Origin: a virus
Virus record (IMG/VR): IMGVR_UViG_3300017991_000034
Span: 1-39,918 of that record
DNA: 39,918 nt
Reading direction: 5' to 3' (one strand)
In this document: positions 1 to 39,918 of the stretch, one piece after another
How the letters are laid out: the number at the start of each line of letters is the position of its first letter
Numbering within the stretch: the stretch's first letter is position 1
Translations under genes and position numbers: made by a program
Notes under the pieces: generated by a model
What the model was told of the DNA's origin: nothing
Databases searched by the model: none
What the model saw: the letters and a program-made list of their open reading frames with translations, nothing else

Positions 1-123
1 GTCCAAACATCTCTGCGTCTTTTTGTCATTAAACCTTGTAATCCAACCATAATTATGCCTCCAGATCACCAAAAAAGCGCCATGTGTCTGTCAAAATTTT
101 AATCATGCAGCCACCAGAATAAA
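1..123. repeat. Terminal direct repeat, copy 1 (identical to 39796..39918); marks a circularly closed or terminally redundant genome
   Basis: The first 123 nt (gtccaaacatctctgcg...ccagaataaa) recur exactly as the last 123 nt of the window. The repeat spans the junction between the 1210-aa ORF stop and the 595-aa ORF start. Confidence 0.95.
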
Positions 124-3100
124 TCTTAACAGTTGTTAATGCACTATCTGCAGATTGTAGTGTTGGAGGACCTGCTCCTGCAAATGTTACTTGGCCTGCT
201 CCGCCCTGACTAAACGAAATAACAGTACCTATTGGAAAGGCTACTGCTGCATTTGTCGGAACTGTTACAGTTATAGCGGCAGCATTAGTGAATGTTATAT
301 GTTTTCCAGCATCTCCTAAAACTAAAGTGTATGTAGTTCCTGTTTGATCATTAAGTGTTGTTCCTGTTGAAGCTACAGTTATAGAGCCAGCAGCATTGGT
401 AATATCTATTCCAACACCTTCAGTTAAAGTGGCTACGCTAGGGTCATTTCCGGTACTACCAACTAGTAATTGGCCATTAGTTAGTGCTGCAGAAGCTGTA
501 ATAGCACTTGTTCCAGAACCAAACAAAACGCCATGATCTGTTAATGTTGAAGCTCCAGTACCTCCGTCAGCCACAGGAACATCGGTACCATCTGCTCTGT
601 ATATATACTTGGTGCCAATTGTTACACCCGTATTTAAGTCACAAGTAGGATCATTGGCATTAGTAATAGTAATAAATGGTACATATGCTGTCCCATCAAC
701 ATCATATCCCTGTATAAGCATTGTATCTGTATCAACAGTTGTTGTTTGCAGACTTCCAGTATCAGCCATAGTAATACCAGTCATACCACTAATGGCAGCA
801 TCAAGATCTATAATTGGATCAGTAGCTGTACCAGAATCACTTAAATTTGTACCAGCTGTAACAGATGTTACCGTTCCAGAGGTTGCTGCTTGAAATGTGG
901 GTGCTGTACCTGCTCCATTTGCTGTAAGAACATATCCCGCTGTAGCTGCTCCAGTAACAACTCCTATTACATTAGCAGCTGAAGCAACTAATACATCTCC
1001 TATAGCAGCCGTACTAGGATATGTAGCTGTTGACCAAGCTGGAGGATTTCCTGTTGATCCTTGAAGGATAACACCTGTTGTTCCTACAGCTAATGATCCA
1101 ATTGGAGATCCTGTTCCATTACCAACTAGAAGAGCATTATTTGTAGTTGATGCTCCCCAATCATCTATAGTCTCCAGGGCTGATTGAACATTTGTATCGC
1201 TTGCGGATAGTATCCCATTAAAGTTAGTAACATTTGTTGTTATTAAAGACGCGTCATTAGTTCCTCCAGTAGAGACTGTTTGTCTTAATGTTGTTTTTTC
1301 TATAAGAACATCGACTATAGAACTAGAAGACTCTGAATATATTATATATCCAAGTAAAGCAGTTTCTAATTTTTCAAGCTCTCCACTTGGTTTAGCAATT
1401 GTTCCATTAGCTATAGCAGTTTGCGCTGATGTTAAATTATTATATTGAGATGTATCTAAAACTGCTCCATATTTAGGGGTAGCCGCATTTAAATCATCTT
1501 TCGAAATATATAAAGAATAAACTGCATATTTTGATACGCTAATTGCAGTTGGAGTACCTGCATTATTATAATACCCATCAAATGTATCACTTAAAGAATG
1601 TAAAGCCCATTTCCCTGATCCATTCGCGTACATTTGAAAAAACGTTTCAGCTGTTCCTCCACTGTCTGGTATATCAGTATAAAGACCATCATCACTTAAA
1701 ACATCAGCACCTGAGATCTCTATTTTTTGTGTACCATTAAGAGTAATATTTGCTCCATTATTTATATTTTCTATAATTGTTCCAACAGTATCATTTAAAT
1801 ATCTGGCTACAGGACAAGGAAAATTATATGGATGGTTTTCCTTTACAGTTAATTGATTATTTGTAGGAGTAGTAGAATCTCTAACACATTCGAATAATAC
1901 AATATTATCACAGTATATAGAATCATCAAATGTAGAGTCCTTACCTATAGTTCCGGTAGAATCTATATAAATTAAATATGCTGTTCCTGCAACTAAACCT
2001 GTTATGGTTTGCCCTCCAGTCCAGGTAACTTCTACTCCTTTTATATATCCTGTACCAGCTTGAGAAATAGTAAATGATCCTATAGTTGTATCATCAAAAT
2101 ACGGAGCTCCTCCAGACCATGAATGGAATCCAGAAGATGTTTTTAATGAATCATTAACATCTAAAGATATAGAACCTGCCCCATTAGTAACGCTTAAAAT
2201 ATTGCTAGAAGCTGCTATATTTCCAAGCACTGGATCTGCCCCTGTTGATCCTATTGGAATTTGTCCATCTGTGGCTGCTCCTAACTCTGTAATAGCTCCC
2301 GTTCCAGAGCCGACTATTAAACTATGATCTGTTATAGAAGAAACTCCTGTGCCTCCTAATGGCACAGTCAACGAAGCAACACTTCCTAATTGATGATTAC
2401 TATCTATAAGAGCTATATTTTGTGTACCTCCTGGAGTTACTCCATATATACCAGCTACGTAAGTAGTATCTTGTTGCTTATCTCCAGAACCATTAGTTCC
2501 TATACGTATAGTATTAGATTCAGCCGCTCCGTCACTGCAAATATAAATATTACTGCTATTAGCTGCTGCAGCTGAATTTCCAGCTCCATATCCAGTACCG
2601 TCAGCATTACTTCCAGATGAGGTTCCTATCATTACGTTATAAGAACCCGTTGTAACTTGATACCCAGATGTTTTACCTAGAAAAGTATTATAAACTGCTG
2701 AGGTTAAAGCGCCACCTGTAGATGTGCCTAGAAGTATATTAGCATCTCCAGTATCAATAGATTCTCCAGCTCCATCTCCTAATATTGCATTTCTTGTTCC
2801 TGAAGTTATTGATTTTAAAGCTTCAAATCCTACTGCAGTATTAAAACCTCCTATTCCAGCTGTTACAGAACCAGAACCTTCTCCTACAAAAGTATTGTAT
2901 GTTCCATAATTACTTATAAATCTAATACCACCAAAATTAACGACTCCAGAAGATCCTGTAGCCACTGTATCAGGTAAATTTAGATTACCAGTAGTTACAG
3001 TAAGGCCTGTTCCTGCAGTTACAGATCCACCAAAAGAAGGAGAATCTGTCCATCCTGGATCTGCCCCTGTTGAGCCCATAATGGTTTCACCGGTAGCTCC

Positions 3101-3685
3101 TACTGCTAAAGGAGTTATTGCAGCTGTTCCAGAGCCCACTAACACGCTATGATCCGTTAATGTAGCAAGTCCAGTTCCACCTTCTGTTACCTCTAAAGGA
3201 GTTGTTAATTGTAAATCATCGATAATAACTTGGCCGGTTCCCTTTGCGGTAATGTTTATGTCTATATCCGCATCCGTACCATCAGCTTCTAATGTTGTTC
3301 CAGAAAGAGTTAATCCTGCAGCTGCAACATCTGTATAAAATGTTGTAGCAGTTACTGTAGTTAAAGAAATAGCATCATCTAAATTTATAGTTACAGTTGA
3401 TCCTGCTGAGGTAGTTCCCATGTTAGTACCACCAGCAACAGTTAAAACATTTAACGCTGGTATAGCACTATTAGCATCGTCAGTTAGATATGAAGTTGCT
3501 ATAATTGCAGCTAAATCTATAGTCAAAGTATTAGTTCCAGGATTTCCTGTTGTTGTTATCCCTGTTCCTCCCAAAATATCTATATTACCTACCCCATCTG
3601 GGACTATAGCGCCACCAACATCACCGGTCAAAGTCAGTATAGCTGCTCCAGAAGTTGTATCTAAAAATTGTCCAATTTGGCTCAT
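53..3685 (-). CDS. Large tail fibre / receptor-binding protein (1210 aa), Gly/Thr/Ala/Ser-rich with a repeated module
   Basis: ORF track, with SD TAGGAG upstream. At least 4 copies of a ~35-aa module are present (LTDHSVLVGSGTAAITPLAVGATGETIMGSTGADPGW; ITDHSLIVGSGTGAITELGAATDGQIPIGSTGADPVL; NNALLVGNGTGSPIGSLAVGTTGVILQGSTGNPPAW; LTDHGVLFGSGTSAITASAALTNGQLLVGSTGNDPSV). The same GQ.LIG..G..P.W core occurs in the 758-aa and 863-aa ORFs. Confidence 0.7.
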   Translation of the reverse strand: MSQIGQFLDTTSGAAILTLTGDVGGAIVPDGVGNIDILGGTGITTTGNPGTNTLTIDLAAIIATSYLTDDANSAIPALNVLTVAGGTNMGTTSAGSTVTINLDDAISLTTVTATTFYTDVAAAGLTLSGTTLEADGTDADIDINITAKGTGQVIIDDLQLTTPLEVTEGGTGLATLTDHSVLVGSGTAAITPLAVGATGETIMGSTGADPGWTDSPSFGGSVTAGTGLTVTTGNLNLPDTVATGSSGVVNFGGIRFISNYGTYNTFVGEGSGSVTAGIGGFNTAVGFEALKSITSGTRNAILGDGAGESIDTGDANILLGTSTGGALTSAVYNTFLGKTSGYQVTTGSYNVMIGTSSGSNADGTGYGAGNSAAAANSSNIYICSDGAAESNTIRIGTNGSGDKQQDTTYVAGIYGVTPGGTQNIALIDSNHQLGSVASLTVPLGGTGVSSITDHSLIVGSGTGAITELGAATDGQIPIGSTGADPVLGNIAASSNILSVTNGAGSISLDVNDSLKTSSGFHSWSGGAPYFDDTTIGSFTISQAGTGYIKGVEVTWTGGQTITGLVAGTAYLIYIDSTGTIGKDSTFDDSIYCDNIVLFECVRDSTTPTNNQLTVKENHPYNFPCPVARYLNDTVGTIIENINNGANITLNGTQKIEISGADVLSDDGLYTDIPDSGGTAETFFQMYANGSGKWALHSLSDTFDGYYNNAGTPTAISVSKYAVYSLYISKDDLNAATPKYGAVLDTSQYNNLTSAQTAIANGTIAKPSGELEKLETALLGYIIYSESSSSIVDVLIEKTTLRQTVSTGGTNDASLITTNVTNFNGILSASDTNVQSALETIDDWGASTTNNALLVGNGTGSPIGSLAVGTTGVILQGSTGNPPAWSTATYPSTAAIGDVLVASAANVIGVVTGAATAGYVLTANGAGTAPTFQAATSGTVTSVTAGTNLSDSGTATDPIIDLDAAISGMTGITMADTGSLQTTTVDTDTMLIQGYDVDGTAYVPFITITNANDPTCDLNTGVTIGTKYIYRADGTDVPVADGGTGASTLTDHGVLFGSGTSAITASAALTNGQLLVGSTGNDPSVATLTEGVGIDITNAAGSITVASTGTTLNDQTGTTYTLVLGDAGKHITFTNAAAITVTVPTNAAVAFPIGTVISFSQGGAGQVTFAGAGPPTLQSADSALTTVKIYSGGCMIKILTDTWRFFGDLEA

Positions 3686-3714
3686 TATACGCTCCTAGAT
3701 ATGTTATTTATTAA

Positions 3715-4062
3715 TTAATCTTTACCATAAAAAGAAGTTAAGTAAACTGATCCTGTAGTAGGAGCGTCCACCTGTGTAACATATAATCTCTGACCTTCAG
3801 ATAAGTAGAATCCATTTTCGATAGTTTTATTACCAGAAATATCTAAAATCATATGAGAATATTGTATTAAAGGGAAATGATCAGTTACTCCATCTAGTGA
3901 AAACATTAAAGTAGCGTCTGTATAATTTTGAACCAATATCATTCTTGCAGGATGCTCTAAAGATGTCCCTACACCCATATAAACACCACCTCCAAGAATA
4001 GAACCATGTGCTATTGTTTTAACTTCTTCAGCTAAAAGACGAACTGCATTACTATATGCCAT
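3715..4062 (-). CDS. Small protein of unknown function (115 aa), paralog of the adjacent 4072..4413 gene; possible fibre accessory or assembly protein
   Basis: ORF track, with SD AAAGGA. It aligns with its neighbour: ILVQNYTDATLMFSLDGVTDH...GSVYLTSFYG versus FLRITNDSDTDVIISYDGITGH...GYIYLAGYF. Confidence 0.6.
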   Translation of the reverse strand: MAYSNAVRLLAEEVKTIAHGSILGGGVYMGVGTSLEHPARMILVQNYTDATLMFSLDGVTDHFPLIQYSHMILDISGNKTIENGFYLSEGQRLYVTQVDAPTTGSVYLTSFYGKD

Positions 4063-4071
4063 TTTATTCCT

Positions 4072-4413
4072 TTATTGTTCGTGAAAATAACCAGCAAGAT
4101 AAATATAACCAGATTGTCCAGCAGTACCTTGAGCATATAAAACAGTGCCTTTTTTAACTTTAGCAACATAGTTGCCTGGAGATGAATTAGTTTGAAAGTT
4201 TACTTCAATCGTTTTGCCTTTTGGTACATATTCATGTCCAGTTATTCCATCATAACTTATAATTACATCTGTATCAGAATCATTAGTTATACGTAAGAAA
4301 AAACAAGCCCCCTCAAGACCATCAGTATCAAACGCTGTCCATGTAGCAGCTGTTATTTCAGTTACATCTACTATAGATATAACTAAAGGGATAATGCTAT
4401 TTTTTTGAGACAT
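4072..4413 (-). CDS. Small protein of unknown function (113 aa from the ATG at 4413), tandem paralog of 3715..4062
   Basis: The ORF track starts at a TTG (4425). The ATG at 4413 is preceded by GGAGAG-N5 and is the more likely start. Confidence 0.6.
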   Translation of the reverse strand: MSQKNSIIPLVISIVDVTEITAATWTAFDTDGLEGACFFLRITNDSDTDVIISYDGITGHEYVPKGKTIEVNFQTNSSPGNYVAKVKKGTVLYAQGTAGQSGYIYLAGYFHEQ

Positions 4414-4441
4414 AATACTCTCCAATCAATTTAATATTAAA

Positions 4442-4461
4442 ATGGAGGCATATGCCTCCAT
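4442..4461 (-). terminator. Intrinsic terminator-like hairpin after the 93-aa gene
   Basis: Perfect 20-bp palindrome ATGGAGGCATATGCCTCCAT, followed on the minus strand by UUUAAUAUUAAAUU. Confidence 0.55.
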
Positions 4462-4464
4462 CGA

Positions 4465-4746
4465 TTATTTATCTTCTTTTTTTAAATCTTCAACTGAAGA
4501 CTCAGATTCTTCTTTAGCTTTTGCTTCTTTAGCCTTTGCCTCTTCTATCATTTTTTTGATGACATTTTGGCACTCTATACAAGCTTGCTCACATTCATCT
4601 AATTTAGCTCCAATTGGCATCTCAAATCTATAAACACGATTTTCTTTAACCATATTTATAATTAATGATGGAGCAATCCCAAATTTAAATTCTTTTTCTA
4701 CATTCATTTCTTCTGCTTTAATATCTTTTACTTCTTTTTCGGACAT
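4465..4746 (-). CDS. Acidic, Lys/Glu-rich small protein (93 aa), unknown function
   Basis: ORF track, with SD AAGGAG 7 nt upstream of the ATG. Confidence 0.6.
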   Translation of the reverse strand: MSEKEVKDIKAEEMNVEKEFKFGIAPSLIINMVKENRVYRFEMPIGAKLDECEQACIECQNVIKKMIEEAKAKEAKAKEESESSVEDLKKEDK

Positions 4747-4810
4747 AAAAACTCCTTAAATTAAAAAATTAAACTTACTGAAGATATTTTAACATGTTTC
4801 AAATTTTCTT

Positions 4811-4873
4811 ATTAATCATTGGGAAAATTCTATTGCTATAAATTAATAAAACAACTTTTTCCCAATGATTAAT
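4811..4873. repeat. Perfect 17-bp inverted repeat (ATTAATCATTGGGAAAA / TTTTCCCAATGATTAAT) with a 29-nt spacer
   Basis: Read directly at 4811..4827 and 4857..4873. It lies between the 758-aa fibre gene stop and the 93-aa gene. Confidence 0.85.
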
Positions 4874-4890
4874 ATCTCTAATAAATTGTT

Positions 4891-7167
4891 CTAGGGTTTT
4901 ATTATCCAGAACGTAAGTATTATGTTTCCGTTAAGGCTTGCAGCTCCTGAGTTAATAACATCTACTGTAAACGAACCTGCACCTGGTGTAATGCGTTCAA
5001 TGTTCATTTTTGCATCATTCGCACCTAAATTAGATACGCTTGCTAAAATTGCTGAACTTGCTGTGCATATAGAGTTTGTTATTGTTAATGTTTGTTTTGC
5101 TGCTGCTGCTGTGGTTAATCCTGTAAATGTACCGACCCCTGCATTTGCATTAATAGTCACTGCTGCTGCTGCTTGAGTATCGGTAGCTGGTTCTACTGAA
5201 ATTAAACCAGAAGCATTAAGCGCCATTGCTGATGTTCCAGATTCAATTACAATACCAGCTGCTCCAACCTGATTACCTATTGTAATTGTGCGCTCACCAG
5301 TAGTTCCAATATTGATATTTTGGTCTATATCATCAACCCCGATACCTATTGTTCCGCCAGAAGAATCTAATGTTATGTTTCCAGAAACACTAAGATCGAA
5401 TATTCCAGAGCCTGCATCTACTGTAATATCTCCGGTACCGTTAATATCAAGTGTTCCACCAAAAGTTCCTACACAAGATCCGGATCCTGTTTGAAGAACT
5501 AGGTTGCTTGTTGTATTTGTTGAACCGATTGTTGTTGAGTGTGCTGTAGCTGTTGCGCCAAAACTTGCATTTCCAGTTCCGCAATCAATTACGACACCGG
5601 CTGCTCCATTATTTGAACCTATGGTTGTAGTTCTTTCGCCATCTGTTGCTATGTTTACAGCTTGATCTACATCATCTGTTCCAATACCAATAGTAGAAGC
5701 TGAAGAATCTATAGATATTGCAGCTGCTGTGTCAATTGTTACTGCCCCTGTTGCATTAACATCAAATATTCCACCCGCAGTTAAAGTTAAAGCTCCTGTT
5801 CCAGCCTGAACAGTTGTTGCTGCTGCTCCTGTAGTTGAACCCAACGTAGAAGTATGCGCTACGGCATTTGTTCCTAGATTCAATGCCCCTGTACCACAAT
5901 TTACAACTACTGAAGTTGCCCCTGTACCATTACCTAAAGTAAGAGTTCGTGCAGCTGCTCCAGTACCTATATTAATATTTTGAGCTACAGCATCATTACC
6001 TATTCCAATAATACCTGCAGAAGAATTAAGTTCTAATACGCCAGCAGAGTCAACTGTAACCGCATCTGTTGAAGTTATAGCTACATCACCAGATCCAGAT
6101 TGAATTACTGTAGCTGCAGTTGTATTTGTTGAACCTACAGTTACTGTATGAGCTGCTGCATCAACACCAACATTAATTGCCCCTGTACCTGATTCTAAAT
6201 TTATTGCACCATTAGCGCCTACTACGGAAAGACCACCAGTTCCAAAATCTATATCAATTCCACCAGCAGCATCAGAAGCATTTATATTAATAGCATCAGC
6301 ACTAGCTAATCCAGAAGTAAGAGATAAACCTCCAACATCAGAAAGCAGCTCTATTGATGATACTGAAGTACCTTGATCTGAATGAAGAGATATAGTTTCA
6401 GCTGCACCTGCATCTGCGTGTAAATAAATAGATTGTGGACTATTATCATTTGAAATTATTGTACATGTACCAGATGTCATTCCAAGATTTGCTCCAGCAG
6501 TTAATGCTCCCACTGTAGTAACGTCATCAGCAAGTCTAATACGTACTGTATTTGCTGTTGCACCATCTGTAGTTATATTTGCATCGTAGCCTTCAAAAGT
6601 AGTAAGACCACCACCTGTAGGAGATACCGGACCTCCAGCATCTGTGCCAAAAGTTGAACCTGTAGCACCAGGATTTGAAATTGTAATTGTTCCAGCGCCT
6701 TCTACAATCGTTATACCGCCACCGGCAGTTAAAGTACTCCAAGATGGAGCTAAGCCTGTAGATCCTATTAAAACTTGACCATCTGTGCCTGCAGAACTGG
6801 AAAGTAATCCAGCTGCGGATGATTGAACTACACCTATCCCAAGTATGCCGAAAGTTACACTTCCAGCTGCAATATTAAGATCTCCAGCACTAGCTACAAA
6901 ATCTCCTAAAGTAGCTGTTATATTTCCAGTTGTTGCTGTAATGGAACTAAATGTACCAGTTCCACCACCAGCATTAATCCATACAGCCGAACCAGACGAT
7001 ATGCTTGTAAGAAAATAAGCATCATCATTAACAGTATCTATCCAAACTTTACCGATTTCTAGCTTATCATTAGCAGTAGGAGCACGTTTGGCTACTACTG
7101 GCGCTTCATAATATACATTCTCATATTGATTCGGAGAAAATACATCAATGTCATTTCTTAATCCCAT
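4891..7167 (-). CDS. Fibre / tailspike-like protein (758 aa) with three ~100-aa tandem beta-helix-like repeats
   Basis: ORF track, with SD AAGGAG. Repeat units begin at AAHTVTVGSTNTT, AVAHTSTLGSTTG and ATAHSTTIGSTNTT (about aa 335-650, nt ~5218..6165). An N-terminal GTDGQVLIGSTGLAPSWSTLTAGGGITI module is shared with the other fibre ORFs. Confidence 0.65.
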   Translation of the reverse strand: MGLRNDIDVFSPNQYENVYYEAPVVAKRAPTANDKLEIGKVWIDTVNDDAYFLTSISSGSAVWINAGGGTGTFSSITATTGNITATLGDFVASAGDLNIAAGSVTFGILGIGVVQSSAAGLLSSSAGTDGQVLIGSTGLAPSWSTLTAGGGITIVEGAGTITISNPGATGSTFGTDAGGPVSPTGGGLTTFEGYDANITTDGATANTVRIRLADDVTTVGALTAGANLGMTSGTCTIISNDNSPQSIYLHADAGAAETISLHSDQGTSVSSIELLSDVGGLSLTSGLASADAININASDAAGGIDIDFGTGGLSVVGANGAINLESGTGAINVGVDAAAHTVTVGSTNTTAATVIQSGSGDVAITSTDAVTVDSAGVLELNSSAGIIGIGNDAVAQNINIGTGAAARTLTLGNGTGATSVVVNCGTGALNLGTNAVAHTSTLGSTTGAAATTVQAGTGALTLTAGGIFDVNATGAVTIDTAAAISIDSSASTIGIGTDDVDQAVNIATDGERTTTIGSNNGAAGVVIDCGTGNASFGATATAHSTTIGSTNTTSNLVLQTGSGSCVGTFGGTLDINGTGDITVDAGSGIFDLSVSGNITLDSSGGTIGIGVDDIDQNINIGTTGERTITIGNQVGAAGIVIESGTSAMALNASGLISVEPATDTQAAAAVTINANAGVGTFTGLTTAAAAKQTLTITNSICTASSAILASVSNLGANDAKMNIERITPGAGSFTVDVINSGAASLNGNIILTFWIIKP

Positions 7168-7253
7168 GAAAGACTCCTTTTTAATATTAAAAAATTATAA
7201 CTAAGTACAGTTAAGATCTTTTCTAAATTTAATGCAATATATTTTAAAAAAGG

Positions 7254-7282
7254 TTGTGGGAATGTACAAATGTTGGTACAAT
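7254..7282 (+). promoter_or_regulatory. Sigma70-like promoter for the plus-strand RHH/HNH unit
   Basis: TTGTGG-N17-TACAAT, with a TG two nt upstream of the -10 box (extended -10). Confidence 0.45.
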
Positions 7283-7321
7283 GAAGTTGTTAACTTTTAT
7301 AACTTTAAGATAGGAGATTTT

Positions 7322-7483
7322 ATGAAAGATAATCCTAAAAAAGAGAAGAGATTGTCTGTTGATATTCCAGAGAGATTACATCAGCAGTTGAAATACATAG
7401 GTGTAATTAGAAATTGTTCAATGAGAACATTAATATTAAGGGCGTTAATTTCGTTTATTAAGTACGAAAGTAAGTTTAACTAA
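7322..7483 (+). CDS. Ribbon-helix-helix (Arc/CopG/MetJ-like) DNA-binding protein, 53 aa
   Basis: SD TAGGAG-N5-ATG at 7322. KRLSVDIPERLHQQLKYIGVIRNCSMRTLILRALISFI fits a beta-strand plus two-helix RHH pattern. The longer 7232 start in the ORF track lacks an SD. Confidence 0.6.
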   Translation: MKDNPKKEKRLSVDIPERLHQQLKYIGVIRNCSMRTLILRALISFIKYESKFN

Positions 7484-7500
7484 AATGCTGGGGGGCAAAA

Positions 7501-7620
7501 ATGGATAATAAGAAATTAACTTGGTTTAGTTTTTTATTAAAAATATTAAAGCTTTTAACACAATTATGGCTTTGGCCTTTTACTATTATTTATTACTTAA
7601 CAAGAAACTATTATGATTAA
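7501..7620 (+). CDS. Hydrophobic micro-protein (39 aa: MDNKKLTWFSFLLKILKLLTQLWLWPFTIIYYLTRNYYD)
   Basis: ATG preceded by GGGGGG-N4. It overlaps the HNH start by 8 nt (ATGATTAA). It is not in the ORF track, being below its size cutoff. Confidence 0.35.
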   Translation: MDNKKLTWFSFLLKILKLLTQLWLWPFTIIYYLTRNYYD

Positions 7621-8443
7621 AAAATGTTTATTTTGTGGACAAGTTTTTAAAACAAAACCTTCTCATGCAGCAAAAAGAAAATGTTGTTCCGTTAAATGCT
7701 TTTCAGCTCTAAGAAAAAATAATCGTACAAAAGAATGCATACAATGTGGTAAGCTTTTTGATCCTAAAGGAGCCAAAAAACAGAGATTTTGTTCACATAA
7801 ATGCCTTGGGCAAAATATAAGAAGGCCGGATAGATTTTGCGTAGAATGTAAAAATTTAATATTAAAACCAAGTAACTATAAATATTGCTCAAAAGAATGT
7901 TATTCAAAATATCAAAAAGGAAATGCAGGAAATCATGAATTTTGGAAAACAGCTACTAAAAAAGAAGGGCTTAAAAGACTTAGAGAACATTTTGAAAAAC
8001 ATGTAATTAAAAAAGACGGTTGTTGGGGTTGGAATGGTTCAAAAACTAAAAAATATAAAAGTTTACGATATTTGGATAAAGATATTTTAGCTCATAGAGC
8101 TTCTTGGTTATTACATAAAGAAGAAATTCCTGAGGGAATATTTATATGCCATAAATGCGATAATCCAGAATGTACAAATCCAGATCATTTATTTCTAGGA
8201 ACTCCGACTGACAATGTACGTGATATGCATAAAAAAGGTAGAGCTAAAATTTTAAAAGGAGAAAATTCTAAACAAGCAAAATTAACCGAAAAACAAGTTA
8301 TAGAAATAAAAAAAATATTATATAATTCTAATTTACCTTCAAATGAAATAGCAAAAATTTATAAAGTTAATTTTGTAACTATACACGATATTAAACATAA
8401 TAAGACCTGGAAACATATAAAAATATCCCCAGATCTTATTTAA
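7613..8443 (+). CDS. Free-standing HNH homing endonuclease (276 aa) with three N-terminal zinc-ribbon repeats and a C-terminal HTH-like tail
   Basis: The core reads CWGWNG...AHRASWLLHKEEIPEGIFICHKCDNPECTNPDHLFLGTPTDN. There are three C-x2-C-x11-14-C-x3-C repeats (CLFCG...CCSVKC; CIQCG...FCSHKC; CVECK...YCSKEC). The tail KLTEKQVIEIKKIL...IAKIYKVNFVTIHDIKHNKTW is typical of phage HNH homing endonucleases. Confidence 0.85.
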   Translation: MIKKCLFCGQVFKTKPSHAAKRKCCSVKCFSALRKNNRTKECIQCGKLFDPKGAKKQRFCSHKCLGQNIRRPDRFCVECKNLILKPSNYKYCSKECYSKYQKGNAGNHEFWKTATKKEGLKRLREHFEKHVIKKDGCWGWNGSKTKKYKSLRYLDKDILAHRASWLLHKEEIPEGIFICHKCDNPECTNPDHLFLGTPTDNVRDMHKKGRAKILKGENSKQAKLTEKQVIEIKKILYNSNLPSNEIAKIYKVNFVTIHDIKHNKTWKHIKISPDLI

Positions 8444-8447
8444 TTTA

Positions 8448-9575
8448 TTATAATAAAGCAGAAAGTCCTCCACCACCTCCAATACTCCCTAGTTTTCCAA
8501 GCAGTTTTCCAGGAGCTCCAACTACTTCTCCTAAAACAGTTCCCAATCCTGTAACAAATTTGCTTGGTGCTTCAGGAACTTCACGGGCTAAATCTTTTTT
8601 AAATTGTTCAGTTATTTTATCATATTTTTTTTCTACTTTAGAATCTACTTTTTCCATCAAATCTAAAGGAGGAATACCTTTGTTTTCATTAATAATATTC
8701 TTCATAGCATTATTATATTCTAATCCTATACGCGATACTCTTTTTAGATTAGAAATAACTCTTTTTCTTCCTTCTGGAGATTGAGATAAGGAAGGTATTG
8801 TCTTAAGGAACTGTTCCAATTCGAAATTACTAATTCGTGCACCCAGGTAACTCTTTACATCACGCATAAAAGTTTGTGCTATTTTATTAAATTCTTCAGT
8901 TCCTGGATTCATTAAAGCAGGAACATCAAATCCAGAACGCTTTAAAAATTCTATATAGCCTGGTGTATCTAATTTACCTTCTGTTTCTAATTCTTCCATT
9001 CTTTCAAGATCTGATAAATTTTGTCTTGAAGCCTTAGCTTTTTCTATTACTTCCTTCCTAAAATCTTTAGTTTCTTTAAAAGCTTCTTTTTTTTGTTGCT
9101 GTAAATCTTTTCTTTCTTGTGCTGTCATTTTTTCTTTAGATAGTCTTTCTTTTTGTTGTAATTGAGCAATTTTAAATTGATCTTGTTGACTTAATCTTGG
9201 CTTAGTTAAAATATCTTGAAAAGAAGGATAACTAGCTTCAGGTGCTTCTTTACCAATTTTAGTAGGAGCAGCTTGCTGTAGTTCTTGTGGAATTTGCACA
9301 GGAGCTTCTCTTAAACCTCCAAGAGCTTGACCTAAGCCTGCAGATTCGGCACCAGCTAAATAATTTTTAACTACTAATTGTTGAAGTGCGGGTGGTAATT
9401 GAGAAATTTGTCCAGTTGCTTCTTCTGGTATTCCTAATGCCTCTAACCCTTTAGCTTCTTTCTTTTTCGTCATTTGATCTATTTTATTCTGCAATAAAAG
9501 CTGTAGACCTTGTCCTAATGAAGATCCGAGTTGTGAAGCAAATGTTTCTTCTTTAGGTAATATTTGAATTGCCAT
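8448..9575 (-). CDS. Internal virion / ejection-type protein (375 aa), Gln/Lys/Glu-rich coiled coil with a Gly-rich C-terminus
   Basis: ORF track, with SD AGGAG. The call rests on composition and on position after the tail genes. No enzymatic motif was seen. Confidence 0.4.
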   Translation of the reverse strand: MAIQILPKEETFASQLGSSLGQGLQLLLQNKIDQMTKKKEAKGLEALGIPEEATGQISQLPPALQQLVVKNYLAGAESAGLGQALGGLREAPVQIPQELQQAAPTKIGKEAPEASYPSFQDILTKPRLSQQDQFKIAQLQQKERLSKEKMTAQERKDLQQQKKEAFKETKDFRKEVIEKAKASRQNLSDLERMEELETEGKLDTPGYIEFLKRSGFDVPALMNPGTEEFNKIAQTFMRDVKSYLGARISNFELEQFLKTIPSLSQSPEGRKRVISNLKRVSRIGLEYNNAMKNIINENKGIPPLDLMEKVDSKVEKKYDKITEQFKKDLAREVPEAPSKFVTGLGTVLGEVVGAPGKLLGKLGSIGGGGGLSALL

Positions 9576-9584
9576 GACGTACTC

Positions 9585-10016
9585 CTATAATGATTTTAAA
9601 AGCATTGGAAGAATTTGCATTAAGGCCTGAAGACCTCCTTGAGCCATACCTGGTTGAGATGGCATATAAGCACTTTCAAATCTTGGTTGTAGTCCCATGC
9701 CCAATTGTTGCATTCCAAACTGTCCTCTAAGTCCTGCAAGTTGTGATTCTAAGTCTGAACCAGCTCTTCCAAGCGCAGATTCAAAGGCGCTAGAGCGTTG
9801 TCCTCCAGCTCCCATACTTGTAAATCTTTCAGCAAGAGTAGGAACAGTTTCTTCTTGAAATCTCTTTCTGGCAATGTCTTCTATTCCTCCAAAATCAGCT
9901 CCTTGTAGTCCTTGCTGTAAAAGCTGATTAAGGGCAGATTCTTGTTCTGGTGTATATCTTTGAAATCTTTTTTCTTCGGCTGGCTTTCCGAATAAAAACT
10001 GTGAAAAACTAGGCAT
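9585..10016 (-). CDS. Gly/Gln/Met-rich internal virion protein (143 aa)
   Basis: ORF track, with SD GGAGA. Low-complexity QLGMGLQPRF...GMAQGGLQALMQILPML is typical of podovirus internal proteins. Confidence 0.4.
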   Translation of the reverse strand: MPSFSQFLFGKPAEEKRFQRYTPEQESALNQLLQQGLQGADFGGIEDIARKRFQEETVPTLAERFTSMGAGGQRSSAFESALGRAGSDLESQLAGLRGQFGMQQLGMGLQPRFESAYMPSQPGMAQGGLQALMQILPMLLKSL

Positions 10017-10027
10017 ACGTCTCCTTC

Positions 10028-10564
10028 CTAAAATTTTAAATACTCAACAACTACATACGTAATAGTATAAGCCGTTCTATTACTACCAGTAACTATTGTA
10101 ACATTGGTATTATCAACAGATAAAGCTATGTTATTAATTAAAGTTGGTGATGCATACGGTAAGGGCAAGTATGATGTTCCGGCTTGATCGTTAGCAACTC
10201 CATAAATTCTAGTAAATATAGTTCCTGCTGTGACGTTTATTCCATGAGCAACATTAGTTGTACCTGTATTAGGCAATGCTCCAAAATTAATAACCTTCCT
10301 GTAAGTTTGTCTAAAATCTGGAGTTACTGCACTTAAAGATGAGGTTCCAGTTTGAGGGAAAAACTTTTGTCCTGTAACAAACTCAGAAGTATCATAATAT
10401 CCAGTATCTTTAAGATTGATATTAACAGACATCAAGTTAAGATTTTGATACAACCTAACTAAAAGTTCTTTAAATTCCGGGCTTGTTACTTCAGTTGAAT
10501 AAATTTCAGCAGTATCCCAAATATTAGTAGTAGGTATAAAGGAACCGATTTCTGCATTAGCCAT
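10028..10564 (-). CDS. Virion structural protein (178 aa), unknown role
   Basis: ORF track. Its start overlaps the upstream stop (translational coupling). Confidence 0.5.
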   Translation of the reverse strand: MANAEIGSFIPTTNIWDTAEIYSTEVTSPEFKELLVRLYQNLNLMSVNINLKDTGYYDTSEFVTGQKFFPQTGTSSLSAVTPDFRQTYRKVINFGALPNTGTTNVAHGINVTAGTIFTRIYGVANDQAGTSYLPLPYASPTLINNIALSVDNTNVTIVTGSNRTAYTITYVVVEYLKF

Positions 10565-12816
10565 TAAGATATCCTACCTTTCTGGGAAAGATTTAGAATA
10601 AACCCTTCAAGTTGAAAATCTGATTCTGCTATATCTGTGTCAAGCATTTGATCATCACTTAAAATTATATTTAATTGAATGCTATCACCTTCTGTTCCAA
10701 AATATACTCTATGCCATAAAAGTTGTTGATATTGTTCAAGAGGAACTAAATCATATGCTGATGTTTCTAATACATTATTTCCTACAATAGCTCCAGTTGC
10801 TATTCCATCTGTAACCATAGATATGTAAGAAGAAGAAGGTGTATAATCTACTGTAATTTCTCCATTAGTTGTTCTTTGAACTGCAAAATCTACACTATCT
10901 ATAGAGATATTAGTTCCAGTTTTAACATATGGGTTAAATCTTTTCGTTAAGATATCTATCCTAGAAACTCTAGATATTGTTCCTCCGCCAGTGTATGTTC
11001 CAGCAAAATTAGCTTCATATACTTGGATTGTATCTTCTGATGTAGCTGTAACTATATAGTTGTTGTCATTTATACCAGTTACTCCTTGGCAATTTGATAT
11101 TTTTATAAATGATCCGGTAAACAAGTTATGATCTATCACTGTTATAGTTACTATTCCAGCAGCTGCAGACATGTTTGTAATCTGAAGAGCTGACGCATTA
11201 GTGAAAATATTATTTGCTAGCTTAAATACAAATCCTTCTTGATTTCCAGCTATTACTTGTCGGAATTGTGCCTGTATTGTTCCGCTAGACCATGTAAATC
11301 CTGCAGAGTGCCAAGGAAGAGCAGAAGATGCCCATGTCCTACCTGTTTGTTGTTCGAAAAACCCAAAAGAGGTAATACTATCTTCATTGATAGCCCAGGT
11401 ACCATCTTTATAGTTATATACAAGAATAACATTAGGATATGTTTCCGCATATTGATCTGAATTAGAAGTTGAAAAAGTCCAATAAACATTTTCAGAATAA
11501 TAATCTCTAATTCCAGCCACTCTTTGCGGACCTTCATTATCGTTTCGTATTCTGAATACCAAATCTGGAATTTCACTATCAATTCTTTGGACGTTAGCTC
11601 CACTACAAGCATGTATACCAGTAGTTCCTATTGTGAGAATAGCCTTATCAAATGGAACAGAAGAAAAAGTTGATTCTGAACCTAGTTCTGTATTAATTTT
11701 TTGCCATATAAAAGGCTGTACTGCATTACCAGTATAGGCTAATTCCCATGTACTCTTTTCAAAATATACTATAAGCCTATCTTTAATAAACTCTGCTCCT
11801 ACTATTTGTTCTTTAGTAGAAGCATCTATCCAACCACCACCAGTAAATCCTGCCTGATTGGGTTCATAAAATGCGCTAGCAGCTAGCGGACTTCCATTAT
11901 GAGAGAATCTACATCTATTGGCATGCTGAGTATTAGTGCCAAGACCTCCACCGGCATCATTTTCAATTGTATTTAAAAGAATCAATCTATCCCTAAAAGG
12001 AAGAATAATCCTTGCAGACCTTACAAAATTAGCTCCCACTATAAAAGCAGGCTGAAATTGGGTCCATCCGGTTATACCAGTACCATCATAATACCACATT
12101 GGATCATCTGTAGCAGCTGCAGGAATACTAGCATTAAAATTAGAAGTAAATAAAATATTTACGTCTCCAGTAGCACCTCTCCAGTTAGCAGCCTGAAAGA
12201 ATTCTGAATCACTACCATTGAATTGGCTACCGGTAGTTGGACCAATTCGGTTCCAAAAACCACCAGAAAATTGATATGCAAATTGCGTATCAAATGCTAT
12301 AGCGGGATTACTATTTAATACGTCTGTTTCTACATTCCATAAACCCATTACAGGTTCAGCAGGATAGAAATATATTTGTGTTGTAGCAGGAGCACCATTA
12401 AAAACATATGCTCCACTAGTTGTGTCAAACGTATGAGTTGTAGCTCCCCCAGTTGTTAACATCGCAGCAGGTGTTCCTGTTTGATAGACGGTGAATATTT
12501 CATCGCCTATAGAAAAAAGCTGACCTACTTTAAATATATTTCCTGGAACGGTTCCTGTTGCAGCTCCAGCACCGTCAGTTATACCAACTGCAGATCCACC
12601 AGTAAGTGTTATCCGTAATCTTGAAAATAATTGCGCTGTAGCCGCAGATGTCCATCCGGTACCCGTACACACAGAACCAAAACGTTTACGTATTCTTCCT
12701 TCATACATATATGCATTAGTTAATTTTTCGAACGAATCCTCAGGAATTTGCCAAGATTTTAAATCTGTTCGTAGACCTTCTTTTATCGGAGCAATTAAAA
12801 AGCGATCTTTTGCCAT
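10564..12816 (-). CDS. Large tail protein (750 aa), possibly a tail tubular / nozzle-type protein; carries one copy of a small beta-barrel module
   Basis: ORF track. The N-terminus IKEGLRTDLKSWQIPEDSFEKLTNAYMYEGRIRKRFG resembles, from memory, T7 gp12-class N-termini. The module is GIVTITVIDHNLFTGSFIKISNCQGVTGINDNNYIVTATSEDTIQV. Confidence 0.4.
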   Translation of the reverse strand: MAKDRFLIAPIKEGLRTDLKSWQIPEDSFEKLTNAYMYEGRIRKRFGSVCTGTGWTSAATAQLFSRLRITLTGGSAVGITDGAGAATGTVPGNIFKVGQLFSIGDEIFTVYQTGTPAAMLTTGGATTHTFDTTSGAYVFNGAPATTQIYFYPAEPVMGLWNVETDVLNSNPAIAFDTQFAYQFSGGFWNRIGPTTGSQFNGSDSEFFQAANWRGATGDVNILFTSNFNASIPAAATDDPMWYYDGTGITGWTQFQPAFIVGANFVRSARIILPFRDRLILLNTIENDAGGGLGTNTQHANRCRFSHNGSPLAASAFYEPNQAGFTGGGWIDASTKEQIVGAEFIKDRLIVYFEKSTWELAYTGNAVQPFIWQKINTELGSESTFSSVPFDKAILTIGTTGIHACSGANVQRIDSEIPDLVFRIRNDNEGPQRVAGIRDYYSENVYWTFSTSNSDQYAETYPNVILVYNYKDGTWAINEDSITSFGFFEQQTGRTWASSALPWHSAGFTWSSGTIQAQFRQVIAGNQEGFVFKLANNIFTNASALQITNMSAAAGIVTITVIDHNLFTGSFIKISNCQGVTGINDNNYIVTATSEDTIQVYEANFAGTYTGGGTISRVSRIDILTKRFNPYVKTGTNISIDSVDFAVQRTTNGEITVDYTPSSSYISMVTDGIATGAIVGNNVLETSAYDLVPLEQYQQLLWHRVYFGTEGDSIQLNIILSDDQMLDTDIAESDFQLEGFILNLSQKGRIS

Positions 12817-12818
12817 GA

Positions 12819-13397
12819 TTAGTATCCTATAGCTAAAAATCTATACGTAGCAGCTGTACCTTTTAACGCAGAAGTAGCTCTAGTAGCAGAAAAAGTAGTA
12901 GTAGTCATAGAGGTTGCTCCAAGCACATAATCTCCAACATTACCATTTCCAGTGGCACCAAGACATATAATTACTTGAAGGCAAGAATTAGAGAAAGGCT
13001 GCACAAAAGTATGAGTTCTTGCTTGTATTTCTCCAGCTATAGTACTTCCACCCCAAACTAATTGAATACCGGAAGGTAGCATAGTCCATCCCTCTGAGGC
13101 TTTAGTAGCAGATGTAATCTCTACAACATCACCATCTGATTCATTTCTTATAAATAATTCAGCCACTCCAGAAAGAGCTGATTGTTTAGAATATAAAGCT
13201 TTTTCATTAGCTGCAGTTGTAGGATCTGCACCTTGTTCTGGAAAAGAAATATGTTTATGTTTACCCTGATCTCCAGTATCAAATGTTACGTGATTTATAT
13301 CTACCAAAGTCTTAATTGCTGCAAAATTATCCTGAATATCCTGTTGAGATTGGGATAATAGATCATTAGCCCCTGGAATTGAGTTACTGTATGCCAT
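12819..13397 (-). CDS. Tail-associated structural protein (192 aa)
   Basis: ORF track, with SD GAAGGAGG. The N-terminal pattern LLSQSQQDIQDNFAAIKTLVDINHVTF...GKHKHISFPEQ is common in phage tail and fibre proteins (from memory). Confidence 0.45.
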   Translation of the reverse strand: MAYSNSIPGANDLLSQSQQDIQDNFAAIKTLVDINHVTFDTGDQGKHKHISFPEQGADPTTAANEKALYSKQSALSGVAELFIRNESDGDVVEITSATKASEGWTMLPSGIQLVWGGSTIAGEIQARTHTFVQPFSNSCLQVIICLGATGNGNVGDYVLGATSMTTTTFSATRATSALKGTAATYRFLAIGY

Positions 13398-14380
13398 TAG
13401 TAGCCTCCTTCATTAAAAAAACCAGATACATTACCATTGGTTCCACTATATATAGTAGCTGTTCGTTCTTGTGATTGCTGATTAACTGTTCTTCTATTAA
13501 CTAATGCCTCTTGTTTTTTAAATTCAGGCATAATCATTTGAACGCTTTCCATATCCATACGATCTTCAAATACTTTCTTAGCAGCACCATAAGCAATATA
13601 TTGCCACCACTGAGACAACAATGGCTGGCTAGCATCAGTTAATAACTCAGTAGGCCTTATATCGTATTCAAAGTTAACAGCATACGGTTTATCTGGAACT
13701 GGTCTTAAAATAATAGAATTACCATAAAAAAGTACAGCACTTGGCATTCCAGCTGCATATATAACTGTCTGAGAGTCAACAGACTTATCAGTATCTGGAG
13801 GAGAACTAAAAGTTATATCATATTCTCCTGTTGTATAATTTATCGTACTAACTGCTCCAATATCTCCCGCAAACGTTCCTTCGCCGTCATTAGGATCGTT
13901 TGGAACGTCGTACATAGCCATTCCAACGTTATTATCAGCAATAGAAGTAAATGAAACATGTCCCCTCAAGATAGGAACCCCTGATAGAGTTCCAGTAAAG
14001 TCATCAGTTACAGAATCTCCAGTAGCTATAGATTTTATACTTTCAACTTTTGGATATAAATTATAAAATTCTTCTCTATTTTGAGAGTATATAGTTTTTT
14101 GACCAGCTACATAAAAATTTCCGTAAATATTAATACATGTATTTAAAAAATTATCTGCCAAGTCATTTAGCTCGTATGTGTCTACATTAGGCTGAGTAAA
14201 AAAAGTATATGTTCTTCTTAATGAAAAAGTTCTTAGATGCTCTGGAAAATCATAAAGAACAAACGTATTAATATAATCATTAATTGTATCATCAGTTATT
14301 TGTGCATTAGAAGGTGACTTGGTAAGCCTCCTAACTTTTATCCTTATCTTCTCAAGCGTAGATAAAGTATTATCTGGCAT
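13397..14380 (-). CDS. Virion structural protein (327 aa), possible head-tail adaptor
   Basis: ORF track, with SD AAGGAG. Its position lies between the capsid-proximal genes and the tail genes. Confidence 0.35.
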   Translation of the reverse strand: MPDNTLSTLEKIRIKVRRLTKSPSNAQITDDTINDYINTFVLYDFPEHLRTFSLRRTYTFFTQPNVDTYELNDLADNFLNTCINIYGNFYVAGQKTIYSQNREEFYNLYPKVESIKSIATGDSVTDDFTGTLSGVPILRGHVSFTSIADNNVGMAMYDVPNDPNDGEGTFAGDIGAVSTINYTTGEYDITFSSPPDTDKSVDSQTVIYAAGMPSAVLFYGNSIILRPVPDKPYAVNFEYDIRPTELLTDASQPLLSQWWQYIAYGAAKKVFEDRMDMESVQMIMPEFKKQEALVNRRTVNQQSQERTATIYSGTNGNVSGFFNEGGY

Positions 14381-14392
14381 TTTAACTCCTTA

Positions 14393-14749
14393 TTAAGTTA
14401 CATCCTGCACGGCTGCAGTAAGTTGATTACTAACTTGACCTATAGGAACAATTAAAGCACAAGTATTATCATGCCATGAAGGAGATACCGGAATAGAAAA
14501 TGCATCATAATTAGTTGTATCTATATCTACAGTAAACGTATCTGCTCCCGTCACTGTTATTATTCCTACTTTTTTATTTATTTGGCTCATGCCAACGCTT
14601 CTTGGAATATTAAATCTTACCATTGTTCCACTAACGTAGTTATGATTAAATGTTGTAGTTACAACAGCATTCATTTCTCTAGTTATAGAGCTTATTAATC
14701 TCATTGCTGGTTGTATATTTGGATCAGGATCAGCATAACATGTAGACAT
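14393..14749 (-). CDS. Small structural protein (118 aa) consisting essentially of one beta-barrel module
   Basis: ORF track, with SD AAGGAGAG. AVVTTTFNHNYVSGTMVRFNIPRSVGMSQINKKVGIITVTGADTFTVDIDTTNYDAF matches modules in the 334-aa and 750-aa ORFs. Confidence 0.55.
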   Translation of the reverse strand: MSTCYADPDPNIQPAMRLISSITREMNAVVTTTFNHNYVSGTMVRFNIPRSVGMSQINKKVGIITVTGADTFTVDIDTTNYDAFSIPVSPSWHDNTCALIVPIGQVSNQLTAAVQDVT

Positions 14750-14767
14750 AATACTCTCCTTCTTCTT

Positions 14768-15163
14768 TTAGACGTTTTCTACTGTTACAATTTGAGATGG
14801 ACTTACTGATAGTTCTTCAACATCAACAAATTCTAAACTTTGAAAACCAAACCTACTAACCTTTTGCCCTACTTTCATAGACACATTACCTGATTCATCT
14901 TTTAAATACTGATGTACAGGATAGCATCCATTCTTATTCAAATGCTTAGCTACACCTAAAGGTAACGTATATACTTGCCCATCAACTAATGTATATTTCT
15001 CTACAGGATCTTCTTTATAGGCCTTATATACAAAGCTTAATTCTCCTCCTGGAACTTCATAAAACTTAAATATTCCTTTTACTTTTTCTCTATCTTTATC
15101 TCTCTGATACTTAAGACTTGGTTTTTTCTTAATATCTTCTTTTGATTTTATCTTATTTTCCAT
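14768..15163 (-). CDS. Hypothetical protein (131 aa from the ATG at 15163)
   Basis: The ORF-track start at 15211 would read through the GC palindrome. The ATG at 15163 has AAGAAGGA upstream. Confidence 0.55.
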   Translation of the reverse strand: MENKIKSKEDIKKKPSLKYQRDKDREKVKGIFKFYEVPGGELSFVYKAYKEDPVEKYTLVDGQVYTLPLGVAKHLNKNGCYPVHQYLKDESGNVSMKVGQKVSRFGFQSLEFVDVEELSVSPSQIVTVENV

Positions 15164-15182
15164 GTGATCCTTCTTTCTTTTA

Positions 15183-15198
15183 GGGCCCACGTGGGCCC
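15183..15198. repeat. Perfect 16-bp GC-rich palindrome GGGCCCACGTGGGCCC downstream of the capsid gene pair
   Basis: Read directly. It is a striking GC island in AT-rich DNA, with no U-tract on either side. Confidence 0.9.
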
Positions 15199-15240
15199 AT
15201 CCGGGTTCCAAAAAATTTAAAGAGAATTAATTTCTTAAAA

Positions 15241-16245
15241 CTAACCTATATCATAAGCAAAAGATTTGCCTGCACGCCATTTAATGGCATCACCAGATGT
15301 TCCACCTGGAGAACCAAGAGCAATAGCAGCATCAGAACTTGTGCCTAAGATCATTCCTATAAACCCTGTATTCAACGTTGAACTATCAGTATACAACCCA
15401 TCAGTTCCAACTGGAATCATTTGTGCATAATCTACTGGGGCTGCAGCTGGAAGAGGGAATGCAAATGCTGTATAGCCTGATGTATCTACTCCAATACTGA
15501 ATGTTGAAGCATCAATAGCTGTAACATCTACAAGTTGATCATTTAATTCTACCATTCCACAACTAACTGGAACTTTAATTCTTACTTTTTGACCTGTTGT
15601 TAAGCCATGGTCAACCAAAGTTGTTACTACACCAGGACTTGCTGCTGTAATATTAGCTATAACACGCTTTTTTGGATAGAACATGTCGTATACGGTTCTA
15701 TTTGGAGAAATATATCTATATGTTCCGTTAGCTCCTGCTATAACTCCAGGTGCTGTTGCTAATGTATTTGCAAGCCTGAAAGATGTATCCAATGTAACTG
15801 TATCAACTGAAAAATCTAAACCATTAAGACTTGTATGAGCAGTGTTCTGTATTCTAACAATGCTGCCAGCTACTAGTCTTCCTGTATCAGCTGTACTATA
15901 AACTGGTTGTGTAGCATTAGAACCAGCTGTGATAGCTACGGCTGCACCAGGAGTTTTATCTGTAGAATCTATTAAAGAGATGCCTCTATAGACAGCTCCA
16001 TTAAATCCTACTGCTGATGTTGATGTTGAAATAACTTGAGACGCTGCAGCATGAAAATCGTTTAATGCATCGTCTTGGTTCATACCTCTCTGCCAATACC
16101 ATCTAGTACTAGCCCATTGAGTAGAACCACCTATATTTGTAAGATTATATACTTCTACCCAATCTACATCAGATCTTAAAGGAATAATCTTATCAGTTCC
16201 ATCAGAACTAAAATATCCTTGTTGGTTAACTGTATTGTAAGCCAT
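15241..16245 (-). CDS. Capsid-associated protein (334 aa), possible decoration / head-fibre protein with two beta-barrel modules
   Basis: ORF track, with SD AAGGGA. It lies immediately downstream of the MCP. The modules are GRLVAGSIVRIQNTAHTSLNGLDFSVDTVTLDTSFRL and GVVTTLVDHGLTTGQKVRIKVPVSCGMVELNDQLVDVTAIDASTFSIGVDTSGYTAF. Confidence 0.45.
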   Translation of the reverse strand: MAYNTVNQQGYFSSDGTDKIIPLRSDVDWVEVYNLTNIGGSTQWASTRWYWQRGMNQDDALNDFHAAASQVISTSTSAVGFNGAVYRGISLIDSTDKTPGAAVAITAGSNATQPVYSTADTGRLVAGSIVRIQNTAHTSLNGLDFSVDTVTLDTSFRLANTLATAPGVIAGANGTYRYISPNRTVYDMFYPKKRVIANITAASPGVVTTLVDHGLTTGQKVRIKVPVSCGMVELNDQLVDVTAIDASTFSIGVDTSGYTAFAFPLPAAAPVDYAQMIPVGTDGLYTDSSTLNTGFIGMILGTSSDAAIALGSPGGTSGDAIKWRAGKSFAYDIG

Positions 16246-16258
16246 ATTAAATCCCTTT

Positions 16259-18454
16259 CTATGCTAATGTAGCTCTTAAATTGATAACCCATAAGTCATT
16301 GGTAATTCTAGGAACTTCCGCAAACTTATATCCGACTGAACAATTAAGAGCAAGAGGTCCATCATATATAGGTGGCCTATAGATAAAGCTTGCGCTATAT
16401 CCATCTTGTTCTATTGATGCATAAGCTTCCATACCAACACAGAAAATGTTATACACATCTTCTCCAAGGTTAGAAGCTGCTGCTGTATAAGATCCAATAG
16501 AGGATACCAAGAAACGTAAGTTTCCAATTGCACCCCATTCAGACCTTAAAGCATTCATAGGAGCTGGATATTGATTCTTTTGAATAAATCCAGCAACTGC
16601 TTCTAAGTTACCTGTCAGTTGAGTAGAACCGAGAGCAAAGTATGCATCACGTACTGGAGCTGTTCCAAACTTATCTTCACCTTCAATGTTATCCATAATT
16701 GTATAAGCATCGTTCGATAATAAAGTTCGTACAACTTCGTCAACATCGGCCCTCGTTATTTCTGTAGGGTTATCACCATTAACACCACTAGTACAGTTAA
16801 TAAACCCAGCTGTTGCTGCAAGCATATCACGTGTAAGTTGATCTTCTGTTTGCCTTTGTTACTCCTCAAAGAGGGGATATGTCATTTCTGCATATCTCAG
16901 GAACTTTCGTCTTCCTGCTCGGACTATCGCATCCCTTTCGGGTCTCTTCGTTTAGTCTCTCACGGTGGCCTACGCCTTCCGCCCTGTCACCATAGTTTTA
17001 ACCTTAGGCTTCCAAGTCCATTAGAAGAGATTTATACTCCGCCAAATTAACGGAGTGATACACCCAAACGCTTAGCTGCTTCATTTAAAACAGGATCTTG
17101 ATTCTGTAAAGTTCGATCTGTTACTTCTTTTGACTACTTTATATTTCAAAAGTAGCGGTGAGTCTTGTTATTCCTCACTCCCTATATTTCTATAGGGACC
17201 CGACTGTCGCTTCACCATTTGGTGTCCACTCGCCTCAGTCTGTCAGCGTGATATTTATTTCATTTTTAATATCTTCGCCCCTGTCACCCTCGACTTTACG
17301 TTAGGGCTTCCAAGTCAATCAGAGCGGATTTAAAGCAGGCAATTGCTTTACAAAATACAAGAAATTTCAAAGAACATTTAACGGCAGTACATATATACGC
17401 CTTTTTTATTTACCTGCTCGTTGATCTGTAAGTAGGTCGTTATTCAGATCAACTAATACGGCACCTACGCTATACCGTAGAAACTTATCTTGGCGTCTAT
17501 GTCAATCGCTGTGAGTGTTTGCGCTGGTGGAGTTACACCACTATTTCCTAGTGGAACCATTGCTGTATTAAGAGCGTTATACCTTCTCATACGAAGAGTT
17601 GTGCCGCCGTTCCTTGGCATAGTTTTCTTCATTGAGGGTATTTTGTGAATCATGTTGGGAGTTGGTACTGACAAAAGCTTTAAACTAAAACTTTGCTGAC
17701 TTTCTGTTACTTCAGGGTTACCTTCTACCCTTACTGACCATTATTAATGGCGGTTGGTCTTGTTATTCCCAACTCTTATAGTTTCCTATAAGATCGGACT
17801 ATCGCTTACGCTCTCGCGTTTTGAGGGCTTAGTCTCTGCGCCTACTTTATTACCATTGAACTCACGCATTTTTACATACATGTCTTCTCGGTAATTTAGC
17901 TCGTCTTTAGATAAACCTCTGTATCCTTGATTTGGTATTTCTTGTAAATGCCTACAAAAATCCAGTAAATGATAAGCTCTTGCTTTTTTTATCTTCAAAT
18001 AAGGAAGAACTTTTTTTAAAAATTCTGCAGTCTTAAATTTATTACGTAAATACCAATGATAAATAGGCTTACTATTAGGTCTATCTTTACGAGCGCCATT
18101 AAGCGTAATATTTCCATATTTTAAAATATCTTTTATAAAAGATACTGCTTCCAATTCTATCATAGCTATTTTAACACTAGGAATATAAGTAAAAGACCAT
18201 TGCTTAACATTTTTAGGAAATTTTAATGCTCGTACTGTAGTCCCATTACTAGTTTTTCTTTTGTGCTTTTCTATCATAAAACATCCATCAGCATCCATTA
18301 TTCCAGCAATATACGCCCAATGCGTTTGGCTCTGGTTATCATGCATTGATTCTAAATCAACGTTTAGACTTTCCAAGTAATCACCTCAAATTTTATACCG
18401 GCTCAACTATTCGTTAACCGGTGCAGGCAGTACCGTTGTTGTAGTTATAGGCAT
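16259..18454 (-). CDS. Major capsid protein (HK97-fold, N4-gp56-like), split gene with four exons: 18454..18417, 17738..17474, 17133..17050, 16852..16259. The spliced CDS is 981 nt (326 aa).
   Basis: SD AAGGAGG precedes the ATG at 18454. The exon peptides are MPITTTTVLPAP(V), SVRVEGNPEVTESQQSFSLKLLSVPTPNMIHKIPSMKKTMPRNGGTTLRMRRYNALNTAMVPLGNSGVTPPAQTLTAIDIDAKISFYG, SKEVTDRTLQNQDPVLNEAAKRLGVSLR and QTEDQLTRDMLAATAGF...RATLA. Joined, they read as one MCP. The ORFs at 17465..17674 and 16259..16825 are fragments of it. Confidence 0.8.
16853..17049 (-). mobile_element. Group I intron 3 in the MCP gene (ORF-less, ~197 nt)
   Basis: On the minus strand, P1 is CUCCGU|UAAUUUG-GCGGAG with a U.G wobble at the 5' splice site. 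P10 pairs UUUG with the exon start CAAA. The core contains ACUUGGAAGCCUAAGG. The P7 halves are GAGAGACUAAACG (plus 16951..16959) and GCGAUAGUCC (plus 16921..16930). The intron ends ...AAAGG|CAAACA. Confidence 0.75.
17134..17473 (-). mobile_element. Group I intron 2 in the MCP gene (ORF-less, ~340 nt)
   Basis: P1 is UACGGU|AUAGCGUAGGU-GCCGUA with a U.G wobble. The core contains ACUUGGAAGCCCUAACG. The P7 halves are ACAGACUGAGG (plus 17233..17244) and GCGACAGUCG (plus 17201..17210). The terminal hairpin CUACUUU...AAAGUAG ends in G just before exon 3. Confidence 0.75.
17739..18416 (-). mobile_element. Group I intron 1 in the MCP gene, carrying a LAGLIDADG homing endonuclease ORF (~678 nt)
   Basis: P1 is ACCGGU|UAACGAAUAGUUGA-GCCGGU with a U.G wobble. 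The core contains ACUUGGAAAGUCUAAACG. The P7 halves are CAGAGACUAAGCC (plus 17826..17838) and GCGAUAGUCC (plus 17796..17805). The 3' domain is homologous to intron 2. The 3' splice site among the adjacent Gs (17739/17738) was chosen to keep the reading frame. Confidence 0.7.
17786..18376 (-). CDS. Intron-encoded LAGLIDADG homing endonuclease (196 aa, TTG start)
   Basis: YIAGIMDADGCFMI is a LAGLIDADG motif. The TTG start is preceded by GAGGTGA-N4. The ORF begins inside the conserved ACUUGGAA core element, and its 3' end overlaps the P7 region. Confidence 0.8.
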   Translation of the reverse strand: MESLNVDLESMHDNQSQTHWAYIAGIMDADGCFMIEKHKRKTSNGTTVRALKFPKNVKQWSFTYIPSVKIAMIELEAVSFIKDILKYGNITLNGARKDRPNSKPIYHWYLRNKFKTAEFLKKVLPYLKIKKARAYHLLDFCRHLQEIPNQGYRGLSKDELNYREDMYVKMREFNGNKVGAETKPSKRESVSDSPIL

Positions 18455-18494
18455 TTTAAGCCTCCTTAATAATATATTAGATAAATACTATTAA

Positions 18495-18576
18495 GATGAC
18501 GAGTCTTCCATACGTCGTTGGATTGACGAGATCCTATACGTCTTTAAAAGAACGGATTAGCGAGATCCAATACGCT
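18495..18576 (-). repeat. Three tandem ~22-nt hairpin-forming direct repeats in the predicted MCP 5' leader
   Basis: On the plus strand: gatGACGagtcttccataCGTC (18495..18516), gattGACGagatcctataCGTC (18521..18542), gattAGCGagatccaataCGCT (18555..18576). Copy 3 keeps the stem through compensatory changes. Confidence 0.8.
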
Positions 18577-18582
18577 ATAACT

Positions 18583-18611
18583 ATTTAAGCATTTTAAGAT
18601 TCAGTTTTCAA
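18583..18611 (-). promoter_or_regulatory. Sigma70-like promoter upstream of the MCP gene
   Basis: On the minus strand TTGAAA-N17-TTAAAT, placing the start of transcription at about 18576, just upstream of the hairpin repeats. Confidence 0.4.
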
Positions 18612-18618
18612 TAAATAA

Positions 18619-19104
18619 CTATCTAGCGTCCATCTTTTTTTTAACATAAAGAGCAAGAATAAATGGAATTCCGTTAGTTACGGCTACGCCTATAGTTCTG
18701 AAGAAACCTAATGAAATTACACCCCATGGAGATTGTTTAAAAGTTTCTACTGCGGCATCATTCTTGCCTAATTCAATTTGATGTTCATAAAATTTTCTAG
18801 CAGTAGCAGCTTCTCTGACTATCTTTGTAGCTGCACTCTTAAAGAGATTTATTTTCTTATACTTACAATACATATAGATAAGAGGAGATATAATTATTCC
18901 GACTTTAATTAATCCTTTAGGAGAAAGAATATAATTTAAAGTAGCATCTATTGCTTGAAATCCCTTCTTTATACATGCAATGGCTTTTGCTTTAAAAGTT
19001 GCTGAAGAAACTTCTGTATCATTAGTATCATTATCATCGTTATTAGCAACACAAGTGCTACCAATTAAAACTATAAAGCTAAAAAGGAATATCTTCTTAT
19101 TCAT
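18619..19104 (-). CDS. Membrane / secreted protein (161 aa from the ATG at 19104) inserted between the scaffold and MCP genes
   Basis: The signal-like N-terminus is MNKKIFLFSFIVLIGSTCVA, followed by an Asn/Asp-rich stretch and further hydrophobic segments (GIIISPLIYMY; GIPFILALYV). Confidence 0.55.
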   Translation of the reverse strand: MNKKIFLFSFIVLIGSTCVANNDDNDTNDTEVSSATFKAKAIACIKKGFQAIDATLNYILSPKGLIKVGIIISPLIYMYCKYKKINLFKSAATKIVREAATARKFYEHQIELGKNDAAVETFKQSPWGVISLGFFRTIGVAVTNGIPFILALYVKKKMDAR

Positions 19105-19180
19105 AATGAACCCCGACCTTAATATATTTAACATATTTGACCCTATTTATATACTATATCAAATATATTAAAAAGTAAAG

Positions 19181-19210
19181 ATGGCCATGCATATTTCTAC
19201 ACATGACCAT
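19181..19210 (-). terminator. Intrinsic terminator after the scaffold gene
   Basis: A 9-bp stem (AUGGUCAUG / CAUGGCCAU, one G.U) is followed on the minus strand by CUUUACUUUUUAAUAU. Confidence 0.5.
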
Positions 19211-19235
19211 AACGTAGAGAAAAAAGAAGTTGAGT

Positions 19236-19964
19236 TTAAAATTTCTTACTTGATTCGTTCATTTCTCTCCAGAGTTCTCTTTTGAGTTCTGAAGTTAATC
19301 CATTAGCAAAAGCATTAGCTCTTGTTAGGGGTGATTCTGCTTGCTGTGGAGATACTGAGGCAACTGATTTTGGTTTCATTGCATTTTTTTGTGCTAAATT
19401 TCTGTCTTCCTGGAAATTATCTTCTACATAGATGCCTAGTTTTTTTATCATCTTATAGGCTGATACGGCTTTGCTATAGATATCTGATGTAGAAGAAATA
19501 GCCTGAGCTATTTCGGGTTCAGTTTCTCTTAGTTTTCTTATGTTTTCTTCACTTACTACCTTATCAAAATCTGTATATTGAGTTTTTAGTTTTGTTTCGG
19601 TAGTAGTTAGTTTAACTTGATTTTCGTAATTCTTTAAAGTTTCTTCTTGTTTTTTGAGTTGTTTTTGTAGTTTTCTGTAATGTTTTCCCTCAAAGAGATC
19701 ATCATCTCCAATATTTATTTCTAGATCTTCGTCTTCTGGTTGTTTAGTTTCGTATTTCTTTAACTTTTCTAAAGCTTCTTTGTGAGCTTTCTCTAGTTGT
19801 TCTTGTTTTTCACGAAGAGCTCTAAAGTTAGACTCTTTAGAGTTATCTTTAACTTCTTGCTCTACGACTTCTTCTGTTTTTTGCTGAACTGCTTCCTCTG
19901 GTGCAGCTTGTTCAATTAATTCTTCCTCTGGAAGAGGTGGCATTGCTATTTCTTTATTTTCCAT
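19236..19964 (-). CDS. Scaffolding protein (242 aa), Glu/Lys/Gln-rich coiled coil
   Basis: ORF track, with SD AAGGA. The call rests on composition and on position between portal and MCP. Confidence 0.55.
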   Translation of the reverse strand: MENKEIAMPPLPEEELIEQAAPEEAVQQKTEEVVEQEVKDNSKESNFRALREKQEQLEKAHKEALEKLKKYETKQPEDEDLEINIGDDDLFEGKHYRKLQKQLKKQEETLKNYENQVKLTTTETKLKTQYTDFDKVVSEENIRKLRETEPEIAQAISSTSDIYSKAVSAYKMIKKLGIYVEDNFQEDRNLAQKNAMKPKSVASVSPQQAESPLTRANAFANGLTSELKRELWREMNESSKKF

Positions 19965-20451
19965 GTTTATCCTTAAGTTCTGGAGTTTTTTCTTTCTCTC
20001 CGTTTAATTCTTTAGCTAACTTAAAAAGGGTTCCGTCTGCAAATTTTAAAACGAACCTTAAAACTCCCCATAAATGCGGTTCTACCAATTGCTGTTGAGC
20101 TATCATATCTTTTGCTACTTGCCTATCTGGAATAACCCATAAAAAGTCTAATTTATCACTTTTTCTGTGATATTTATATAATACCTGATCATAATTTGGT
20201 GTAGGACACGATTTACGTCCATAAAAGTAATTTCGTATTACATTTGGCATTAACTTTTCTTTTTTAGTAGCTACAACTATGAAAAAATCTCCGTTAAAAT
20301 CTTTTTTACTTCTTTCTATGCACTCGTAAATATTTTTTTCATAGTCTGTTAATTGCTCATCAGTTTGTTCTTTAGCAGAGTGTGTAATTTTTTTATCTTT
20401 AAGAATAAGGTCTCTGGATGTTTTCCCTACATTTTCTCTCTTATTTGACAT
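19954..20451 (-). CDS. Hypothetical protein (165 aa)
   Basis: ORF track, with SD AAAGGTAG. No motif was recognised. Confidence 0.5.
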   Translation of the reverse strand: MSNKRENVGKTSRDLILKDKKITHSAKEQTDEQLTDYEKNIYECIERSKKDFNGDFFIVVATKKEKLMPNVIRNYFYGRKSCPTPNYDQVLYKYHRKSDKLDFLWVIPDRQVAKDMIAQQQLVEPHLWGVLRFVLKFADGTLFKLAKELNGEKEKTPELKDKHGK

Positions 20452-20493
20452 CTACTACCTTTACTTTGTTGAATAATTTTCTTTTTACGATAA

Positions 20494-20514
20494 GCGCCGA
20501 GAATTTCCCGGCGC
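20494..20514. repeat. GC-rich hairpin GCGCCG-N9-CGGCGC between genes
   Basis: Read directly. There is no adjacent U-tract. Confidence 0.8.
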
Positions 20515-20542
20515 CCAAAGAAGAACCAAGAGTAGCAGACAA

Positions 20543-20677
20543 TTAATCAATCTTATTTGTCTTTTTTTTCCTCAAAGGCTTTTCGACTGTTTTATTTTTT
20601 TTAAGATTAGCTGGTGTACCTAAAATATTAAAAACAATCTTAGAGGCCTTTTTATTTTGTCTTGGCATTAAAGGCAT
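20543..20677 (-). CDS. Very basic micro-protein (44 aa: MPLMPRQNKKASKIVFNILGTPANLKKNKTVEKPLRKKKTNKID)
   Basis: The ATG lies 1 nt after the stop of the upstream gene. It is not in the ORF track. It may be a DNA-binding or internal head protein. Confidence 0.3.
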   Translation of the reverse strand: MPLMPRQNKKASKIVFNILGTPANLKKNKTVEKPLRKKKTNKID

Positions 20678-20678
20678 G

Positions 20679-20897
20679 TTAATACTTTTCTGGTTGTAAA
20701 TTAGAGTTCTTCTTGCTGTTATCTTTTTTGATTTGATTATCTATTCCGCTCATACCATCATTTAAGTTTTCTTTTAAGAATCCATCATTTTTTGGATATT
20801 CTTTAAATACAACTTCTTTTGGCATGTTAGCAAAACCAGAATTGGTAGAACTAATCATTTCACTACCAGATACACTATCGTAATATCTCTTTGCCAT
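20679..20897 (-). CDS. Hypothetical protein (72 aa from the ATG at 20897)
   Basis: ORF track gives 20679..20912. The second ATG (MAKRYYDS) has AAAGGGAAAG upstream. Confidence 0.45.
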   Translation of the reverse strand: MAKRYYDSVSGSEMISSTNSGFANMPKEVVFKEYPKNDGFLKENLNDGMSGIDNQIKKDNSKKNSNLQPEKY

Positions 20898-20956
20898 GTC
20901 TTTCCCTTTCATGGAAACTGCTTACCTTTAAGGTAGCAAGGTTATACCTCTAACCA

Positions 20957-20975
20957 TTTCAACACTGTGTTGAAA
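20957..20975. repeat. Perfect 19-bp palindrome TTTCAACAC-T-GTGTTGAAA immediately after the portal stop
   Basis: Read directly. Confidence 0.85.
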
Positions 20976-23018
20976 CTACTCGACAGCCTGAATCTCACTT
21001 TGTTCAGGTGTATTTTGTTTAGTTACGTTTTCGTTGTCTATTTCGGTTTGCTTTGTTTGTACTTCTTTTGACAGTCTTATCATCTGTTCTAGCTGTGTTA
21101 TGTCAACCGTTTCTATCTCCTGCATAGCCTTAACAAGATTAAGAAGGCTTGCGGTTCTATCTTTAGCGGCTTCTGCCTTTCTTTCTACGGCTAGCGCTTG
21201 ATTTTCTTTTATTCGGCTAACTCTTTCAAGTCCAAGACCTTCATCTGCTTGAGCTCTTGCGTTAGCTAAATTAGTACGTGCTTGTTGTTCTTGCATTGCT
21301 GCTTGCATTTGCATCTCTTGTGCTTGTTGGGCTGCTTGTTGAGAGGCGGTAATAGAATCAGTTAGCTCTTTTTTATTTTGTAATGTTGCAGCTTCGATTA
21401 ATACGTCATCAGGGATAGGAACACCTATTTCTTTTAATTGCACTAATTGTGCAAATTGCATCTGTCTTTGAGTTGTAGTATTTAATCCATCCTCAACTGC
21501 TGCGTCATATTTTCCGAAAGCTTTATGATAAAATTGAGGAGAAGGCTCTTCTTCTATAATTCTTTTTACTTTTCCAGGGGTGAAATTGTTTTGAACTATA
21601 TTTAATATTATTTTACCAAGAAGCTTTTGAGATCTATCAAGGTTATCAAATAAACCTTCAAGAGTAACAAGTCCGGCACTCTGCCTTAACATGGACAAAA
21701 TGCCAGCCTTATCATCAATCGCAGACCCTAACAACTCTTCATTAACTCCAGATATTTCTTGTATTTCTCTACCTAAAAGTTCGGATAATTGCATCATTGA
21801 AGGCGGAACTTGAGGAGCCAAAATTTGCTCAACATCAGTCATTTGAGCGTCTTCTTTAAGAGCTAAGCCTCTGCCTTGACCATTAAGAAAGACATCTTTT
21901 GGATTAACCAACGCATTTTCTTTGTATTTCCATCCAGAGTTAATCTGACTCTCTAAAATATCTAGTTCAATTACTTTTCTTCTATTATATAGATATTGAG
22001 CATCTCTTAAGCCTCTAACCACGCCTTGTAATCGCTTGTCATAATTAGTCATCTGAGGATTAAAATATCCTAAAATAGGAACAAAGGGATACTGGTCAAC
22101 TCCTATTGGATTAGGCCCATCATACATTACTCTGTTTTGAACAACTATAGCAACTCTAGTGGTTGGGATTTCTTGATCTATAAGAGTAACCTGAGGATAC
22201 ATGTTTAAAAACTGGCGTAAGGCTTCTTGGTCTTCAGATTTCCATTCTAATGTTTCACCTGTCTGTGTATCCACTAACATTTTTTGAGTACGATAATCTT
22301 TATAATAGTATTCGTCATAAGTAAGTAATCCTTTAGCTCCTAAATTTTGAGCTTCAGGTAAAAATTCAAACTTACCATCTCCGTTATCTTTAGCCGAAAA
22401 GGATAAAATTTCTTTCTCTCTTTCAGGAAGTAACGACACGGCTTCCCTTTTAGTTAAAAAAGAACGCTTCCATATAGCATTACAATCAGATAGGTCCATT
22501 TTTTTAAAATAGGGATCTATTAAAAAGCTATTGTAACTGCAATTATCAACTTTAATGTCACCAGACACGGGGTCTGATCTATAATCAACCCACACTTGAA
22601 GTAGATTCATACCGGTTACAATAGCGCCGTGAAAGCCTTCTGAAATAGTATTTAAAACACCTTCTTGATTATTAAGCCAATACATTATTTTAGAAAATTG
22701 ATTGGCTGTATCTTCATCTGCATTTTCAACAGGGGAAACTACAGTAGATTTTCTATTTTTTCTCTGCTGACCGCTAATCATATTAACTATTCGACGAATT
22801 CTATTGAAATTAAATTGTCTTTTTTGAGCTAGTGGCAATCCTGGATATAGCTCATTCCATAAAGTTTGATCGCCAGATTCAAATCTAGTATCTATATCTG
22901 CTTCAGCCCAGAAAGACTGATTTATAGTAATACTATCAGCATAAAACTGGTTCATTCTTTCTATAATATATTTATTATCTTCAGTATAATACTGGGAATC
23001 CGCCTGAAAAAAAGCCAT
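20976..23018 (-). CDS. Portal protein (680 aa)
   Basis: Supported by its size and by its position between TerL and scaffold/MCP. The N-terminal region QSFWAEADIDTRFESGDQTLW and ...NRKSTVVSPVENADEDTANQFSKIMYWL resembles podovirus (P22-class) portals. The C-terminus has a long Gln/Ala-rich helix. Confidence 0.7.
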   Translation of the reverse strand: MAFFQADSQYYTEDNKYIIERMNQFYADSITINQSFWAEADIDTRFESGDQTLWNELYPGLPLAQKRQFNFNRIRRIVNMISGQQRKNRKSTVVSPVENADEDTANQFSKIMYWLNNQEGVLNTISEGFHGAIVTGMNLLQVWVDYRSDPVSGDIKVDNCSYNSFLIDPYFKKMDLSDCNAIWKRSFLTKREAVSLLPEREKEILSFSAKDNGDGKFEFLPEAQNLGAKGLLTYDEYYYKDYRTQKMLVDTQTGETLEWKSEDQEALRQFLNMYPQVTLIDQEIPTTRVAIVVQNRVMYDGPNPIGVDQYPFVPILGYFNPQMTNYDKRLQGVVRGLRDAQYLYNRRKVIELDILESQINSGWKYKENALVNPKDVFLNGQGRGLALKEDAQMTDVEQILAPQVPPSMMQLSELLGREIQEISGVNEELLGSAIDDKAGILSMLRQSAGLVTLEGLFDNLDRSQKLLGKIILNIVQNNFTPGKVKRIIEEEPSPQFYHKAFGKYDAAVEDGLNTTTQRQMQFAQLVQLKEIGVPIPDDVLIEAATLQNKKELTDSITASQQAAQQAQEMQMQAAMQEQQARTNLANARAQADEGLGLERVSRIKENQALAVERKAEAAKDRTASLLNLVKAMQEIETVDITQLEQMIRLSKEVQTKQTEIDNENVTKQNTPEQSEIQAVE

Positions 23019-23053
23019 AATTATACCCTCAATTCCACTTTTTTAAAAAGCCA

Positions 23054-23353
23054 TTAGACCATGCATTGTTTATCGACAGCTTCTTTAGGTGTATAAACCA
23101 TATCCATGTCTTTAATATTCATATTAACTATCTCTTCATTATCAAGTTCTTCATCGGTGTACTCTAAAAAATCCTCGTAGATTTCTTCATCGTTATTTTC
23201 TAAAGAATCATCGGACCAATAGTACTCAACTTTTATGTATTTTTTTTCTTCTGCTTTTTTAAAGCAAGTAAATTCACTTCTAAACTTAAAAAAAAGAAGA
23301 AGAAAAAACGTAATAACCATTAAAGCATAAAAAAATACAAATCTTTTTATCAT
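23054..23353 (-). CDS. Type II membrane protein (99 aa): N-terminal TM plus a highly acidic C-terminal domain
   Basis: ORF track, with SD TAGGA. The TM segment is FVFFYALMVITFFLLLFF. The tail is Asp/Glu-rich. Confidence 0.55.
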   Translation of the reverse strand: MIKRFVFFYALMVITFFLLLFFKFRSEFTCFKKAEEKKYIKVEYYWSDDSLENNDEEIYEDFLEYTDEELDNEEIVNMNIKDMDMVYTPKEAVDKQCMV

Positions 23354-23440
23354 ATAAATCCTATTAAATGATTAAATTCATAAACCAGTTTAAGTATCAT
23401 AAGCTACTATATCAAGAATAATATTATTTTATGCTTCATT

Positions 23441-23472
23441 GCGGGAGACGTCACAGATATTACGTCTCCCGC
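23441..23472. repeat. Perfect 11-bp inverted repeat GCGGGAGACGT-N10-ACGTCTCCCGC (GC-rich hairpin) after the peptidase gene
   Basis: Read directly. There is no U-tract on either strand. Confidence 0.85.
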
Positions 23473-23481
23473 TGCGATAAG

Positions 23482-24783
23482 TTACAAAGAAAGATAATCT
23501 TTTAAGAATTTAGTCCAGTAAGTATTTTTAGAAAAGTTAGTATTTAAGTACGAGTCATGAATATCCCTGGTTGGAAAATAAATAGATATGCCATTAGCAT
23601 TACATAATCCATGACACTTAACGTTCTTGATAATACTATCTTTTATAATAACAATACCTTTTCTTATTAGATACTCAAGAAGTACTATTCCGGTATTATT
23701 TTCTACACTATCTTCAATTATGGAGAAAGTTTCCAATAAGCTAGAATAGAAATGATACAAATCAATGTAATTCTTATTTATAAATGAAGTAGTTAGATTA
23801 TTGCTATTCCTTATAACCTTTAAAGCATTCATGTACATATTCTTGTCAGATCTTTCAAATAGAAGAATTAAAGCTTCGGCTATTTCATTTATATTAGCTT
23901 CTAATTTAACGTGGTTTTCAAGATCAATTGCCGAAAGCGTATATCCAATGTACGTATTTTGATAAGTATTTTTATATGAAGTAACTATATGTTTAGATAG
24001 ATCTTTTGGAGTAAAGGTTTGCGTTTTAAAGCTATCTAAAATCAAATCATACTTCCATCCTGTAGCAGGTTCTACTTCCTGAGAACCTATCATAATACTT
24101 ACAAAATCTTTTACCTGAGAGCCTATTTCTACCATAGACATAAAGCAGGCATCCATGCCTAAAATATCTAATTTCTTTCTATTTAATAAATTATTATAAA
24201 CTCTGTGCATGCAGCTATATAAATCATAATTCGTTAAATAGGTTTGGAAGACCTCATTAAATCCTATACCTTTGCTATCGACCAGCTTACGATTAAGTTC
24301 TATAAACCCAGTCTTTTTATTTAATATAAATATATCATGCGGATAACTAATACTAAGCTTGCCAAAAACATGTGGATCTTCTATACCAGATCCGTGATCC
24401 CATAAGATTAAAGCATTATGATGAGCAGGAAAGTTAGTTATAGCCCATTCTACAAATCTATAAAGATTTTCTTGCGTTCCGCTTGTACTTTGATAATTAT
24501 TAGACTGAACATCCAGTAAAACAGGAGCATCTTTATTAATTAAATACCTACAAGCTTCATTTTTTCCATGACTATCCACCTGAATCAAAATATTTACATT
24601 ATCATTAGACCCTACACTAATCATTTCATTAATATTTTTAACAGCAAAAGGTTCAAGGTCATTATTAGATACTAAATAAACTATGAAATTCCAATCCTTA
24701 ACTTGGGCCTTAGTGTCAGTAGCAAAAATTGAACAGTTAAATATAAATACTACAAATAATAAAATAGCTCTTAAAAAGACCAT
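23482..24783 (-). CDS. Secreted or signal-anchored clostripain-like (peptidase family C11) cysteine peptidase (433 aa from the ATG at 24783)
   Basis: SD AAGGAGG-N4-ATG at 24783. The hydrophobic N-terminus is FLRAILLFVVFIFNCSIFA. The His motif is NALILWDHGSG and the Cys motif is LDILGMDACFMSMVEIG, in the order and spacing typical of the C11 His/Cys dyad. Confidence 0.6.
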   Translation of the reverse strand: MVFLRAILLFVVFIFNCSIFATDTKAQVKDWNFIVYLVSNNDLEPFAVKNINEMISVGSNDNVNILIQVDSHGKNEACRYLINKDAPVLLDVQSNNYQSTSGTQENLYRFVEWAITNFPAHHNALILWDHGSGIEDPHVFGKLSISYPHDIFILNKKTGFIELNRKLVDSKGIGFNEVFQTYLTNYDLYSCMHRVYNNLLNRKKLDILGMDACFMSMVEIGSQVKDFVSIMIGSQEVEPATGWKYDLILDSFKTQTFTPKDLSKHIVTSYKNTYQNTYIGYTLSAIDLENHVKLEANINEIAEALILLFERSDKNMYMNALKVIRNSNNLTTSFINKNYIDLYHFYSSLLETFSIIEDSVENNTGIVLLEYLIRKGIVIIKDSIIKNVKCHGLCNANGISIYFPTRDIHDSYLNTNFSKNTYWTKFLKDYLSL

Positions 24784-24806
24784 AAAGCCTCCTTTACCAC
24801 CAAATA

Positions 24807-24989
24807 TCAATCACTAATCTTATCCAAAGGGACACTAATATCTACATCCACATCTACAATATCACTATCAATATCAACCTCATAAGTAACAGTATTCTCC
24901 TTTTTATCATGCTTAAAAGATGTATCCATAGTACACCCGCAATAAAAACTTATATAAAAAAGACAAAAAAATAGAAACCATTTATTCAT
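24807..24989 (-). CDS. Small secreted or lipoprotein-like protein (60 aa) with an acidic mature part
   Basis: Strong SD GGGAGG. The N-terminus is MNKWFLFFCLFYISFYCGC (signal-like, Cys after Gly; the lipobox is not canonical). Confidence 0.5.
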   Translation of the reverse strand: MNKWFLFFCLFYISFYCGCTMDTSFKHDKKENTVTYEVDIDSDIVDVDVDISVPLDKISD

Positions 24990-25069
24990 AAGACCTCCCT
25001 GTCTTAAATGGGTTAAAAATACCTACACATTAATATATAAAATTATTAACAAACAACTCAATATTAAGT

Positions 25070-25097
25070 TTGATATTTGAATTCCATATGATATAAT
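25070..25097 (+). promoter_or_regulatory. Sigma70-like extended -10 promoter of the plus-strand secreted-protein unit
   Basis: TTGATA-N16-TATAAT, with TG one nt upstream of the -10 box (TGaTATAAT). Confidence 0.5.
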
Positions 25098-25134
25098 TTC
25101 TTCTTGTACTTTTTATTTAACTACTAAAATATTC

Positions 25135-25151
25135 AAGGAGAAACAATGTAA
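25135..25151 (+). promoter_or_regulatory. Start-stop mini-ORF (AAGGAG-N5-ATG-TAA) in the leader
   Basis: Read directly: aaggagaaacaATGTAA, 75 nt upstream of the 25226 start. Confidence 0.4.
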
Positions 25152-25225
25152 CTATATATTTTTCTATAAGAAATACAAAGTGTCGTAATATTTATAAATA
25201 ATTTCATATAAGAGAGAAGAGATTT

Positions 25226-25852
25226 ATGTTTAAGAAAATATATAAATTTATCTTATTACTACTATTAAGTAGCAGCACTTTAAGTTCCATGGAAATAAAA
25301 GAGCCGTTCTTGGTAAAACCAGAAAGACTTAAAGATGTAAGGATATTTCACAACGATCGCGGTTTCTTTGCCGAACATAATAATATTGTATCCCCAATAC
25401 AAAATGCTTTTGTAGATCAAGAGTTAAGAAACCTAACGGATGAAAGATTAGGTTATTTACTGGGCATAATACAAAATGTTCAAATAGAAGGTAAAGTATA
25501 TACTTTCTACAAGATTATGAATGTGCCAGAAGAAACCGCTGTAAGAGAGTTAGATAACCTAGTAAGGGTACATGTAGATAATTCCCTCTTTAATTTTTCT
25601 AATTACATTAAAGTATCAGAATTATCTAACGGTGAATTATGCTTGCATTTCAAGGTTAGACTTCCAGGTGGTGGACCATTACTTGGAAATATAGCTTATT
25701 GGGTAGTAAGCGGAACAGGACAAACACTCTTAACAGTCTTAGATGCACTCAGCGGCGGCGCAACTGTCCCTGTAACAGTTGGAGCTAGAACTATAGTACA
25801 AGCTAGCGCATTAGTAATAGGTACAGTTGCAGCAGGAACACCAACCCCATAA
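25226..25852 (+). CDS. Secreted protein, paralog A (208 aa), with a Gly/Ala/Thr/Val-rich hydrophobic C-terminus
   Basis: The signal peptide is MFKKIYKFILLLLLSSSTLSS. Blocks shared with paralog B are EIKEPF, RLPGGGP and AYWV. Confidence 0.65.
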   Translation: MFKKIYKFILLLLLSSSTLSSMEIKEPFLVKPERLKDVRIFHNDRGFFAEHNNIVSPIQNAFVDQELRNLTDERLGYLLGIIQNVQIEGKVYTFYKIMNVPEETAVRELDNLVRVHVDNSLFNFSNYIKVSELSNGELCLHFKVRLPGGGPLLGNIAYWVVSGTGQTLLTVLDALSGGATVPVTVGARTIVQASALVIGTVAAGTPTP

Positions 25853-25866
25853 AGAAAGAATAAAAA

Positions 25867-26694
25867 ATGTTTAAAAAAACAATATTAAGTTTAATAACAA
25901 TATCTGCATTTGCTTTAAATACAGCAAAACCTGTTGAAATAAAAAAGCCTTTTATATTCAGCAAAGAATCTGCTGGAAACATAAAATTACATCATGAAAG
26001 AAATAAATTTTATGTTGAGAAGGACGATAACTTAATCGAAGTAAGCGGTGCTTTTATAAGTTGCCCAATAAGAAATATAGATACTAATACTTTACTTCAT
26101 ATGCTAGGAATTAAAAAGCTAGTAAGCGTAAAAGGGATGTCTCTAGTATTTGAAAGAATAGAAGACATTAGAAAAGTAGATACGAATCTTTTAAAAAATA
26201 AGCCTATAATCGGATTCACAGAAGAAGAAACTGAAGAAATAACAAAACAGTTAGAAAATACTACTAGCTACATAGAGATAATTCAGTTAGATGAAAATGA
26301 ATATGCTTTAAACCTTAAACACAGACTATGCGGTGGTGGACCAGTAAGTGGATTCGTTGCTTACTGGGTAACAAAAGTATTTTGTTACGGAACTGCAGCA
26401 GCTGCTTTGACTACAGCCACAGTAGGTACATGCGGAGCTGCCGGGGCTGTGGCAGGCGGAGCAGCCGCAGCAGCAGGCGCAGGAGCAGCAGCCGCAATTG
26501 GATCTGGAACTGCAGCTACAGTTGCAGGAATAGGTGGAGCTATGGTGGCAGGTGGCTCTGCTGCAGCTGCAGGTGGAGCAGCAGTAGCAACCGGAGCAGT
26601 TCTTGCTAGTGGAGTTTCAACTGCAGTAGCAGCTGTTGAAACTGGATCTACAGCTGTTGGTTTATTTTTTACAGCAATTCCTTTTTTACCATAG
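25867..26694 (+). CDS. Secreted protein, paralog B (275 aa), with a ~110-aa Gly/Ala-rich (glycine-zipper-like) C-terminus
   Basis: The signal peptide is MFKKTILSLITISAFALNTA. The shared blocks are EIKKPF, RLCGGGP and AYWV. The tail GTAAAALTTATVGTCGAAGAVAGGAAAAAGAGAAAAIGSG... forms a local GC-rich island at 26390..26660. Confidence 0.65.
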   Translation: MFKKTILSLITISAFALNTAKPVEIKKPFIFSKESAGNIKLHHERNKFYVEKDDNLIEVSGAFISCPIRNIDTNTLLHMLGIKKLVSVKGMSLVFERIEDIRKVDTNLLKNKPIIGFTEEETEEITKQLENTTSYIEIIQLDENEYALNLKHRLCGGGPVSGFVAYWVTKVFCYGTAAAALTTATVGTCGAAGAVAGGAAAAAGAGAAAAIGSGTAATVAGIGGAMVAGGSAAAAGGAAVATGAVLASGVSTAVAAVETGSTAVGLFFTAIPFLP

Positions 26695-26700
26695 TAAGAA

Positions 26701-26817
26701 ATGATAGAAATAATAAATGAACTTCTAAATTACTTTTTTGGTGGCTATTTTGGATACACATTTATGACGTATCTTATAGACTGGTATGCCGATAGAAAAA
26801 AGGGAAACAATGATTAA
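26701..26817 (+). CDS. Micro-protein (38 aa: MIEIINELLNYFFGGYFGYTFMTYLIDWYADRKKGNND), aromatic and hydrophobic
   Basis: The ATG lies 6 nt after the paralog B stop. It is not in the ORF track. Confidence 0.35.
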   Translation: MIEIINELLNYFFGGYFGYTFMTYLIDWYADRKKGNND

Positions 26818-26926
26818 TTTGAATTGCCCTGGAATGGTTATGTCTGCAGCAAGAATGATATGTTTTATTCTTTCTCTAGTTGTAGCTAAAAAAGTAATTA
26901 AGTTCTATAAAAACAAAATAAAATAA
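26810..26926 (+). CDS. Micro-protein (38 aa: MINLNCPGMVMSAARMICFILSLVVAKKVIKFYKNKIK), one TM plus a basic tail
   Basis: SD AAGGGAAA precedes the ATG. It overlaps the previous micro-ORF (ATGATTAA). It is followed by the terminator hairpin. Confidence 0.4.
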   Translation: MINLNCPGMVMSAARMICFILSLVVAKKVIKFYKNKIK

Positions 26927-26939
26927 ACACACAGCAAAA

Positions 26940-26961
26940 GGGGGGACTATGTAGTCCCTCC
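26940..26961. terminator. Hairpin between the convergent plus-strand unit and TerL (bidirectional terminator candidate)
   Basis: GGGGGGACUA-UG-UAGUCCCUCC gives a stem of about 9 bp. On the minus strand it is followed by CUUUUG. Confidence 0.5.
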
Positions 26962-27030
26962 CAAAGAACAAATAGGCTGTTCTGCAAAAAGGCTTTGCTT
27001 TATAATAATATAATAATTGTAACTAGAGTG

Positions 27031-30000
27031 CTACCTGAAAAAAGAAGGAATATCTTCATCTCCGTATACAGCAGATCTATATCTCTTCTCAAGTTCTTCG
27101 GCCGATAGACCATCTCTTGTCTTTGGTAATGAAATACATAAGTATCTGAGAGCGTCACAATTAGAAACAAGATACCCGTTAATATAATAACAGTTGTCTC
27201 TTTCAACTGTTAAATCGTATACCTCTTTTGGTGTATCTACTTGATATAATTCCACACTTCTTACCACATGTTTTCTTGATAGAATATTTATTACATTCAA
27301 ACTCTTTATTGCAAATAATACAAAGCCTTTTTTCAAAATCGAGACGAGCCAGGACCCTGGACTTAGTCTTACATTTATTGCTGCAGTATTTTTGCCAAGC
27401 CTGTTTCCCTTGGTACTCCTTTTTGCAAACAACACAAGTTTTCTTGTATTTAATATTCCTACAAGACGGGAGAGAAGTTTGAGCATGCTCCTTATGCCAG
27501 CGCCTTCCTTCTTCGCTACAATGCCATTCTTTAGCTTTCGCGTTTTGTGAACGCAACAAGTTTTTACATTCGTCTGATTGACTCCAAGAACCTGGCCTGG
27601 TTGCATGCCTATGCCCGTGCTCAAATCTCGTAAGCAGCTCAAGGTTTGATATCTCATTATTTTTGGCATTTCCGTCCCTGTGATGAACGACGTAGCCTTT
27701 CGGTATAGGGCCTTTATTTTTCTCCCAAATGTGTCTTTGAAGTGTAGTATGCACGCTTTTACCCGCATAAGAAGTTCCATTACTCTGGAACATTCTTCCT
27801 GAGCCCCCCATGTAGTATTTTGAGGCATTCCATCTATAAATGTACCCATTAAACATGACTTGTTTCTCGTCTTCAGAGATAAGATAGTCTTCTTGAATCC
27901 TTTTGAATCTTGTTCCGCGATATAATATCCAAATATCTTTTTCCATAAATAGTTCCTAAATTTACTAAATGGTTCCAATATGTCACCATATCGCAAACTA
28001 TCAGCATAAGTCAATCCTTCTTGAGTAAATATTTGATGCTCTGGAGTACATTTTATTTTTTTGTTTATTAAACACAACTTTCTTGCATATCTTTTATGTT
28101 TTTTTAAAACTTTTCTTATACCTAAAGGTGTTATAACTTCATCACCTTCCCGTATATCTTTAATAGCTATATTTCCGGATGGAGTTAAAACTTGCATCTC
28201 ACCAGTAAAACAAAAATGGCTGTAAATATCATGAAGCGGCCTAGGCTTATAAACCTTCTTCTTAGAGTCGTATTCTTGCCTATAGTTATTTATGGCTTTA
28301 ATTAACGACTGACATTTAGTTTCATCAATCCATATCTTAGAGAAAGCAGAGCGAACGGATTCTATGCCATCTTCAATAGAAATACTAGGAGCAACCGTAA
28401 ATTTTATTCCTAAATTCTTAGCTTTTTCTAGTCTGGTCATACCTGAACCAAATTCTTTTACTTTAATATCATGAGGAGCTATATGCTTACCATAGATATA
28501 GTCTTTTTGAGCTAAGATTTTAACGTAGTGCTCTAGACCTTCTTTATTTTTTTCATAGCAGTCTATAATTCTTACTGTTTGCCCTATTGTCTGAAAGAAA
28601 ATGATACATGTTGAATCTCTTACTCCTAGATCCCAAGCAGTATGAACTTTAAATCCTGGCTCATAAGGAACCATCCCCAGTTGATTGTTAAGTTTCATCT
28701 TGTCTAAATACTTAGCGTAATAAGCACCCTCAACACCTAAGCTAAACGAACAGTAGTATTCCTGTTGAATTAGATCTTCAGACATCAATCCTTCTTCTCG
28801 TTCCTTTTCTATTTCTCTATAGGGAATATGTCTTGTATCTTCAAGGGTAAGATGATAGGCGAACCAATCTGGGCTATTCTTGGCCACTTGATACAGTTCC
28901 CAGAAGTTGTTCTTGCCACGAGGCGTATTGTGACTAATAAAGCCGTTACTGAAGAAGGAGTGCGTGGATGGTATGACGAAATCGTACACTTCGGATTCTG
29001 ATGCTTCAATAGATTGAACAGGAGAATAAAATAAATTCTCTTTAATTAAGGATTTTAAATACACACTATCATATTTTATTATCAATTTTTTTATTAATCT
29101 ACGAGATATGCGTGACGCATTAGCTATTTCTTTTTTTAAATACTTAAAGTCTAATTTTGAAGGATTTACTGGGTAAACGTTTCCAGATTCTTTTTTAACA
29201 TTGTTAGGAATAAACTTACAGTTTACCTGTTTTCTTTTTAATCTAAATCCTATTTGCGTATAAAATATGTGTGCAAAATATCCAGTTATTTCTAGGTTAT
29301 AAATTGTACTATGCGCCTTCACTTTTTTAGTAGGCTCTTTCTCTTCCTTTCTGATAGAAGATGCTATTCCGAAGTTTAATAAAACTATTTGAAGGTCTCG
29401 AATAAATTTCTTACACGCAGATGTAATCTTTATATATCCACACTTAGAAGGATTTGAATTACTTGTGCCGTCGCCATCAAAAAGACCTTGTAAGAACGCT
29501 TTCAGCTGGGCTCTAGTACATTCAAATAATTTATCTGGAAATGTTTTATTTTTAGCACCATGCCTAAATCCAAGCCATTCCAAAAGTAAACAAAATGTTC
29601 GCGAATTAAAGTTATGGTGTATACCATCTTTAAAAGTAGTAAATCTATTAGAGCGTAAGAATTTTATTATTTCAGGATCTTTTTTATTGGTAATAGTTAC
29701 CTTATTTTTATCGTAGCTTCCATCGGCATGAATAAGACCCAAAAGATAAAAGAAGTCTTTGTCACACGCTCTATCTTCTATTTCCCACCCAGAATGCGGA
29801 TGCTCCTTATGCTTAAACTTAGAAAAATACAATCCTTTTCCAAATACATTCTGTCCATATTGCACTGGAAATAAATCACCTACTTTAATATCAGAGGACT
29901 TCATCCACTCACAACCATTCCATAATGGATGTACAGGAGTACATTCTATTTCGTAACCAGAAGAAAGTTTTATTTTTAAAGTATTCTGATTACCACCAAA

Positions 30001-30633
30001 ATAAAAATCCGTAGCTTTGTTAAAACCATTCAAACCAAAAATAGGTTCATTTAGAGAAGAATATTCTTCTCTTGAATTAGATACCTTACTAATCCTTTTT
30101 AACCCATTTTCTGTTATCACTAATGTATTAGGAGAAACACACGAAATAAAAAGCGCCCATCCATCATTTGCTGCAAGAATAGGACGTATAAATTGATAAG
30201 CGCGTGGATCCTGTATTGCATACTCAGAAAATACGCACCCATAAGGGTTTGAGCCTACAAGGCTATCAATATTATCTGAACCAATAAGCTGTAAGATAGA
30301 CCCGTTAATAAAAGAAATCTTCATTTCCTGCGAATTCTTAGACATTATAAGCTCGTCTGGAATGAAGTCTGTAAACTTTTGACCCGAATTCGTAATTGAG
30401 TCCCAGATTACCTTCTTAGCTTGAGAGTATGTTGGGAATATATAATAGACAATGCAAATTTTCTTAATGCATTGTCTTATAGCTAAATTCCATGCAACAA
30501 TATCTTTACCTGCCCTTCTTGGCATAACTACAAGAATCTTTTTATATTCTTTGTTCTCTAGGGCATCAACTATTGGAATTTGGTATTTTCTTGGAGAAAA
30601 TTTATTTAATACTCTTCTTGTCTGATAGTTCAT
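27031..30633 (-). CDS. terL: Terminase large subunit precursor (1200 aa) containing two inteins; the mature extein product is about 444 aa
   Basis: Extein motifs: Walker A VVMPRRAGKD, Walker B GCVFSEYA, coupling motif ALFIS|TPRGKN, nuclease motifs HTAWDLGVRDST, IAPHD and YSHF|CDALRY. Confidence 0.9.
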   Translation of the reverse strand: MNYQTRRVLNKFSPRKYQIPIVDALENKEYKKILVVMPRRAGKDIVAWNLAIRQCIKKICIVYYIFPTYSQAKKVIWDSITNSGQKFTDFIPDELIMSKNSQEMKISFINGSILQLIGSDNIDSLVGSNPYGCVFSEYAIQDPRAYQFIRPILAANDGWALFISCVSPNTLVITENGLKRISKVSNSREEYSSLNEPIFGLNGFNKATDFYFGGNQNTLKIKLSSGYEIECTPVHPLWNGCEWMKSSDIKVGDLFPVQYGQNVFGKGLYFSKFKHKEHPHSGWEIEDRACDKDFFYLLGLIHADGSYDKNKVTITNKKDPEIIKFLRSNRFTTFKDGIHHNFNSRTFCLLLEWLGFRHGAKNKTFPDKLFECTRAQLKAFLQGLFDGDGTSNSNPSKCGYIKITSACKKFIRDLQIVLLNFGIASSIRKEEKEPTKKVKAHSTIYNLEITGYFAHIFYTQIGFRLKRKQVNCKFIPNNVKKESGNVYPVNPSKLDFKYLKKEIANASRISRRLIKKLIIKYDSVYLKSLIKENLFYSPVQSIEASESEVYDFVIPSTHSFFSNGFISHNTPRGKNNFWELYQVAKNSPDWFAYHLTLEDTRHIPYREIEKEREEGLMSEDLIQQEYYCSFSLGVEGAYYAKYLDKMKLNNQLGMVPYEPGFKVHTAWDLGVRDSTCIIFFQTIGQTVRIIDCYEKNKEGLEHYVKILAQKDYIYGKHIAPHDIKVKEFGSGMTRLEKAKNLGIKFTVAPSISIEDGIESVRSAFSKIWIDETKCQSLIKAINNYRQEYDSKKKVYKPRPLHDIYSHFCFTGEMQVLTPSGNIAIKDIREGDEVITPLGIRKVLKKHKRYARKLCLINKKIKCTPEHQIFTQEGLTYADSLRYGDILEPFSKFRNYLWKKIFGYYIAEQDSKGFKKTILSLKTRNKSCLMGTFIDGMPQNTTWGAQEECSRVMELLMRVKACILHFKDTFGRKIKALYRKATSFITGTEMPKIMRYQTLSCLRDLSTGIGMQPGQVLGVNQTNVKTCCVHKTRKLKNGIVAKKEGAGIRSMLKLLSRLVGILNTRKLVLFAKRSTKGNRLGKNTAAINVRLSPGSWLVSILKKGFVLFAIKSLNVINILSRKHVVRSVELYQVDTPKEVYDLTVERDNCYYINGYLVSNCDALRYLCISLPKTRDGLSAEELEKRYRSAVYGDEDIPSFFR
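27160..28212 (-). mobile_element. Intein 2 in TerL (351 aa, residues C808-N1158): a mini-intein scaffold whose linker is overprinted by an out-of-frame HNH gene
   Basis: It starts CFTGEMQVLTP. Block B is KCTPEHQIF. The C-terminal blocks are EVYDLTVERDNCYYINGYLVSN followed by +1 Cys. The penultimate residue is Ser, not His. It is inserted in the nuclease motif SHF/CDALRY. Confidence 0.75.
27203..27946 (-). CDS. HNH homing endonuclease (247 aa) encoded in the -1 (+2) frame inside intein 2
   Basis: It has its own AGGA-N7-ATG. The HNH motif is GYVVHHRDGNAKNNEISNLELLTRFEHGHRH. Two C-terminal zinc ribbons (CVVCKKEY...YCSNKC; CIICNKEF...TCGKKC) resemble those of the 7613..8443 HNH. Confidence 0.8.
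   Translation of the reverse strand: MEKDIWILYRGTRFKRIQEDYLISEDEKQVMFNGYIYRWNASKYYMGGSGRMFQSNGTSYAGKSVHTTLQRHIWEKNKGPIPKGYVVHHRDGNAKNNEISNLELLTRFEHGHRHATRPGSWSQSDECKNLLRSQNAKAKEWHCSEEGRRWHKEHAQTSLPSCRNIKYKKTCVVCKKEYQGKQAWQKYCSNKCKTKSRVLARLDFEKRLCIICNKEFECNKYSIKKTCGKKCGIISSRYTKRGIRFNS
28927..30141 (-). mobile_element. Intein 1 in TerL (405 aa, residues C165-N569) with a LAGLIDADG endonuclease domain
   Basis: It starts CVSPNTLV. Block B is CTPVHPLW. The LAGLIDADG motifs are LLGLIHADGS and LQGLFDGDGT. It ends FISHN followed by +1 Thr. It is inserted inside the ATPase coupling motif (IS/TP). Codons were checked at both junctions. Confidence 0.85.
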
Positions 30634-30829
30634 CTTTGACTGTCTTAGATCTTCTTGTTTTTGACATTTGTTTTTTCTTTTCTAGCTTTTCTACCCGTAT
30701 AATAAGATTCTCAAGCTGCTCAGAAAGATCAATCATAAAGCCATAATTAATCTTTTCTTTTTGACCTATTCTATAAACCTCGGTATCTAAATCTCCTTTA
30801 ATGAATTTTCTTATTGATTCTATCATCAT
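30602..30829 (-). CDS. Small coiled-coil protein (75 aa)
   Basis: ORF track, with SD GAGGAGG. Its 3' end overlaps the TerL start by 32 nt. Confidence 0.5.
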   Translation of the reverse strand: MMIESIRKFIKGDLDTEVYRIGQKEKINYGFMIDLSEQLENLIIRVEKLEKKKQMSKTRRSKTVKDELSDKKSIK

Positions 30830-31059
30830 TCCTCCTCATCAGTTAACTCGAACAGACCTTCTTTCACTTCTTCAATTATAACATTATTAATATTTTCTAG
30901 CTTTTTTTCAACCTCTTCCACACGTTCTAACAGTTTAAAAAGATCTCTCTTGGTTCTTTTTTCAAACTCTACAATATAATCAGACACCGCATTATTCAAT
31001 TCATTTAAGTATTTAAACTTAACTTCTATTTCTCTTTCTTTTTCAAATTTATTCTTCAT
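30826..31059 (-). CDS. Small acidic coiled-coil protein (77 aa)
   Basis: ORF track. Its ends overlap both neighbouring genes. Confidence 0.5.
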   Translation of the reverse strand: MKNKFEKEREIEVKFKYLNELNNAVSDYIVEFEKRTKRDLFKLLERVEEVEKKLENINNVIIEEVKEGLFELTDEEE

Positions 31060-31576
31060 CTTTCTCTTTAGGTTTTTCAGGAACTAAGTTGCTACTAGGA
31101 AACTTCTCCAGCACCCAGGAAATATTATTATTTTGAGTCTTTTCATCCATCTTCTGCTTAAGTTCTGCCTGCCAAACAATATCCTCCCTTACTGCGGGAT
31201 CATAATGATGCAATGATGCTTTCATAGTACCAGCATCAAAAATCTTCTTAAGCGCGCCCTCTTCTCTTCTAATGCCAAGCAAAAACCTTGCCTCATCGAT
31301 AGCCTCATTAAGAATAGGATACTTCTTCATCCACTTAGTAACGTACGTATTTGGAATACCATGCTCATAGAAGAATCTCTTTAAAGTGAGAGCATTGTCG
31401 TTATTCAAAGCCCAATGTATAAGCTCTAGAGAGATCTTTTCAATAAAGGACTGAGGAACTGGTTTCATGCGCATTGTAAACAGGTCTCTATACTGTTCTG
31501 TGTAGTGTTTAGGCTTTTTTGCAATCTTTACTTGGGGCTTTCGTTTATGTAATGATAGGGTGGTTTTATCTGCCAT
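31049..31576 (-). CDS. Putative terminase small subunit (175 aa)
   Basis: Strong SD GAGGAGG. It lies upstream of TerL. The HTH-like segment is TLKRFFYEHGIPNTYVTKWMKKYPILNEAIDEARFLL. Confidence 0.45.
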   Translation of the reverse strand: MADKTTLSLHKRKPQVKIAKKPKHYTEQYRDLFTMRMKPVPQSFIEKISLELIHWALNNDNALTLKRFFYEHGIPNTYVTKWMKKYPILNEAIDEARFLLGIRREEGALKKIFDAGTMKASLHHYDPAVREDIVWQAELKQKMDEKTQNNNISWVLEKFPSSNLVPEKPKEKDEE

Positions 31577-31995
31577 TACGCCTCCTCAATTGGTTCTTGA
31601 TCTATTTCTTTAATATTAATTTTAACTCTAGGGATTTGGGAATACATCTTGGATGATAATATTTTACATACTATTGAGTCATCTTTGTAAACGATACCTG
31701 TCATGCAATCTAATATAAACTTTAGAAGGTTATCTAGGTCGCTTTTGGATGTATGATACAGCCCTTTCTTTTTTGCTAATGCCTTAGTCTTTGGTATTGG
31801 AAGGTAGAATTCTGCGGTTAAAAAAGTTGGCTTAGTAAACATATCTAGTTCTTCATCCATAAATGCTTGTTTAATAAGATACCTAAAAAAGTGACGAATT
31901 TTGTATTGTGGGTCGTAGCATTTGCTGTAATTATGTCTATGTCTAGCTTGGGGCACTGGTTTTTCTAGTATGGTAAACATAAATTCTTGGTTCAT
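31576..31995 (-). CDS. rusA: RusA-family Holliday junction resolvase (139 aa)
   Basis: EKPVPQARHR..., then HTSKSDLDNLLKFILDCMTGIVYKDDSIVCKILSSKMY, which matches the RusA acidic catalytic motif pattern. Confidence 0.75.
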   Translation of the reverse strand: MNQEFMFTILEKPVPQARHRHNYSKCYDPQYKIRHFFRYLIKQAFMDEELDMFTKPTFLTAEFYLPIPKTKALAKKKGLYHTSKSDLDNLLKFILDCMTGIVYKDDSIVCKILSSKMYSQIPRVKINIKEIDQEPIEEA

Positions 31996-33392
31996 ATAAA
32001 TTTACACCGTTTAGCATAAGCGAGAAAGTTCTCTTCCCCTATTAATTTAATAAAGTCCTCGTTAATTTTGGGTGAATCGTTTTGTATTATTTTGTTTTCT
32101 TTTTTGGGTTCTGGTTTATATTCCCTGAATGGATATTTTGAACGTTCATATTCTAGTTGTTCTTTTTCTGCTTGTATCTGTTTGCTGGCAGAGAAATATT
32201 TATTTTTGTAATGCATACATCTGTTTATGACCCATTGATAAGTTATTGTTTTGTTGAAGCTGTTTTTAATGTCGGTTCTAACCTGTATTAATATCTCTTC
32301 ACCAAATGATTGTATCTTCTCTAGCTGTGATTGGTTTAATTTTTCTATCATACTATCTCCAGGAGAGGCTTCCAGTTCTACTGGGAGTTTATTATATCTA
32401 AATCCTTTTTGCAATATCCACTTTAGATATAAGGTTTGCAAGTTATTAGCATTTAATCTTATCAATTTATCTTGATATTTTTGAAGAGAGTTAAAAGTTT
32501 TTTTACCATTAAAGAAAGCATGCGCTATTATTTTTTCTTTTTTAGATAATATTTTATATTCATGCTCTATACAGAACCTAAGATCTACGCACTTCCTTTT
32601 TTGGGTATCTTCGAACCAATCATTTACTGAATCTATCTCTTTAAGGGTGTTATAATCATTTACTTCCTGTATGTTACCAGGATGTTCTTGTGTAAATATA
32701 GAATCCAGGTGCTCTACAGGCAGAGTGGTGGTAGGCTCTTGTGTTAAATTCTTACTTATTTTAGAAATTTCGTAATTATATTCTCCGAAGAAGGTCATAC
32801 TATTACTTCGTATAGACTTATTACTAGTAATATTAACTTTATAATTAAGATTAAGAGAAGTAAGTGCCCAAAAAGTAATAAAGAGAGGAACTAGAGCCAT
32901 TATCCGTTGACATAAAACATGAGATTTTGGTAGATGTTTTGTTATAAATTTGAAATCTTCTAGTAGATTTCCATCTAAAGAATAATCACAAGTCTTAGAC
33001 TTAAAAGTATTAGTTTCTAGGTTAACTACATCCCAACCCCTACTCTTTTTATTAACTAAGTTACAATCCCTTAATTTATTTGTGGCTGTTATTACAGTAT
33101 TTCTACAACAACCTACTGCACTAGACAACCACTTATGCGATGGAGTTATCTTCTTAGCTTTATATCTGTTAAACATGGAAAAGAACGTGTTCAAGAGGCT
33201 TATGTGCTTACTTGTCAATAAAGAAAGTTTATTAAAAAGATTCTTAGCCTTTAATTCGGCTTGAAGCTTTAAAGTTTTTTTAATAGAAAATTCAGAAAGT
33301 ACCGGATTAAAAAGATTTTCTGTTCTTTTTTCTTGACAGTTTATGAGGAGTTGCGTAATATGAGTTTCTAAGTTTGTTGTAAATTTTTGCAT
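31992..33392 (-). CDS. Replication-initiator-like / DNA-binding protein (466 aa), function uncertain
   Basis: ORF track. The HTH-like segment is LSSAVGCCRNTVITATNKLRDCNLV. It sits in the early operon next to RusA. Its SD is poor. Confidence 0.35.
   Translation of the reverse strand: MQKFTTNLETHITQLLINCQEKRTENLFNPVLSEFSIKKTLKLQAELKAKNLFNKLSLLTSKHISLLNTFFSMFNRYKAKKITPSHKWLSSAVGCCRNTVITATNKLRDCNLVNKKSRGWDVVNLETNTFKSKTCDYSLDGNLLEDFKFITKHLPKSHVLCQRIMALVPLFITFWALTSLNLNYKVNITSNKSIRSNSMTFFGEYNYEISKISKNLTQEPTTTLPVEHLDSIFTQEHPGNIQEVNDYNTLKEIDSVNDWFEDTQKRKCVDLRFCIEHEYKILSKKEKIIAHAFFNGKKTFNSLQKYQDKLIRLNANNLQTLYLKWILQKGFRYNKLPVELEASPGDSMIEKLNQSQLEKIQSFGEEILIQVRTDIKNSFNKTITYQWVINRCMHYKNKYFSASKQIQAEKEQLEYERSKYPFREYKPEPKKENKIIQNDSPKINEDFIKLIGEENFLAYAKRCKFI
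33333..33361 (+). promoter_or_regulatory. Antisense sigma70-like promoter inside the 5' end of the 466-aa gene
   Basis: TTGACA-N17-TAATAT on the plus strand. Confidence 0.5.
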
Positions 33393-33446
33393 GGTAACTT
33401 AAATTTACAAAAAAATTGACGGTCTGTAAAGGCCGTCTTTTTTTTT
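33368..33446 (+). ncRNA. Predicted ~80-nt cis-antisense RNA A covering the start codon and leader of the 466-aa gene
   Basis: It runs from the promoter at 33333..33361 to an intrinsic terminator at 33418..33446. The terminator has an 8-bp stem GACGGUCU-GUAA-AGGCCGUC followed by 9 U. The ends are approximate. Confidence 0.4.
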
Positions 33447-33589
33447 GTTTGTTTATTATCTGGGTTTAAATTAATAAGTTTATTATTAGAAATTCTAGAT
33501 TGAGATATATCGGTTTTAAAAGAATTTTCTTCTTTTTCTTTTCTTTTCTCTTGACAGTTTCTTAAATATATTTTAAGATATTTTATCAT
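33368..33589 (-). CDS. Questionable basic ORF (73 aa) whose N-terminus duplicates residues ~17-33 of the 466-aa protein
   Basis: SD AGGA-N6-ATG. LRNCQEKRKEKEENSFKT compares with LINCQEKRTENLFNPV. However, the bidirectional terminator lies inside its 3' part. Confidence 0.3.
   Translation of the reverse strand: MIKYLKIYLRNCQEKRKEKEENSFKTDISQSRISNNKLINLNPDNKQTKKKTAFTDRQFFCKFKLPCKNLQQT
33418..33446. terminator. Bidirectional intrinsic terminator (A-tract, stem with GNRA loop, T-tract) 25 nt upstream of the 466-aa start
   Basis: On the plus strand the stem is followed by T9. On the minus strand the same stem is followed by AAUUUUUUU. Confidence 0.6.
33551..33579 (+). promoter_or_regulatory. Second copy of the antisense promoter module
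   Basis: TTGACA-N17-TAAGAT. The ~45 bp upstream (cggttttaaaagaattttcttc...ctcTTGACAgttt) is homologous to 33302..33342. Confidence 0.5.
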
Positions 33590-33710
33590 CTTGATCCTAA
33601 TTTAGATGGTTTAAGGTTTTTATGTGATTCAAGCTATATAAAGACCTTATAGAAATTATGCGGTTTTGTAAAAACTTAGAAATAGGTTTTTATAGAACCG
33701 CACTTTTTTC
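33586..33710 (+). ncRNA. Predicted ~125-nt antisense / intergenic RNA B
   Basis: It runs from the promoter at 33551..33579 to a long hairpin at 33659..33702 (about 17 bp including G.U pairs) followed by CUUUUUUC. No credible plus-strand CDS lies in between. The ends are approximate. Confidence 0.35.
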
Positions 33711-33759
33711 TTTATTAATTATCGACATTTTAGTAGGTACAACAAGAGTACATAAGATT

Positions 33760-33790
33760 CCCCTGGATTTAAGTCCGGGGGTTTTTTATT
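33760..33790 (+). terminator. Strong plus-strand intrinsic terminator abutting the stop of the minus-strand HTH gene
   Basis: CCCCUGGA-UUUAAG-UCCGGGGG followed by UUUUUUAUUU. There is no U-tract on the minus strand. Confidence 0.65.
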
Positions 33791-33971
33791 TCTGTTTGCT
33801 TTGCTTAGCTTCTTCTAATAGTTTTTCTAGAACTTTTATATCATAGATTCTTATCTTGGTAATTGGATGAACTTCCGGTACTAACTTACCAGATTTATGC
33901 CAATTCCTTAAAGTTGCCTTAGATACACCTAAAAACTCTGCTGCCTTGTGAATTAATACTTTATCTTTCAT
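33786..33971 (-). CDS. Small MerR/excisionase-type HTH DNA-binding protein (61 aa), first gene of the leftward early operon
   Basis: SD AGAGG. AAEFLGVSKATLRNWHKSGKLVPEVHPITKIRIYDIKVLEKLL matches the excisionase/MerR-type HTH pattern. Confidence 0.7.
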   Translation of the reverse strand: MKDKVLIHKAAEFLGVSKATLRNWHKSGKLVPEVHPITKIRIYDIKVLEKLLEEAKQSKQK

Positions 33972-33987
33972 AATTACCTCTTTTATG

Positions 33988-34015
33988 TTGACAATATTTA
34001 TAACTTTAATATACT
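33988..34015 (+). promoter_or_regulatory. Rightward early promoter
   Basis: TTGACA-N16-TATACT. Its -10 box overlaps the -10 box of the leftward promoter. Confidence 0.5.
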
Positions 34016-34036
34016 ATATATATACTTTAATTACAA
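34008..34036 (-). promoter_or_regulatory. Leftward early promoter
   Basis: On the minus strand TTGTAA-N17-TATATT. Confidence 0.45.
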
Positions 34037-34064
34037 CAAAATATGAGAAAGTAAGAGTTTTAGT

Positions 34065-34301
34065 ATGTTTAGGATAGCAAGAAAAGGTACGAATCCTGAT
34101 TTGATTAAATACTTAAGTAAAATATCTAAATATGATCCACCTCATAAGTATTCAAAGTTGGTTAGTATTTACTTAGAAAGTCATTACATGAATATTTGTA
34201 AAAATACGCCATCCAAAATAGAATCAGAAATAAAAAAGTTTTTTCCGGAAATGATTATTTTTTTTAAGGAGATTCATGAAAGATTCGATAAAAGAAACTA
34301 A
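34065..34301 (+). CDS. Hypothetical early protein (78 aa)
   Basis: ORF track. It is the first gene of the rightward operon and overlaps the ERF start. Confidence 0.45.
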   Translation: MFRIARKGTNPDLIKYLSKISKYDPPHKYSKLVSIYLESHYMNICKNTPSKIESEIKKFFPEMIIFFKEIHERFDKRN

Positions 34302-35067
34302 CGCTAAACTAAGCGAACGAGAATCGTTTTTAGACCAACTTAATTCACTTAGGGCCCTAGAGTCTTATGTAAGTGAAAGAGTTGTAGCTACCCTGAAGTC
34401 TATCCCTGAGGATAAGTATGAATCTGATGATACTAAAGAGATTAATATAGCTCTTTCAAAAGCGCAGGGAGAATTTCCTTCTATTGGTTACAATAAGGAG
34501 AATCCATACTTTAAAAATAAATATACTGATCTTGATAGCATAGTAAAAGCTATTAGGCCTGCTCTTAATAAGAACGGCTTATCTATAACTCATCAAACTA
34601 TTATTACTAAAGAAGGTATGACCGTACTTAGGTCTAGAGTTAGGCATAATTCTGGTCAATGGATAGAAACTAGAGCAAGAATTATTCCTACAAAATCAGA
34701 TCCTCAAAGCTATGCAAGCGCTCTTACATACATGAAAAGATATTCCCTTATGGCATTAATTAATGTTACAACAAGTGATGATATATCAGATGATGATGCT
34801 GAAAGAAATATGTATACTCTAAGAGATACAAAAGCTAAAGGCGTAGCTTTAAACACTAAATATAACCCTAAAGATCAAGCTTCTGATGTTATAACAAAAG
34901 AACAACTAGAAGAACTTGAGTATGAGCTTGGCGAATATGATGATATAGCTGAAATGGTATTAGATGGATTAAAGCTTCAATCTCTTGCAGATATGCCTAA
35001 AAATAAATACTTATCAGCAGTTAAAAGAATTAGAGAAATAAAAAATGCTAGAGATGGTGTAAATTAG
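34276..35067 (+). CDS. erf: ERF-family single-strand annealing recombinase (263 aa)
   Basis: SD AAGGAG. ALSKAQGEFPSIGYNKENPYFKNKYTDLDSIVKAIRPALNKNGLSITHQ...YASALTYMKRYSLMALINV matches the ERF family pattern. Confidence 0.8.
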   Translation: MKDSIKETNAKLSERESFLDQLNSLRALESYVSERVVATLKSIPEDKYESDDTKEINIALSKAQGEFPSIGYNKENPYFKNKYTDLDSIVKAIRPALNKNGLSITHQTIITKEGMTVLRSRVRHNSGQWIETRARIIPTKSDPQSYASALTYMKRYSLMALINVTTSDDISDDDAERNMYTLRDTKAKGVALNTKYNPKDQASDVITKEQLEELEYELGEYDDIAEMVLDGLKLQSLADMPKNKYLSAVKRIREIKNARDGVN

Positions 35068-35080
35068 TTATTGGTGTTGG

Positions 35081-35139
35081 TTTTGCTGCAGGTTTTTTTT
35101 CTATTCCTTTTCCTATCTGTTTTTAGTCCTGCAGCAAAA
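35081..35139. repeat. 12-bp inverted repeat TTTTGCTGCAGG / CCTGCAGCAAAA with a 35-nt pyrimidine-rich spacer
   Basis: Read directly, between the ERF gene and the 98-aa gene. Confidence 0.8.
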
Positions 35140-35154
35140 TAAAATGAGGGAATA

Positions 35155-35451
35155 ATGTCCAATTATTACTCAAAGGTTAAACATCTTAAATATGCATCTC
35201 TTGAACAGGTAACACGATATAAAAAAATGAAAAAAAATTCTCTTGGATACATTCTAAATAAGATATTTAAAGCTACTATAATCATCATAGTAGTTATTTT
35301 ATTAATTCAGAAATTAAATGAATTGTTAAATAAAGATCAGATAATTTTAGTTAAAGAATCAGAAATAGTCACAGTCCCAAATAAAAAAAAGGGACCAGCT
35401 GCTTTTAAAACTGGCCCCCATCTTCAAGGAGAGAAGGATGAGAGACTATAA
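35155..35451 (+). CDS. Single-pass membrane protein (98 aa)
   Basis: SD GAGGGA. The TM segment is FKATIIIIVVILLIQKL. Its 3' end overlaps the convergent fibre gene by 6 nt. Confidence 0.5.
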   Translation: MSNYYSKVKHLKYASLEQVTRYKKMKKNSLGYILNKIFKATIIIIVVILLIQKLNELLNKDQIILVKESEIVTVPNKKKGPAAFKTGPHLQGEKDERL

Positions 35452-38037
35452 TATCCTTATAATTCTATCATCAAGAATAGGTAAGTAAAATTCTGTTGCA
35501 GTATTAAGTGCTGTCTTGCCGACCTGTATTGTAGCACCACTATTTAAAATGTTAATCCTGTCAGGTTGAGCGTAATTATTACTTGTCATAGAAACAGAGC
35601 CCTGAACTGAAAGTCCACCAACAGCAAAAGGATATTCAACCCAATCTAAACCATCCTTACTATAATACATTATACCAACACCAGCTATGTATCCAAAATC
35701 AACATCACCACCTATAACTATTGGAGTTCTTGGAGAACTATCACCATAAAAAGATAAACATGCTCCAGATGATCTATAAGAAATACCAGTATCAGATGTA
35801 AAAACCTGAGGAGAGGCATAGTTATATATACCATTACCTGCAAATATAAATTTTCCATTTGCTACTGTCATTCCTAATCCGTATGGAGCCTCTCCGCCAT
35901 AGGCATGAGATTGAAATGAGAAAGCAAGATTCCAAAACCCCGCAGCAGTAGGATCCTCTTTATAATATATTTTAGGTGGACTATAGCTATTATTAGAATT
36001 AGTAGAATATACTCCAAATTTATCTGCTGTGGCATTAAAACATATATTATATAAATGAGTACTAGTATCAGGATTTAATTCAGATGTATTAGTCCATGTT
36101 ATACCATCAGTACTGGTATAAATTTGATATCCCTGATTTATAGTAGCTGCCCATATTCCATCAGGTGAAGCTTTTTGATTATGAGTAACTGAAGAAAGAT
36201 ATTTTCCTGAACCAAGCACAAAAGTTTGTTTTGTCCATGTTATACCATCAGGACTTGTAGCTATTAAATCTCCAGTACCGTCTTCATTGCCATTGCAAGC
36301 TACCCATAAACCATCAGCTCCTGATTGACCATTATGTGCAACATATCTAATACTAGTAGTTGTAAATGGAGAAGTTGCCGCATTCCACGTAGTTCCATCT
36401 GTACTATATGATATACCTCCATTTGCAGGAGCAGCTCCTACAGCAACCCACAAACCTTCAGCTCCTGTAAGCTGATTATGAACTATCATTCTATTATAGG
36501 TATTAGTAGTAGTTTGAGTGGAGTATGTTGGATAATTATATATATGCCCAACCCGACTAAAAAGAGTAGAGTATGTAGTCTGACTTATAGCAGAACCATC
36601 ACATAATACCCATCCTGCAGCTCCCGTTGTAGCTGTGTCAAATCTTACTATAGATCCAATAGGAATATCTGTAGTTGCTGCTCCGACTGATTCGATATTA
36701 ATACTATTAGCTCCAGGCGTAACAGTTATAGTTCCACCAGTTGATGTTATGTCTGCCCAGGCTGGAGCTGTCCCACCACCTATTAATATCTGTCCATCAG
36801 TTCCATTATCAGATGAAATATAGCCGGTAGCACTAGTCTGCATAACGCCAGCTGTGTAAGAAGCTAGTCTGGCCGTTCCAGTAACTTCTAATCCACCTAC
36901 TATATTAGCTCCTCCACCCCCAACAACTAAAGTTCCTGTACAGCTTAGGGCACCAGTTGTTGCTATTATATCTCCAGTATCTGCTACAATATCTCCAGCA
37001 GTTGAAGTTATATCACCAGCAGCTGTTAACGTACCAGAAACAGAAGGTGAATTATCTAAATTTACAGTTACAGTTGAACTTGAACCTGAAGTATTAATAT
37101 TTAAACCACCGGCTACTGTAATCTCAGTTCCAGCAATTATTGCATCACCAGAATCTGTATGAAAAGTCTGAGCACCACCTCCGCCACCACCGCCGGTAGC
37201 AGAAATTGTAACACTATTAGCTCCATTTACTACCGTTACATTAGCTCCAGCGGTTATATTGCTCCATACTGGAGAAGAGCCTCCTCCTATTAATACCTGC
37301 CCATCAGTTCCATTAGAAGAAGTTAAATTACCAGAAGCATCTGATTGAACTACACCAGCCGTTAAATCATTAAATACAATGCCACCTGTTGCATTTATAC
37401 CACCTCCTGCTGTAGCTAAGCCAGTTGCCGCTATAACTTGACCAGCGGCAGATATTACGTCTCCAGCAGCTGATGTTATATCACCAGAAAGAGCTATAAT
37501 ATCTCCATTAGTTGATAGGCCACCAACAAAATTAGGACTAGCACTCATAGTTAAAGTAACCGTTGAACCTGCTCCAGAAGTTGTGATATTAGAATCGCCT
37601 AATATATTTATAGTGTTTCCAGATATGGTAGCAGTACCTGCATCTGTTACAAAGTCTTCTGCGCCAGTTCCTCCACCGCCTCCAGTTGCAGCAATAGTAA
37701 TACCATTAGCTCCATTTGTAATAGTTATATTAGATCCTGCTGTAAGGTTGTTCCAAACAGCTGTTCCATCATTACTTCCTATTAAAAGTTGTCCATCATA
37801 TACTGTTGCATCACTAGTAGTAGCTATTTCAGACCAAGTAGCAACATAATTAGATTTTGCAGTAAGCATCCATAAATTAGTATCTATAGATGTTACGTAT
37901 AACCATAGAGTTCCTATAACATATTCTGCATAATCATTCTGTGTTGGCGCTCTATGCATATACAAAAATTGAGGGGGAGTAGTAGACTCTACTCCCATAT
38001 AAGCTAAATTGTGAATTCCAGTTCTTTTTTTTGACAT
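35446..38037 (-). CDS. Fibre / receptor-binding protein (863 aa): repeated Gly-rich shaft, tail-collar-like motif and a C-terminal Asp-box (BNR-like) propeller
   Basis: SD TAGGAG. The shaft repeats contain NGTDGQVLIGGGSSPVWSNITAGANVTV and NGTDGQILIGGGTAPAWADITSTGGTITV. The collar-like segment is PIGSIVRFDTATTGAAGWVLCDGSAISQTTYSTLFSRVG. The Asp-boxes are STDGTTW, SPDGITW, STDGITW and SKDGLDW. Confidence 0.7.
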   Translation of the reverse strand: MSKKRTGIHNLAYMGVESTTPPQFLYMHRAPTQNDYAEYVIGTLWLYVTSIDTNLWMLTAKSNYVATWSEIATTSDATVYDGQLLIGSNDGTAVWNNLTAGSNITITNGANGITIAATGGGGGTGAEDFVTDAGTATISGNTINILGDSNITTSGAGSTVTLTMSASPNFVGGLSTNGDIIALSGDITSAAGDVISAAGQVIAATGLATAGGGINATGGIVFNDLTAGVVQSDASGNLTSSNGTDGQVLIGGGSSPVWSNITAGANVTVVNGANSVTISATGGGGGGGAQTFHTDSGDAIIAGTEITVAGGLNINTSGSSSTVTVNLDNSPSVSGTLTAAGDITSTAGDIVADTGDIIATTGALSCTGTLVVGGGGANIVGGLEVTGTARLASYTAGVMQTSATGYISSDNGTDGQILIGGGTAPAWADITSTGGTITVTPGANSINIESVGAATTDIPIGSIVRFDTATTGAAGWVLCDGSAISQTTYSTLFSRVGHIYNYPTYSTQTTTNTYNRMIVHNQLTGAEGLWVAVGAAPANGGISYSTDGTTWNAATSPFTTTSIRYVAHNGQSGADGLWVACNGNEDGTGDLIATSPDGITWTKQTFVLGSGKYLSSVTHNQKASPDGIWAATINQGYQIYTSTDGITWTNTSELNPDTSTHLYNICFNATADKFGVYSTNSNNSYSPPKIYYKEDPTAAGFWNLAFSFQSHAYGGEAPYGLGMTVANGKFIFAGNGIYNYASPQVFTSDTGISYRSSGACLSFYGDSSPRTPIVIGGDVDFGYIAGVGIMYYSKDGLDWVEYPFAVGGLSVQGSVSMTSNNYAQPDRINILNSGATIQVGKTALNTATEFYLPILDDRIIRIL

Positions 38038-38057
38038 TACTTTCTCCTAAGTATCTA

Positions 38058-39845
38058 CTATATATCTAAAGTTGCTAATTTACCACTAGCCCCTACTGCT
38101 ACCCAATTATCAGAGCCTGAACTTAATCCTTTAATTGCAGTTCCAGAAAAAGATGAAGTCTCCAACGTCCAAGTTCCTGTAGGATCAGATGCATAGGCTA
38201 TTTCACCATTATCATTACAAGCTCTCCAAAGTGAACCATCATATGTAACACAGTTAATATTGTGAGAACTAGACAAGGGATTAGTCCTTTGTGTCCACGT
38301 AGATGTAGGTGATGTGCTAGTTGCTATTTTTCCAGACGCACCACAAGCTACCCATATTGAATTAGCATATTCAACCCATAAAATGTAATCAGTACCAAAA
38401 GAACTTGTCCTAGATGTCCACGTAGATGTAGGATCGCTAGCCGTCGCCATATATCCTGTCTCGCCAACGATTGTCCACGTTGTCCCATCATAAGCTGCCT
38501 TATACATAACTTTACCCGTAAAGGGAGTAGTCCTGGATGTCCATGTCGATGTAGGATCTGTTGCCGTCATAACTTGAGCACTTGTACCACCGGTAGCTAC
38601 ATAATAACCATCTGAACCATATGTAATACCAATTACAAGATCAGTAGATGGATTAGTCCTCTGTGTCCATGTTCCTGTAGGTGATGTGCTAGTTGCTATC
38701 TTTCCACCGTTACCAGTTGCTACCCAGTATGTAGATCCATCATAAATAACATCAAATATAGTATCAGAAGTAAAAGAACTAGTTCTCTGTGTCCATGTTC
38801 CTGTAGGTGATGTGCTTGTTGCTAGTTTAGCACTACTGCCTACAGCTACCCAAGTTGTTCCATCTTCATATACACTATTAATTTGGGTAGTACCGAAAGA
38901 ACTTACGACCTGATTCCATGATGTTGACAGAGCTTCTTTGGTTGCTATTTTTCCATTTTGACCAACAATAGTAAAATAACCATCTCCACCATCTACCCAT
39001 CTAACATCATCTGTAGTTCCAAAATTACTAGTTTGCAATGTCCAAGTACCAGTAGGGTCATCAGTTTGAGCCACTTGACCATCTGCACCACATGCAGTCC
39101 ATGTACCATTATAATAAGAAACTCCCAATAAGCTCTTACCGCTATCAAAAGGATTATCTCCTCCTGTTATCTGAGTGAAACTTGATGTTGGATCTGTAGA
39201 GTAGGCCATCTTGCCAGATCCACCTACCGCTACCCAATTTGTCGATCCATCATAATCTATAGCCAATATATTATCACTACCAAAAGAACTAGTCCTTGAT
39301 GTCCACGTACCAGTAGGATCCGTAGCTGTACTCATTTCTCCACCAGCTGCAACAGCAACCCATAAACTTCCTGAATATGTAACATCATTAATAGATCCTG
39401 TTATATTGCTGGTCCTAGAAGTAAATGTAGAAGTAGGATCGGTAGCAGTATATAATTTTCCACTACCACCGCAAATTATATAATAAGTACCATCATATCC
39501 AGCATTTAATATATTATCAGTACTAAATCCAGGATCTGTTCTCAATGTCCACGTACCAGTAGGATCTGTAGCGGTACTAAATTTACCAGCTTGACCAACA
39601 GCAATCCAATATGATCCTCCATGCGTAATATTTGCTATAAATGAAGTAGAAAACCCACTAGTCCTTGATGTCCACGTACTCGTAGGATCCGTGGCAGAGG
39701 ATAATTTTCCACTGTCACCAACTATAACCCAGTAAGCAGATCCATCATATTTAACGCCATAGATTGCATCACTACTGAAACCGCTAGTTCCTAAGGTCCA
39801 AACATCTCTGCGTCTTTTTGTCATTAAACCTTGTAATCCAACCAT
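38058..39845 (-). CDS. 14-repeat beta-propeller-like virion protein (595 aa)
   Basis: SD GGAGG. There are fourteen ~42-aa repeats with the consensus ATDPTGTWTSRTSSFG..I..V.YDGS.WVAVG.SGK.AT. Confidence 0.65.
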   Translation of the reverse strand: MVGLQGLMTKRRRDVWTLGTSGFSSDAIYGVKYDGSAYWVIVGDSGKLSSATDPTSTWTSRTSGFSTSFIANITHGGSYWIAVGQAGKFSTATDPTGTWTLRTDPGFSTDNILNAGYDGTYYIICGGSGKLYTATDPTSTFTSRTSNITGSINDVTYSGSLWVAVAAGGEMSTATDPTGTWTSRTSSFGSDNILAIDYDGSTNWVAVGGSGKMAYSTDPTSSFTQITGGDNPFDSGKSLLGVSYYNGTWTACGADGQVAQTDDPTGTWTLQTSNFGTTDDVRWVDGGDGYFTIVGQNGKIATKEALSTSWNQVVSSFGTTQINSVYEDGTTWVAVGSSAKLATSTSPTGTWTQRTSSFTSDTIFDVIYDGSTYWVATGNGGKIATSTSPTGTWTQRTNPSTDLVIGITYGSDGYYVATGGTSAQVMTATDPTSTWTSRTTPFTGKVMYKAAYDGTTWTIVGETGYMATASDPTSTWTSRTSSFGTDYILWVEYANSIWVACGASGKIATSTSPTSTWTQRTNPLSSSHNINCVTYDGSLWRACNDNGEIAYASDPTGTWTLETSSFSGTAIKGLSSGSDNWVAVGASGKLATLDI

Positions 39846-39918
39846 AATTATGCCTCCAGATCACCAAAAAAGCGCCATGTGTCTGTCAAAATTTTAATCA
39901 TGCAGCCACCAGAATAAA
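39796..39918. repeat. Terminal direct repeat, copy 2 (identical to 1..123)
   Basis: Exact match to the window start. Confidence 0.95.

Follow-up and report, generated by a model that had tools for sequence, protein, structure and literature searches.

A phage major capsid gene in five exons, with three predicted group I introns and a 36-nt core-less intervening sequence

The viral DNA analysed here (39,918 nucleotides, referred to as the window) carries a major capsid gene of the N4-gp56 / HK97 type, which on the basis of alignments is divided into five exons on the minus strand by four intervening sequences (Table 1). As noted in a preliminary description of this DNA, no single open reading frame in the ORF list encodes the capsid protein, and the Shine-Dalgarno sequence AAGGAGG precedes exon 1. 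When summed in the assembled minus-strand CDS, the five exons give 948 nt encoding 315 residues, in place of the 981-nt, 326-residue product proposed earlier, and intron-less homologues of 315 residues are colinear with these exons in both protein and DNA alignments. We recovered 2565 homologues of the capsid protein, the best of which have 315 residues and are 84-90% identical in alignment. Membership of the N4-gp56 / Phage_capsid_4 family is supported by this full-length colinearity with family members and by a Pfam match to PF25209 (31.2 bits against a cut-off of 27, using the earlier 326-residue spliced version as query), and a cluster look-up gave only the name "N4-gp56 family major capsid protein". 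No second capsid gene was found elsewhere in the window. Megablast with the capsid region gave no match among GenBank phages, and a protein search of GenBank phages located no cultured relative, only homologues of ~25% identity. The window is identical to two 39,936-bp contigs assembled independently from two samples, and a near-identical fragment is present in a third sample. The genome is complete, has been seen twice, and needs its capsid gene to work.

Table 1. Coordinates of the capsid gene, its intervening sequences and their predicted structural elements in the window
Feature	Position	Strand	Description	Basis
Shine-Dalgarno sequence	18461..18467	-	AAGGAGG, upstream of capsid start codon	read from sequence
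Exon 1	18417..18454	-	38 nt; encodes MPITTTTVLPAP and first two bases of Val13	homologue alignment, assembled CDS
Intron 1	17700..18416	-	717 nt, predicted group I; ends ...GUAACAGAAAG	homologue boundaries, family comparison
Intron 1, P1	18422-18417 with 18402-18397	-	ACCGGU with GCCGGU	
Intron 1, P10 guide	18407-18403	-	GUUGA, pairs exon 2 start UCAGC	
Intron 1, P3	18390-18384 with 17826-17820	-		
Intron 1, P4-J4/5-P5	18378-18364	-		
Intron 1, P7	17836-17830 with 17801-17796	-		
Intron 1, P8; P9	17819-17808; 17795-17773	-		
LAGLIDADG ORF	17786..18346	-	predicted homing endonuclease, inside intron 1	Pfam, ORF list, L075 homologue
Exon 2	17474..17699	-	226 nt; third base of Val13 to Gly88 (...AKISFYG)	homologue alignment, assembled CDS
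Mini-intron	17438..17473	-	36 nt, without catalytic core; in-frame TAG, TAG, TGA	sequence, 56 versions, covariation
Mini-intron, P1a	17479-17474 with 17462-17457	-	exon UACGGU with GCCGUA, U.G at junction	
Mini-intron, P10a guide	17468-17463 with 17437-17432	-	GUAGGU with micro-exon start ACCUAC	
Mini-intron, anchor strand	17453-17445 with 17428-17420	-	GUUGAUCUG with micro-exon CAGAUCAAC	
Mini-intron, last base	17438	-	G	
Micro-exon	17412..17437	-	26 nt; TYLQINEQ and first two bases of Val97	homologue match, covariation
Intron 2	17114..17411	-	298 nt, predicted group I, proposed helper; ends ...GUAACAGAUCG	family comparison, homologue boundaries
Intron 2, P1b	17419-17412 with 17340-17333	-	exon strand GAGCAGGU (in micro-exon) with guide GCCUGCUU	
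Intron 2, P10b	17355-17346 with 17111-17102	-	UUUUGUAAAG with exon 3 CUUUACAGAA	
Intron 2, P3	17327-17322 with 17231-17226	-		
Intron 2, P4-P5	17316-17301	-		
Intron 2, P7	17242-17236 with 17206-17201	-	CAGACUG with CAGUCG	
Intron 2, P8; P9	17224-17213; 17200-17178	-		
Exon 3	17050..17113	-	64 nt; third base of Val97 to Arg118 (TLQNQDPVLNEAAKRLGVSLR)	homologue alignment, assembled CDS
Intron 3	16853..17049	-	197 nt, predicted group I; ends ...GUAACAAAGG	RF00028 alignment, fold, covariation
Intron 3, P1	17056-17050; guide region 17046-17036	-	ACUCCGU with GCGGAGU	
Intron 3, P3	17030-17024 with 16949-16943	-		
Intron 3, P4-P5	17018-17002	-	11-nt-receptor-like CCUAAG..UAUGG	
Intron 3, P7	16959-16953 with 16926-16921	-		
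Intron 3, P8; P9	16942-16933; 16917-16898	-		
Fifth coding piece (exon 4 in the earlier numbering)	16259..16852	-	594 nt including stop; QTEDQLTRDML...RATLA	ORF list, homologue alignment, assembled CDS

Four exons had originally been mapped. The homologue alignment agrees with the first (18454..18417) and the last (16852..16259), and with the ends given for exon 2 (17474) and exon 3 (17050), but not with the starts of these two exons. Starting exon 2 at 17738 instead of 17699 would add 13 residues (SVRVEGNPEVTES) that are present in no homologue, while starting exon 3 at 17133 instead of 17113 would add SKEVTDR, which corresponds to the conserved 3' tail of intron 2. The junctions at 17738 (intron 1) and 17133 (intron 2) are rejected on the homologue alignment, and the conserved ...GUAACAGA..G tails of the introns speak against them as well. 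Moreover, the four-exon map overlooked the 26-nt micro-exon (17437..17412), whose product TYLQINEQV is identical at 9/9 residues to homologue P0003. This micro-exon is in phase at both ends, is retained in 37 contigs with synonymous changes, and evolves like coding sequence. All four intervening sequences begin after U in the assembled CDS and terminate in G.

The three longer intervening sequences are, as judged from their predicted structures, complete group I ribozymes that belong to a single compact family lacking P2 and have P1, P3 to P9.2, a P3/P7 pseudoknot and a terminal G. In each, P1 places a U.G pair at a junction fixed by homologue alignment, P10 pairs with the 3' exon, and the P7 strands resemble the R and S elements. 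Support for the common core is provided by covariation among 60 compact family members, for which a score of 0.461 was obtained compared to 0.180 for shuffled alignments (0/500 shuffles were as high) and at most 0.136 for slid controls. In these relatives, P3 is 96.7% paired with covariation at 7/7 pairs, P6 is 100% paired (3/4 pairs covarying), P8 is 97.8% paired (3/3), and P7, which crosses P3 as a pseudoknot, is 99.4% paired with exchanges among AU, GC and UA. The G-binding G-C pair of P7 (columns 145/214) is present in 59/60 members, and the neighbouring pair, from which it is separated by a bulged A or C, covaries between AU, GC and UA. The element ACUUGGAA..CUAA, correctly recognised as common to all three introns, is P4-J4/5-P5 and is one base shorter in intron 3; the complementary P7 halves are also as first described, with GACUG/CAGUC in intron 2 being a compensated variant. 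Two of the three P1 hairpins originally proposed, ACCGGU/GCCGGU and CUCCGU/GCGGAG, are retained here. The third, UACGGU/GCCGUA, is real but is not the P1 of the 298-nt intron; because the 26-nt exon intervenes before intron 2, it is assigned as P1 of a separate 36-nt intervening sequence (17473..17438). The central proposal, an N4-gp56-type major capsid gene interrupted by three group I introns, therefore holds as far as the three full introns are concerned, although the interruptions number four and two of the three 3' splice sites had been misplaced. These introns should excise themselves by two guanosine-dependent transesterifications, and a family HMM search of the window found only these three members.

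A homologous intron occupies the site of intron 1 in both L075 and L076. Intron 1 contains an ORF of the LAGLIDADG homing-endonuclease family (PF00961, 27.8 bits against a cut-off of 23.1, E 5e-6), an ortholog of which lies within the L075 intron at the same site. Translation of this ORF likely starts at the ATG at 18346 rather than at the TTG at 18376 from which the mechanical ORF begins, the L075 homologue beginning at the equivalent ATG, and its last ~50 codons overlap P7, P3', P8, P7' and P9 of the ribozyme. Intron 1 would be mobile through this predicted endonuclease. The insertion site of intron 2 is occupied in many IMG/VR contigs, and that of intron 3 in L084, L097, L110, L126, L139, L165, L175 and L185. 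For intron 3, the minimum-free-energy fold gives P1, P3-P6, P8 and P9 as assigned, and P10 is formed by UUUG/CAAA.

The Rfam check that had been suggested formally fails, in that RF00028 at its gathering score over the whole window and Rfam at E<=10 over the 2.6-kb region gave no group I match. Narrow searches with RF00028 gave a weak alignment of intron 3 (15.8 bits, E 0.061) that spans its full length and keeps the same register, and returned nothing for introns 1 and 2. The T4 td and nrdB introns, used as positive controls, score 40.3 and 35.7 bits, respectively, and also fall below the RF00028 cut-off of 50. As a result, the gathering score does not discriminate for phage introns, and the Rfam miss reflects the sensitivity of the model, not an absence of introns. 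Across metagenomes, introns that Rfam misses occupy 20 or more different sites in this capsid family, and so the intron load of uncultivated phages is probably underestimated and split capsid genes such as this one are being annotated wrongly as fragments. The presence of three predicted ribozymes in an essential structural gene of a small phage is striking, yet phage genes with several introns were already known.

The fourth intervening sequence, here termed the mini-intron, is of a different kind. It carries the splice-site signals of a group I intron (P1 with a U.G pair, P10 and a terminal G) and appears, from these signals, to work like a group I substrate; moreover, its 5' end (..AGGUGCCGUA) matches that of full-length introns found at this site in L110, L252 and L257. 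None of P3-P9 is present, however, and only 3 to ~10 bases are left once P1, P10 and the anchor strand are accounted for, so that the mini-intron cannot catalyse its own removal and is not an autonomous group I intron. No P9.0-like pairing was identified for its terminal G. We recovered 56 distinct versions, which are 28-41 nt long with no preference for multiples of three, and all of them end in G. Opposite the third base of the Thr89 codon, P10 has a GC pair in 18, AU in 7, CG in 6 and UA in 5, and this position is never unpaired. In the 9-bp anchor helix, pairing reaches 94% and both strands have changed at 6 pairs; because the contigs are related to one another, these counts are not of independent events. 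The overall covariation score is 0.329 compared to 0.094 for shuffles (0/500 as high), P1 and two P10 pairs being invariant by construction since the retrieval patterns fixed TACGGT, GTGCCGTA and AC at the exon start. Group I rules were used to place the first and last bases, each of which could move by one base and still yield Gly-Thr. Excision of the mini-intron would give a capsid peptide reading ...ISFYGTYLQINEQV.... Among 87 loci, no small interruptions were seen at capsid-gene sites other than 88/89. This arrangement is not a twintron, because the conserved, in-phase 26-nt coding exon parts the mini-intron from intron 2; in the other configurations, the exon between the mini-intron and the next full intron is 47 or ~86 nt long.

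Mini-introns are associated with a neighbouring full intron, which begins 26, 47 or ~86 nt downstream in three configurations (types A, B and C). The best anchor helix ends 7-9 nt before the 5' splice site of that intron in 19/19 type B and C cases, and the type A helix ends 8 nt before it. In every case, the partner of the 3' half of the mini-intron is the exon segment adjoining P1 of the next full intron, at whichever of the three sites this intron lies. For the type B helix, 115/117 cells are paired compared to a null expectation of 75 +/- 2.7, with compensatory changes at 4 positions. In L203, the type B target sequence is kept but the intron is absent there, and the anchor pairs next to the type C intron instead. 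A family-type core is found 39-106 nt downstream in 49/55 assessable mini-introns, and the other 6 have cores judged by eye to be divergent. A dedicated metagenome scan for mini-introns without a nearby intron found only type C cases.

These observations are probably best explained by a capsid precursor containing three self-splicing group I introns together with a non-autonomous mini-intron that is spliced by the ribozyme of its neighbour. With somewhat less confidence, but still on balance, we favor a more detailed reading in which the mini-intron is a natural non-autonomous intron whose anchor presents P1, the P10 guide and the terminal G to the nearest downstream ribozyme, is spliced before its helper, and has been re-aimed over evolution to helpers at three sites. 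The anchor helix sits immediately 5' of P1 of the next intron and, as a result, P1 of the mini-intron would hang from the junction joining the neighbour's P1 to its core. From the observed anatomy, covariation and neighbour association, we infer the following chemistry and order of events. The neighbour's core would dock P1 of the mini-intron first and cut its 5' splice site using guanosine, then bind the last G of the mini-intron and join exon 2 to the micro-exon. Only after this would the core dock its own P1 and excise itself. Engineered Tetrahymena spliceozymes that remove core-less introns in trans (PMC4094466, PMC4509937) attest to the feasibility of such a reaction.

The present data are compatible with splicing in cis by the neighbour and also with a reaction in trans catalysed by one of the three related cores. 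It is conceivable, though considerably less likely, that the 36 nt are removed by any folded core of the intron family (introns 1, 2, 3 or excised copies) and that the neighbour has no special role. The precursor contains three cores that are close relatives of one another, and group I cores are known to use P1 duplexes and core-less introns as substrates in trans (PMC4094466). Such a mechanism, however, leaves unexplained why, in three configurations, the anchor helix comes to lie directly beside P1 of the nearest downstream intron, why the anchor is re-targeted when the site of that intron changes, and why a full intron lies within ~90 nt of every mini-intron.

Translational bypassing, in which the 36 nt would stay unspliced and be hopped over by ribosomes in the way known for phage T4 gene 60 with its 50-nt coding gap, is improbable. 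Gene 60 requires matching take-off and landing Gly codons, and its gap remains in the mRNA. The mini-intron resembles that gap in being a short non-coding stretch, tens of bases long, that contains stop codons and a hairpin and lies in an essential phage gene. It also begins inside the hairpin, a stop codon follows soon after the last sense codon, and Tyr codons before (UAC) and after (UAY) the gap could serve for take-off and landing. On the other hand, no matching take-off and landing codons of the gene 60 type are found and the gap bears group I splice-site signatures. The take-off codon would be GGU, but there is no Gly landing codon before Thr89 and the last three bases of the gap are GGN in 0/56 versions. 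A hop from Tyr87 to Tyr90, the only matching pair, would delete Gly88-Thr89-Tyr90, residues that in homologues show no variation (Gly88) or at least 90% conservation (Thr89 and Tyr90). In addition, codon 89 remains ACN, with the third base alone varying as in a translated Thr codon, and bypassing leaves unexplained the invariant terminal G, the P10 covariation and the 5'-end homology to full introns at the same site.

A slightly smaller chance is given to the idea that the mini-intron is a minimal self-splicing group I intron that needs flanking RNA only for folding, as for the 56-81-nt rRNA introns of Phialophora, one of which is reported to splice in vitro when given long flanks (PMC3160393); the 28-41 nt of the mini-introns leave no room for the P7 or G-binding helix that the fungal introns retain. 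The single 340-nt intron of the preliminary description (17473-17134), with the stretch coding for TYLQINEQV being part of its P1/P2 region, is very unlikely, even though its hairpin with a U.G pair exists and a G precedes 17133. It would replace nine conserved residues by SKEVTDR, making the product 2 residues shorter at that point and, together with the misplaced start of exon 2, 11 residues too long overall. The residues SKEVTDR come from translating the intron tail GUCAAAAGAAGUAACAGAUCG, an element whose RNA sequence is also conserved in introns inserted elsewhere, and in L181 this frame holds a stop codon. Such an intron is also at odds with the phase and coding-like evolution of the micro-exon, and the junctions 17412/17411 and 17114/17113 of intron 2 are served by a P1 of its own and a 10-bp P10. 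That the interruptions are assembly artefacts, or the capsid gene dead, is equally remote: although the sequence comes from metagenome assemblies, it recurs across the samples noted above, this is the sole capsid gene, and the same architecture with compensatory changes is seen in dozens of independent contigs.

By definition, a group I intron brings its own catalyst. If splicing by the neighbour's ribozyme is correct, the mini-intron has shed its catalyst and persists in dozens of lineages by tethering itself to that ribozyme, a mode of intron survival that would be new. It would then be an intron parasitic on another intron and the natural counterpart of an engineered spliceozyme, and ribozyme cores in nature would be able to serve more than one substrate in cis. 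Such a system would also represent a route for intron reduction, a simple natural setting in which to study P1 docking and splice-site choice, and a possible template for compact ribozyme-dependent gene switches. We found no description of a core-less or helper-dependent group I intron in phages within the searchable literature.

Among known systems, the multi-intron genes of phages are closest to the capsid gene as a whole. Three introns occur in orf142 of Staphylococcus phage Twort (Landthaler and Shub 1999, PMC22036, as cited in PMC11878797), and several group I introns are present in the DNA polymerase and terminase genes of Bastillevirinae (PMC11878797). As in the capsid gene, two or three group I introns, some with homing-endonuclease genes, interrupt one phage protein gene, and the short exons between them carry a risk of exon skipping. 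The present case differs in several respects. The interrupted gene encodes the major capsid protein of an uncultivated ~40-kb phage, its introns belong to a compact family that has no P2 and almost entirely escapes Rfam, and there is a fourth intervening sequence that lacks a core. A distant blastn search with intron 3 gave only a 45-nt match, to the 3' end of the ribonucleotide reductase intron of Brochothrix phage A9 (NC_015253, just upstream of gp128). That intron shares the 3' terminal domain ..CAGAAAUGA..CCCUC..GAGGAGUAACAAAUUG and has classical R/S-like P7 strands, as in the family described here, but it is longer, lies in another gene of a Herelleviridae phage, and is not matched by the family core HMM.

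For the mini-intron, the nearest natural parallel is provided by the degenerate group I introns of 56-81 nt in rRNA genes of the fungi Phialophora, Porpidia and Arthonia, for which flanking RNA is thought to help (PMC3160393). These introns are likewise very short, keep P1 and P10, contain an intronic segment paired with the 3' exon ("PM", comparable to the anchor helix), and are probably derived from full introns at the same site through internal deletions. Unlike the mini-introns, however, they retain a P7-like helix, are at least 56 nt long, reside in rRNA, and in one case end in U. Mini-introns are 28-41 nt long, lack P7, always have G as the last base, lie in a protein-coding gene, and aim their exon pairing at P1 of a neighbouring complete intron. 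The proposed helper reaction is most similar to that of the spliceozymes, in which a group I core excises a core-less sequence by means of P1- and P10-type pairings and with a terminal G that the substrate provides (PMC4094466, PMC4509937). Spliceozymes are artificial, act in trans on pre-mRNA, and have guide sequences that belong to the ribozyme, whereas the system proposed here would be natural and apparently act in cis, with the guide belonging to a mini-intron tethered by its anchor helix.

The capsid gene of this phage carries a fourth interruption, of 36 nt, that had been overlooked. As the preliminary description held, no single ORF encodes the capsid protein: the ORF list places capsid-like coding pieces along the minus strand from 18454 to 16259. 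When the spliced protein proposed in that description was used as query, 2565 homologues were found, the best being 315-316 residues long, named 'N4-gp56 family major capsid protein' and carrying Pfam PF25209. Alignment with nine homologues shows that the proposed 326-residue product is wrong at two places. The start chosen for exon 2 adds 13 residues after Val13 (SVRVEGNPEVTES) that are absent from all nine, and these proteins read TY(V/L/I)Q(L/I)NEQV at the point where SKEVTDR had been proposed. DNA alignment with the closest intron-less gene (contig L001) puts exon boundaries at 18417, 17699/17698 and 17475/17474, and the nine missing residues are encoded, exactly as in the intron-less capsid homologue P0003, by a micro-exon in the same frame as exon 2 and 36 nt 3' of its end. 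The corrected gene has five exons (38 + 226 + 26 + 64 + 594 = 948 nt, encoding 315 residues) and four intervening sequences, every one of which begins after U and ends in G, the latter having been noted earlier for the three then recognized.

Features of the capsid gene region in the window (minus strand), and configurations of the mini-intron with the next full intron
Feature	Coordinates or capsid site	Length (nt)	Detail
Intron 1	18416-17700	717	
Mini-intron	17473-17438	36	
Micro-exon	17437-17412	26	
Intron 2	17411-17114	298	
Intron 3	17049-16853	197	
Mini-intron P1, GCCGUA strand	17462-17457		
Anchor helix	17453-17445 with 17428-17420		mini-intron with micro-exon
LAGLIDADG ORF, C-terminal codons	17846-17786		intron 1
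Intron 2 P1-loop segments	17375-17367, 17355-17346		
Exon partner of these segments	17111-17094		
Post-P9 hairpins	17772-17754, 17177-17159, 16896-16873		introns 1, 2 and 3
Direct repeat	18574-18554, 18540-18520	21	
Type A	next full intron at 97/98	26	length of downstream exon; 37 versions including the window
Type B	next full intron at 104/105	47	length of downstream exon; 13 compared
Type C	next full intron at 116/117	about 86	length of downstream exon; 5 versions

The window contains no second capsid gene. Two samples each yielded a 39,936-bp contig to which the window is identical (ENA contigs ERZ27256796:k141_1017395 and ERZ27256773:k141_1862467), and a fragment nearly identical to it comes from a third sample. 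The two contigs have the same length and different start points, which suggests a complete phage genome, circularly permuted or terminally redundant and recovered more than once, so that the interrupted capsid gene would be its only one. Just 5' of the capsid start codon are two copies, 34 nt apart, of a direct repeat, CGTAT(T/A)GGATCTCG(CT/TC)AATCC. The repeat does not recur in the rest of the window (0.01 expected by chance) and may serve the late or structural operon as a promoter or as a binding site for a regulatory protein.

The 36-nt interruption contains in-frame TAG, TAG and TGA codons and is therefore not translated by read-through. To judge from its sequence, it carries a complete set of group I splice-site signals without a core: a P1 in which exon UACGGU pairs with GCCGUA, with U.G at the junction (17474/17462), a P10 guide (GUAGGU, the six bases directly 5' of the GCCGUA strand) complementary to the ACCUAC with which the micro-exon opens, and the terminal G. 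The same element occurs in other contigs, and a pattern scan, together with contigs fetched earlier, gave 56 distinct versions of 28-41 nt, all ending in G and with lengths that show no preference for multiples of three. For covariation, 36 versions with the commonest configuration were brought to a set of fixed columns. Opposite the third base of the Thr89 codon, P10 has a GC pair in 18, AU in 7, CG in 6 and UA in 5 of them, and no version is unpaired there. The 3' half of the mini-intron also forms a helix of 9 bp with micro-exon codons 92-94; this helix is 94% paired, and at six of its pairs both sides have changed. Overall, the covariation score is 0.329 compared to 0.094 after shuffling (0/500 as high). 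The invariance of P1 and of two P10 pairs is due in part to the retrieval patterns, which fixed them; in L106, a contig retrieved by a different route, the strand reads GCUGUA and P1 is kept by means of a G.U pair. Full-length introns at the same site in contigs L110, L252 and L257 start with the same ..AGGUGCCGUA guide, for which reason the mini-intron seems to derive from such an intron by internal deletion. Small interruptions elsewhere than 88/89 were not seen among 87 capsid loci.

One might suppose instead that ribosomes hop the 36-nt gap, as in T4 gene 60. This idea fails its defining test because the gap is not flanked by the matching codons that such bypass requires. Codon 89, moreover, is always ACN, with variation confined to the third base. 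A translated Thr codon behaves in this way, which speaks against a hop from Tyr87 to Tyr90. The capsid peptide expected at this junction is ISFYGTYLQINEQVTLQNQDPVLNEAAK, whereas bypass would give ISFYLQINEQ.

As to the long interruptions, the claim that there are three group I introns stands for their number and class, although the junctions and the product derived from them were wrong. By inspection, each has a P1 with U.G at the splice site, an adjoining P10 guide, a UAUAAAU-like J1/3, P3, P6, P3', a small P8 hairpin, P9, P9.1 and P9.2, and all three share the tail ..GUAACA(G)A..G. The common element ACUUGGAA..CUAA noted previously is present in each as P4-J4/5-P5, and the complementary P7 halves are GACUA/UAGUC, or the compensated GACUG/CAGUC in intron 2. 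An Rfam covariance search, suggested earlier as a check, gave no match to RF00028 at the gathering score, nor at E<=10 on the 2.6-kb region. When searched alone, intron 2 gave no match, and intron 3 gave a full-length alignment (model 1-253, 15.8 bits, E 0.061) in the register of the manual assignment. The negative result says little, because the classical td and nrdB introns of phage T4 (L202, 137955-145112) score 40.3 and 35.7 bits and so also fall below the gathering score of 50; default Rfam annotation thus overlooks even classical phage group I introns.

Scanning IMG/VR for the P4-P5 motif yielded many contigs with the motif in the same context, and an alignment was made of 60 compact introns from these contigs, which occupy many different insertion sites. 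Pairing reaches 96.7% in P3, where each of the seven pairs has changed on both sides, 100% in P6 (3/4 pairs covary) and 97.8% in P8 (3/3). In P7 it is 99.4%; two pairs show AU/GC/UA exchange, and a G-C beside a bulged base is invariant. The G-binding pair in P7 of intron 2 falls in the 17240/17202 region. P3 and P7 cross as in the group I pseudoknot. The covariation score is 0.461 compared to 0.180 after shuffling (0/500 as high) and at most 0.136 with slid partners. P1, only 48% paired in this alignment, is poorly aligned because its loop lengths differ and was therefore judged one intron at a time. The minimum-free-energy fold of intron 3 gives P1, P3-P6, P8 and P9-P9.2. On this structural and covariation evidence, the three long interruptions are group I introns; the family HMM finds no more introns in the window.

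Intron 1 also contains a LAGLIDADG ORF (Pfam PF00961, above cut-off) that continues through P7-P9, and contigs L075 and L076 have, at this site, a homologous intron bearing the same ORF. The C-terminal ~20 codons of the ORF are read from the ribozyme core (P7, P3', P8, P7' and the start of P9), with the UAG stop in the P9 stem; this overlap recurs in the orthologous L075 intron. The post-P9 hairpins of introns 1 and 2 share a conserved loop of 11 nt, GAAUAACAAGA; the differences between their stems (UUGG/CCAA vs UGAG/CUCA) are compensatory. In intron 3 the loop is CAGAAAUGA, as it is in a Brochothrix phage A9 intron, and a third type, CCGAAGAG, is present in other family members; these loops are probably alternative tertiary-contact modules.

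A full intron lies close 3' of every mini-intron, in three configurations (types A, B and C). In all cases the 3' half of the mini-intron passes over the nearest exon sequence and pairs with the stretch directly 5' of the next intron's P1 strand. In type A this helix stops 8 nt short of the following 5' splice site; in types B and C, 19/19 cases have a best helix of 8-13 bp that stops 7-9 nt short of it. For type B, 115 of 117 cells are paired compared to 75 +/- 2.7 with shuffled tails (maximum 84, 1000 shuffles), and compensatory changes are seen at four of nine positions, all synonymous codon sites. Contig L203 serves as an internal control, in that it retains the type B target sequence with no intron there, and its mini-intron pairs beside a type C intron instead. 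A family-type core begins 39-106 nt downstream of the mini-intron in 49 of 55 assessable cases, the other six having cores that are divergent as judged by eye. Metagenomes were also scanned for mini-introns with an uninterrupted exon after them, which yielded just three contigs, all type C. The full intron at 116/117 (L305-L307, L216, L225, L253 and L286; type C neighbours) has a divergent P4 region, ..CCUGAAUACCUGGAAA.., which the family HMM overlooks, and appears to have a long insert too.

The exon strand CAGAUCAAC-GAGCAGGU of the window runs without a break: nine bases at its start form the anchor helix with the mini-intron, and its last eight pair with the intron 2 guide GCCUGCUU as the P1 of that intron. 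At the nick between the two complementary strands, J1/3 of intron 2 departs toward P3 and a 3-nt linker from the mini-intron P1 enters, so that the mini-intron P1 hangs from the same pivot as its neighbour's own P1. We infer that the neighbour's core would dock and process the mini-intron first, by guanosine attack at 17474/17473 and then P10-guided ligation at 17438/17437, and would dock its own P1 only afterwards. Group I cores recognise P1 duplexes without covalent continuity to them, and the proposed helper mechanism rests on this property together with engineered spliceozymes. The latter take out core-less introns (PMC4094466, PMC4509937).

The P1 loop of intron 2 is unusually long (65 nt), and two segments of it are complementary to the first 20 nt of the 64-nt exon that follows, exon 3 of the preliminary description (UUUUGUAAAG with CUUUACAGAA; GUUCUUUGA with UCAAGAUC, bulged once and mismatched once). 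The two pairings make up an extended, bipartite P10, which may protect against exon skipping. The motif (G)AUCUUUGAAAU...UUUUGUAAG is kept in most type A neighbours of the mini-intron and is missing in L090, which has the same intron and no mini-intron.

When retrieved contigs were searched by tblastn with the corrected protein, interruptions were found after residues 13, 52, 79, 88, 97, 104/105, 117/118, 144, 170, 181, 190, 227, 261, 269 and 274, among others, and introns 2 and 3 have orthologues at the same sites in many contigs. Among the 80 most similar IMG/VR genes, 77 are uninterrupted. Across IMG/VR loci L083-L300, one intron family cuts the N4-gp56-type capsid gene at no fewer than 20 positions, leaving up to five coding pieces per gene (e.g. 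L187, L104) that gene callers list as separate small ORFs.

Phage genes with several introns are already known, namely Twort orf142 and the polymerase and terminase genes of Bastillevirinae (PMC11878797); the capsid gene is a further case. The searchable literature yielded no account of a helper-dependent group I intron, and the mini-intron, if spliced as proposed, would represent a new form of group I splicing. The nearest precedent for so small a group I intron is provided by the degenerate introns of fungal rRNA genes, which are 56-81 nt long and retain P1, P7, P10 and 3'-exon pairing (PMC3160393). Compared to these, the phage mini-intron has about half the length and no P7, and it is directed at a complete ribozyme next to it.

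Follow-up and report, generated by a model that had tools for sequence, protein, structure and literature searches.

A phage-borne divergent island carries members of an unnamed family of predicted exported, Gly/Ala-tailed proteins found in Dependentiae and their phages

Introduction

What does a block of four short genes do in the slot between the terminase and portal genes of a phage, on the strand opposite to its neighbors? The question is raised by IMGVR_UViG_3300017991_000034:1-39918, a stretch of 39,918 nt that we refer to in its entirety as the window and that holds a complete 39.8-kb, podovirus-like phage genome with 34.9% GC across its whole length. A first-pass annotation, made from the sequence, had described the block as a self-contained plus-strand cassette encoding two paralogous secreted proteins and two tiny membrane peptides, and had proposed a membrane-targeting module with possible roles that included superinfection exclusion, a toxin with immunity peptides, and a non-canonical holin system.

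The portal protein of the phage is only ~25% identical to its best phage matches. The cassette DNA gave no match to GenBank phages, and no integrase was found in the phage genome. Its host most likely belongs to the Dependentiae, to which it is linked by the two host-specific gene families of the island described below. The Dependentiae (TM6), a widespread phylum with almost no cultured members, live as parasites inside protist cells, and a literature search for phages of Dependentiae or Babeliales found no relevant paper.

Results

The cassette belongs to a divergent island

The cassette forms one arm of a larger, ~3.9-kb divergent island (23054-26961), whose two arms are separated by a 236-nt intergenic region (Table 1). 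It is not self-contained as first proposed, since it travels with the operon of a predicted clostripain-like (C11) peptidase on the opposite strand, and the entire divergent block is found in phage L171 at a different genomic position, with a TM protein, C11 peptidase and lipoprotein facing paralog a, paralog b and a peptide. The C11 proteins of the two phages are 60.6% identical, P1 is 36.8% identical to its L171 ortholog F1 (E 5e-48), the 60-aa putative lipoprotein is 38% identical to its L171 homolog lipo67, which has a canonical LLSGC lipobox (E 3e-9), and p99 is 30% identical to its L171 homolog p102 (E 5e-10). We recovered three copies of the cassette, and all are identical.

Table 1. 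Features of the divergent island, with positions counted from the first nucleotide of the window.
Feature	Coordinates	Strand	Description
p99, 99 aa	23054..23353	-	N-terminal TM, acidic C-terminal part; last gene of its arm before the portal
Predicted exported clostripain-like (C11) cysteine peptidase	23482..24810	-	442-aa ORF, TTG start
Putative lipoprotein, 60 aa	24807..24989	-	…FYCGC…, acidic mature part; first gene of the divergent arm
Sigma-70-like promoter candidate	25070..25097	+	TTGATA-16-TG-n-TATAAT, extended -10; consensus match
P1 (paralog a), 208 aa	25226..25852	+	Predicted signal peptide, N-domain, RLPGGGP...AYWV, 61-aa tail, PTP end
P2 (paralog b), 275 aa	25867..26694	+	Predicted signal peptide (AFA before, L after the site), N-domain, RLCGGGP...AYWVTK..CYG, 120-aa tail
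P2 tail / GC island	26331-26694	+	Composition, GC scan
pep1, 38 aa (predicted)	26701..26817	+	Aromatic-rich, A-type, ..Y-L-I-D.. motif; start 7 nt past the P2 stop
pep2, 38 aa (predicted)	26810..26926	+	B-type; single predicted TM, strongly basic tail
GC-rich hairpin	26940..26961		Between the convergent cassette (+) and terminase gene (-)

The C11 protein matches Pfam PF03415 with 141 bits against a gathering cutoff of 25.8 (E 8.6e-41), and its translation carries the motifs WDHGSG and GMDACFM of a His/Cys dyad, as would be expected of a peptidase. The start of the 442-aa ORF overlaps the lipoprotein stop by 4 nt; gene callers give a 433-aa version. All of its nearest named homologs come from Dependentiae, TM6 or Babeliales, and the C11 gene of cellular genomes is embedded in conserved housekeeping synteny, outside any effector island.

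The extended -10 promoter-like site previously placed ahead of the cassette is present; it matches 11 of 12 consensus positions and has the TG, from which its function is inferred. It is located in the intergenic region between the two arms, and P1 starts 129 nt downstream. Only one other site in the window scores at least 11/12, located at 33988 on the plus strand ahead of the sole other plus-strand block. Shuffled sequence is expected to contain 2.9±1.6 such sites against the two observed, and we regard the position of the candidate, as opposed to the number of sites, as suggestive. The hairpin described as ending the cassette is real, with a fold of about -20 kcal/mol for a 61-nt stretch that includes a second hairpin, but it reads first as a terminator for the minus-strand terminase gene, since it is followed by a T-run on the minus strand and not on the plus strand.

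P1 and P2 combine a confidently modelled domain with a near-uncharged tail

BLASTP confirms P1 and P2 as paralogs, 29% identical across 174 aa (E 4e-23), and they have the blocks EIK.PF, RL.GGGP and AYWV in common, as had been noted. Each N-terminus reads MFKK and then turns hydrophobic, consistent with the signal peptides originally called, and in P2 this predicted signal ends at a cleavage-type site between AFA and L. We considered and rejected a lipoprotein signal, as most members of the family to which these proteins belong, P1 and P2 included, have no Cys at the signal end. A recent tandem duplication was likewise rejected: P1 and P2 are each 37-38% identical to a cellular Babeliales protein and only 29% identical to one another, so that each is nearer to other family members, and the pair is orthologous to F1 and F2 of L171.

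The C-termini are Gly/Ala-rich, with A, G, T, V and S making up 81% of P2 residues 156-275 and 66% of the 61-aa tail of P1. The term glycine-zipper-like, used in the first-pass annotation, applies loosely to P2, which has 49 small-xxx-small pairs but just two strict GxxxG motifs. The only charged residues in the 120-aa tail of P2 are K170 and E258, both at conserved positions, and the C-terminus carries the conserved sequence AAVE.GS..G.FF..IPFLP. Gly and Ala codons account for the sharp GC island within this gene (58% GC at 26390-26650, compared with 34.9% overall), and when 250-nt segments of the entire sequence are ranked by GC content, the top eight all fall within 26331-26660.

AF2 models P2 residues 21-150 with pLDDT of at least 90 and predicts helices at 159-188 and 250-270, leaving most of the Gly/Ala-rich tail unmodelled. 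For P1, pLDDT is mostly above 90 in the N-domain, and the tail is again unmodelled. A Foldseek comparison, one of the checks suggested at the outset, was run with the P2 model and found no fold match, the best hits having E 0.17 in PDB and E 0.33 in BFVD.

An unnamed family in Dependentiae and their phages

A word-indexed homology search with P1 returned only P1 itself, and relatives came from an exhaustive HMMER profile search. The full search yielded 476 cluster representatives at E<=1e-3, a number to be read as a lower bound for the family, and 132 at E<=1e-10. Organism names attached to these matches are Babeliales or Dependentiae only, and judged by sequence the family appears to be large, unnamed and restricted to Dependentiae and their phages. 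Its members are 200-330 aa long and have a conserved architecture: a Sec-type signal, an N-domain of ~130 aa that is confidently modelled with no fold match in PDB or BFVD, a GGGP hinge, a near-uncharged A/G/T/V tail of variable length and a conserved C-terminal helix.

None of the profile collections that we searched names the family. Pfam gave no match at E<=1 for P1 or P2 and none at E<=0.1 among 27 family members, and the HMMs Gly-zipper_Omp, Gly-zipper_YMGG, Gly-zipper_OmpA and Rick_17kDa_Anti matched neither P1 and P2 nor those 27 members. PHROGs matched P1 and P2 only at E of 0.019 or worse, to families of unknown function; NCBIfam gave no usable match for P1, P2, the peptides or homologs; and PADLOC found nothing for P1 and P2 or for three homologs. 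For the peptides and the partners described below, none of the four collections gave a usable match. The earlier statement that the four products belong to no recognized family thus stands for Pfam, NCBIfam, PHROGs and PADLOC, but a family without a name, of at least 476 representatives, does exist. With it, a previously unannotated family of at least 476 clusters is defined, accompanied at most loci by tiny and usually unannotated membrane-protein partners, and a large set of phages with genomes of ~35-40 kb is tied to the Dependentiae through two host-specific gene families.

Small membrane proteins are linked to the family

The two overlapping 38-aa ORFs downstream of P2 are present as described, with an overlap of 8 nt (ATGATTAA), and pep1 and pep2 are their predicted products, as called from the ORFs. 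An alternative pep2 start at 26786 would give a 46-aa product, the longest form and the one in the JGI gene call; the start at 26810 has the better AAGGGA spacing. The description of both peptides as hydrophobic with basic tails fits pep2, which has a clear TM and a +6 tail, but not pep1, which is moderately hydrophobic, below the TM threshold applied, and has a net charge of -2.

Overlapping micro-peptide pairs recur behind family genes in three cellular loci on Babeliales chromosomes (L004, L006, L015) and two phage loci (L041, L168), with a pep1-like peptide and, at the position of pep2, a B-type peptide in each; a pep1-like peptide is also found behind the family gene in L171. More generally, a small membrane ORF lies immediately downstream at 49/56 family loci, compared with 77/384 control genes (Fisher 4e-23, kinship ignored), which bears out the proposed association of the large proteins with tiny membrane ORFs. 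In some loci the partner is a pair of peptides, each 29-48 aa long. Two partner classes are common to cellular and phage loci, a 2-TM type (L014/L016) and a ~180-aa type (L015/L040). No partner matches a PHROG holin or spanin model. One ~180-aa type resembles STM3941_fam, an NCBIfam family of unknown function, with an E of 9e-9 that falls short of the cutoff; a literature search on STM3941 found no relevant paper. The partner linkage favors a reading of the toxin-with-immunity-peptides kind.

The family gene is accessory and moves between phages and hosts

Of the 80 phages most closely related to this one, just 3 carry the family gene, which occupies three different variable slots across phages and frequently runs antisense to the structural genes; in L008, L011, L017 and L022 it is co-oriented with the late genes. 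Among longer metagenome loci with the gene, ~40% are phage and 60% non-phage, and the gene has been exchanged between phages and their hosts. The best reading of the island is that of mobile cargo of Dependentiae origin occupying a variable slot between terminase and portal. The family protein of phage L025 retains the signal peptide and tail and has no N-domain; this, together with the restriction of charge in the P2 tail to two conserved residues, identifies the tail as the core of the protein.

Discussion

A proposed toxin/immunity-like membrane module as phage cargo

These observations agree in part with the membrane-module interpretation with which we began, although computation did not separate the roles listed there. 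Our best reading, to which we assign a probability of roughly 0.4, is a mobile toxin/immunity-like membrane module borne as phage cargo. In such a module, P1 and P2 would be exported by Sec, as their N-terminal signals suggest, and the globular N-domain would remain in the periplasm. The tail, from the GGGP hinge to the C-terminal helix with its conserved Glu, would enter the inner membrane from the periplasmic side and, by analogy with glycine-zipper and ionophore toxins, might perturb or permeabilize it. Judging from conserved gene order, pep1 and pep2 may bind the tail within the membrane and neutralize it in the producer, acting as immunity or antidote proteins. Expressed from its own promoter, the module would be a moron and not a core morphogenesis gene, and would act in competition or exclusion, shielding the infected cell or arming it. 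The composition of the P2 tail and the helices modelled by AF2 fit a toxin-type membrane domain, for which insertion is predicted, and pore-forming colicins offer a precedent in that they are toxic only on reaching the membrane from the periplasmic side (PMC11630599).

Against this reading, searches of Pfam, NCBIfam, PHROGs, PADLOC and Foldseek gave no sequence or fold likeness to a described toxin or immunity family. We found only Sec-type signals, and none of T1SS, T5SS/CdiB, T6SS, T7SS, ABC/C39 or a double-glycine leader, in the window or the neighborhoods examined; with Sec export and no other delivery, the protein would therefore stay in the envelope of its own producer. A role in competition is also less obvious for a phage in which no integrase was found. 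The scarcity of strict GxxxG motifs, the mostly unmodelled tail, the weak hydrophobicity of pep1 and the lack of variation among the three recovered cassette copies, which bears on whether the peptides are translated, likewise count against it.

Several described systems resemble the module in layout. In contact-dependent inhibition (CDI), ionophore toxins join a variable N-domain to a helical membrane domain, and a 72-100-aa, 2-TM CdiI, often unannotated, is encoded immediately downstream (PMC11630599). CdiA-CT/CdiI pairs (PMC11630599) have in common with the family a two-part effector with a variable N-terminal domain and a C-terminal hydrophobic, membrane-spanning domain with small-residue zipper features, a downstream partner that is often unannotated and is a very hydrophobic 2-TM hairpin of ~70-100 aa, and highly polymorphic sequences. 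They differ in that the toxin sits at the tip of a CdiA filament and forms a five-helix bundle, whereas the proteins described here are free-standing, with a Sec signal and a low-complexity A/G/T/V tail of variable length, and in some loci have a pair of 29-48-aa peptides as partner; there is no sequence or predicted-fold similarity between the two, and the family has its host range in Dependentiae and their phages.

In Caulobacter, the glycine-zipper bacteriocins CdzC/D are paired with the membrane protein CdzI (PMC5380434), and the arrangement of tandem paralogous small-residue-zipper proteins followed by a small multi-TM immunity protein is like that of the cassette (PMC5380434). Cdz proteins are hydrophobic, aggregation-prone and membrane-active, and for P1 and P2 membrane activity is proposed by analogy. 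Unlike P1 and P2, however, they are ~85 aa long, have no globular domain and are encoded with a type I system, in place of which the cassette has Sec signals, a ~130-aa N-domain and no T1SS. The T7SS LXG toxins TelE and EsxX similarly place a C-terminal zipper domain behind a targeting domain, with a membrane immunity protein nearby, and they depolarize membranes, an action that P1 and P2 might by analogy have too; they are Firmicutes T7SS substrates with LXG domains, which the family lacks, and no homology connects them.

If the toxin/antidote reading is correct, the family would constitute a new group of Sec-dependent membrane toxins exchanged between phages and hosts.

Alternative readings

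We consider it unlikely that the cassette serves non-canonical lysis, with P1 and P2 as holin-like or membrane-disrupting effectors bearing a periplasmic sensor domain and the micro-peptides as antiholins or co-holins. The divergent arm would then provide an envelope breaker in the C11 protease, an i-spanin analog in p99 and an o-spanin analog in the 60-aa lipoprotein. The last two flank C11 on the strand opposite to the cassette; neither has a spanin match in PHROG or NCBIfam, and no coiled-coil or proline-rich features were established in them. The complete genome has no muralytic match in Pfam or PHROG, which speaks for this reading, and the Dependentiae possess a mur pathway (PMC6561590). 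In cassettes of other phages the family gene is accompanied by a protein with a signal peptide and a coiled coil, by either a lipoprotein or a TM protein, and by a small TM protein; pep2, with one TM and a +6 tail, fits a small TM protein with a charged C-terminus; and in the four phages named above the gene runs with the late genes. Relatives with an M15_4-like endolysin and small TM genes also point this way, as none of ~10 such loci has the family gene, against 10-11 of 42. Most relatives, however, have neither the family gene nor an M15-like enzyme in the interval, and for this reason the mutual exclusion of the two is not significant, and we rejected the argument that a missing endolysin decides for a lysis cassette.

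The likeness to holin/antiholin and spanin cassettes (T4 T/RI, lambda S/Rz/Rz1) is otherwise one of layout: small charged-tail membrane proteins adjoin an envelope-active protein, T4 T mirrors P1 and P2 in joining a periplasmic globular domain to a membrane segment, and a lipoprotein and an N-terminal-TM protein lie nearby. Unlike those cassettes, the one described here is non-core, is often antisense, is common in non-phage loci and has neither a muralytic partner nor a PHROG lysis match. Its presence in only 3/80 closest relatives, its abundance in non-phage chromosomal contexts, its antisense position in the window with a promoter candidate of its own and the retention of the tandem paralog pair across phages all argue against lysis, as do partners that match no PHROG holin or spanin and an N-domain with no enzyme-like fold match.

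Also doubtful is a non-toxic envelope protein, whose tail would tether the periplasmic domain to the inner membrane so as to remodel or guard the envelope, blocking the entry of superinfecting DNA or masking a receptor, with the small membrane proteins as assembly or stabilizing partners. Phage exclusion genes include sieA of P22 and imm and sp of T4. A promoter of its own, opposite orientation and variable slots are typical of exclusion genes and morons, and the N-domain is conserved and, in the AF2 models, well folded with no enzyme-like match. We also count in its favor that 44% of Dependentiae CDS have signal peptides, giving a very large exported share of the proteome (PMC6561590). Against it, PADLOC and PHROG gave no match, the N-domain is dispensable in L025, leaving the tail and the partner as the constant features, and exclusion proteins are not known for a tight, near-universal pairing with a small membrane protein of their own.

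A reading that unites both arms, and that we hold to be improbable, is a new envelope-breaching system in which the C11 protease, the pair of tail proteins and the micro-peptides as regulators would replace endolysin, holin and spanin or would aid virions and bacteria in crossing eukaryotic host membranes. Dependentiae chromosomes would, on many occasions, have domesticated homologous two-gene modules. As part of it we speculate that C11 might cleave at R-L-x-GGGP and turn a soluble precursor into a membrane-active peptide. The Arg before GGGP is present in ~23/27 aligned family members and is missing in both L171 paralogs despite the adjoining C11 gene.

Least probable of all is a eukaryote-directed effector, in which the released tail would enter vacuolar or organelle membranes of the protist and form a channel or lyse them, with the C11 protease as co-effector and the micro-peptides shielding the producer, by analogy with the eukaryotic association module that phage WO of Wolbachia carries: both large gene families of the island encode exported proteins specific to Dependentiae, and cellular members of the family are surrounded by effector-like genes, those with ankyrin repeats included, but there is no evident outer-membrane route, no eukaryote-like domain and, for cellular C11, a housekeeping setting. 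Proteases are among the effectors secreted by Dependentiae, which live as obligate intracellular parasites (PMC6561590). Like the island, the WO module is cargo of host origin with a promoter of its own, placed in a variable slot of a phage that has an obligate intracellular host; the gene content of the two is entirely different, and no eukaryote-like domains were detected in the island. A role in lysis or at the host membrane, if true, would reveal the way in which phages leave bacteria that live inside eukaryotic cells.

Returning to the toxin/immunity-like module, one further locus speaks for it: L010 has two copies of the family gene that adjoin Tox-REase-3/Imm7/Imm8 and AbiE genes.

A putatively exported protein family with small membrane partners

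The plus-strand cassette contains two paralogous genes, P1 and P2, followed by two small ORFs, pep1 and pep2, that overlap by 8 nt. P1 and P2 align over 174 aa at 29% identity (BLASTP E 4e-23) and have in common all the sequence blocks by which a first-pass annotation had called them paralogs. Both begin with MFKK and then a hydrophobic stretch, with a cleavage-type site, AFA|L, in P2. The P1 tail is 61 aa long, and that of P2 (residues 156–275) is 81% A/G/T/V/S with K170 and E258 as its only charged residues. The description of this tail as zipper-like applies in the loose sense, with 49 small-xxx-small pairs, but strict GxxxG occurs only twice. The tail does form a GC-rich island, its DNA being 58% GC against 34.9% for the window and containing all eight of the GC-richest 250-nt windows of the entire sequence. 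The promoter-like TTGATA-16-TGnTATAAT at 25070–25097 (+) scores 11/12; only two sites in the window reach this score, one upstream of each of its two plus-strand gene blocks, and shuffled sequence gives 2.9±1.6, so the count by itself is unexceptional. The second site (TTGACA-16-TATACT, 33988–34015, +) lies just upstream of the plus-strand block 34065–35451, which includes ERF. The hairpin at 26940–26961 exists but carries its T-run on the minus strand, so that its primary reading is as terminator of the terminase gene, possibly a bidirectional one, rather than as a plain cassette end. As a whole, the observation of ORFs, paralogy, promoter-like site, hairpin and GC island was confirmed.

Features of the phage genome and of the cellular C11 loci
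Feature	Coordinates	Strand	Remarks
Major capsid gene, N-part	17465-17674	-	within 16259-18376
Major capsid gene, C-part	16259-16825	-	within 16259-18376
P22-type portal	20976-23018	-	podovirus-like feature
p99	23054-23353	-	99 aa, N-terminal TM segment
Clostripain-like C11 peptidase	23482-24810	-	signal peptide; Pfam E 8.6e-41
Putative lipoprotein	24807-24989	-	60 aa
P1	25226-25852	+	208-aa ORF
P2	25867-26694	+	275-aa ORF
pep1	26701-26817	+	38-aa ORF
pep2	26810-26926	+	38 aa; 46 aa if started at 26786
Large terminase with two inteins	27031-30633	-	1200-aa ORF
Cellular C11 gene, L172	6001-7329		conserved synteny
Cellular C11 gene, L173	8001-9413		conserved synteny

No family had been recognised for these products, and curated libraries agree (for P1, P2 and the peptides, Pfam, NCBIfam and PADLOC returned nothing and the best PHROGs E was 0.019), as does a word-indexed search that recovered only the query itself. 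P1 and P2 are not orphans, however: when 1.84 billion cluster representatives were searched exhaustively with HMMER, using a profile built from both N-domains, at least 476 relatives emerged at E<=1e-3, of which 132 reach E<=1e-10; most are 200–320 aa long. Their alignment defines one architecture. It opens with a signal peptide and an N-domain (motifs FVP.rLG, l.H..GF and vqNcFvDkEiRN..eqL..fLG), continues with an optional ~45-aa insert, the block YI.v.q.sDGEY.l.a..Rl.GGGP..g..aYW.tK..cYG and an A/G/T/V-rich tail of ~30–150 aa, and closes with a conserved C-terminus, AAVE.aS...G.FF...P(f/t)(l)P. Pfam has no match for any of 27 family members. AlphaFold2 models the N-domains of P1 and P2 confidently (pLDDT >=90 over most of residues 21–150) and places helices at 159–188 and 250–270 in the P2 tail, leaving the rest of the tail unmodelled; Foldseek found no neighbour of the P2 model in the PDB (best E 0.17, TM <0.15) or BFVD.

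Family genes are followed by a small membrane ORF, which we call the partner. With a partner defined as an ORF with a predicted TM segment starting -40 to +120 nt from the stop codon, one is present in 49 of the 56 non-redundant family genes whose downstream sequence is long enough to tell, against 77 of 384 other genes of >=150 aa from the same loci (Fisher 4e-23, with shared ancestry ignored). Partners are of three types. The first, a two-TM protein of 65–72 aa (M.Y...K...GWR.P), is common to the cellular locus L014 and the phage L016; the second, a multi-TM protein of ~180 aa, occurs in the cellular L015, L154 and L161 and in the phages L040 and L065. The latter has a weak match to NF041635 of NCBIfam ('STM3941 family protein', STM3941_fam; E 9e-9, below cutoff), for which a literature search found no function; proteins of this type (in L040 at 5124–5672, -, and in L015 at 10826–11371, for example) have 2–4 TM segments, and their cytoplasmic domain bears the motif GIWI.xYNFIPW.NI. 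The third type consists of overlapping micro-peptide pairs of 29–48 aa, found in Babeliales chromosomes (L004, 35+34 aa; L006, 44+29 aa; L015, 48+29 aa) and in phages (L041, 34+30 aa; L168, 32+33 aa), with a single peptide of MWYWYE type in the phage contig L171. The motif ..(T/S)(D/E/Y)-L-I-(L/I)-(D/E).. is common to pep1 and the 'A-type' peptides, and a design of TM segment plus basic tail to pep2 and the 'B-type' peptides. We therefore regard pep1 and pep2 as probable genes, the recurring pairs being the best evidence. In the phage locus L025 (2766–3342), the signal peptide is joined directly to the tail in a protein of 137 aa without an N-domain, yet a small TM ORF (53 aa) still follows, which suggests that tail and partner form the functional core.

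A mobile island and a family exchanged between host and phage

Beside the cassette, the minus strand of the portal–terminase interval encodes three further exported or membrane proteins: p99, a C11 peptidase and a putative lipoprotein. The whole divergent block recurs in the 42.8-kb contig L171 (7845–11587), after the tail-fibre genes rather than between terminase and portal. There, TM protein–C11–lipoprotein form one arm and paralog a–paralog b–MWYWYE peptide the opposing one. Identities to the window are 30% for the TM protein (p102 against p99), 60.6% for C11, 38% for the lipoprotein, 36.8% for paralog a (F1 against P1) and 30.6% for paralog b (F2 against P2). The cassette, first described as self-contained, is therefore one arm of a mobile island (23054–26961) that moves as a unit, and the P1/P2 pair is old and maintained as a pair.

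The family gene is accessory. A conserved neighbour, p165 (165 aa, motif R.SCPTP.Y.Q, beside a scaffold-like gene), has 524 IMG/VR relatives, and the family gene is present in 3 of the 80 closest of these loci. The p165 relatives define a large group of ~30–42-kb phages in which cargo occupies three hypervariable slots, all lying between terminase and capsid; across the group the family gene occupies the terminase–portal, portal–p165 or p242–capsid slot, often antisense to structural genes. In L036, the closest relative without it, the same slot is filled by a C11 gene together with different signal-peptide genes. In some relatives, a gene weakly resembling Peptidase_M15_4 precedes small TM genes, either between p242 and capsid or after the portal.

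The family is also exchanged between host and phage. Phage contexts include 20 IMG/VR contigs and the loci L008, L011, L168 and L171; non-phage contexts include L014 (a 1.47-Mb contig), L015 (205 kb) and L004, where the gene lies among ankyrin- and pentapeptide-repeat genes. In the cellular locus L010 (1–13800), two copies within 3 kb share their upstream sequence and are each accompanied by a small membrane ORF; they adjoin polymorphic-toxin genes (Tox-REase-3/Imm7/Imm8) as well as an AbiEi/AbiEii pair. An unbiased metagenome scan found markers of this phage group in 15 of 49 loci, and the loci of >=9 kb comprised 7 phage and 10 non-phage. P1 and P2 are each 37–38% identical to a cellular Babeliales protein, as against 29% to each other.

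A species-representative genome scan returned two Candidatus Babeliales MAGs and two 'uncultured Pseudomonadota' MAGs. Because the names attached to family homologs are only Candidatus Babeliales or Candidatus Dependentiae, and the named close homologs of the C11 peptidase (43–47% identity) are all Dependentiae, TM6 or Babeliales, the phage most likely infects a member of Dependentiae, and the island derives from the host. In two cellular genomes C11 lies in the conserved synteny enolase–YajC–ComEC–C11–UDG–NusA–IF2–LpxK; these homologs and this gene order indicate that the phage has its own copy of an apparent core envelope protease of the host. What is new here is a family specific to Dependentiae that lacks annotation, has an N-domain whose fold is unmatched, is accompanied by micro-proteins and passes between host and phage.

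A possible toxin/antidote-like function

The features that appear invariant are predicted Sec-type export, a near-uncharged small-residue tail that runs from the GGGP hinge to a conserved helix containing a single Glu, and a cognate tiny membrane protein. This set matches the logic of membrane toxins and their immunity proteins, and our tentatively preferred reading (probability about 0.4) is a toxin/antidote-like membrane module that the phage carries as cargo, in which the Sec-type signal would export the protein, the tail would insert into and damage the membrane, and the micro-membrane partner would neutralise it. The same logic is seen in CDI ionophores, where a variable N-domain is joined to a membrane domain and whose two-TM CdiI proteins (72–100 aa) are encoded just downstream and often unannotated (PMC11630599); in pore-forming colicins, active only from the periplasmic face (PMC11630599); in the tandem glycine-zipper proteins CdzC/D, whose immunity protein CdzI is likewise membrane-bound (PMC5380434); and in TelE and EsxX, with C-terminal glycine-zipper depolarising domains. 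Placing P1 and P2 within a described toxin family is opposed by the absence of homology and of a dedicated delivery system. Of the original interpretation, a membrane-targeting module with immunity-like peptides survives, although one neither self-contained nor orphan. Cleavage by C11 at the conserved Arg that precedes GGGP might set the tail free, an idea weakened by the absence of this Arg from both L171 paralogs.

A lysis module would account for the lack of a recognisable endolysin (no peptidoglycan hydrolase or muralytic domain was detected across the complete genome with Pfam and PHROGs) although Dependentiae make peptidoglycan and encode the mur pathway (PMC6561590), for the position of the family gene between spanin-like and holin-like genes in some phages, and for its never occurring together with the M15_4-like endolysin of relatives. 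But this exclusivity is statistically non-significant, the gene is patchily distributed, common in chromosomal loci and oriented antisense in the window as in many relatives, and no partner has a PHROG lysis match, all of which makes lysis unlikely. A non-toxic exclusion or envelope protein, which fits the moron-like placement, is just as unlikely, leaving both the dispensable N-domain and the constant partner unexplained. Least probable is a eukaryote-directed effector, which would suit the host's biology but has no evident route across the outer membrane.

The phage genome

Bases 1–123 exactly repeat 39796–39918, indicating a complete phage genome of 39,795 bp, circular or terminally redundant, whose assembly overlaps at its ends. 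The same contig is present in ENA, JGI and Logan assemblies, with an identical cassette in all. The genome is that of a podovirus-like phage, with ERF and RusA recombination genes and tail genes besides those tabulated; no integrase domain, tRNA or Rfam element was detected in it. Every GenBank phage is distant (portal ~25% identical to the best match), and the cassette DNA matches none.

The first terminase intein contains a LAGLIDADG endonuclease (aa ~215–569), while the second is a Hint domain starting at aa ~808. Within the second-intein region, another frame encodes an HNH endonuclease (27203–27946, -, 247 aa, Pfam HNH_3 E 1.3e-16). The major capsid gene is in pieces, lacking the first ~20 and ~40 middle residues, whereas that of L036 is intact (315 aa), which suggests two or more introns; Rfam group I/II intron models gave nothing above threshold there. 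A LAGLIDADG endonuclease ORF lies in the same region (17786–18376, -), and multi-piece capsid genes also occur in the relatives L047, L048 and L081. Inside the minus-strand tail gene region, plus-strand ORFs (7232–8443) encode an Arc-like repressor (83 aa, PHROG E 3.6e-5) and then a free-standing HNH endonuclease (276 aa). Two putative tail-fibre genes (595 and 863 aa) contain diverged tandem-like repeats of ~123 nt and ~21 nt, in the regions 38250–39810 and 36950–37530 (-), and two structural proteins (15241–16245 and 10564–12816) match the Pfam E1_FCCH domain.

Follow-up and report, generated by a model that had tools for sequence, protein, structure and literature searches.

Several ways in which an endonuclease gene can lie within, or next to, an intein have been described. 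Actinobacteriophages contain non-canonical inteins, often in TerL, whose endonuclease ORF is read in another frame (Gosselin, Arsenault & Gogarten, bioRxiv 10.1101/2025.01.02.630785); the authors propose that a free-standing endonuclease gene invaded the intein, and the types they report are antisense LAGLIDADG, antisense Vsr-like and same-strand frame-3 endonuclease VII-like, with HNH endonucleases found in frame only. A cyanobacterial dnaX intein harbors an out-of-frame LAGLIDADG gene (Gorbalenya 1998; Phillips, DeSimone & Gogarten, bioRxiv 10.64898/2026.09.14.751524). In fractured genes, a free-standing endonuclease gene separates the two halves of a split intein (Dassa et al. 2009, PMC2677866); these genes were of the GIY-YIG and Vsr-like types only, HNH being predicted but unobserved. 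A ShiLan-type out-of-frame HNH gene is present in a phage DNA methylase (Arsenault et al. 2025, PMC11855218). Lastly, inteins occupy several sites in mycobacteriophage TerL proteins, and splicing and endonuclease activity have been shown for several of them (Kelley et al. 2016, PMC5050341).

We analysed a window of 39,918 nucleotides, which corresponds to a complete phage genome of ~39.8 kb with a 123-nt terminal overlap in a metagenome-type assembly. Its terL gene likely carries two mobile inteins, the second of which, at an insertion site designated e, hosts in its Hint loop a separate homing gene of the HNH_3 type in the −1 frame. As in the actinobacteriophage inteins, the intein is contiguous, the extein/intein frame is free of stops and the read-through has no recognisable fold; here, however, a same-strand ORF in the −1 frame encodes an HNH_3 endonuclease with two zinc ribbons, the insertion site is a nuclease motif, and the hosts of this type of nesting are uncultured low-GC phages with a P22-like portal, a Clostridioides difficile phage and Tetrasphaera phage TJE1. 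With the dnaX intein the locus shares an overlapping frame, a constrained endonuclease frame next to a relaxed host frame, and the existence of mini-intein and empty alleles, whereas the dnaX case involves a LAGLIDADG enzyme, a cellular gene and a +2 ORF, and no split or free-standing relatives of its endonuclease were identified. The position of the endonuclease gene at the insertion or split point, with its 3′ end overlapping Int-C, recalls the fractured genes, and a related locus (L005/L006, see below) is exactly of that kind with HNH; in the window, by contrast, the host frame is unbroken and the intein contiguous, so that its terL is not a split-intein gene. The ShiLan-type methylase has the same hidden alternate-frame HNH gene and stop-free host frame but is devoid of splicing domains, and its insert remains as a loop, while the read-through in the window lies inside a Hint domain and would presumably be spliced out. 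As in mycobacteriophages, TerL appears as a prime intein host with sites at functional motifs; all seven mycobacteriophage sites are nevertheless in the ATPase domain, whereas site e lies in the C-terminal H-x-x-D motif of the nuclease. The arrangement is rare. Reports of out-of-frame endonuclease genes in inteins began in 2025–2026, and the HNH_3 type, inserted in the nuclease motif of TerL, adds a form that is both new and widespread.

The terL precursor is a single uninterrupted ORF of 1200 aa plus stop (27031..30633, minus strand, as for all features below), the only stop being the terminal one. A sequence-only reading of this DNA had resolved it into terminase exteins and two inteins, and our analysis gave the same segments: a 164-aa N-extein, the 405-aa intein 1, 238 aa of extein, the 351-aa intein 2 and a 42-aa C-extein. 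All four junctions are in frame, ...DGWALFIS|CVSPNT...GFISHN|TPRGKN for intein 1 and ...DIYSHF|CFTGEM...GYLVSN|CDALRY for intein 2. Of the coding length, 63% is intein, in line with the proposed figure of more than 60 percent, and the extein amounts to 444 aa. The N-extein (aa 1–164; 30142..30633) comprises the N-terminal part of the ATPase with the P-loop PRRAGKD and ends with ...DGWALFIS; the middle extein (28213..28926) contains the remainder of the ATPase domain and most of the nuclease domain up to ...LHDIYSHF, and the C-extein (27034..27159) starts with CDALRYLCISLPKTRDG....

Once spliced in silico, the extein aligned end to end with intein-free TerLs of 444–455 aa (70–81% identity, 100% coverage); the sequence-only reading had named a lack of such contiguity as a result that would refute it, and it withstands this test. 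The extein matched phrog_2 TerL with an E-value of 8.5e-34, its homologs carry the TerL name, and its ATPase half aligned with the TerL of P74-26 (4ZNI; profile comparison, E 3e-7), while the nuclease half gave matches to PHROG terminase families only. Its nearest relatives (80% identity) are intein-free, and most members of the family, these closest relatives included, have neither the site-e intein nor the HNH gene. Intein 1 is inserted at site c, after extein residue 164; in the alignment with the TerL ATPase of P74-26, this site falls on the conserved DGWALIISTPKG strand. Intein 2 follows extein residue 402, within the H-x-x-D motif, and is flanked there by His401 and Asp404, both invariant in the family. 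The placement of the inteins in conserved ATPase and nuclease elements agrees with the first description. The names 'coupling' motif for site c and 'nuclease catalytic' motif for site e, as well as a catalytic role of H401 and D404, draw on what is established for terminases. Five insertion sites occur in this TerL family, and single genes hold up to three inteins, so that a TerL with two is less unusual than was initially implied.

Intein 1 (28927..30141) is by its sequence a canonical class-1 LAGLIDADG intein, predicted to be bifunctional. It displays Cys1, a block B TPVH, a C-terminal SHN and a +1 Thr, and scored above the cutoffs of the Intein_splicing profile PF14890 (46 bits, cutoff 35.8), TIGR01445 (40.3, cutoff 24.5) and TIGR01443 (17.6, cutoff 15.6). 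The best Pfam stretch of its in-frame homing endonuclease domain (PF14528 and PF05204) covers precursor residues 376–462 (29248..29508), with 75.4 bits for LAGLIDADG_3 PF14528 (cutoff 22.5). Of the two LAGLIDADG motifs, LLGLIHADG and LQGLFDGDG, the first is located just upstream of this stretch. Profiles and in-frame junctions hence agree with the boundaries, end residues and two motifs given previously, and P0134 carries a 61%-identical intein at the same site.

Intein 2 (27160..28212) occupies a site that is also filled in P0073/L001 and other related loci. Re-reading its junctions in frame gave the boundaries already proposed, from Cys1 (CFTGEM) to the terminal Asn of VSN with a +1 Cys and a penultimate Ser. 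A Ser in place of the penultimate His is a known and tolerated deviation among inteins, and it is found in most members of the site-e family. Hint and intein models matched intein 2 at its two ends only, namely an 88-aa N-terminal part with block A CFTGEM and block B TPEH (27949..28212; TIGR01445, Vint) and a C-terminal part of ~39 aa with blocks F and G, VYDLTVERDNCYY...YLVSN (27160..27276), which in its 5′ region shares DNA with the end of the HNH ORF. When the read-through was removed, TIGR01445 gave 27.2 bits (cutoff 24.5) and Vint 28.6 (cutoff 27), whereas PF14890 (33.3–33.9 versus 35.8) and TIGR01443 (15.5 versus 15.6) fell just under their cutoffs. Blocks A, B, F and G and the catalytic residues are kept across related loci. 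When intein 2 was modelled with AF2 as read in the terL frame, from a two-sequence alignment, the pLDDT was 30 throughout; the model is uninformative and lends no support to Hint halves folding around an arbitrary insert of ~250 aa. We read intein 2 as a divergent class-1 intein that is predicted to splice.

The boundaries and splicing residues of intein 2 had been read correctly, but its interior had been taken for that of an ordinary intein, and the HNH gene that accounts for ~250 aa of it was missed. This gene (27203..27946), read in the −1 frame relative to terL (offset of 2 nt), spans intein 2 from residue 89 to 14 codons before its end; its product is an HNH_3 endonuclease of 247 aa that contains two Cys4 zinc ribbons. 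The protein scored 60.4 bits with PF13392 HNH_3 (cutoff 24.8) and matched phrog_15471 (HNH) with an E-value of 1.7e-31; it keeps all catalytic and Cys residues that are invariant in the family (H88, H89, D91, N97, N101 and H110 among the invariant positions), and full-length stand-alone homologs of the same size exist. Its AF2 model had a pLDDT of 77, with a core at ~90, and the top PDB match was I-HmuI (probability 0.96), an HNH homing endonuclease from a group I intron of a Bacillus phage (PDB 1U3E). This best structural match shares the HNH_3-type core, but the identity is 18% and the global TM-score low; its gene lies in an intron, and the protein has no counterpart of the two C-terminal Cys4 ribbons. 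A Shine-Dalgarno-like AGGA (27954..27957) lies 7 nt upstream of the HNH ATG (27946..27944), and is kept in nine loci as well as in phiCDHM19; three stops in the HNH frame are found just upstream of the ATG, at 27956–27958, 27962–27964 and 27965–27967.

Across the HNH gene the terL frame contains no stop, compared with 3.4–7.2 expected (P 0.0001–0.007 for the window), and stop avoidance was similar in eight other loci. In contrast, the terL-equivalent frame has 13 stops in a free-standing HNH homolog and 8 in a split one. The simultaneous opening of both frames is not due to chance. We then compared substitutions by codon position. In the terL frame, the third position was the most variable one in the extein (0.62) and in Hint-N (0.41/0.31/0.57 for the three positions), while in the overlap it was terL position 2, that is HNH position 3, with 0.51. 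Amino-acid identity in the overlap was 0.50 in the HNH frame, 0.32 in the terL frame and 0.31 in the unused frame. Purifying selection shifts from the terL to the HNH frame exactly at the overlap, where the terL frame is selected for the absence of stops alone. The ~250 central residues of intein 2 are no domain but the unselected read-through of a separate HNH gene.

An intact nested HNH gene, always in the −1 frame, was found in 12 distinct sequences (the window and 11 metagenomic loci from different samples). The same nesting is present in the isolated and finished genomes of the cultured phages phiCDHM19, from C. difficile (P<2e-4), and TJE1. All in all, 14 phage sequences besides the window show the arrangement. 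In L011, L013 and L015 the HNH gene is decayed or deleted while the terL frame is intact; L015, at 79% nucleotide identity to the window, has lost the HNH core by a 402-nt deletion. In L005/L006 the intein is split around an HNH homolog, with terL in two ORFs bearing one intein half each, and in L003/L004 the homolog stands free, with terL on one side and the portal gene on the other. Some alleles are therefore empty, others full, decayed or split, and the sporadic distribution of the empty, full and decayed ones lends indirect support to homing.

Other explanations of the site-e locus must be weighed against this picture. An ordinary in-frame HNH intein disrupted by two sequencing or assembly indels would be in keeping with the in-frame HNH inteins already known (Dalgaard 1997, as cited in later work) and with the metagenomic type of the assembly and its 123-nt terminal overlap. 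Two such errors, however, predict ~3–7 terL-frame stops across the HNH gene where none is observed, and leave aside the three HNH-frame stops directly upstream of the ATG; the −1 offset, the Shine-Dalgarno box and the start moreover recur in 11 metagenomic loci and two finished phage genomes, by which this explanation is effectively refuted. It is scarcely more credible that the insertion is a group I or II intron that carries an HNH ORF and is spliced out of the RNA. HNH_3 genes are indeed common in phage group I introns, and the PHROG matches include an 'intron-like DNA endonuclease' family, but no Rfam intron was detected at E≤1 in 26800..30900, the sole match being a spurious 7SK. The exteins and the Hint blocks A, B, F and G share one reading frame, with boundaries exactly at Cys1 and Asn|Cys+1, purifying selection acts on Hint-N as read in the terL frame, and an intron would not need a stop-free terL frame.

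A programmed −1 frameshift at TGG AAA AAG, in the HNH start region, would yield a Hint-N–HNH fusion and dispense with internal initiation. In its favor, the offset of the HNH frame from that of terL is exactly −1, and G-AAA-AAG occurs at the junction in the window, L002, L007, L008 and L014. Yet the A-run is explained by the conserved N-terminus MEKD and is missing in L010 (GTGGAAAATGAT), L012 (ATGGCGAATGAT) and phiCDHM19, where the protein begins VEVQET from a GTG; these three keep the Shine-Dalgarno box and the start codon, and stand-alone homologs begin at the equivalent residue, which makes frameshifting very unlikely. We likewise hold little belief in the HNH protein as a packaging cofactor of the terminase without any homing role, as in HK97-like cos phages. 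The free-standing homolog between terL and portal in L003/L004 fits such a function, as do the HNH genes adjoining terminase genes, described as common (PMC3592412); still, most family members do without the intein and the gene, terL remains intact where the HNH gene has decayed or been deleted, the genome encodes a P22-like portal, and an HNH_3 protein with an I-HmuI-like structure is of the homing type. Somewhat less improbable, though still unlikely, is that the HNH gene of the window has recently been inactivated and is carried as a passenger, so that intein 2 now acts as a mini-intein whose linker is junk and which has ceased to home. The decayed genes of the close relatives L015, L011 and L013 are what a homing cycle predicts. 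Against recent inactivation, the window HNH is full length with invariant catalytic and zinc-binding residues intact, has the conserved Shine-Dalgarno box and ATG and a confident AF2 fold, and substitutions across the family point to purifying selection on its frame.

These sequence comparisons lead us to infer, for a terL with two mobile inteins and an HNH gene nested in the second, that both inteins splice and that the HNH gene is expressed, cleaves specifically and homes. Ribosomes translating terL would stay in its frame across the HNH gene and produce ~250 aa of arbitrary, unselected polypeptide; the Hint halves would then associate, and excision of both inteins would release an active 444-aa TerL. 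The HNH protein would arise by internal initiation at its own Shine-Dalgarno box and ATG, most simply from the terL mRNA, although initiation within a translated ORF may be inefficient. In a mixed infection, the enzyme would cut an intein-free terL near site e, and recombinational repair would copy the intein with its HNH gene, co-conversion bringing along the +1 Cys/Ser codon needed for splicing. A consensus scan detected no dedicated HNH promoter (7 sites versus 5.4±2.7 expected), and in a scan of the same kind a terminator-like GC hairpin followed by a T-rich tail was located ~70 nt downstream of the terL stop (26943..26958).

The 1200-aa terL ORF (27031..30633, minus strand) had been proposed, in a sequence-only reading, to encode a TerL interrupted by two inteins, and this part of the reading stood. 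All four junctions were in frame, with the sequences that had been given: a 164-aa N-extein ending in DGWALFIS is followed by the 405-aa intein 1 (28927..30141, minus strand; CVSPNT...GFISHN), a 238-aa middle extein running from TPRGKN to DIYSHF, the 351-aa intein 2 (27160..28212, minus strand; CFTGEM...GYLVSN) and a 42-aa C-extein beginning with CDALRY. Alignment with intein-free TerL homologs, a check named in that reading, was run, and the extein halves were contiguous in the multiple alignment. The spliced 444-aa extein retrieved 5,529 relatives, almost all without inteins, and the best of them (444-455 aa, several named 'phage terminase large subunit') aligned with the whole query at 70-81% identity. 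Because the junctions are in frame and the extein is contiguous with intein-free TerLs, the two-intein TerL is confirmed; it is a further member of a well-known kind. The extein also matched PHROG terminase families, and in an alignment with the ATPase domain of P74-26 TerL, DGWALIISTPKGLN stood opposite DGWALFIS/TPRGKN (the slash marks the junction). In Pfam and NCBIfam scans, the extein matched only GpA_ATPase, weakly, and no nuclease-domain model, and a profile of the TerL family reached only the P74-26 ATPase domain in the PDB.

Intein 1 is a canonical intein. It scored above the curated cutoffs for Pfam Intein_splicing and LAGLIDADG_3 and for NCBIfam intein_Nterm and intein_Cterm; the two LAGLIDADG motifs and the +1 Thr already reported were seen, as were a block B TPVH and the terminal SHN. 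An exhaustive search found 5,925 relatives, the closest of which (P0134) was 61% identical and occupied the identical TerL site; in two proteins (P0135 and P0136) a relative of intein 1 was combined with further inteins. Inteins of this TerL family occupy at least five sites, following extein residues 40 (P-loop), 123, 164, 222 and 402, intein 1 being inserted after residue 164 (site c) and intein 2 after residue 402 (site e). Up to three inteins per TerL gene were found, for example in the related locus L009 (492-4907), whose 1472-aa precursor carries inteins at sites b, d and e, and in P0136, a 1177-aa precursor with inteins at the P-loop, c and e. Site e is flanked by His401 and Asp404, both invariant across the family, in an H-x-x-D that we take to be the metal-binding motif of RNase-H-like terminase nucleases. 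In the alignment with intein-free homologs (A1), position +1 at this site was mostly Ala in intein-free alleles (SHFADALRY) and Cys or Ser in intein-containing ones (SHF/CDALRY). For homing to succeed, the +1 codon would therefore have to be co-converted, and homing may fail at alleles with Ala.

The sequence-only reading was incomplete for intein 2, where it missed a nested HNH gene. Hint/intein profiles covered only the first ~65 and last ~22 residues of intein 2, and the ~224 central residues gave no Pfam match, even at E≤1. Searching for homologs of the terL-frame intein 2 yielded only six proteins, and in none of them was an HNH domain called in frame; its AF2 prediction from a two-sequence alignment had a pLDDT of 30 throughout, Hint ends included, which is uninformative and is no evidence of disorder. 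The nested ORF (27203..27946, minus strand; 247 aa) is offset by 2 nt from terL (-1 frame), and its product matched HNH_3 with 60.4 bits (cutoff 24.8) and a PHROG 'HNH endonuclease' family with an E-value of 1.7e-31. The C-terminal part of this protein contains two CxxC...CxxxC ribbons, and every residue invariant in the family, whose stand-alone full-length homologs are 202-241 aa long, was kept. AlphaFold modelled it confidently, with a pLDDT of 77 (about 90 in the core), and the top PDB match of the model was the HNH homing endonuclease I-HmuI (probability 0.96). Upstream of the ATG, TAG, TAA and TAG are found in its own frame within 7 codons, and an AGGA lies 7 nt upstream; a scan around the start gave 7 promoter sites for 5.4±2.7 expected, meaning that no dedicated promoter stood above background. 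The gene starts at residue 89 of intein 2 and ends 14 codons before its C-terminus, its 3' end overlapping the block-F coding region, and it is at this point that inteins canonically take up endonucleases or are split. A 9-bp hairpin over the HNH stop codon (27212..27188) was rejected as a by-product of codon choice, being present only in the window and in the related locus L015 and showing no covariation across 15 loci.

The same nesting was found in other loci. P0073, a 726-aa TerL with an intein at site e, is encoded by DNA (L001) that holds a homologous out-of-frame HNH ORF, and the closest HNH homolog (P0121, from L002) is nested in a terL frame that stays open and ends in ...YLVSN/CDAMRYLCISL. 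Scans of viral and metagenomic contigs, plus three further look-ups, yielded 12 distinct sequences with an intact nested HNH (the window, L001, L002, L007, L008, L009, L010, L012, L014, L023, L024 and L025), in all of which the HNH ORF is 217-257 aa long and in the -1 frame, with the terL frame open throughout; an AGGA/AAGGAG box 7-8 nt before the HNH start is kept in nine loci. The open HNH frame of the divergent L001 (2752-3405) reaches upstream to 30 codons after the intein Cys1, overlapping the Hint-N coding region, and translation may in fact start at an internal Met. In two isolated phages, too, an intein sits at the D-A motif of the TerL nuclease and contains an HNH gene in the -1 frame that is unannotated and homologous to that of the window: Clostridium phage phiCDHM19 (NC_028996, terL 443..2842), whose 799-aa TerL reads ...HDDA/CFEEGT...FLVSN/CDATTG, and Tetrasphaera phage TJE1 (NC_019930, terL 13379..15565), whose 728-aa TerL has the same structure. 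The nested frame of phiCDHM19 is open for 230 codons, with AAAGGAG before a GTG, and contains no terL-frame stop for 5.3-6.8 expected (P<2e-4). GenBank labels both elements only as 'terminase large subunit', and no paper tying inteins to either phage was found in the literature searched. phiCD119 (hits H7/H8) probably has such an intein and nested HNH as well. Genes for HNH endonucleases nested in this way are systematically missed by gene callers; since phiCDHM19 and TJE1 are isolated phages, experiments are possible.

Elsewhere in terL, stops in the HNH-relative frame occurred at about 0.12 per codon, and neither frame contains a stop across the HNH gene. When synonymous codons of the HNH gene were shuffled, the terL frame was open in 0.7% of the trials (mean 3.4 stops), and when codon order was shuffled in 0.01% (mean 7.2 stops). 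In all nine loci tested the terL frame had no stop through HNH (1.7-8.5 expected); the equivalent frame contained 13 stops in a free-standing homolog and 8 in a split-intein homolog. Per-position differences followed the usual pattern in the terL frame of the N-extein (0.36/0.26/0.62) and of Hint-N (0.41/0.31/0.57), and in the HNH frame of the overlap (0.36/0.31/0.52); in the terL frame of the overlap (0.31/0.51/0.36) position 2 was the most variable. Over the overlap, the HNH frame had an amino-acid identity of 0.50, against 0.32 for the terL frame and 0.31 for the third, unused one. The terL-frame polypeptide across HNH is therefore an unselected by-product of which only the stop-free state is kept. 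A frame that avoids stops but does not conserve its amino acids leaves a clean signature, by which more overprinted elements of this kind could be found.

These data bear on other readings of the locus. A sequencing artefact making HNH look out of frame is excluded by the many independent loci, the stops upstream of HNH and the open terL frame, and an intron in place of intein 2 is excluded by the lack of any Rfam match, by Hint blocks that are in frame with exact splice junctions, and by the stop avoidance. A -1 frameshift at TGG-AAA-AAG yielding the HNH product in the window is conceivable, for the HNH start region ATGGAAAAAGAT (27935-27946, minus strand) puts G-AAA-AAG in the terL frame, like a -1 slippery site into the HNH frame; however, the slippery run is missing in L010, L012 and phiCDHM19, whereas the SD and start are kept. 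A packaging cofactor does not fit the sporadic and decaying distribution of HNH. Splicing, HNH expression and homing are what we infer from the sequences.

Other states of the element were also observed. The closest extein relatives lack both inteins, and in L011, L013 and L015 the HNH ORF is truncated or deleted with terL still open. L015 (identical to L016 and L022) holds the nearest relative of intein 2 (79% nucleotide identity) and is a snapshot of endonuclease decay, a 402-nt deletion having taken out the HNH catalytic core; its terL also contains a P-loop intein (PRR/C...HN/SGKD). In L005 and L006, from another TerL family and identical over the region compared (3301-4300), Hint-N, a homologous HNH (33% identity) and Hint-C occupy three frames with stops between them, at the same nuclease motif (...NDH/C...HN/CMDAIRY); the gene is thus fractured and its intein split. 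The fractured TerL of L005 spans 1988-4212: TerL-N with Int-N ends at 3469, HNH lies at 3426-4106 and the ORF of Int-C with a 19-aa C-extein starts around 3952, each of the three having its own SD-like box and start. L003 and L004 have a free-standing homolog of the nested HNH between terL and the portal gene. We tentatively propose, as a reading that falls somewhat short of probable, that one HNH lineage is caught at every stage: free-standing (L003), nested (the window, 11 metagenomic loci, phiCDHM19 and TJE1), decaying or deleted (L011, L013 and L015) and intein-splitting (L005). If true, the family would be a natural, experimentally tractable record of bifunctional and split inteins arising by mini-intein invasion, and the Hint domain would be able to splice around ~250 residues of essentially random polypeptide.

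An endonuclease in another frame of an intein was proposed for Synechocystis dnaX (Gorbalenya 1998), and a +2-frame LAGLIDADG is described for the cyanobacterial dnaX intein (10.64898/2026.09.14.751524). Actinophage inteins have other-frame endonucleases of antisense LAGLIDADG, antisense Vsr-like and same-strand endonuclease VII-like types (10.1101/2025.01.02.630785), and an out-of-frame HNH lies in a methylase gene without any intein (PMC11855218). The mycobacteriophage TerL inteins are all in the ATPase domain (PMC5050341). Intein 2 has the defining features of Gosselin-type non-canonical inteins but differs from them in endonuclease family, insertion site, host range, breadth, and its split, decayed and free-standing relatives; with its nested -1-frame HNH it adds a new variant to an intein type that was recognised only very recently. 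It extends the non-canonical class of 2025-2026 to an HNH_3/zinc ribbon family, to the TerL nuclease motif site and to very different phage groups, including isolated C. difficile and Tetrasphaera phages. Fractured genes contain GIY-YIG or Vsr-like endonucleases, HNH cases being only predicted (PMC2677866, Dassa et al. 2009), and L005 looks like the HNH type that these authors predicted but did not observe. The coexisting HNH forms are direct comparative material for two models, endonuclease gain by invasion and split inteins by gene fracture. An essential enzyme made through ~250 aa of unselected read-through that needs splicing out is also a natural test of the tolerance of Hint to an arbitrary insert, which is relevant to intein engineering.

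Nucleotides 1-123 and 39796-39918 of the window are identical. With this exact 123-nt overlap of its ends counted once, 39,795 bp are unique, and the window is therefore a complete phage genome, either terminally redundant or closed into a circle. Its genes include those for a P22-like portal and for virion proteins, and it contains no tRNA genes; a megablast of 18 kb against GenBank phages gave no match. Between the portal gene and terL, a 442-aa ORF (23482-24810, minus strand) matched the clostripain family Peptidase_C11 (E 8.6e-41), a gene unusual for a phage packaging module. Two opposite-strand ORFs lie between terL and the peptidase (25226-26694, plus strand), where the GC skew changes sign. 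The second, of 275 aa (25867..26694), had no Pfam match; its N-terminus is signal-like, and its long C-terminal half is hydrophobic and Gly/Ala-rich. Two virion-module proteins (10564-12816 and 15241-16245, minus strand) matched the ubiquitin-E1 FCCH domain model PF16190 with 26 and 36 bits, which probably reflects a small beta-domain shared by structural proteins.

Follow-up and report, generated by a model that had tools for sequence, protein, structure and literature searches.

Results

Organization of the terL locus

The window analyzed here is the whole 39,918-nucleotide stretch (positions 1 to 39,918) of IMG/VR virus record IMGVR_UViG_3300017991_000034, and all of the features described below lie on its minus strand. 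The terL open reading frame (ORF; 27031..30633) encodes a 1200-aa precursor comprised of a 444-aa terminase large subunit and two inteins, and a terminator-like hairpin detected by consensus scan only (26943..26958) lies 3' of its stop. Excision of the inteins in silico was exact, as the spliced 444-aa product aligned with the intein-less TerL of Pelagibacter phage HTVC106P with no gaps over both junctions (38% identity, E 4e-94), and the host protein is colinear with intein-less TerL. Intein 1 (28927..30141; aa 165-569; insertion site FIS/TPRG) is canonical and matched the Pfam families Intein_splicing (E 2.3e-20) and LAGLIDADG_3 (E 4.7e-20). In contrast to intein 2 of the same terL, its LAGLIDADG endonuclease domain shares a frame with the splicing blocks.

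Intein 2 (27160..28212; aa 808-1158, 351 aa; insertion site SHF/CDALRY) is non-canonical, and its homologs were found at the identical terL insertion site. The N-terminal splicing region (27958..28212, 85 aa) begins with Cys1, includes block B (CTPEH), and matched Pfam Vint and Hint_2 at aa 808-872. The C-terminal splicing region (27160..27276), with blocks F/G VYDLTVERDNCYYINGYLVSN, contains invariant columns in alignment A2 and aligns to the C half of the gp41-1 intein. Class-1 terminal residues are present (C808 in CFTGEM, and YLVSN1158/C1159) and are kept in the homologs, and the TxxH motif of block B (C-TPEH, aa 861-865) aligned to SEEH of gp41-1. The penultimate His of block G is absent, its place being taken by Ser (VSN) in the window and its whole clade, while His occurs in phage Highwayman and in locus L007. 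Several active inteins are able to do without this residue. When the linker between the splicing regions was deleted in silico, residues 6-123 of the resulting mini-intein aligned to residues 9-127 of the 128-aa gp41-1 intein (6QAZ; E 4e-6), and the mini-intein scored above the Pfam cut-offs for PT-HINT (30.0 bits; cut-off 27.7) and Vint (28.5 bits; cut-off 27).

The terL-frame linker itself (27205..27945; precursor aa 897-1143) would be read through by ribosomes translating terL. Consistent with the first-pass annotation, which had described this middle region as devoid of an endonuclease motif, we found no Pfam family for it at E<=10 and no meaningful PDB sequence match. An AlphaFold2 (AF2) model of full intein 2 in the terL frame, built from alignment A2 (7 sequences only), had a mean pLDDT of 35 throughout, HINT blocks included, and because the model is uniformly poor, neither the HINT fold nor disorder of the linker can be read from it.

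An HNH endonuclease gene overprinted on the linker

The linker DNA carries, in the -1 frame relative to terL, an ORF of 247 aa plus stop (27203..27946) that we assign as an overprinted HNH homing endonuclease gene. Relative to the start of terL, the HNH start has an offset of 2 (mod 3), such that terL is read in the +1 frame with respect to the HNH ORF, and the final 24 codons of this ORF overlap the C-terminal splicing region of intein 2. The predicted protein matched Pfam HNH_3 (E 1.3e-16; 60.4 bits, cut-off 24.8), and 30 homologs of ~170-240 aa were collected. Within the catalytic motif HHRDGNAKNNEISNLELLTRFEHGHRH (27605..27685; HNH aa 88-114), residues H89, D91 and H110 are invariant and H88, N96, N97, N101 and H114 nearly invariant across the 30 sequences of alignment A1. 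Two C-terminal Cys4 zinc-ribbon-like motifs (27254..27436; C171/C174/C188/C192 and C209/C212/C227/C231) have cysteines that are invariant or nearly so in the same alignment, and they lie in a region of high pLDDT in an AF2 model whose mean pLDDT was 89.1. A fold search with this model returned I-HmuI (1u3e) as the best PDB match with a probability of 1.00, but the match was partial (E 0.012, TM 0.31/0.42, 135 columns); a phmmer search of the HNH protein against PDB sequences gave no match, so that I-HmuI came from the fold search only. Judged from its conserved residues and predicted fold, the HNH ORF looks functional.

A Shine-Dalgarno (SD)-like AGGA (27954..27957) is located 7 nt 5' of the HNH ATG and overlaps the last stop in the HNH frame (TAG, 27958..27956). 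SD-like tetramers occur at -20..-4 of the HNH start in 11 of the 12 metagenomic loci with this layout, against a background of 13%, and precede 16 of 24 genes in the window; SD-like motifs also precede the HNH starts in the GenBank phage cases. Independent initiation of the HNH protein is therefore plausible, and we infer that the internal start is translated. Masking hairpins have been reported for some free-standing endonuclease genes. An RNA hairpin masking the SD and ATG of the HNH gene was considered and rejected; the stem exists, but its z-score was -1.4 and 22 of 200 shuffled sequences folded equally well. A scan for an internal sigma-70-type promoter 5' of the HNH gene found no enrichment (8 sites, with 5.5 +/- 2.1 expected).

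Absence of stops and selection in the two frames

Within the 744 nt of the HNH ORF in the window, the terL frame has no stops and the third frame has 28, in line with the first-pass annotation that two frames are open here. How improbable is the second open frame? Under a chance model in which synonymous codons were resampled, 3.5-7.9 stops were expected in the terL frame of the window, and the probability of none was 0.006-0.01 with the ORF's own codon usage (0/20000 with terL codon usage). The +1 frame of any coding ORF is naturally stop-poor, and since terL occupies that frame, the window sequence alone is only moderately significant and the earlier claim that a second open frame is very unlikely by chance was overstated. 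The claim gains force from the relatives. Stops are absent from the terL frame in all 12 metagenomic or viral loci (the window and 11 others) and in 4 of 4 GenBank phages, where synonymous permutation predicts 1.7-6.6 per locus and where the third frame has 13-36. Conversely, the corresponding frame contains 5-16 stops in six relatives that are free-standing or split, as their own permutations predict. We regard these comparative stop counts as the decisive evidence for the two-frame layout.

The pairs of overprinted sequences are too divergent for dN/dS (<=65% amino-acid identity), and we used divergence by codon position and frame-wise identity in its place. Mean pairwise identity is 43.5% in the HNH frame and 28.2% in the terL frame, with the HNH frame higher in 66/66 pairs, and nucleotide divergence at HNH codon positions 1, 2 and 3 is 0.43, 0.39 and 0.57, position 3 varying most. 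Selection thus keeps the amino-acid sequence of the HNH protein, and between the splicing blocks the terL frame seems to be held only to the absence of stops. The earlier proposal that both readings are under selection, and the comparison of related genomes suggested along with it, are borne out for the HNH frame as protein conservation; for the terL linker they reduce to stop avoidance.

Overprinted, free-standing, split and decayed relatives

Eleven further distinct metagenomic or viral-contig loci have this layout, as do the GenBank phages phiCDHM19, TJE1, Highwayman and LS06-2018-MD07, and in all of them terL is read in the +1 frame relative to the HNH ORF. The four GenBank phages are annotated with one long terL coding sequence, with the intein missed and no HNH gene annotated. 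Searched at the nucleotide level with the terL region of the window, GenBank phages gave only weak pelagiphage terL matches, and it was the protein-level search that was productive; among actinophages, tblastn with the HNH protein found only Tetrasphaera phage TJE1.

Other members of the HNH family are arranged differently. Free-standing relatives lie beside an intein-less terL in loci L005, L010 and L012 and in PAE1, CL2, EauM-23, Shemara and BP10. In L007 and L008 the HNH gene is located between the halves of a split intein, and in L013 it lies antisense between them, such that these three loci are fractured genes, in which IntN is followed by a stop and IntC is preceded by a start of its own. 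Loci L010 and L011 were also considered as fractured terL loci and rejected, as each has an intein-less terL with a free-standing HNH gene downstream. In decayed copies (L020/L021 and L023) the terL frame is open, while the HNH frame has acquired stops and a core deletion; L020 is the nearest relative of the window by extein identity. The nested HNH of Highwayman and the free HNH of BP10 are sisters with 99% bootstrap support. Extein and intein histories are incongruent, as the extein of L022 is nearer to that of the window than is the extein of L015, yet the intein and HNH gene of L022 are more distant. A distribution this sporadic, with decay, fits what would be expected of a selfish endonuclease gene.

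Discussion

A probable contiguous intein with a separate, overlapping endonuclease gene

Intein 2 does not have the organization of a canonical bifunctional intein, as the HNH ORF is offset by 2 from the terL frame, nor that of a fractured gene, as the terL frame has no stop in the window. What it has is an intact endonuclease ORF between its splicing blocks and an intein frame that is uninterrupted. We consider it very likely that intein 2 is a contiguous intein carrying a separately translated, overprinted homing endonuclease gene, with translation, splicing and cleavage inferred. As the first-pass annotation had it, the HNH gene is a separate ORF nested out of frame at the endonuclease-insertion position, with its own SD and start codon (AGGA-N7-ATG), a recognizable HNH motif and two zinc ribbons, and the HNH_3 score and the conservation of the catalytic and Cys residues agree with that description.

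In the mechanism that we propose, intein 2 would be a contiguous class-1-type mini-intein with a gp41-1-related splicing domain of ~125 aa, and a complete I-HmuI-like HNH_3 gene in the -1 frame would sit at the usual endonuclease-insertion or split site. Ribosomes translating terL would pass through the HNH gene in its +1 frame and produce ~247 aa of filler with no recognizable fold. The halves of the splicing domain would then associate and the whole of intein 2, filler included, would be excised, which together with excision of intein 1 would yield the 444-aa terminase. That intein 2 splices with the filler present is suggested by the essential role of terL and by the open frame. Other ribosomes would begin at AGGA-N7-ATG (27957..27944) and produce a free 247-aa HNH protein, predicted to consist of an N-terminal beta region, the HNH core and two zinc ribbons. 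During mixed infections, the free protein may cut or nick an intein-less terL near the ...SHF/CDAxRY... site, and repair would copy the intein and the endonuclease gene into the cut allele (homing). The intein would both preserve terL function and interrupt the nuclease target. Target and homing alike are proposed here.

Could the layout be an artifact of two compensating assembly frameshifts, with the HNH domain truly in frame? In-frame HNH inteins are known from the literature, and a single metagenomic contig may contain indel errors. The same frame relation, with 0 stops, recurs in ~16 independent assemblies or isolates at 25-65% protein identity, and a layout shared by so many divergent sequences rules out compensating errors. 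Moreover, stops close the HNH frame 3 codons 5' of the ATG and directly after the end of the ORF, and an artifact would leave the stop-free terL frame without a reason; we give this explanation practically no weight. Hardly more credible is programmed -1 ribosomal frameshifting, which would produce a TerL-N/IntN-HNH fusion or, with two shifts, an in-frame intein, and would dispense with separate initiation. Over the HNH start, the terL frame of the window and of L002 is uGG AAA AAG, a sequence rich in A and potentially slippery, but this run is not kept in L001 (GTGGAAGAAG), L003 (ATGGAAAATC) or L016 (ATGGCAGAAG), and a candidate -1 shift site at GGAAAAAG was rejected because it lacks conservation among homologs. 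What is conserved is a start codon with an SD-like motif ahead of it. Stops in the HNH frame 1-12 codons 5' of the start leave almost no space for a shift site, and the two-shift version leaves the open terL frame unexplained. A slightly less improbable reading, but still a highly unlikely one, is that terL is made as two polypeptides, through termination or drop-off and internal re-initiation, which are joined in trans while the open frame is incidental. The close relatives L007, L008 and L013 are truly split, their IntN and IntC ORFs being separated by the HNH gene, and gp41-1, the nearest solved intein, is naturally split at the same position. Against such function stand the 0 linker stops in all overprinted loci, compared with 5-16 in free or split relatives, and the open terL frame retained by decayed L020 and L023, which together argue that read-through is required.

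Two further alternatives accept the separate gene and differ on what it does. HNH proteins of the HK97 gp74 type reportedly work with the terminase, and the HNH family described here nearly always adjoins terL or sits within it, so that it might be a packaging accessory nuclease rather than a homing endonuclease. We find this improbable, since the gene is sporadic and decays or is lost while terL stays intact (L020/L021, L023), resides in inteins and split inteins, and in some relatives is on the opposite strand (Shemara, L013); its HNH_3 domain, putative I-HmuI-like fold and zinc-ribbon DNA-binding modules are also not those of the short gp74 type. The idea that the HNH ORF of the window is an inactive relic yet to gain stops is somewhat easier to entertain, though unlikely as well. 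The homing-cycle model predicts decay after fixation, and L020, nearest to the window by extein identity, has already decayed. Every invariant catalytic and zinc residue is nevertheless present in the window, the predicted fold is confident, the SD and start are intact, and an HNH frame free from selection should gain stops as that of L020 did.

Relationship to known systems

The first-pass annotation knew of no described example of this arrangement, a view that is now out of date. Inteins with out-of-frame endonucleases are already described in the literature, and the terL/HNH_3 case adds to them. Inteins with alternate-frame endonucleases were, according to later papers that cite it, proposed in Gorbalenya 1998. 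Gosselin et al. 2025 (bioRxiv 10.1101/2025.01.02.630785) described non-canonical actinophage inteins, among them an endonuclease VII-like endonuclease in 'frame 3', listed the terminase large subunit among the four host protein types of these inteins as a group, and proposed that they arose when a free-standing endonuclease gene invaded an intein. As in those inteins, the endonuclease here is on the same strand and in the same relative frame, and the in-frame middle has no recognizable fold. The nucleases differ, being IPR004211 endonuclease VII-like there and HNH_3, putatively I-HmuI-like, with two zinc ribbons here, as do lineage and hosts, which here include an AT-rich phage with a pelagiphage-like TerL and phages of Clostridioides, Acinetobacter and Rhodobacteraceae. 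The dnaX intein of cyanobacteria, whose LAGLIDADG endonuclease is out of frame (Gorbalenya 1998, as cited in later work; Phillips, DeSimone & Gogarten 2026, bioRxiv 10.64898/2026.09.14.751524), is likewise contiguous with its endonuclease in an overlapping frame, and shares purifying selection on the endonuclease frame, a relaxed intein frame and mini-intein relatives. That system pairs LAGLIDADG with a cellular dnaX, whereas the present one pairs HNH with a phage terL.

In the 'fractured genes' of Dassa et al. 2009 (PMC2677866), the two halves of a split intein flank a free-standing homing endonuclease gene. The resemblance extends to the position in the intein and to the overlap of the endonuclease 3' end with IntC, and gp41-1 comes from that study. 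The endonucleases there are Vsr-like or GIY-YIG, with HNH merely predicted, and unlike in fractured genes, the host frame without a stop here implies a contiguous intein for which cis-splicing is expected. The ShiLan domain, a hidden out-of-frame HNH in an insertion in an actinophage DNA methylase (Arsenault et al. 2025, PMC11855218), is also an overprinted HNH; its insertion has no stops in the frame of the host gene, and it evolves in a homing-like manner. It has no detectable ribosome-binding site, whereas the SD-like motif is conserved here, and because the ShiLan insertion has no splicing domain, its in-frame filler remains in the host protein.

The parallel drawn in the first-pass annotation with group I introns that carry free-standing endonuclease genes is an apt one, as in both cases a splicing element shields the host gene and a separately translated nuclease gives mobility. 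Because group I introns are removed from the RNA, there is no need for the host frame to remain open through the endonuclease gene. In what is called 'collaborative homing', a free-standing endonuclease gene reportedly acts together with an endonuclease-less intron.

Implications for intein evolution

The HNH_3/terL-intein pairing may represent a widespread and unreported overprinted lineage in marine or AT-rich, Clostridioides, Acinetobacter, Tetrasphaera and Rhodobacteraceae phages, whose members switch repeatedly among four states, namely free beside terL, between split halves, overprinted on a contiguous intein, and decayed. We put this forward tentatively, at a little under even odds. If true, the acquisition of endonucleases by inteins and the origin of split inteins could both be tested on this family as a natural series, a single nonsense mutation in the read-through linker might turn a contiguous intein into a split one, and there could be an explanation for why the frame used by the host is constantly the +1 frame of the nuclease ORF, which is poor in stops. 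It is also possible that the out-of-frame layout persists since the amount of nuclease is thereby freed from the high expression of the late gene terL.

The locus is an independent and unusually well-replicated case of an intein with a separate overlapping endonuclease gene, and as such supports the view that the splicing domain came first in intein origins and endonucleases invaded later. The overlooked nested HNH gene and intein in four GenBank phages expose a gap in annotation. Should splicing be confirmed, the likely tolerance of ~250 aa of essentially unconstrained filler at the endonuclease-insertion site would matter for intein engineering. Since one HNH family occurs free, split-flanked, overprinted and decayed, in each case at the same terL site or adjacent to it, the gene-breaking steps of Dassa et al. 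2009 become directly comparable, and the cultivable phages phiCDHM19, TJE1 and Highwayman permit those steps to be tested.

Results

Organization of terL and its inteins

The terL gene (27031..30633, minus strand) is a 1200-aa ORF with two HINT/intein regions, and Pfam places an in-frame LAGLIDADG domain in the first. Intein 1 (aa 165-569; 30141..28927, minus strand), inserted at the FIS|TPRG motif, is canonical, and intein 2 (aa 808-1158; 28212..27160, minus strand) is non-canonical, so that both intein types reside in one gene. Removing both inteins in silico leaves a 444-aa product that aligns with the intein-less TerL of Pelagibacter phage HTVC106P without a gap over either junction (ALFIS|TPRGKN for intein 1, HDIYSHF|CDALRY for intein 2), and the intein boundaries proposed in the first-pass annotation are therefore exact. 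A related terL ORF of 1472 aa in the IMG/VR contig L015 (IMGVR_UViG_3300022874_000030, 2500..6915) seems to have three inteins, at DNPD|S, EYY|C and SHA|C, with the FIS|T site empty; the TerL group thus has at least four intein insertion sites.

A mini-intein built from residues 1-85 and the final 39 residues of intein 2, with two extein residues added, matched the 128-aa gp41-1 intein (6QAZ) end to end (query 6-123 to chain 9-127, E 4e-6) and scored above the Pfam cut-offs for PT-HINT and Vint. The natural split position of gp41-1, the classical endonuclease-insertion site, is the exact place of the linker and HNH gene in intein 2. Intein 2 has Cys1 and the TxxH motif, and its terminal Asn is followed by the +1 Cys; the penultimate His is replaced by Ser, as it is all through the window's clade. 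Modelling the terL-frame intein with AF2 gave poor results everywhere (pLDDT 35), and the model was not taken as evidence.

An HNH gene nested out of frame in intein 2

The HNH ORF (27946..27203, minus strand, as terL) encodes 247 aa, is shifted by 2 nt relative to terL and matches Pfam HNH_3 (E 1.3e-16). Stops close its frame in the rest of the region, including a TAG that overlaps the AGGA located 7 nt 5' of the ATG. Over the 744 nt of the ORF, the terL frame has 0 stops and the third frame 28. The first-pass annotation considered such a second open frame very unlikely by chance, which the window alone bears out only in part. The terL frame is the +1 frame of the HNH ORF, where a stop requires an NTA|A/G or NTG|A codon junction, and synonymous-codon resampling predicted just 3.5-7.9 of them, versus the 28 counted in the third frame. 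When codons were drawn by the ORF's own usage, the probability of zero stops was 0.006-0.01; with terL codon usage, none of the resamplings (0/20000) was free of stops. By itself the window sequence is suggestive of more than chance, but not overwhelming.

Judged by sequence comparison, it is the related loci that settle the matter. When the terL-frame intein was the query, matching proteins spanned its whole length including the linker, and each of their contigs, like that of the closest HNH homolog, carried an HNH ORF that was intact and stood in the same frame relation to terL. With further loci added by a scan of IMG/VR, 12 distinct loci have the dual-frame layout (the window and the contigs L001-L004, L015, L016, L017, L022, L024, L026 and L030), all with a stop-free terL frame, with 19-30 stops in the other frame, and with HNH proteins 35-65% identical to that of the window. 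At each locus terL-frame stops fell below its own synonymous-permutation prediction (means 1.7-6.6; P(0) 0 to 0.056), while six relatives with a free-standing HNH or one flanked by split-intein halves had 5-16 stops in the corresponding frame, as permutations predict.

Four GenBank phages likewise carry an HNH homolog, offset by 2 and with 0 terL-frame stops, within one long annotated terL CDS of 682-799 aa: Clostridium phage phiCDHM19 (443..2842), Tetrasphaera phage TJE1 (1089..3275), Acinetobacter phage vB_AbaM_Highwayman (888..3170) and Rhodobacteraceae phage LS06-2018-MD07 (1044..3092), the intein and out-of-frame HNH ORF being unannotated in each. In phiCD119 the corresponding region is annotated as three pieces. 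Weak HNH matches in Vibrio phages 1.245.O (NC_055736.1 6349..6789; E 5e-5) and 1.238.A (MG592603.1 5920..6360; E 2e-4) underlie features annotated as 'terminase large subunit' and 'hint domain protein', and these may be further nested cases. In each case found, the host-gene frame is +1 relative to the endonuclease gene, and this is the one where the fewest stops have to be removed.

Constraint on the two frames

With both frames scored on identical alignment columns, the HNH frame was better conserved than the terL frame in 66/66 pairs (means 43.5% versus 28.2%), and nucleotide divergence was highest at the third HNH codon position (0.43, 0.39 and 0.57 for positions 1, 2 and 3). The ORF retains the family's invariant H89/D91/H110 and eight zinc-ribbon cysteines, its predicted fold has a mean pLDDT of 89, and its best PDB fold match is a partial one to the homing endonuclease I-HmuI (1u3e, probability 1.00). 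The terL-frame translation of the same DNA matched no Pfam family at E<=10 and nothing meaningful among PDB sequences. The HNH frame is thus the one that codes for protein in the conventional sense, and the only constraint on the terL frame between the splicing blocks seems to be that it stay open. The earlier suggestion that both readings are under selection thus holds for the HNH frame; for the linker it extends to stop avoidance, not to the protein. At the 3' end the roles swap: there the final 24 codons of the HNH ORF overlap conserved intein block F.

An SD-like tetramer lies 4-20 nt 5' of the HNH start in 11/12 metagenomic loci, compared with a background frequency of 13% and with 16/24 large genes of the window phage. 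Clear motifs also occur in phiCDHM19 (AAGGAG) and LS06-2018-MD07 (GGAGG). The motif is retained despite differing terL-frame amino acids over it (R-N-Y, S-R-F, H-K-G), and the start codon and the Glu that follows are conserved among loci. A predicted stem that encloses the SD and start and might mask them (27913..27997, minus strand; GCGAUAUGGUG... paired with ...UAUUAUAUCGC) was not significant (z -1.4), and a search for internal promoters for the HNH gave no significant signal.

Free, split and decayed forms

Members of the HNH family also occur free-standing directly beside an intein-less terL, both in contigs (L005, L010/L011, L012) and in phages PAE1, CL2, vB_EauM-23, Shemara and BP10, and, in L007 and L008, between the halves of a terL intein that is truly split and occupies the site of intein 2. 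In L013 the HNH between the split-intein halves is on the strand opposite terL; this arrangement (L013/L014, 2678..5224) is an antisense 'fractured gene'. A neighbour-joining tree put the window in a clade of nine overprinted genes (99% support). Since nested and free forms pair at separate places in the tree (Highwayman with BP10, 99%; L008 with L010, 87%), changes of state have happened more than once.

Decay was found in L020/L021, whose extein is closest to that of the window (81% aa): two stops interrupt the HNH frame and a deletion of 402 nt has taken out its catalytic core, and the terL frame is open (L020 3928..4572). In L023 only both ends of the HNH ORF are left. At the nt level, the HNH remnants of L020/L021 share 87-88% identity with the window, whereas the intein N block shares 68% and the extein 71%. 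Possible reasons are that the endonuclease segment has had its own recent history, or that dual coding slows its change. Similarity of the extein does not fully track that of the intein: L022 has an extein nearer that of the window than L015 does, yet its intein and HNH are farther, which hints at horizontal movement.

Other genes in the window

A second HNH_3 gene (7613..8443, plus strand; 276 aa; Pfam E 1.3e-9; PHROG endonuclease families) lies on the strand opposite to its neighbours and has zinc-ribbon-like repeats, like those of the intein HNH C-terminus, N-terminal of the HNH core; it is probably a free-standing homing endonuclease gene. Two adjacent, paralog-like ORFs on the strand opposite terL (25226..25852 and 25867..26694, plus strand) have signal-peptide-like N-termini (MFKK...), a common ...RL(P/C)GGGP... 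motif and Gly/Ala-rich tails, and matched no Pfam family. Between the portal gene and the terL region is a clostripain-family (Peptidase_C11) gene (23482..24810, minus strand; Pfam E 8.6e-41), unusual in a small phage genome. An ERF-family recombinase (34276..35067, plus strand, the minority strand; Pfam E 8.9e-22) could serve the recombination needed for homing.

Discussion

The out-of-frame HNH gene in intein 2 is real, was correctly described in the first-pass annotation and has strong comparative evidence. How might such an arrangement work? Ribosomes would translate terL through the +1 frame of the HNH gene, and protein splicing would then excise the resulting filler as part of the intein. 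The HNH protein would be produced separately from its own SD and ATG and would cut terL alleles that lack the intein, whereupon repair would copy both the intein and the endonuclease gene.

Other explanations are that the layout is an artefact, that the HNH frame is reached by programmed frameshifting, that the intein is functionally split, that the HNH is a packaging accessory, or that it is an inactive relic; even jointly, we consider these unlikely. Compensating sequencing errors are excluded because the 12 loci and four GenBank phages share the identical frame relation with 0 terL-frame stops. A -1 slippage could be imagined at an A-rich run in the window, but this run is not conserved among loci, and since the SD-like motif and start are kept, independent initiation appears to be the best-supported route to the HNH protein. 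The kept residues, predicted fold and partial I-HmuI match make the HNH ORF look functional.

The earlier statement that no example had been described does not stand, and the finding is not categorically new but of a kind recently described. As cited in later papers, Gorbalenya 1998 proposed that the endonuclease of an intein may be encoded in an alternate ORF. Gosselin, Arsenault and Gogarten (bioRxiv 10.1101/2025.01.02.630785) described LAGLIDADG or VSR-like endonucleases encoded antisense within actinophage inteins and a same-strand endonuclease VII-like enzyme in 'frame 3', included terminase large subunit among the host proteins of non-canonical inteins, and proposed invasion by free-standing endonuclease genes. 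Taking the intein as frame 1, their 'frame 3' appears to be the same relative frame as here. Frame-specific selection in a dnaX intein was reported by Phillips et al. (bioRxiv 10.64898/2026.09.14.751524), an out-of-frame HNH hidden in an insertion other than an intein by Arsenault et al. 2025 (PMC11855218), and a split-intein version with a model connecting these states by Dassa et al. 2009 (PMC2677866).

In the literature searched, no paper connected inteins to phiCD119, phiCDHM19, TJE1 or Highwayman, and tblastn with the window HNH found no actinophage besides TJE1. In contrast to the endonuclease VII-like enzyme of the actinophage inteins, the nuclease here is of the HNH_3 / I-HmuI-like family with two zinc ribbons. 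That family, the host breadth and the co-occurrence of all states within one family appear to be new.

Follow-up and report, generated by a model that had tools for sequence, protein, structure and literature searches.

Two tandem cassettes of about 130 bp, each built around convergent promoters, would control the first gene of a long leftward gene train in an uncultured phage, a reading to which we give a probability of roughly 70%. The window, i.e. the whole 39,918-nt stretch that was analysed, covers positions 1 to 39,918 of IMG/VR record IMGVR_UViG_3300017991_000034, and what can be observed directly in it and in its relatives are sequence features, their conservation and covariation, their strand specificity, and a constraint on synonymous sites. 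Conservation, covariation and codon constraint support the proposal, made in a preliminary description of this DNA and consistent with every computational test applied, that two plus-strand promoter-terminator units without a protein gene of their own encode cis-antisense RNAs, one over the start of a 466-aa gene and one over that of a 73-aa ORF. The first unit and its neighbouring genes are arranged as follows (positions in the window):

31992..33392, minus strand: the 466-aa target gene (start codon 33392..33390), coding for a winged-helix DNA-binding protein, a putative replication initiator or early regulator
33303..33344, plus strand: module 1, a T/A-rich upstream (UP-like) segment and the -35 of P_as1, within codons 17-30 of the 466-aa gene
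33333..33361, plus strand: promoter P_as1, TTGACA-N17-TAATAT, opposite codons 11-20 of the 466-aa gene
33368..33446, plus strand: predicted antisense RNA 1, about 79 nt, complementary to the beginning of the 466-aa gene (start codon and codons 1-8) and to the region upstream of it
33370..33417, plus strand: stem-loop 1 of antisense RNA 1, with arms 33370-33386 and 33401-33417 and loop 33387-33400
33418..33446, plus strand: terminator T1, with an 8-bp stem, GUAA loop and 9 U, GACGGTCT-GTAA-AGGCCGTC followed by 9 T
33786..33971, minus strand: gene of a 61-aa MerR/HTH_17 (excisionase-like) DNA-binding protein, the upstream neighbour in the leftward direction

The 466-aa gene heads a train that continues for about 32 kb with recombination, packaging and structural genes, and in which no strong internal terminators were seen. 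Most genes of the phage carry an AGGAG-type Shine-Dalgarno sequence, whereas the 466-aa gene has none. The phage itself is only distantly related to anything in culture (its portal protein shares at most 25% identity with that of any isolate), and no repressor, integrase or antiterminator homologue was identified in it; a candidate for regulating the switch is the 61-aa MerR/HTH_17 protein, the gene of which keeps its syntenic place in most relatives. For the 466-aa protein we found about 29 remote homologues in related uncultured phages, at about 30% identity, and no sequence match in the PDB. Among 16 family members, sub-threshold domain matches were obtained to HTH_36 (11/16), HTH_Crp_2 (10/16) and RepL (7/16; best E 7e-5), and Foldseek returned generic winged-helix matches (CodY, MarR) with E about 2e-3. 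The label 'replication-initiator-like' draws on weak, sub-threshold winged-helix, HTH_36 and RepL matches; replication initiator or early regulator is a putative assignment.

The first promoter and T1, both named in the preliminary description, are present at 33333 and at 33418..33446. Transcription from P_as1 is predicted to start at about 33368-33370, and the resulting RNA folds at -23.8 kcal/mol (z -4.68), compared with just -15.9 for the minus strand. The arms of stem-loop 1 correspond to an inverted repeat (I5) with 88% complementarity, and the loop of the predicted structure holds CAU, which is complementary to the start codon (33390-33392). By the ORF list of the window, no plus-strand protein gene is found at the antisense units.

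Promoter-like matches as a class are not enriched in the window (20 found, 18.1 expected). Perfect TTGACA hexamers with an acceptable -10 occur at only six sites in the whole 39.9 kb, three of which fall within 33333-34015, all on the plus strand; likewise, hairpins with a long uninterrupted T-run number four in the window, and three of them are the plus-strand terminators discussed here. Between 32000 and 35500 we counted 6 terminator-like sites where 1.1 would be expected. The decisive argument against chance is conservation in relatives.

We compared 13 loci, the window and those of 12 relatives (labelled L followed by a number). The order of small HTH gene, gap and rep-like gene is kept in eight of the relatives for which upstream sequence is available, and in 13/13 loci a TTGAC(A/T)-N17-TAnnnT motif lies opposite the first 7-20 codons of the homologous gene, with the antisense -35 starting at +48 (or +60) and the -10 ending at +20 (or +32). 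In 9-10 of the 13 loci a hairpin with a U-tract comes next, 21-52 nt past the start codon; the exceptions are L005 and L004, whose terminators are distant or weak, and L015, which has none nearby. The RNAs predicted for the family measure 68-81 nt and consist of two stem-loops, the first of which displays the anti-start codon CAU in its loop, as predicted for the window and eight relatives; the loop sequence, CAUGAUAC, is conserved in the relatives. Hairpins with 6-9 T out of 10 on the antisense side characterise 12 of 14 units.

The same comparison bears on the direction of termination. In the window, the minus strand reads AATTTTTTTG after the T1 hairpin, with seven consecutive T, so that T1 is formally bidirectional, which agrees with its earlier interpretation as a bidirectional terminator and possible attenuator; in the relatives, this run is absent. 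Their tails carry 6-9 T out of 10 on the antisense side but only 3-6, scattered and without a run, on the sense side, and we therefore rejected a conserved attenuator before the 466-aa gene.

Codon usage provides an independent view of the antisense -35, which overlaps codons of the target gene. There, serine is encoded by AGT in 10/10 cases, compared with 25% elsewhere, and glutamine by CAA in 12/12, compared with 67% elsewhere, so that the Ser/Cys-Gln pair reads AGT/TGT CAA in 12/12. Judging from these codons, the antisense -35 is preserved through synonymous codon choice; the protein does not need AGT in all ten cases, which argues against conservation purely at the protein level.

Selection on an RNA fold is further indicated by covariation over 15 units, in which helices were counted on a model-fitted alignment that inflates pairing somewhat: 87.5% of the cells are paired, as opposed to 67% in shuffles and 36-55% in slid controls. 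Compensatory changes affect 18 of the 20 helix pairs in these units (8/9 and 10/11 are the counts for the helices homologous to stem-loop 1 and T1, respectively), and the covariation score of 0.54, compared with 0.20, was reached by none of 500 shuffles. The helices are strand-specific, with 26 G·U but only 2 A·C cells, which together with the compensatory changes speaks for selection on an RNA fold and not on a double-stranded binding site. In line with this, a covariance model built from the relatives alone, with the window left out (R1), finds positions 33380-33444 of the window with 50.6 bits (E 1.4e-7) and, more weakly, positions 33612-33708 with 29.8 bits (E 0.002).

No Rfam family, including sar, CopA, RNA-OUT, C4, OOP and FopS, matches the window at its gathering threshold. 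The best sub-threshold match is to FopS (RF04319), at 30 bits against a threshold of 56 (E 0.017), a family of trans-acting sRNAs from Bacteroides whose 5' seed is single-stranded (PMC11697453). We rejected this identity, as the score lies below threshold and the match is absent from the relatives.

The second, weaker hit of R1 falls in the second unit, whose parts are:

33511..33562, plus strand: module 2, a second copy of module 1 in direct repeat, again with upstream segment and -35
33551..33579, plus strand: promoter P_as2, TTGACA-N17-TAAGAT, with a predicted transcription start at about 33586
33586..33710, plus strand: predicted RNA 2, about 125 nt, with hairpins 33586-33609 and 33612-33649, and T2 (33659-33702) with a U-tract
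33760..33790, plus strand: terminator T3, with a 9-bp stem containing 6 G-C pairs and then U6, CCCCTGGAT-TTAA-GTCCGGGGG followed by TTTTTT (33760-33787)

Here too the promoter at 33551, the hairpin with its U-tract at 33659..33710 and the terminator at 33760..33790 are present as described earlier. At the 73-aa upstream ORF, RNA 2 would run antisense to leader, Shine-Dalgarno sequence and start codon; it folds at -45.2 kcal/mol (z -9.05) on the plus strand and at -24.4 on the minus strand, and T2 is a 20-pair hairpin followed by CTTTTTT (33659-33710, plus). T3, which adjoins the stop codon of the 61-aa gene and lacks a T-run on the minus strand, is a plus-strand back-stop; L003 and L007 have equivalents adjoining their small HTH gene. 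The match to R1 identifies RNA 2 as a diverged paralogue of RNA 1, and cassette 2 (33511-33710) is, on the sequence evidence, a diverged duplicate.

The duplication does, as first described, copy N-terminal codons of the 466-aa gene into the 73-aa ORF. Positions 33316-33342 match 33534-33560 at 93%, and 33303-33319 match 33511-33527 at 82%; the 10-nt indel between the two blocks is split into 9 + 1 nt, so that the similarity of the modules carries on at the DNA level across a frame shift. This matters for the view that the units have no RNA function at all, with an S/C-Q-V/E-K peptide motif kept for the protein, module 2 a neutral partial duplication and the hexamers accidents of A/T-rich sequence. 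Such a view would fit the copied N-terminal codons, the recent duplication, unstable in some lineages, and the chance frequency of promoter-like hexamers in this A/T-rich genome. The frame-shifting indel between the window's modules counts against it, as do the use of AGT in all ten cases within a peptide segment predicted to be disordered (residues 21-35 of the 466-aa protein, pLDDT below 50) and non-coding terminator hairpins whose U-tracts lie on the antisense side only and which are conserved through compensatory change. It is already disfavoured, and we regard it as very improbable.

Another possibility is that the short RNAs are terminated, promoter-proximal leaders, i.e. by-products of rightward promoters that are read through under an antiterminator and thereby control rightward early or late transcription, as known from P_R'-tR'/Q of lambda and the put RNAs of HK022. 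Consistent with this, the rightward, Erf-side operon of L009 and L091 is driven directly by a third promoter, homologous to the antisense ones (followed, in L009, by a strong hairpin and T-run just before the ribosome-binding site of the operon), and all promoters of an array share sequence around the -35 and in the spacer that could be a site for loading a factor. In the window, however, a polymerase reading through would make nothing but RNA antisense to the 61-aa gene until it arrived at an operon already served by a near-consensus promoter of its own (33988). The window phage yielded no antiterminator homologue, and leaders of this kind give no role to the fixed placement of stem-loop 1 over the start codon or to the bridging ORFs described below. 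We thus consider this explanation unlikely.

On the minus strand, the cassettes hold candidate promoters and an ORF that bridges them:

33402..33430, minus strand: candidate sense promoter P_rep, TTTACA (33430..33425)-N17-TAAATT (33407..33402), whose -10 ends 9 nt before the ATG
33644..33672, minus strand: candidate second sense promoter, TTTACA (33672..33667)-N17-TAAGGT (33649..33644), inside T2 and hairpin 2 of RNA 2
33368..33589, minus strand: 73-codon upstream ORF, with an AGGA Shine-Dalgarno sequence (33598..33595), which starts in cassette 2 and crosses T1

A conserved candidate sense promoter within the antisense terminator did not figure in the preliminary description. The bases of P_rep coincide with the loop of T1 (-35) and with the 3' arm of stem-loop 1 (-10), and an A at 33395 lies 7 nt past it, 3 nt before the ATG of the 466-aa gene. 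A sense TAnnnT is found at the same fixed positions in 9/9 family members, with A as the seventh nucleotide; it ends 9 nt before the ATG (6 nt in L013), with the -35 17 nt upstream, and the -35 matches 5-6 of 6 positions in seven of eight members, L010 having just 3 of 6. We infer that P_rep is a conserved sense promoter, convergent with P_as1, from which a nearly leaderless target mRNA would start, the two transcripts overlapping by about 28 nt in the window. Since its bases are also those of RNA helices, their conservation may be structural instead of promoter-related. The second candidate sits upstream of the 73-codon ORF, and by eye L003, L009, L010 and L091 have the same arrangement of loop-encoded -35, N17 and TAnnnT in their second cassettes, so that it, too, may function as a promoter.

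The 73-codon ORF stops 25 nt inside the 466-aa gene. No homologues of its product were found, and it is accordingly not a conserved protein, one of the alternatives considered when the locus was first described. What recurs is the bridging frame: such upstream ORFs occur in 6/6 genomes with a second cassette and in 0/3 without, and stop between -13 and +24 relative to the ATG of the gene, two of them in ATGA overlaps. The probability that the frame stays open in shuffles is 0.02 in the window; multiplied over the six genomes it comes to 4e-8. Probably it is the translation of the bridging ORF, and not its peptide, that belongs to the mechanism.

The cassette is tandemly duplicated in six genomes (the window, L003, L009, L010, L014/L072 and L091) and single in three members. 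As the second units of the relatives vary in what they overlap, and copy number differs between the near-identical phages L014 (2) and L072 (3), the duplication could also be neutral recombination noise. This difference in copy number, the position of the repeats where a putative initiator gene begins, in an AT-rich context, and the weak RepL and HTH_36 similarity of the 466-aa protein would also suit a replication origin, in which tandem repeats of 160-230 bp bind the winged-helix protein and short transcripts either switch the origin on or serve as primers for DNA synthesis, as in the transcriptional activation of ori-lambda and in plasmid primer RNAs. Iterons are usually about 20 bp long and closely spaced, whereas the conserved parts here are promoter hexamers and RNA helices; moreover, the strand asymmetry of the helices and their compensatory changes point to an RNA fold, and three members make do with a single cassette. 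An origin is, in our view, improbable.

For antisense control of the target start by convergent promoters, we propose the following mechanism; that the units are transcribed, which way they regulate, that the mRNA starts without a leader and that translation is coupled are all deduced from sequence. The strong, host-type P_as1 would make the antisense RNA of about 79 nt, whose first loop displays the anti-start codon and whose second stem-loop terminates transcription independently of Rho, while the weaker P_rep would start the leftward mRNA about 3 nt before an ATG without a Shine-Dalgarno sequence. Repression could then act in two ways: with start sites only 16-28 bp apart, polymerases may exclude each other or collide, and the antisense RNA may pair with the mRNA at its 5' end and start codon, blocking ribosome binding as RNA-OUT does in IS10. 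RNA 2 would cover the ribosome-binding site and start of the 73-codon ORF, and longer leftward transcripts would probably translate the 466-aa gene through coupling to this ORF, under the control of RNA 2, as in CopA/tap/repA of R1.

Among known systems, RNA-OUT/RNA-IN of IS10/Tn10 resembles unit 1 in its convergent promoters (pOUT and pIN), a few tens of bp apart, and in its stable stem-loop antisense RNA of about 70 nt. According to Kittle, Simons and Kleckner, it is reportedly the loop region of RNA-OUT that faces the mRNA 5' end. There is no sequence or Rfam relationship between the two; the target here is a phage early gene and not a transposase, lacks a Shine-Dalgarno sequence and probably has an mRNA with almost no leader, the transcripts overlap by 16-28 nt and not by 35, the antisense terminator carries the -35 of the target promoter, and the cassette is tandemly duplicated. 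The 5' part of the 69-nt antisense RNA of IS10 is complementary to the mRNA 5' end and the translation start, and blocks ribosome binding (PMC5006887).

The immI region of P22 (arc, ant) offers a phage counterpart, with a small antisense RNA and the same order of a gene for a small HTH or DNA-binding regulator, a gap, and the target. Liao, Wu and Susskind are said to have found in 1987 that the sar RNA covers the translation start of its target and that its promoter lies in or adjoins the target's 5' end. The window phage is unrelated to P22 except for the portal and gives no match to the Rfam sar family, and its target is a winged-helix protein instead of an antirepressor. A second RNA paralogous to the first and a bridging ORF come in addition, as does a candidate promoter for a leaderless mRNA.

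In plasmids R1 (CopA/CopT-tap-repA) and ColIb-P9 (Inc RNA-repY-repZ), an antisense RNA lies over a leader ORF coupled to the rep gene. The likeness extends to an antisense RNA of 2-3 stem-loops that covers the start of the leader ORF, and to the way in which this ORF ends beside, or overlapping, the beginning of a rep-type gene without a good ribosome-binding site; the six duplicated genomes all show the tap-repA-type combination of a leader ORF stop at the gene start and no Shine-Dalgarno sequence. In contrast to the plasmids, the 466-aa protein is a putative initiator, a leader ORF exists just where the cassette is duplicated and has an N-terminus paralogous to that of the target, and a further predicted antisense RNA lies right over the start of the target itself.

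Convergent promoters of unequal strength with overlapping transcripts also define the switches of phages 186 (pR/pL) and P2 (Pe/Pc), the start sites in 186 being 62 bp apart. As in these switches, the promoters of our cassette lie at the boundary of divergently regulated gene sets, and interference is plausible; the start sites are much closer (16-28 bp), the strong promoter would make only a terminated small RNA and not an operon, and neither a repressor nor an integrase was identified in the window phage. The general principle of transcriptional interference is treated in PMC5001618.

A possible but doubtful extension is that the cassette of about 130 bp acts as a self-contained bidirectional switch that forms the early-to-late gate of the phage, as its target heads a train of about 32 kb without visible strong internal terminators. 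One stretch of DNA would then encode target codons, antisense promoter, antisense RNA, terminator and target promoter, the antisense loop would pair with the first nucleotides of a leaderless mRNA, tandem amplification (1-3 copies) would tune the early-to-late delay, and translation of the bridging ORF would open a second, separately antisense-controlled route into the gene.

Antisense control of a start site, convergent promoters and leader-peptide coupling are classical, and the advance lies in a new, well-supported instance and not in a new principle. To our knowledge, few phage antisense RNAs have comparative support from covariation. The same 130 bp pack protein codons, two opposing promoters (the sense one a candidate), RNA structure and a terminator, which shows in an N-terminal peptide that is rich in lysine and predicted to be disordered and in an AGT-CAA codon pair that is kept frozen, and a cassette this compact could be reused as a synthetic switch. 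If confirmed, these RNAs would constitute a new family of phage regulatory RNAs, absent from Rfam, in a lineage without a cultured relative.

The window covers almost all of a 39.9-kb metagenomic phage contig (ENA ERZ27256773 k141_1862467) encoding a P22-type portal, a large terminase with an intein, Erf, RusA, several HNH nucleases and a clostripain-like peptidase, and nearly all of the window's genes lie on the minus strand. The phage has no close cultured relative: no isolated phage resembles positions 31900-34400 at the DNA level, a tblastn search of phage genomes with the 466-aa protein gave no match, and the portal is at most 25% identical to that of any isolate. Two other contigs (L001, L002) represent the same phage and are 100% identical across the region, and are thus uninformative. 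The two predicted RNA cassettes discussed here are located in the early control region of this phage, where a 393-nt gap separates a small MerR/HTH_17-type gene from the 466-aa gene (the target), downstream of which follow rusA and then the packaging and structural genes.

Features of the early control region
33333-33361, plus strand: antisense promoter P_as1, TTGACA-N17-TAATAT
33368-33446, plus strand: predicted RNA 1
33418-33446, plus strand: terminator T1
33551-33579, plus strand: antisense promoter P_as2, TTGACA-N17-TAAGAT
33586-33710, plus strand: predicted RNA 2
33659-33710, plus strand: terminator T2
33760-33790, plus strand: terminator T3
33988, plus strand: near-consensus rightward promoter, TTGACA-16-TATACT, driving the 78-aa gene, Erf and the 98-aa gene
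33392..31992, minus strand: 466-aa target gene
33402..33430, minus strand: P_rep, candidate sense promoter of the target
33589..33368, minus strand: 73-aa upstream ORF
33971..33786, minus strand: 61-aa MerR/HTH_17-type gene

Elsewhere in the window, the rightward promoter stands back to back with a candidate promoter of the 61-aa gene (TTGTAA-17-TATATT, minus strand) at 33988-34036, and their -10 elements overlap at 34008-34015, which may be a second site where both transcription directions exclude each other. The only strong minus-strand terminator (35390-35419) has an 11-bp stem followed by T8 and is flanked by an A-run at its opposite end; it separates the convergent 98-aa gene from an 863-aa tail-fibre-like gene and is probably bidirectional. 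The 1200-aa terminase (27031-30633, minus strand), with two Intein_splicing matches and a LAGLIDADG homing endonuclease, appears to hold two inteins; terminases with inteins also occur in the relatives L009 and L015. Between the portal and terminase regions lies the 442-aa clostripain-family protein (Peptidase_C11; 23482-24810, minus strand; E 8.6e-41), an unusual cargo for a small phage; relative L010 likewise carries one, beside its rep-like gene. Two structural-region proteins (10564-12816 and 15241-16245, minus strand) match the FCCH domain of ubiquitin-activating enzyme E1, one with 35.9 bits, above the Pfam threshold of 29.5, and the other with 26.1, just under it. Two HNH homing-type endonuclease genes are insertions amid the structural genes, at 7613-8443, on the otherwise nearly empty plus strand, and at 17786-18376 (minus strand). 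No tRNA or tmRNA gene was found in the window.

The preliminary description had proposed that duplicated plus-strand promoter modules facing terminators produce two cis-antisense RNAs over the starts of leftward genes, and a check of the sequence located every feature it named, including the duplication, which is found as a direct repeat. While promoter-like hexamer pairs as a class are not enriched in the window, three of its six perfect TTGACA sites fall here on the plus strand, as do three of the four hairpins that are followed by a long T-run, in a region without a plus-strand gene. The two modules differ by an indel of 9 + 1 nt, and their DNA similarity persists beyond the resulting frame shift, which argues that selection acts on the DNA and not on the protein. 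The predicted 5' end of RNA 1 (33365-33375) is also perfectly complementary over 11 nt to the top of the terminator hairpin of RNA 2 (33672-33682); the two RNAs could pair there, although chance alone would give about 0.5 such matches in the region.

Relatives of the locus were found through the target. A word-index protein search returned only the query itself, and the 466-aa protein as a single query against viral contigs yielded no related loci, but an exhaustive HMMER search collected 29 homologues at about 30% identity. We retrieved the contigs of 11 of these, most of which have the same gene order: the Erf side, a small HTH gene, a gap of 180-530 nt and the rep-like gene. In all 13 loci compared, including the later-found L091, a TTGAC(A/T)-N17-TAnnnT promoter lies on the strand opposite the first 7-20 codons of the target. 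Its -35 starts at exactly +48 and its -10 ends at +20 in seven of them (L003, L005, L007, L008, L009, L010 and L012; the scan listed five, and L008 and L012, whose -10, TAAGTT, falls under the scan threshold, were read from the sequence), while in the window and L013 the -35 is at +60 and the -10 at +32. These comparisons use ATG-anchored ungapped and covariance-model alignments, as MAFFT misplaced the window promoter. A hairpin followed by a T-run occurs at -21 to -52 in 9-10 loci. The more distant L015 carries an antisense TTGACA-17-TATCAT over the start codon, with no terminator nearby.

Several homologues align from residue 1-6 and have a common, otherwise unusual N-terminal motif, (S/C)-Q-(V/E)-K, followed by a lysine-rich low-complexity stretch; residues 21-35 of the N-terminal segment have pLDDT <50 in the structure model. 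The antisense -35 is the reverse complement of the S/C-Q codons. The Ser codon is AGT in 10/10 members, although AGT makes up only 25% of Ser codons in the rest of these genes; the remaining two members use TGT (Cys), giving TTGACA, and the Gln codon is CAA in 12/12, against 67% elsewhere; the protein motif is therefore largely a shadow of the promoter.

The predicted RNAs, of 68-81 nt, comprise a 5' stem-loop and a terminator hairpin; in the predicted fold, the loop of the former presents CAU(G)AUAC, complementary to the start codon. A covariance model built from six relatives, with the window excluded, recovers both window cassettes, at 33380-33444 (50.6 bits, E 1.4e-7) and at 33612-33708 (29.8 bits, E 0.002), as well as untrained units in L009, L013, L014 and L091. 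Over 15 aligned units, in an alignment that was fitted to the model and so leans its way, 87.5% of cells pair (67% when shuffled), 18 of 20 pairs have changes on both sides, and the covariation score of 0.54 (0.20 when shuffled) was reached by none of 500 shuffles; sliding the partners lowers pairing to 36-55%. Two further measures are independent of these figures and agree with them: G·U outnumber A·C cells by 26 to 2, and the plus strand folds far better than the minus strand for both RNA 1 (-23.8 versus -15.9 kcal/mol) and RNA 2 (-45.2, z -9.05, versus -24.4 kcal/mol). The structured molecule is therefore the antisense RNA and not the mRNA, and structure on the sense strand is ruled out as the conserved element.

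The terminators are polar: the antisense side of the hairpins carries T-runs (6-9 T of 10). The earlier proposal that T1 is bidirectional and could serve as an attenuator of the target did not hold beyond this phage: a sense-side T-run is present only at T1 of the window and in none of the relatives, so that the idea is lineage-specific at best. Codon choice, covariation and this polarity together disfavour the alternative of a purely coding or neutral duplication, which explains less than antisense control.

The cassette RNAs belong to no curated RNA family. Rfam gave no match at the gathering level; the best sub-threshold match, FopS (30 versus 56 bits), is an unrelated Bacteroides sRNA class and is absent from the relatives. 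When viral and genome collections were scanned with a loose DNA pattern, most matches were due to chance, and the covariance-model filter kept only L019, L072, L091 and a marginal L087 (E 0.059), and a stricter pattern found only the same phages in metagenomes. Bacterial genomes gave no convincing match by pattern scan and filter, and therefore no host was identified. Judged by sequence, these loci appear to make up a small new family of cis-antisense RNA genes in phages, with about a dozen members, all uncultured.

Whole cassettes are duplicated in tandem in the window, L003, L009, L010, L014/L072 and L091, at a spacing of 156-232 bp and with 78-92% identity between copies within a genome, and the duplication is absent from L005, L007 and L013. 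One and the same rep-like protein (P0014) is encoded by L072 and L014, which have 232-bp tandem cassettes in three (3337-3941) and two (1851-2267) copies, respectively; copy number therefore shifts fast, on very short evolutionary time scales. L014 also has a tRNA gene (3645-3717, plus strand; 66.7 bits) immediately downstream of its rep-like gene. The second cassette of the window is an old, diverged copy, which retains the promoter, a stem-loop-1-like hairpin (33612-33649), the linker UAGAAAUU and a terminator.

Variable tandem repeats at an initiator-like gene would also be expected of origin repeats or a primer RNA, an alternative that explains less than antisense control. The target itself appears to be a winged-helix DNA binder, with weak similarity to RepL and HTH_36, and a role as putative replication initiator is plausible; its structure model (mean pLDDT 66.6) matched only generic winged-helix proteins, and no initiator fold could be assigned from the model or these matches. 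The 530-nt gap upstream of the rep-like gene of L015 (2454-2985) holds imperfect direct repeats (GGTTAAGTGGTTCATAT... and GGATTAAGTCGTTCATAT...) with an iteron-like look.

L009 and L091 have a third promoter homologous to the antisense promoters, and it drives the rightward operon. In L009 (480-665, on the minus strand of the locus) this promoter reads TTGACC-17-TAGGAT, and after it come a strong hairpin and T9, immediately preceding the ribosome-binding site (GAGGAG) of the first gene in the rightward direction, an arrangement that suggests attenuation or antitermination of this operon. The terminator after this promoter speaks for reading the cassettes as leaders under antitermination control, which again accounts for less of the evidence than antisense RNA does.

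The upstream ORF could have been a conserved protein, which had been named as evidence against antisense control, but a word-index protein search with the 73-aa sequence found no homologue besides the query, and the peptide is conserved only in the part common to the target N-terminus. Even so, each of the six genomes that have a second cassette contains a sense ORF that runs from cassette 2 across T1 and stops at -13 to +24 nt of the target ATG, two of the six as ATGA overlaps and two others at the TAA of the sense -10; none of the three single-cassette genomes has such an ORF. The probability of an open frame, from shuffling the non-duplicated part, is 0.017-0.37 per genome (product over six, 4e-8), and the other two frames hold 2-11 stops, which suggests that selection acts on the translation of the ORF, a situation similar to that of IncFII and IncI plasmids, where leader peptides are coupled to rep genes. 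In the window, RNA 2 is predicted to start about 4 nt inside the ORF and to cover its leader and its Shine-Dalgarno sequence, AGGA.

Neither the target nor any homologue has a Shine-Dalgarno sequence; AGGAG-type sites precede most genes of the phage. On the sense strand, nine members show T(T/A/G)(G/T)(A/C)CA-N17-TAnnnT-N6-A-2 nt-ATG at fixed positions, L013 differing only in that the seventh nucleotide is the A of the ATG, and by eye, cassette 2 shows the same arrangement in L003, L009, L010, L091 and the window. The sense -35 matches the consensus at 5-6 of 6 positions in seven of eight complete cases and is placed in the top and loop of the antisense terminator, where the antisense-strand TGT(C/A)(T/A/C)A is constant and the stems vary; in the sense -10, T1, A2 and T6 are invariant and positions 3-5 covary with their helix partners. 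We infer that P_rep is a real promoter with an mRNA leader of about 3 nt, on bases that are also constrained by the RNA fold, and that it would converge with the antisense promoter, its start lying 16-28 bp from the antisense start.

Taken as far as sequence analysis reaches, antisense control of the target is supported: the antisense promoter, terminator and fold are conserved, as is the bridging ORF, and the loci show strand specificity, codon constraint and no Shine-Dalgarno sequence at the target. P_as1, presumably the stronger promoter, would occlude P_rep or collide with its transcription, and loop 1 of RNA 1 would base-pair with the AUG region at the 5' end of the mRNA, blocking ribosome binding. 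On longer transcripts, access to the target gene could come from translating the upstream ORF, a step that RNA 2 would control likewise, and T3 would shield the 61-aa gene from plus-strand read-through. Such a switch might be flipped by the 61-aa HTH protein, by the target protein or by something that the rightward operon encodes. The cassette is functionally like P22 sar, R1 CopA/tap/repA and IS10 RNA-OUT/RNA-IN, the last a 69-nt RNA with 35 nt complementary to the translation start and convergent promoters (PMC5006887). The kind of control is classical, and the overlap of signals in the DNA is unusually dense. Two features deserve a closer look: the candidate promoter of a leaderless target mRNA, placed inside the antisense terminator, and the cassette duplication, bridged to the target by an upstream ORF.
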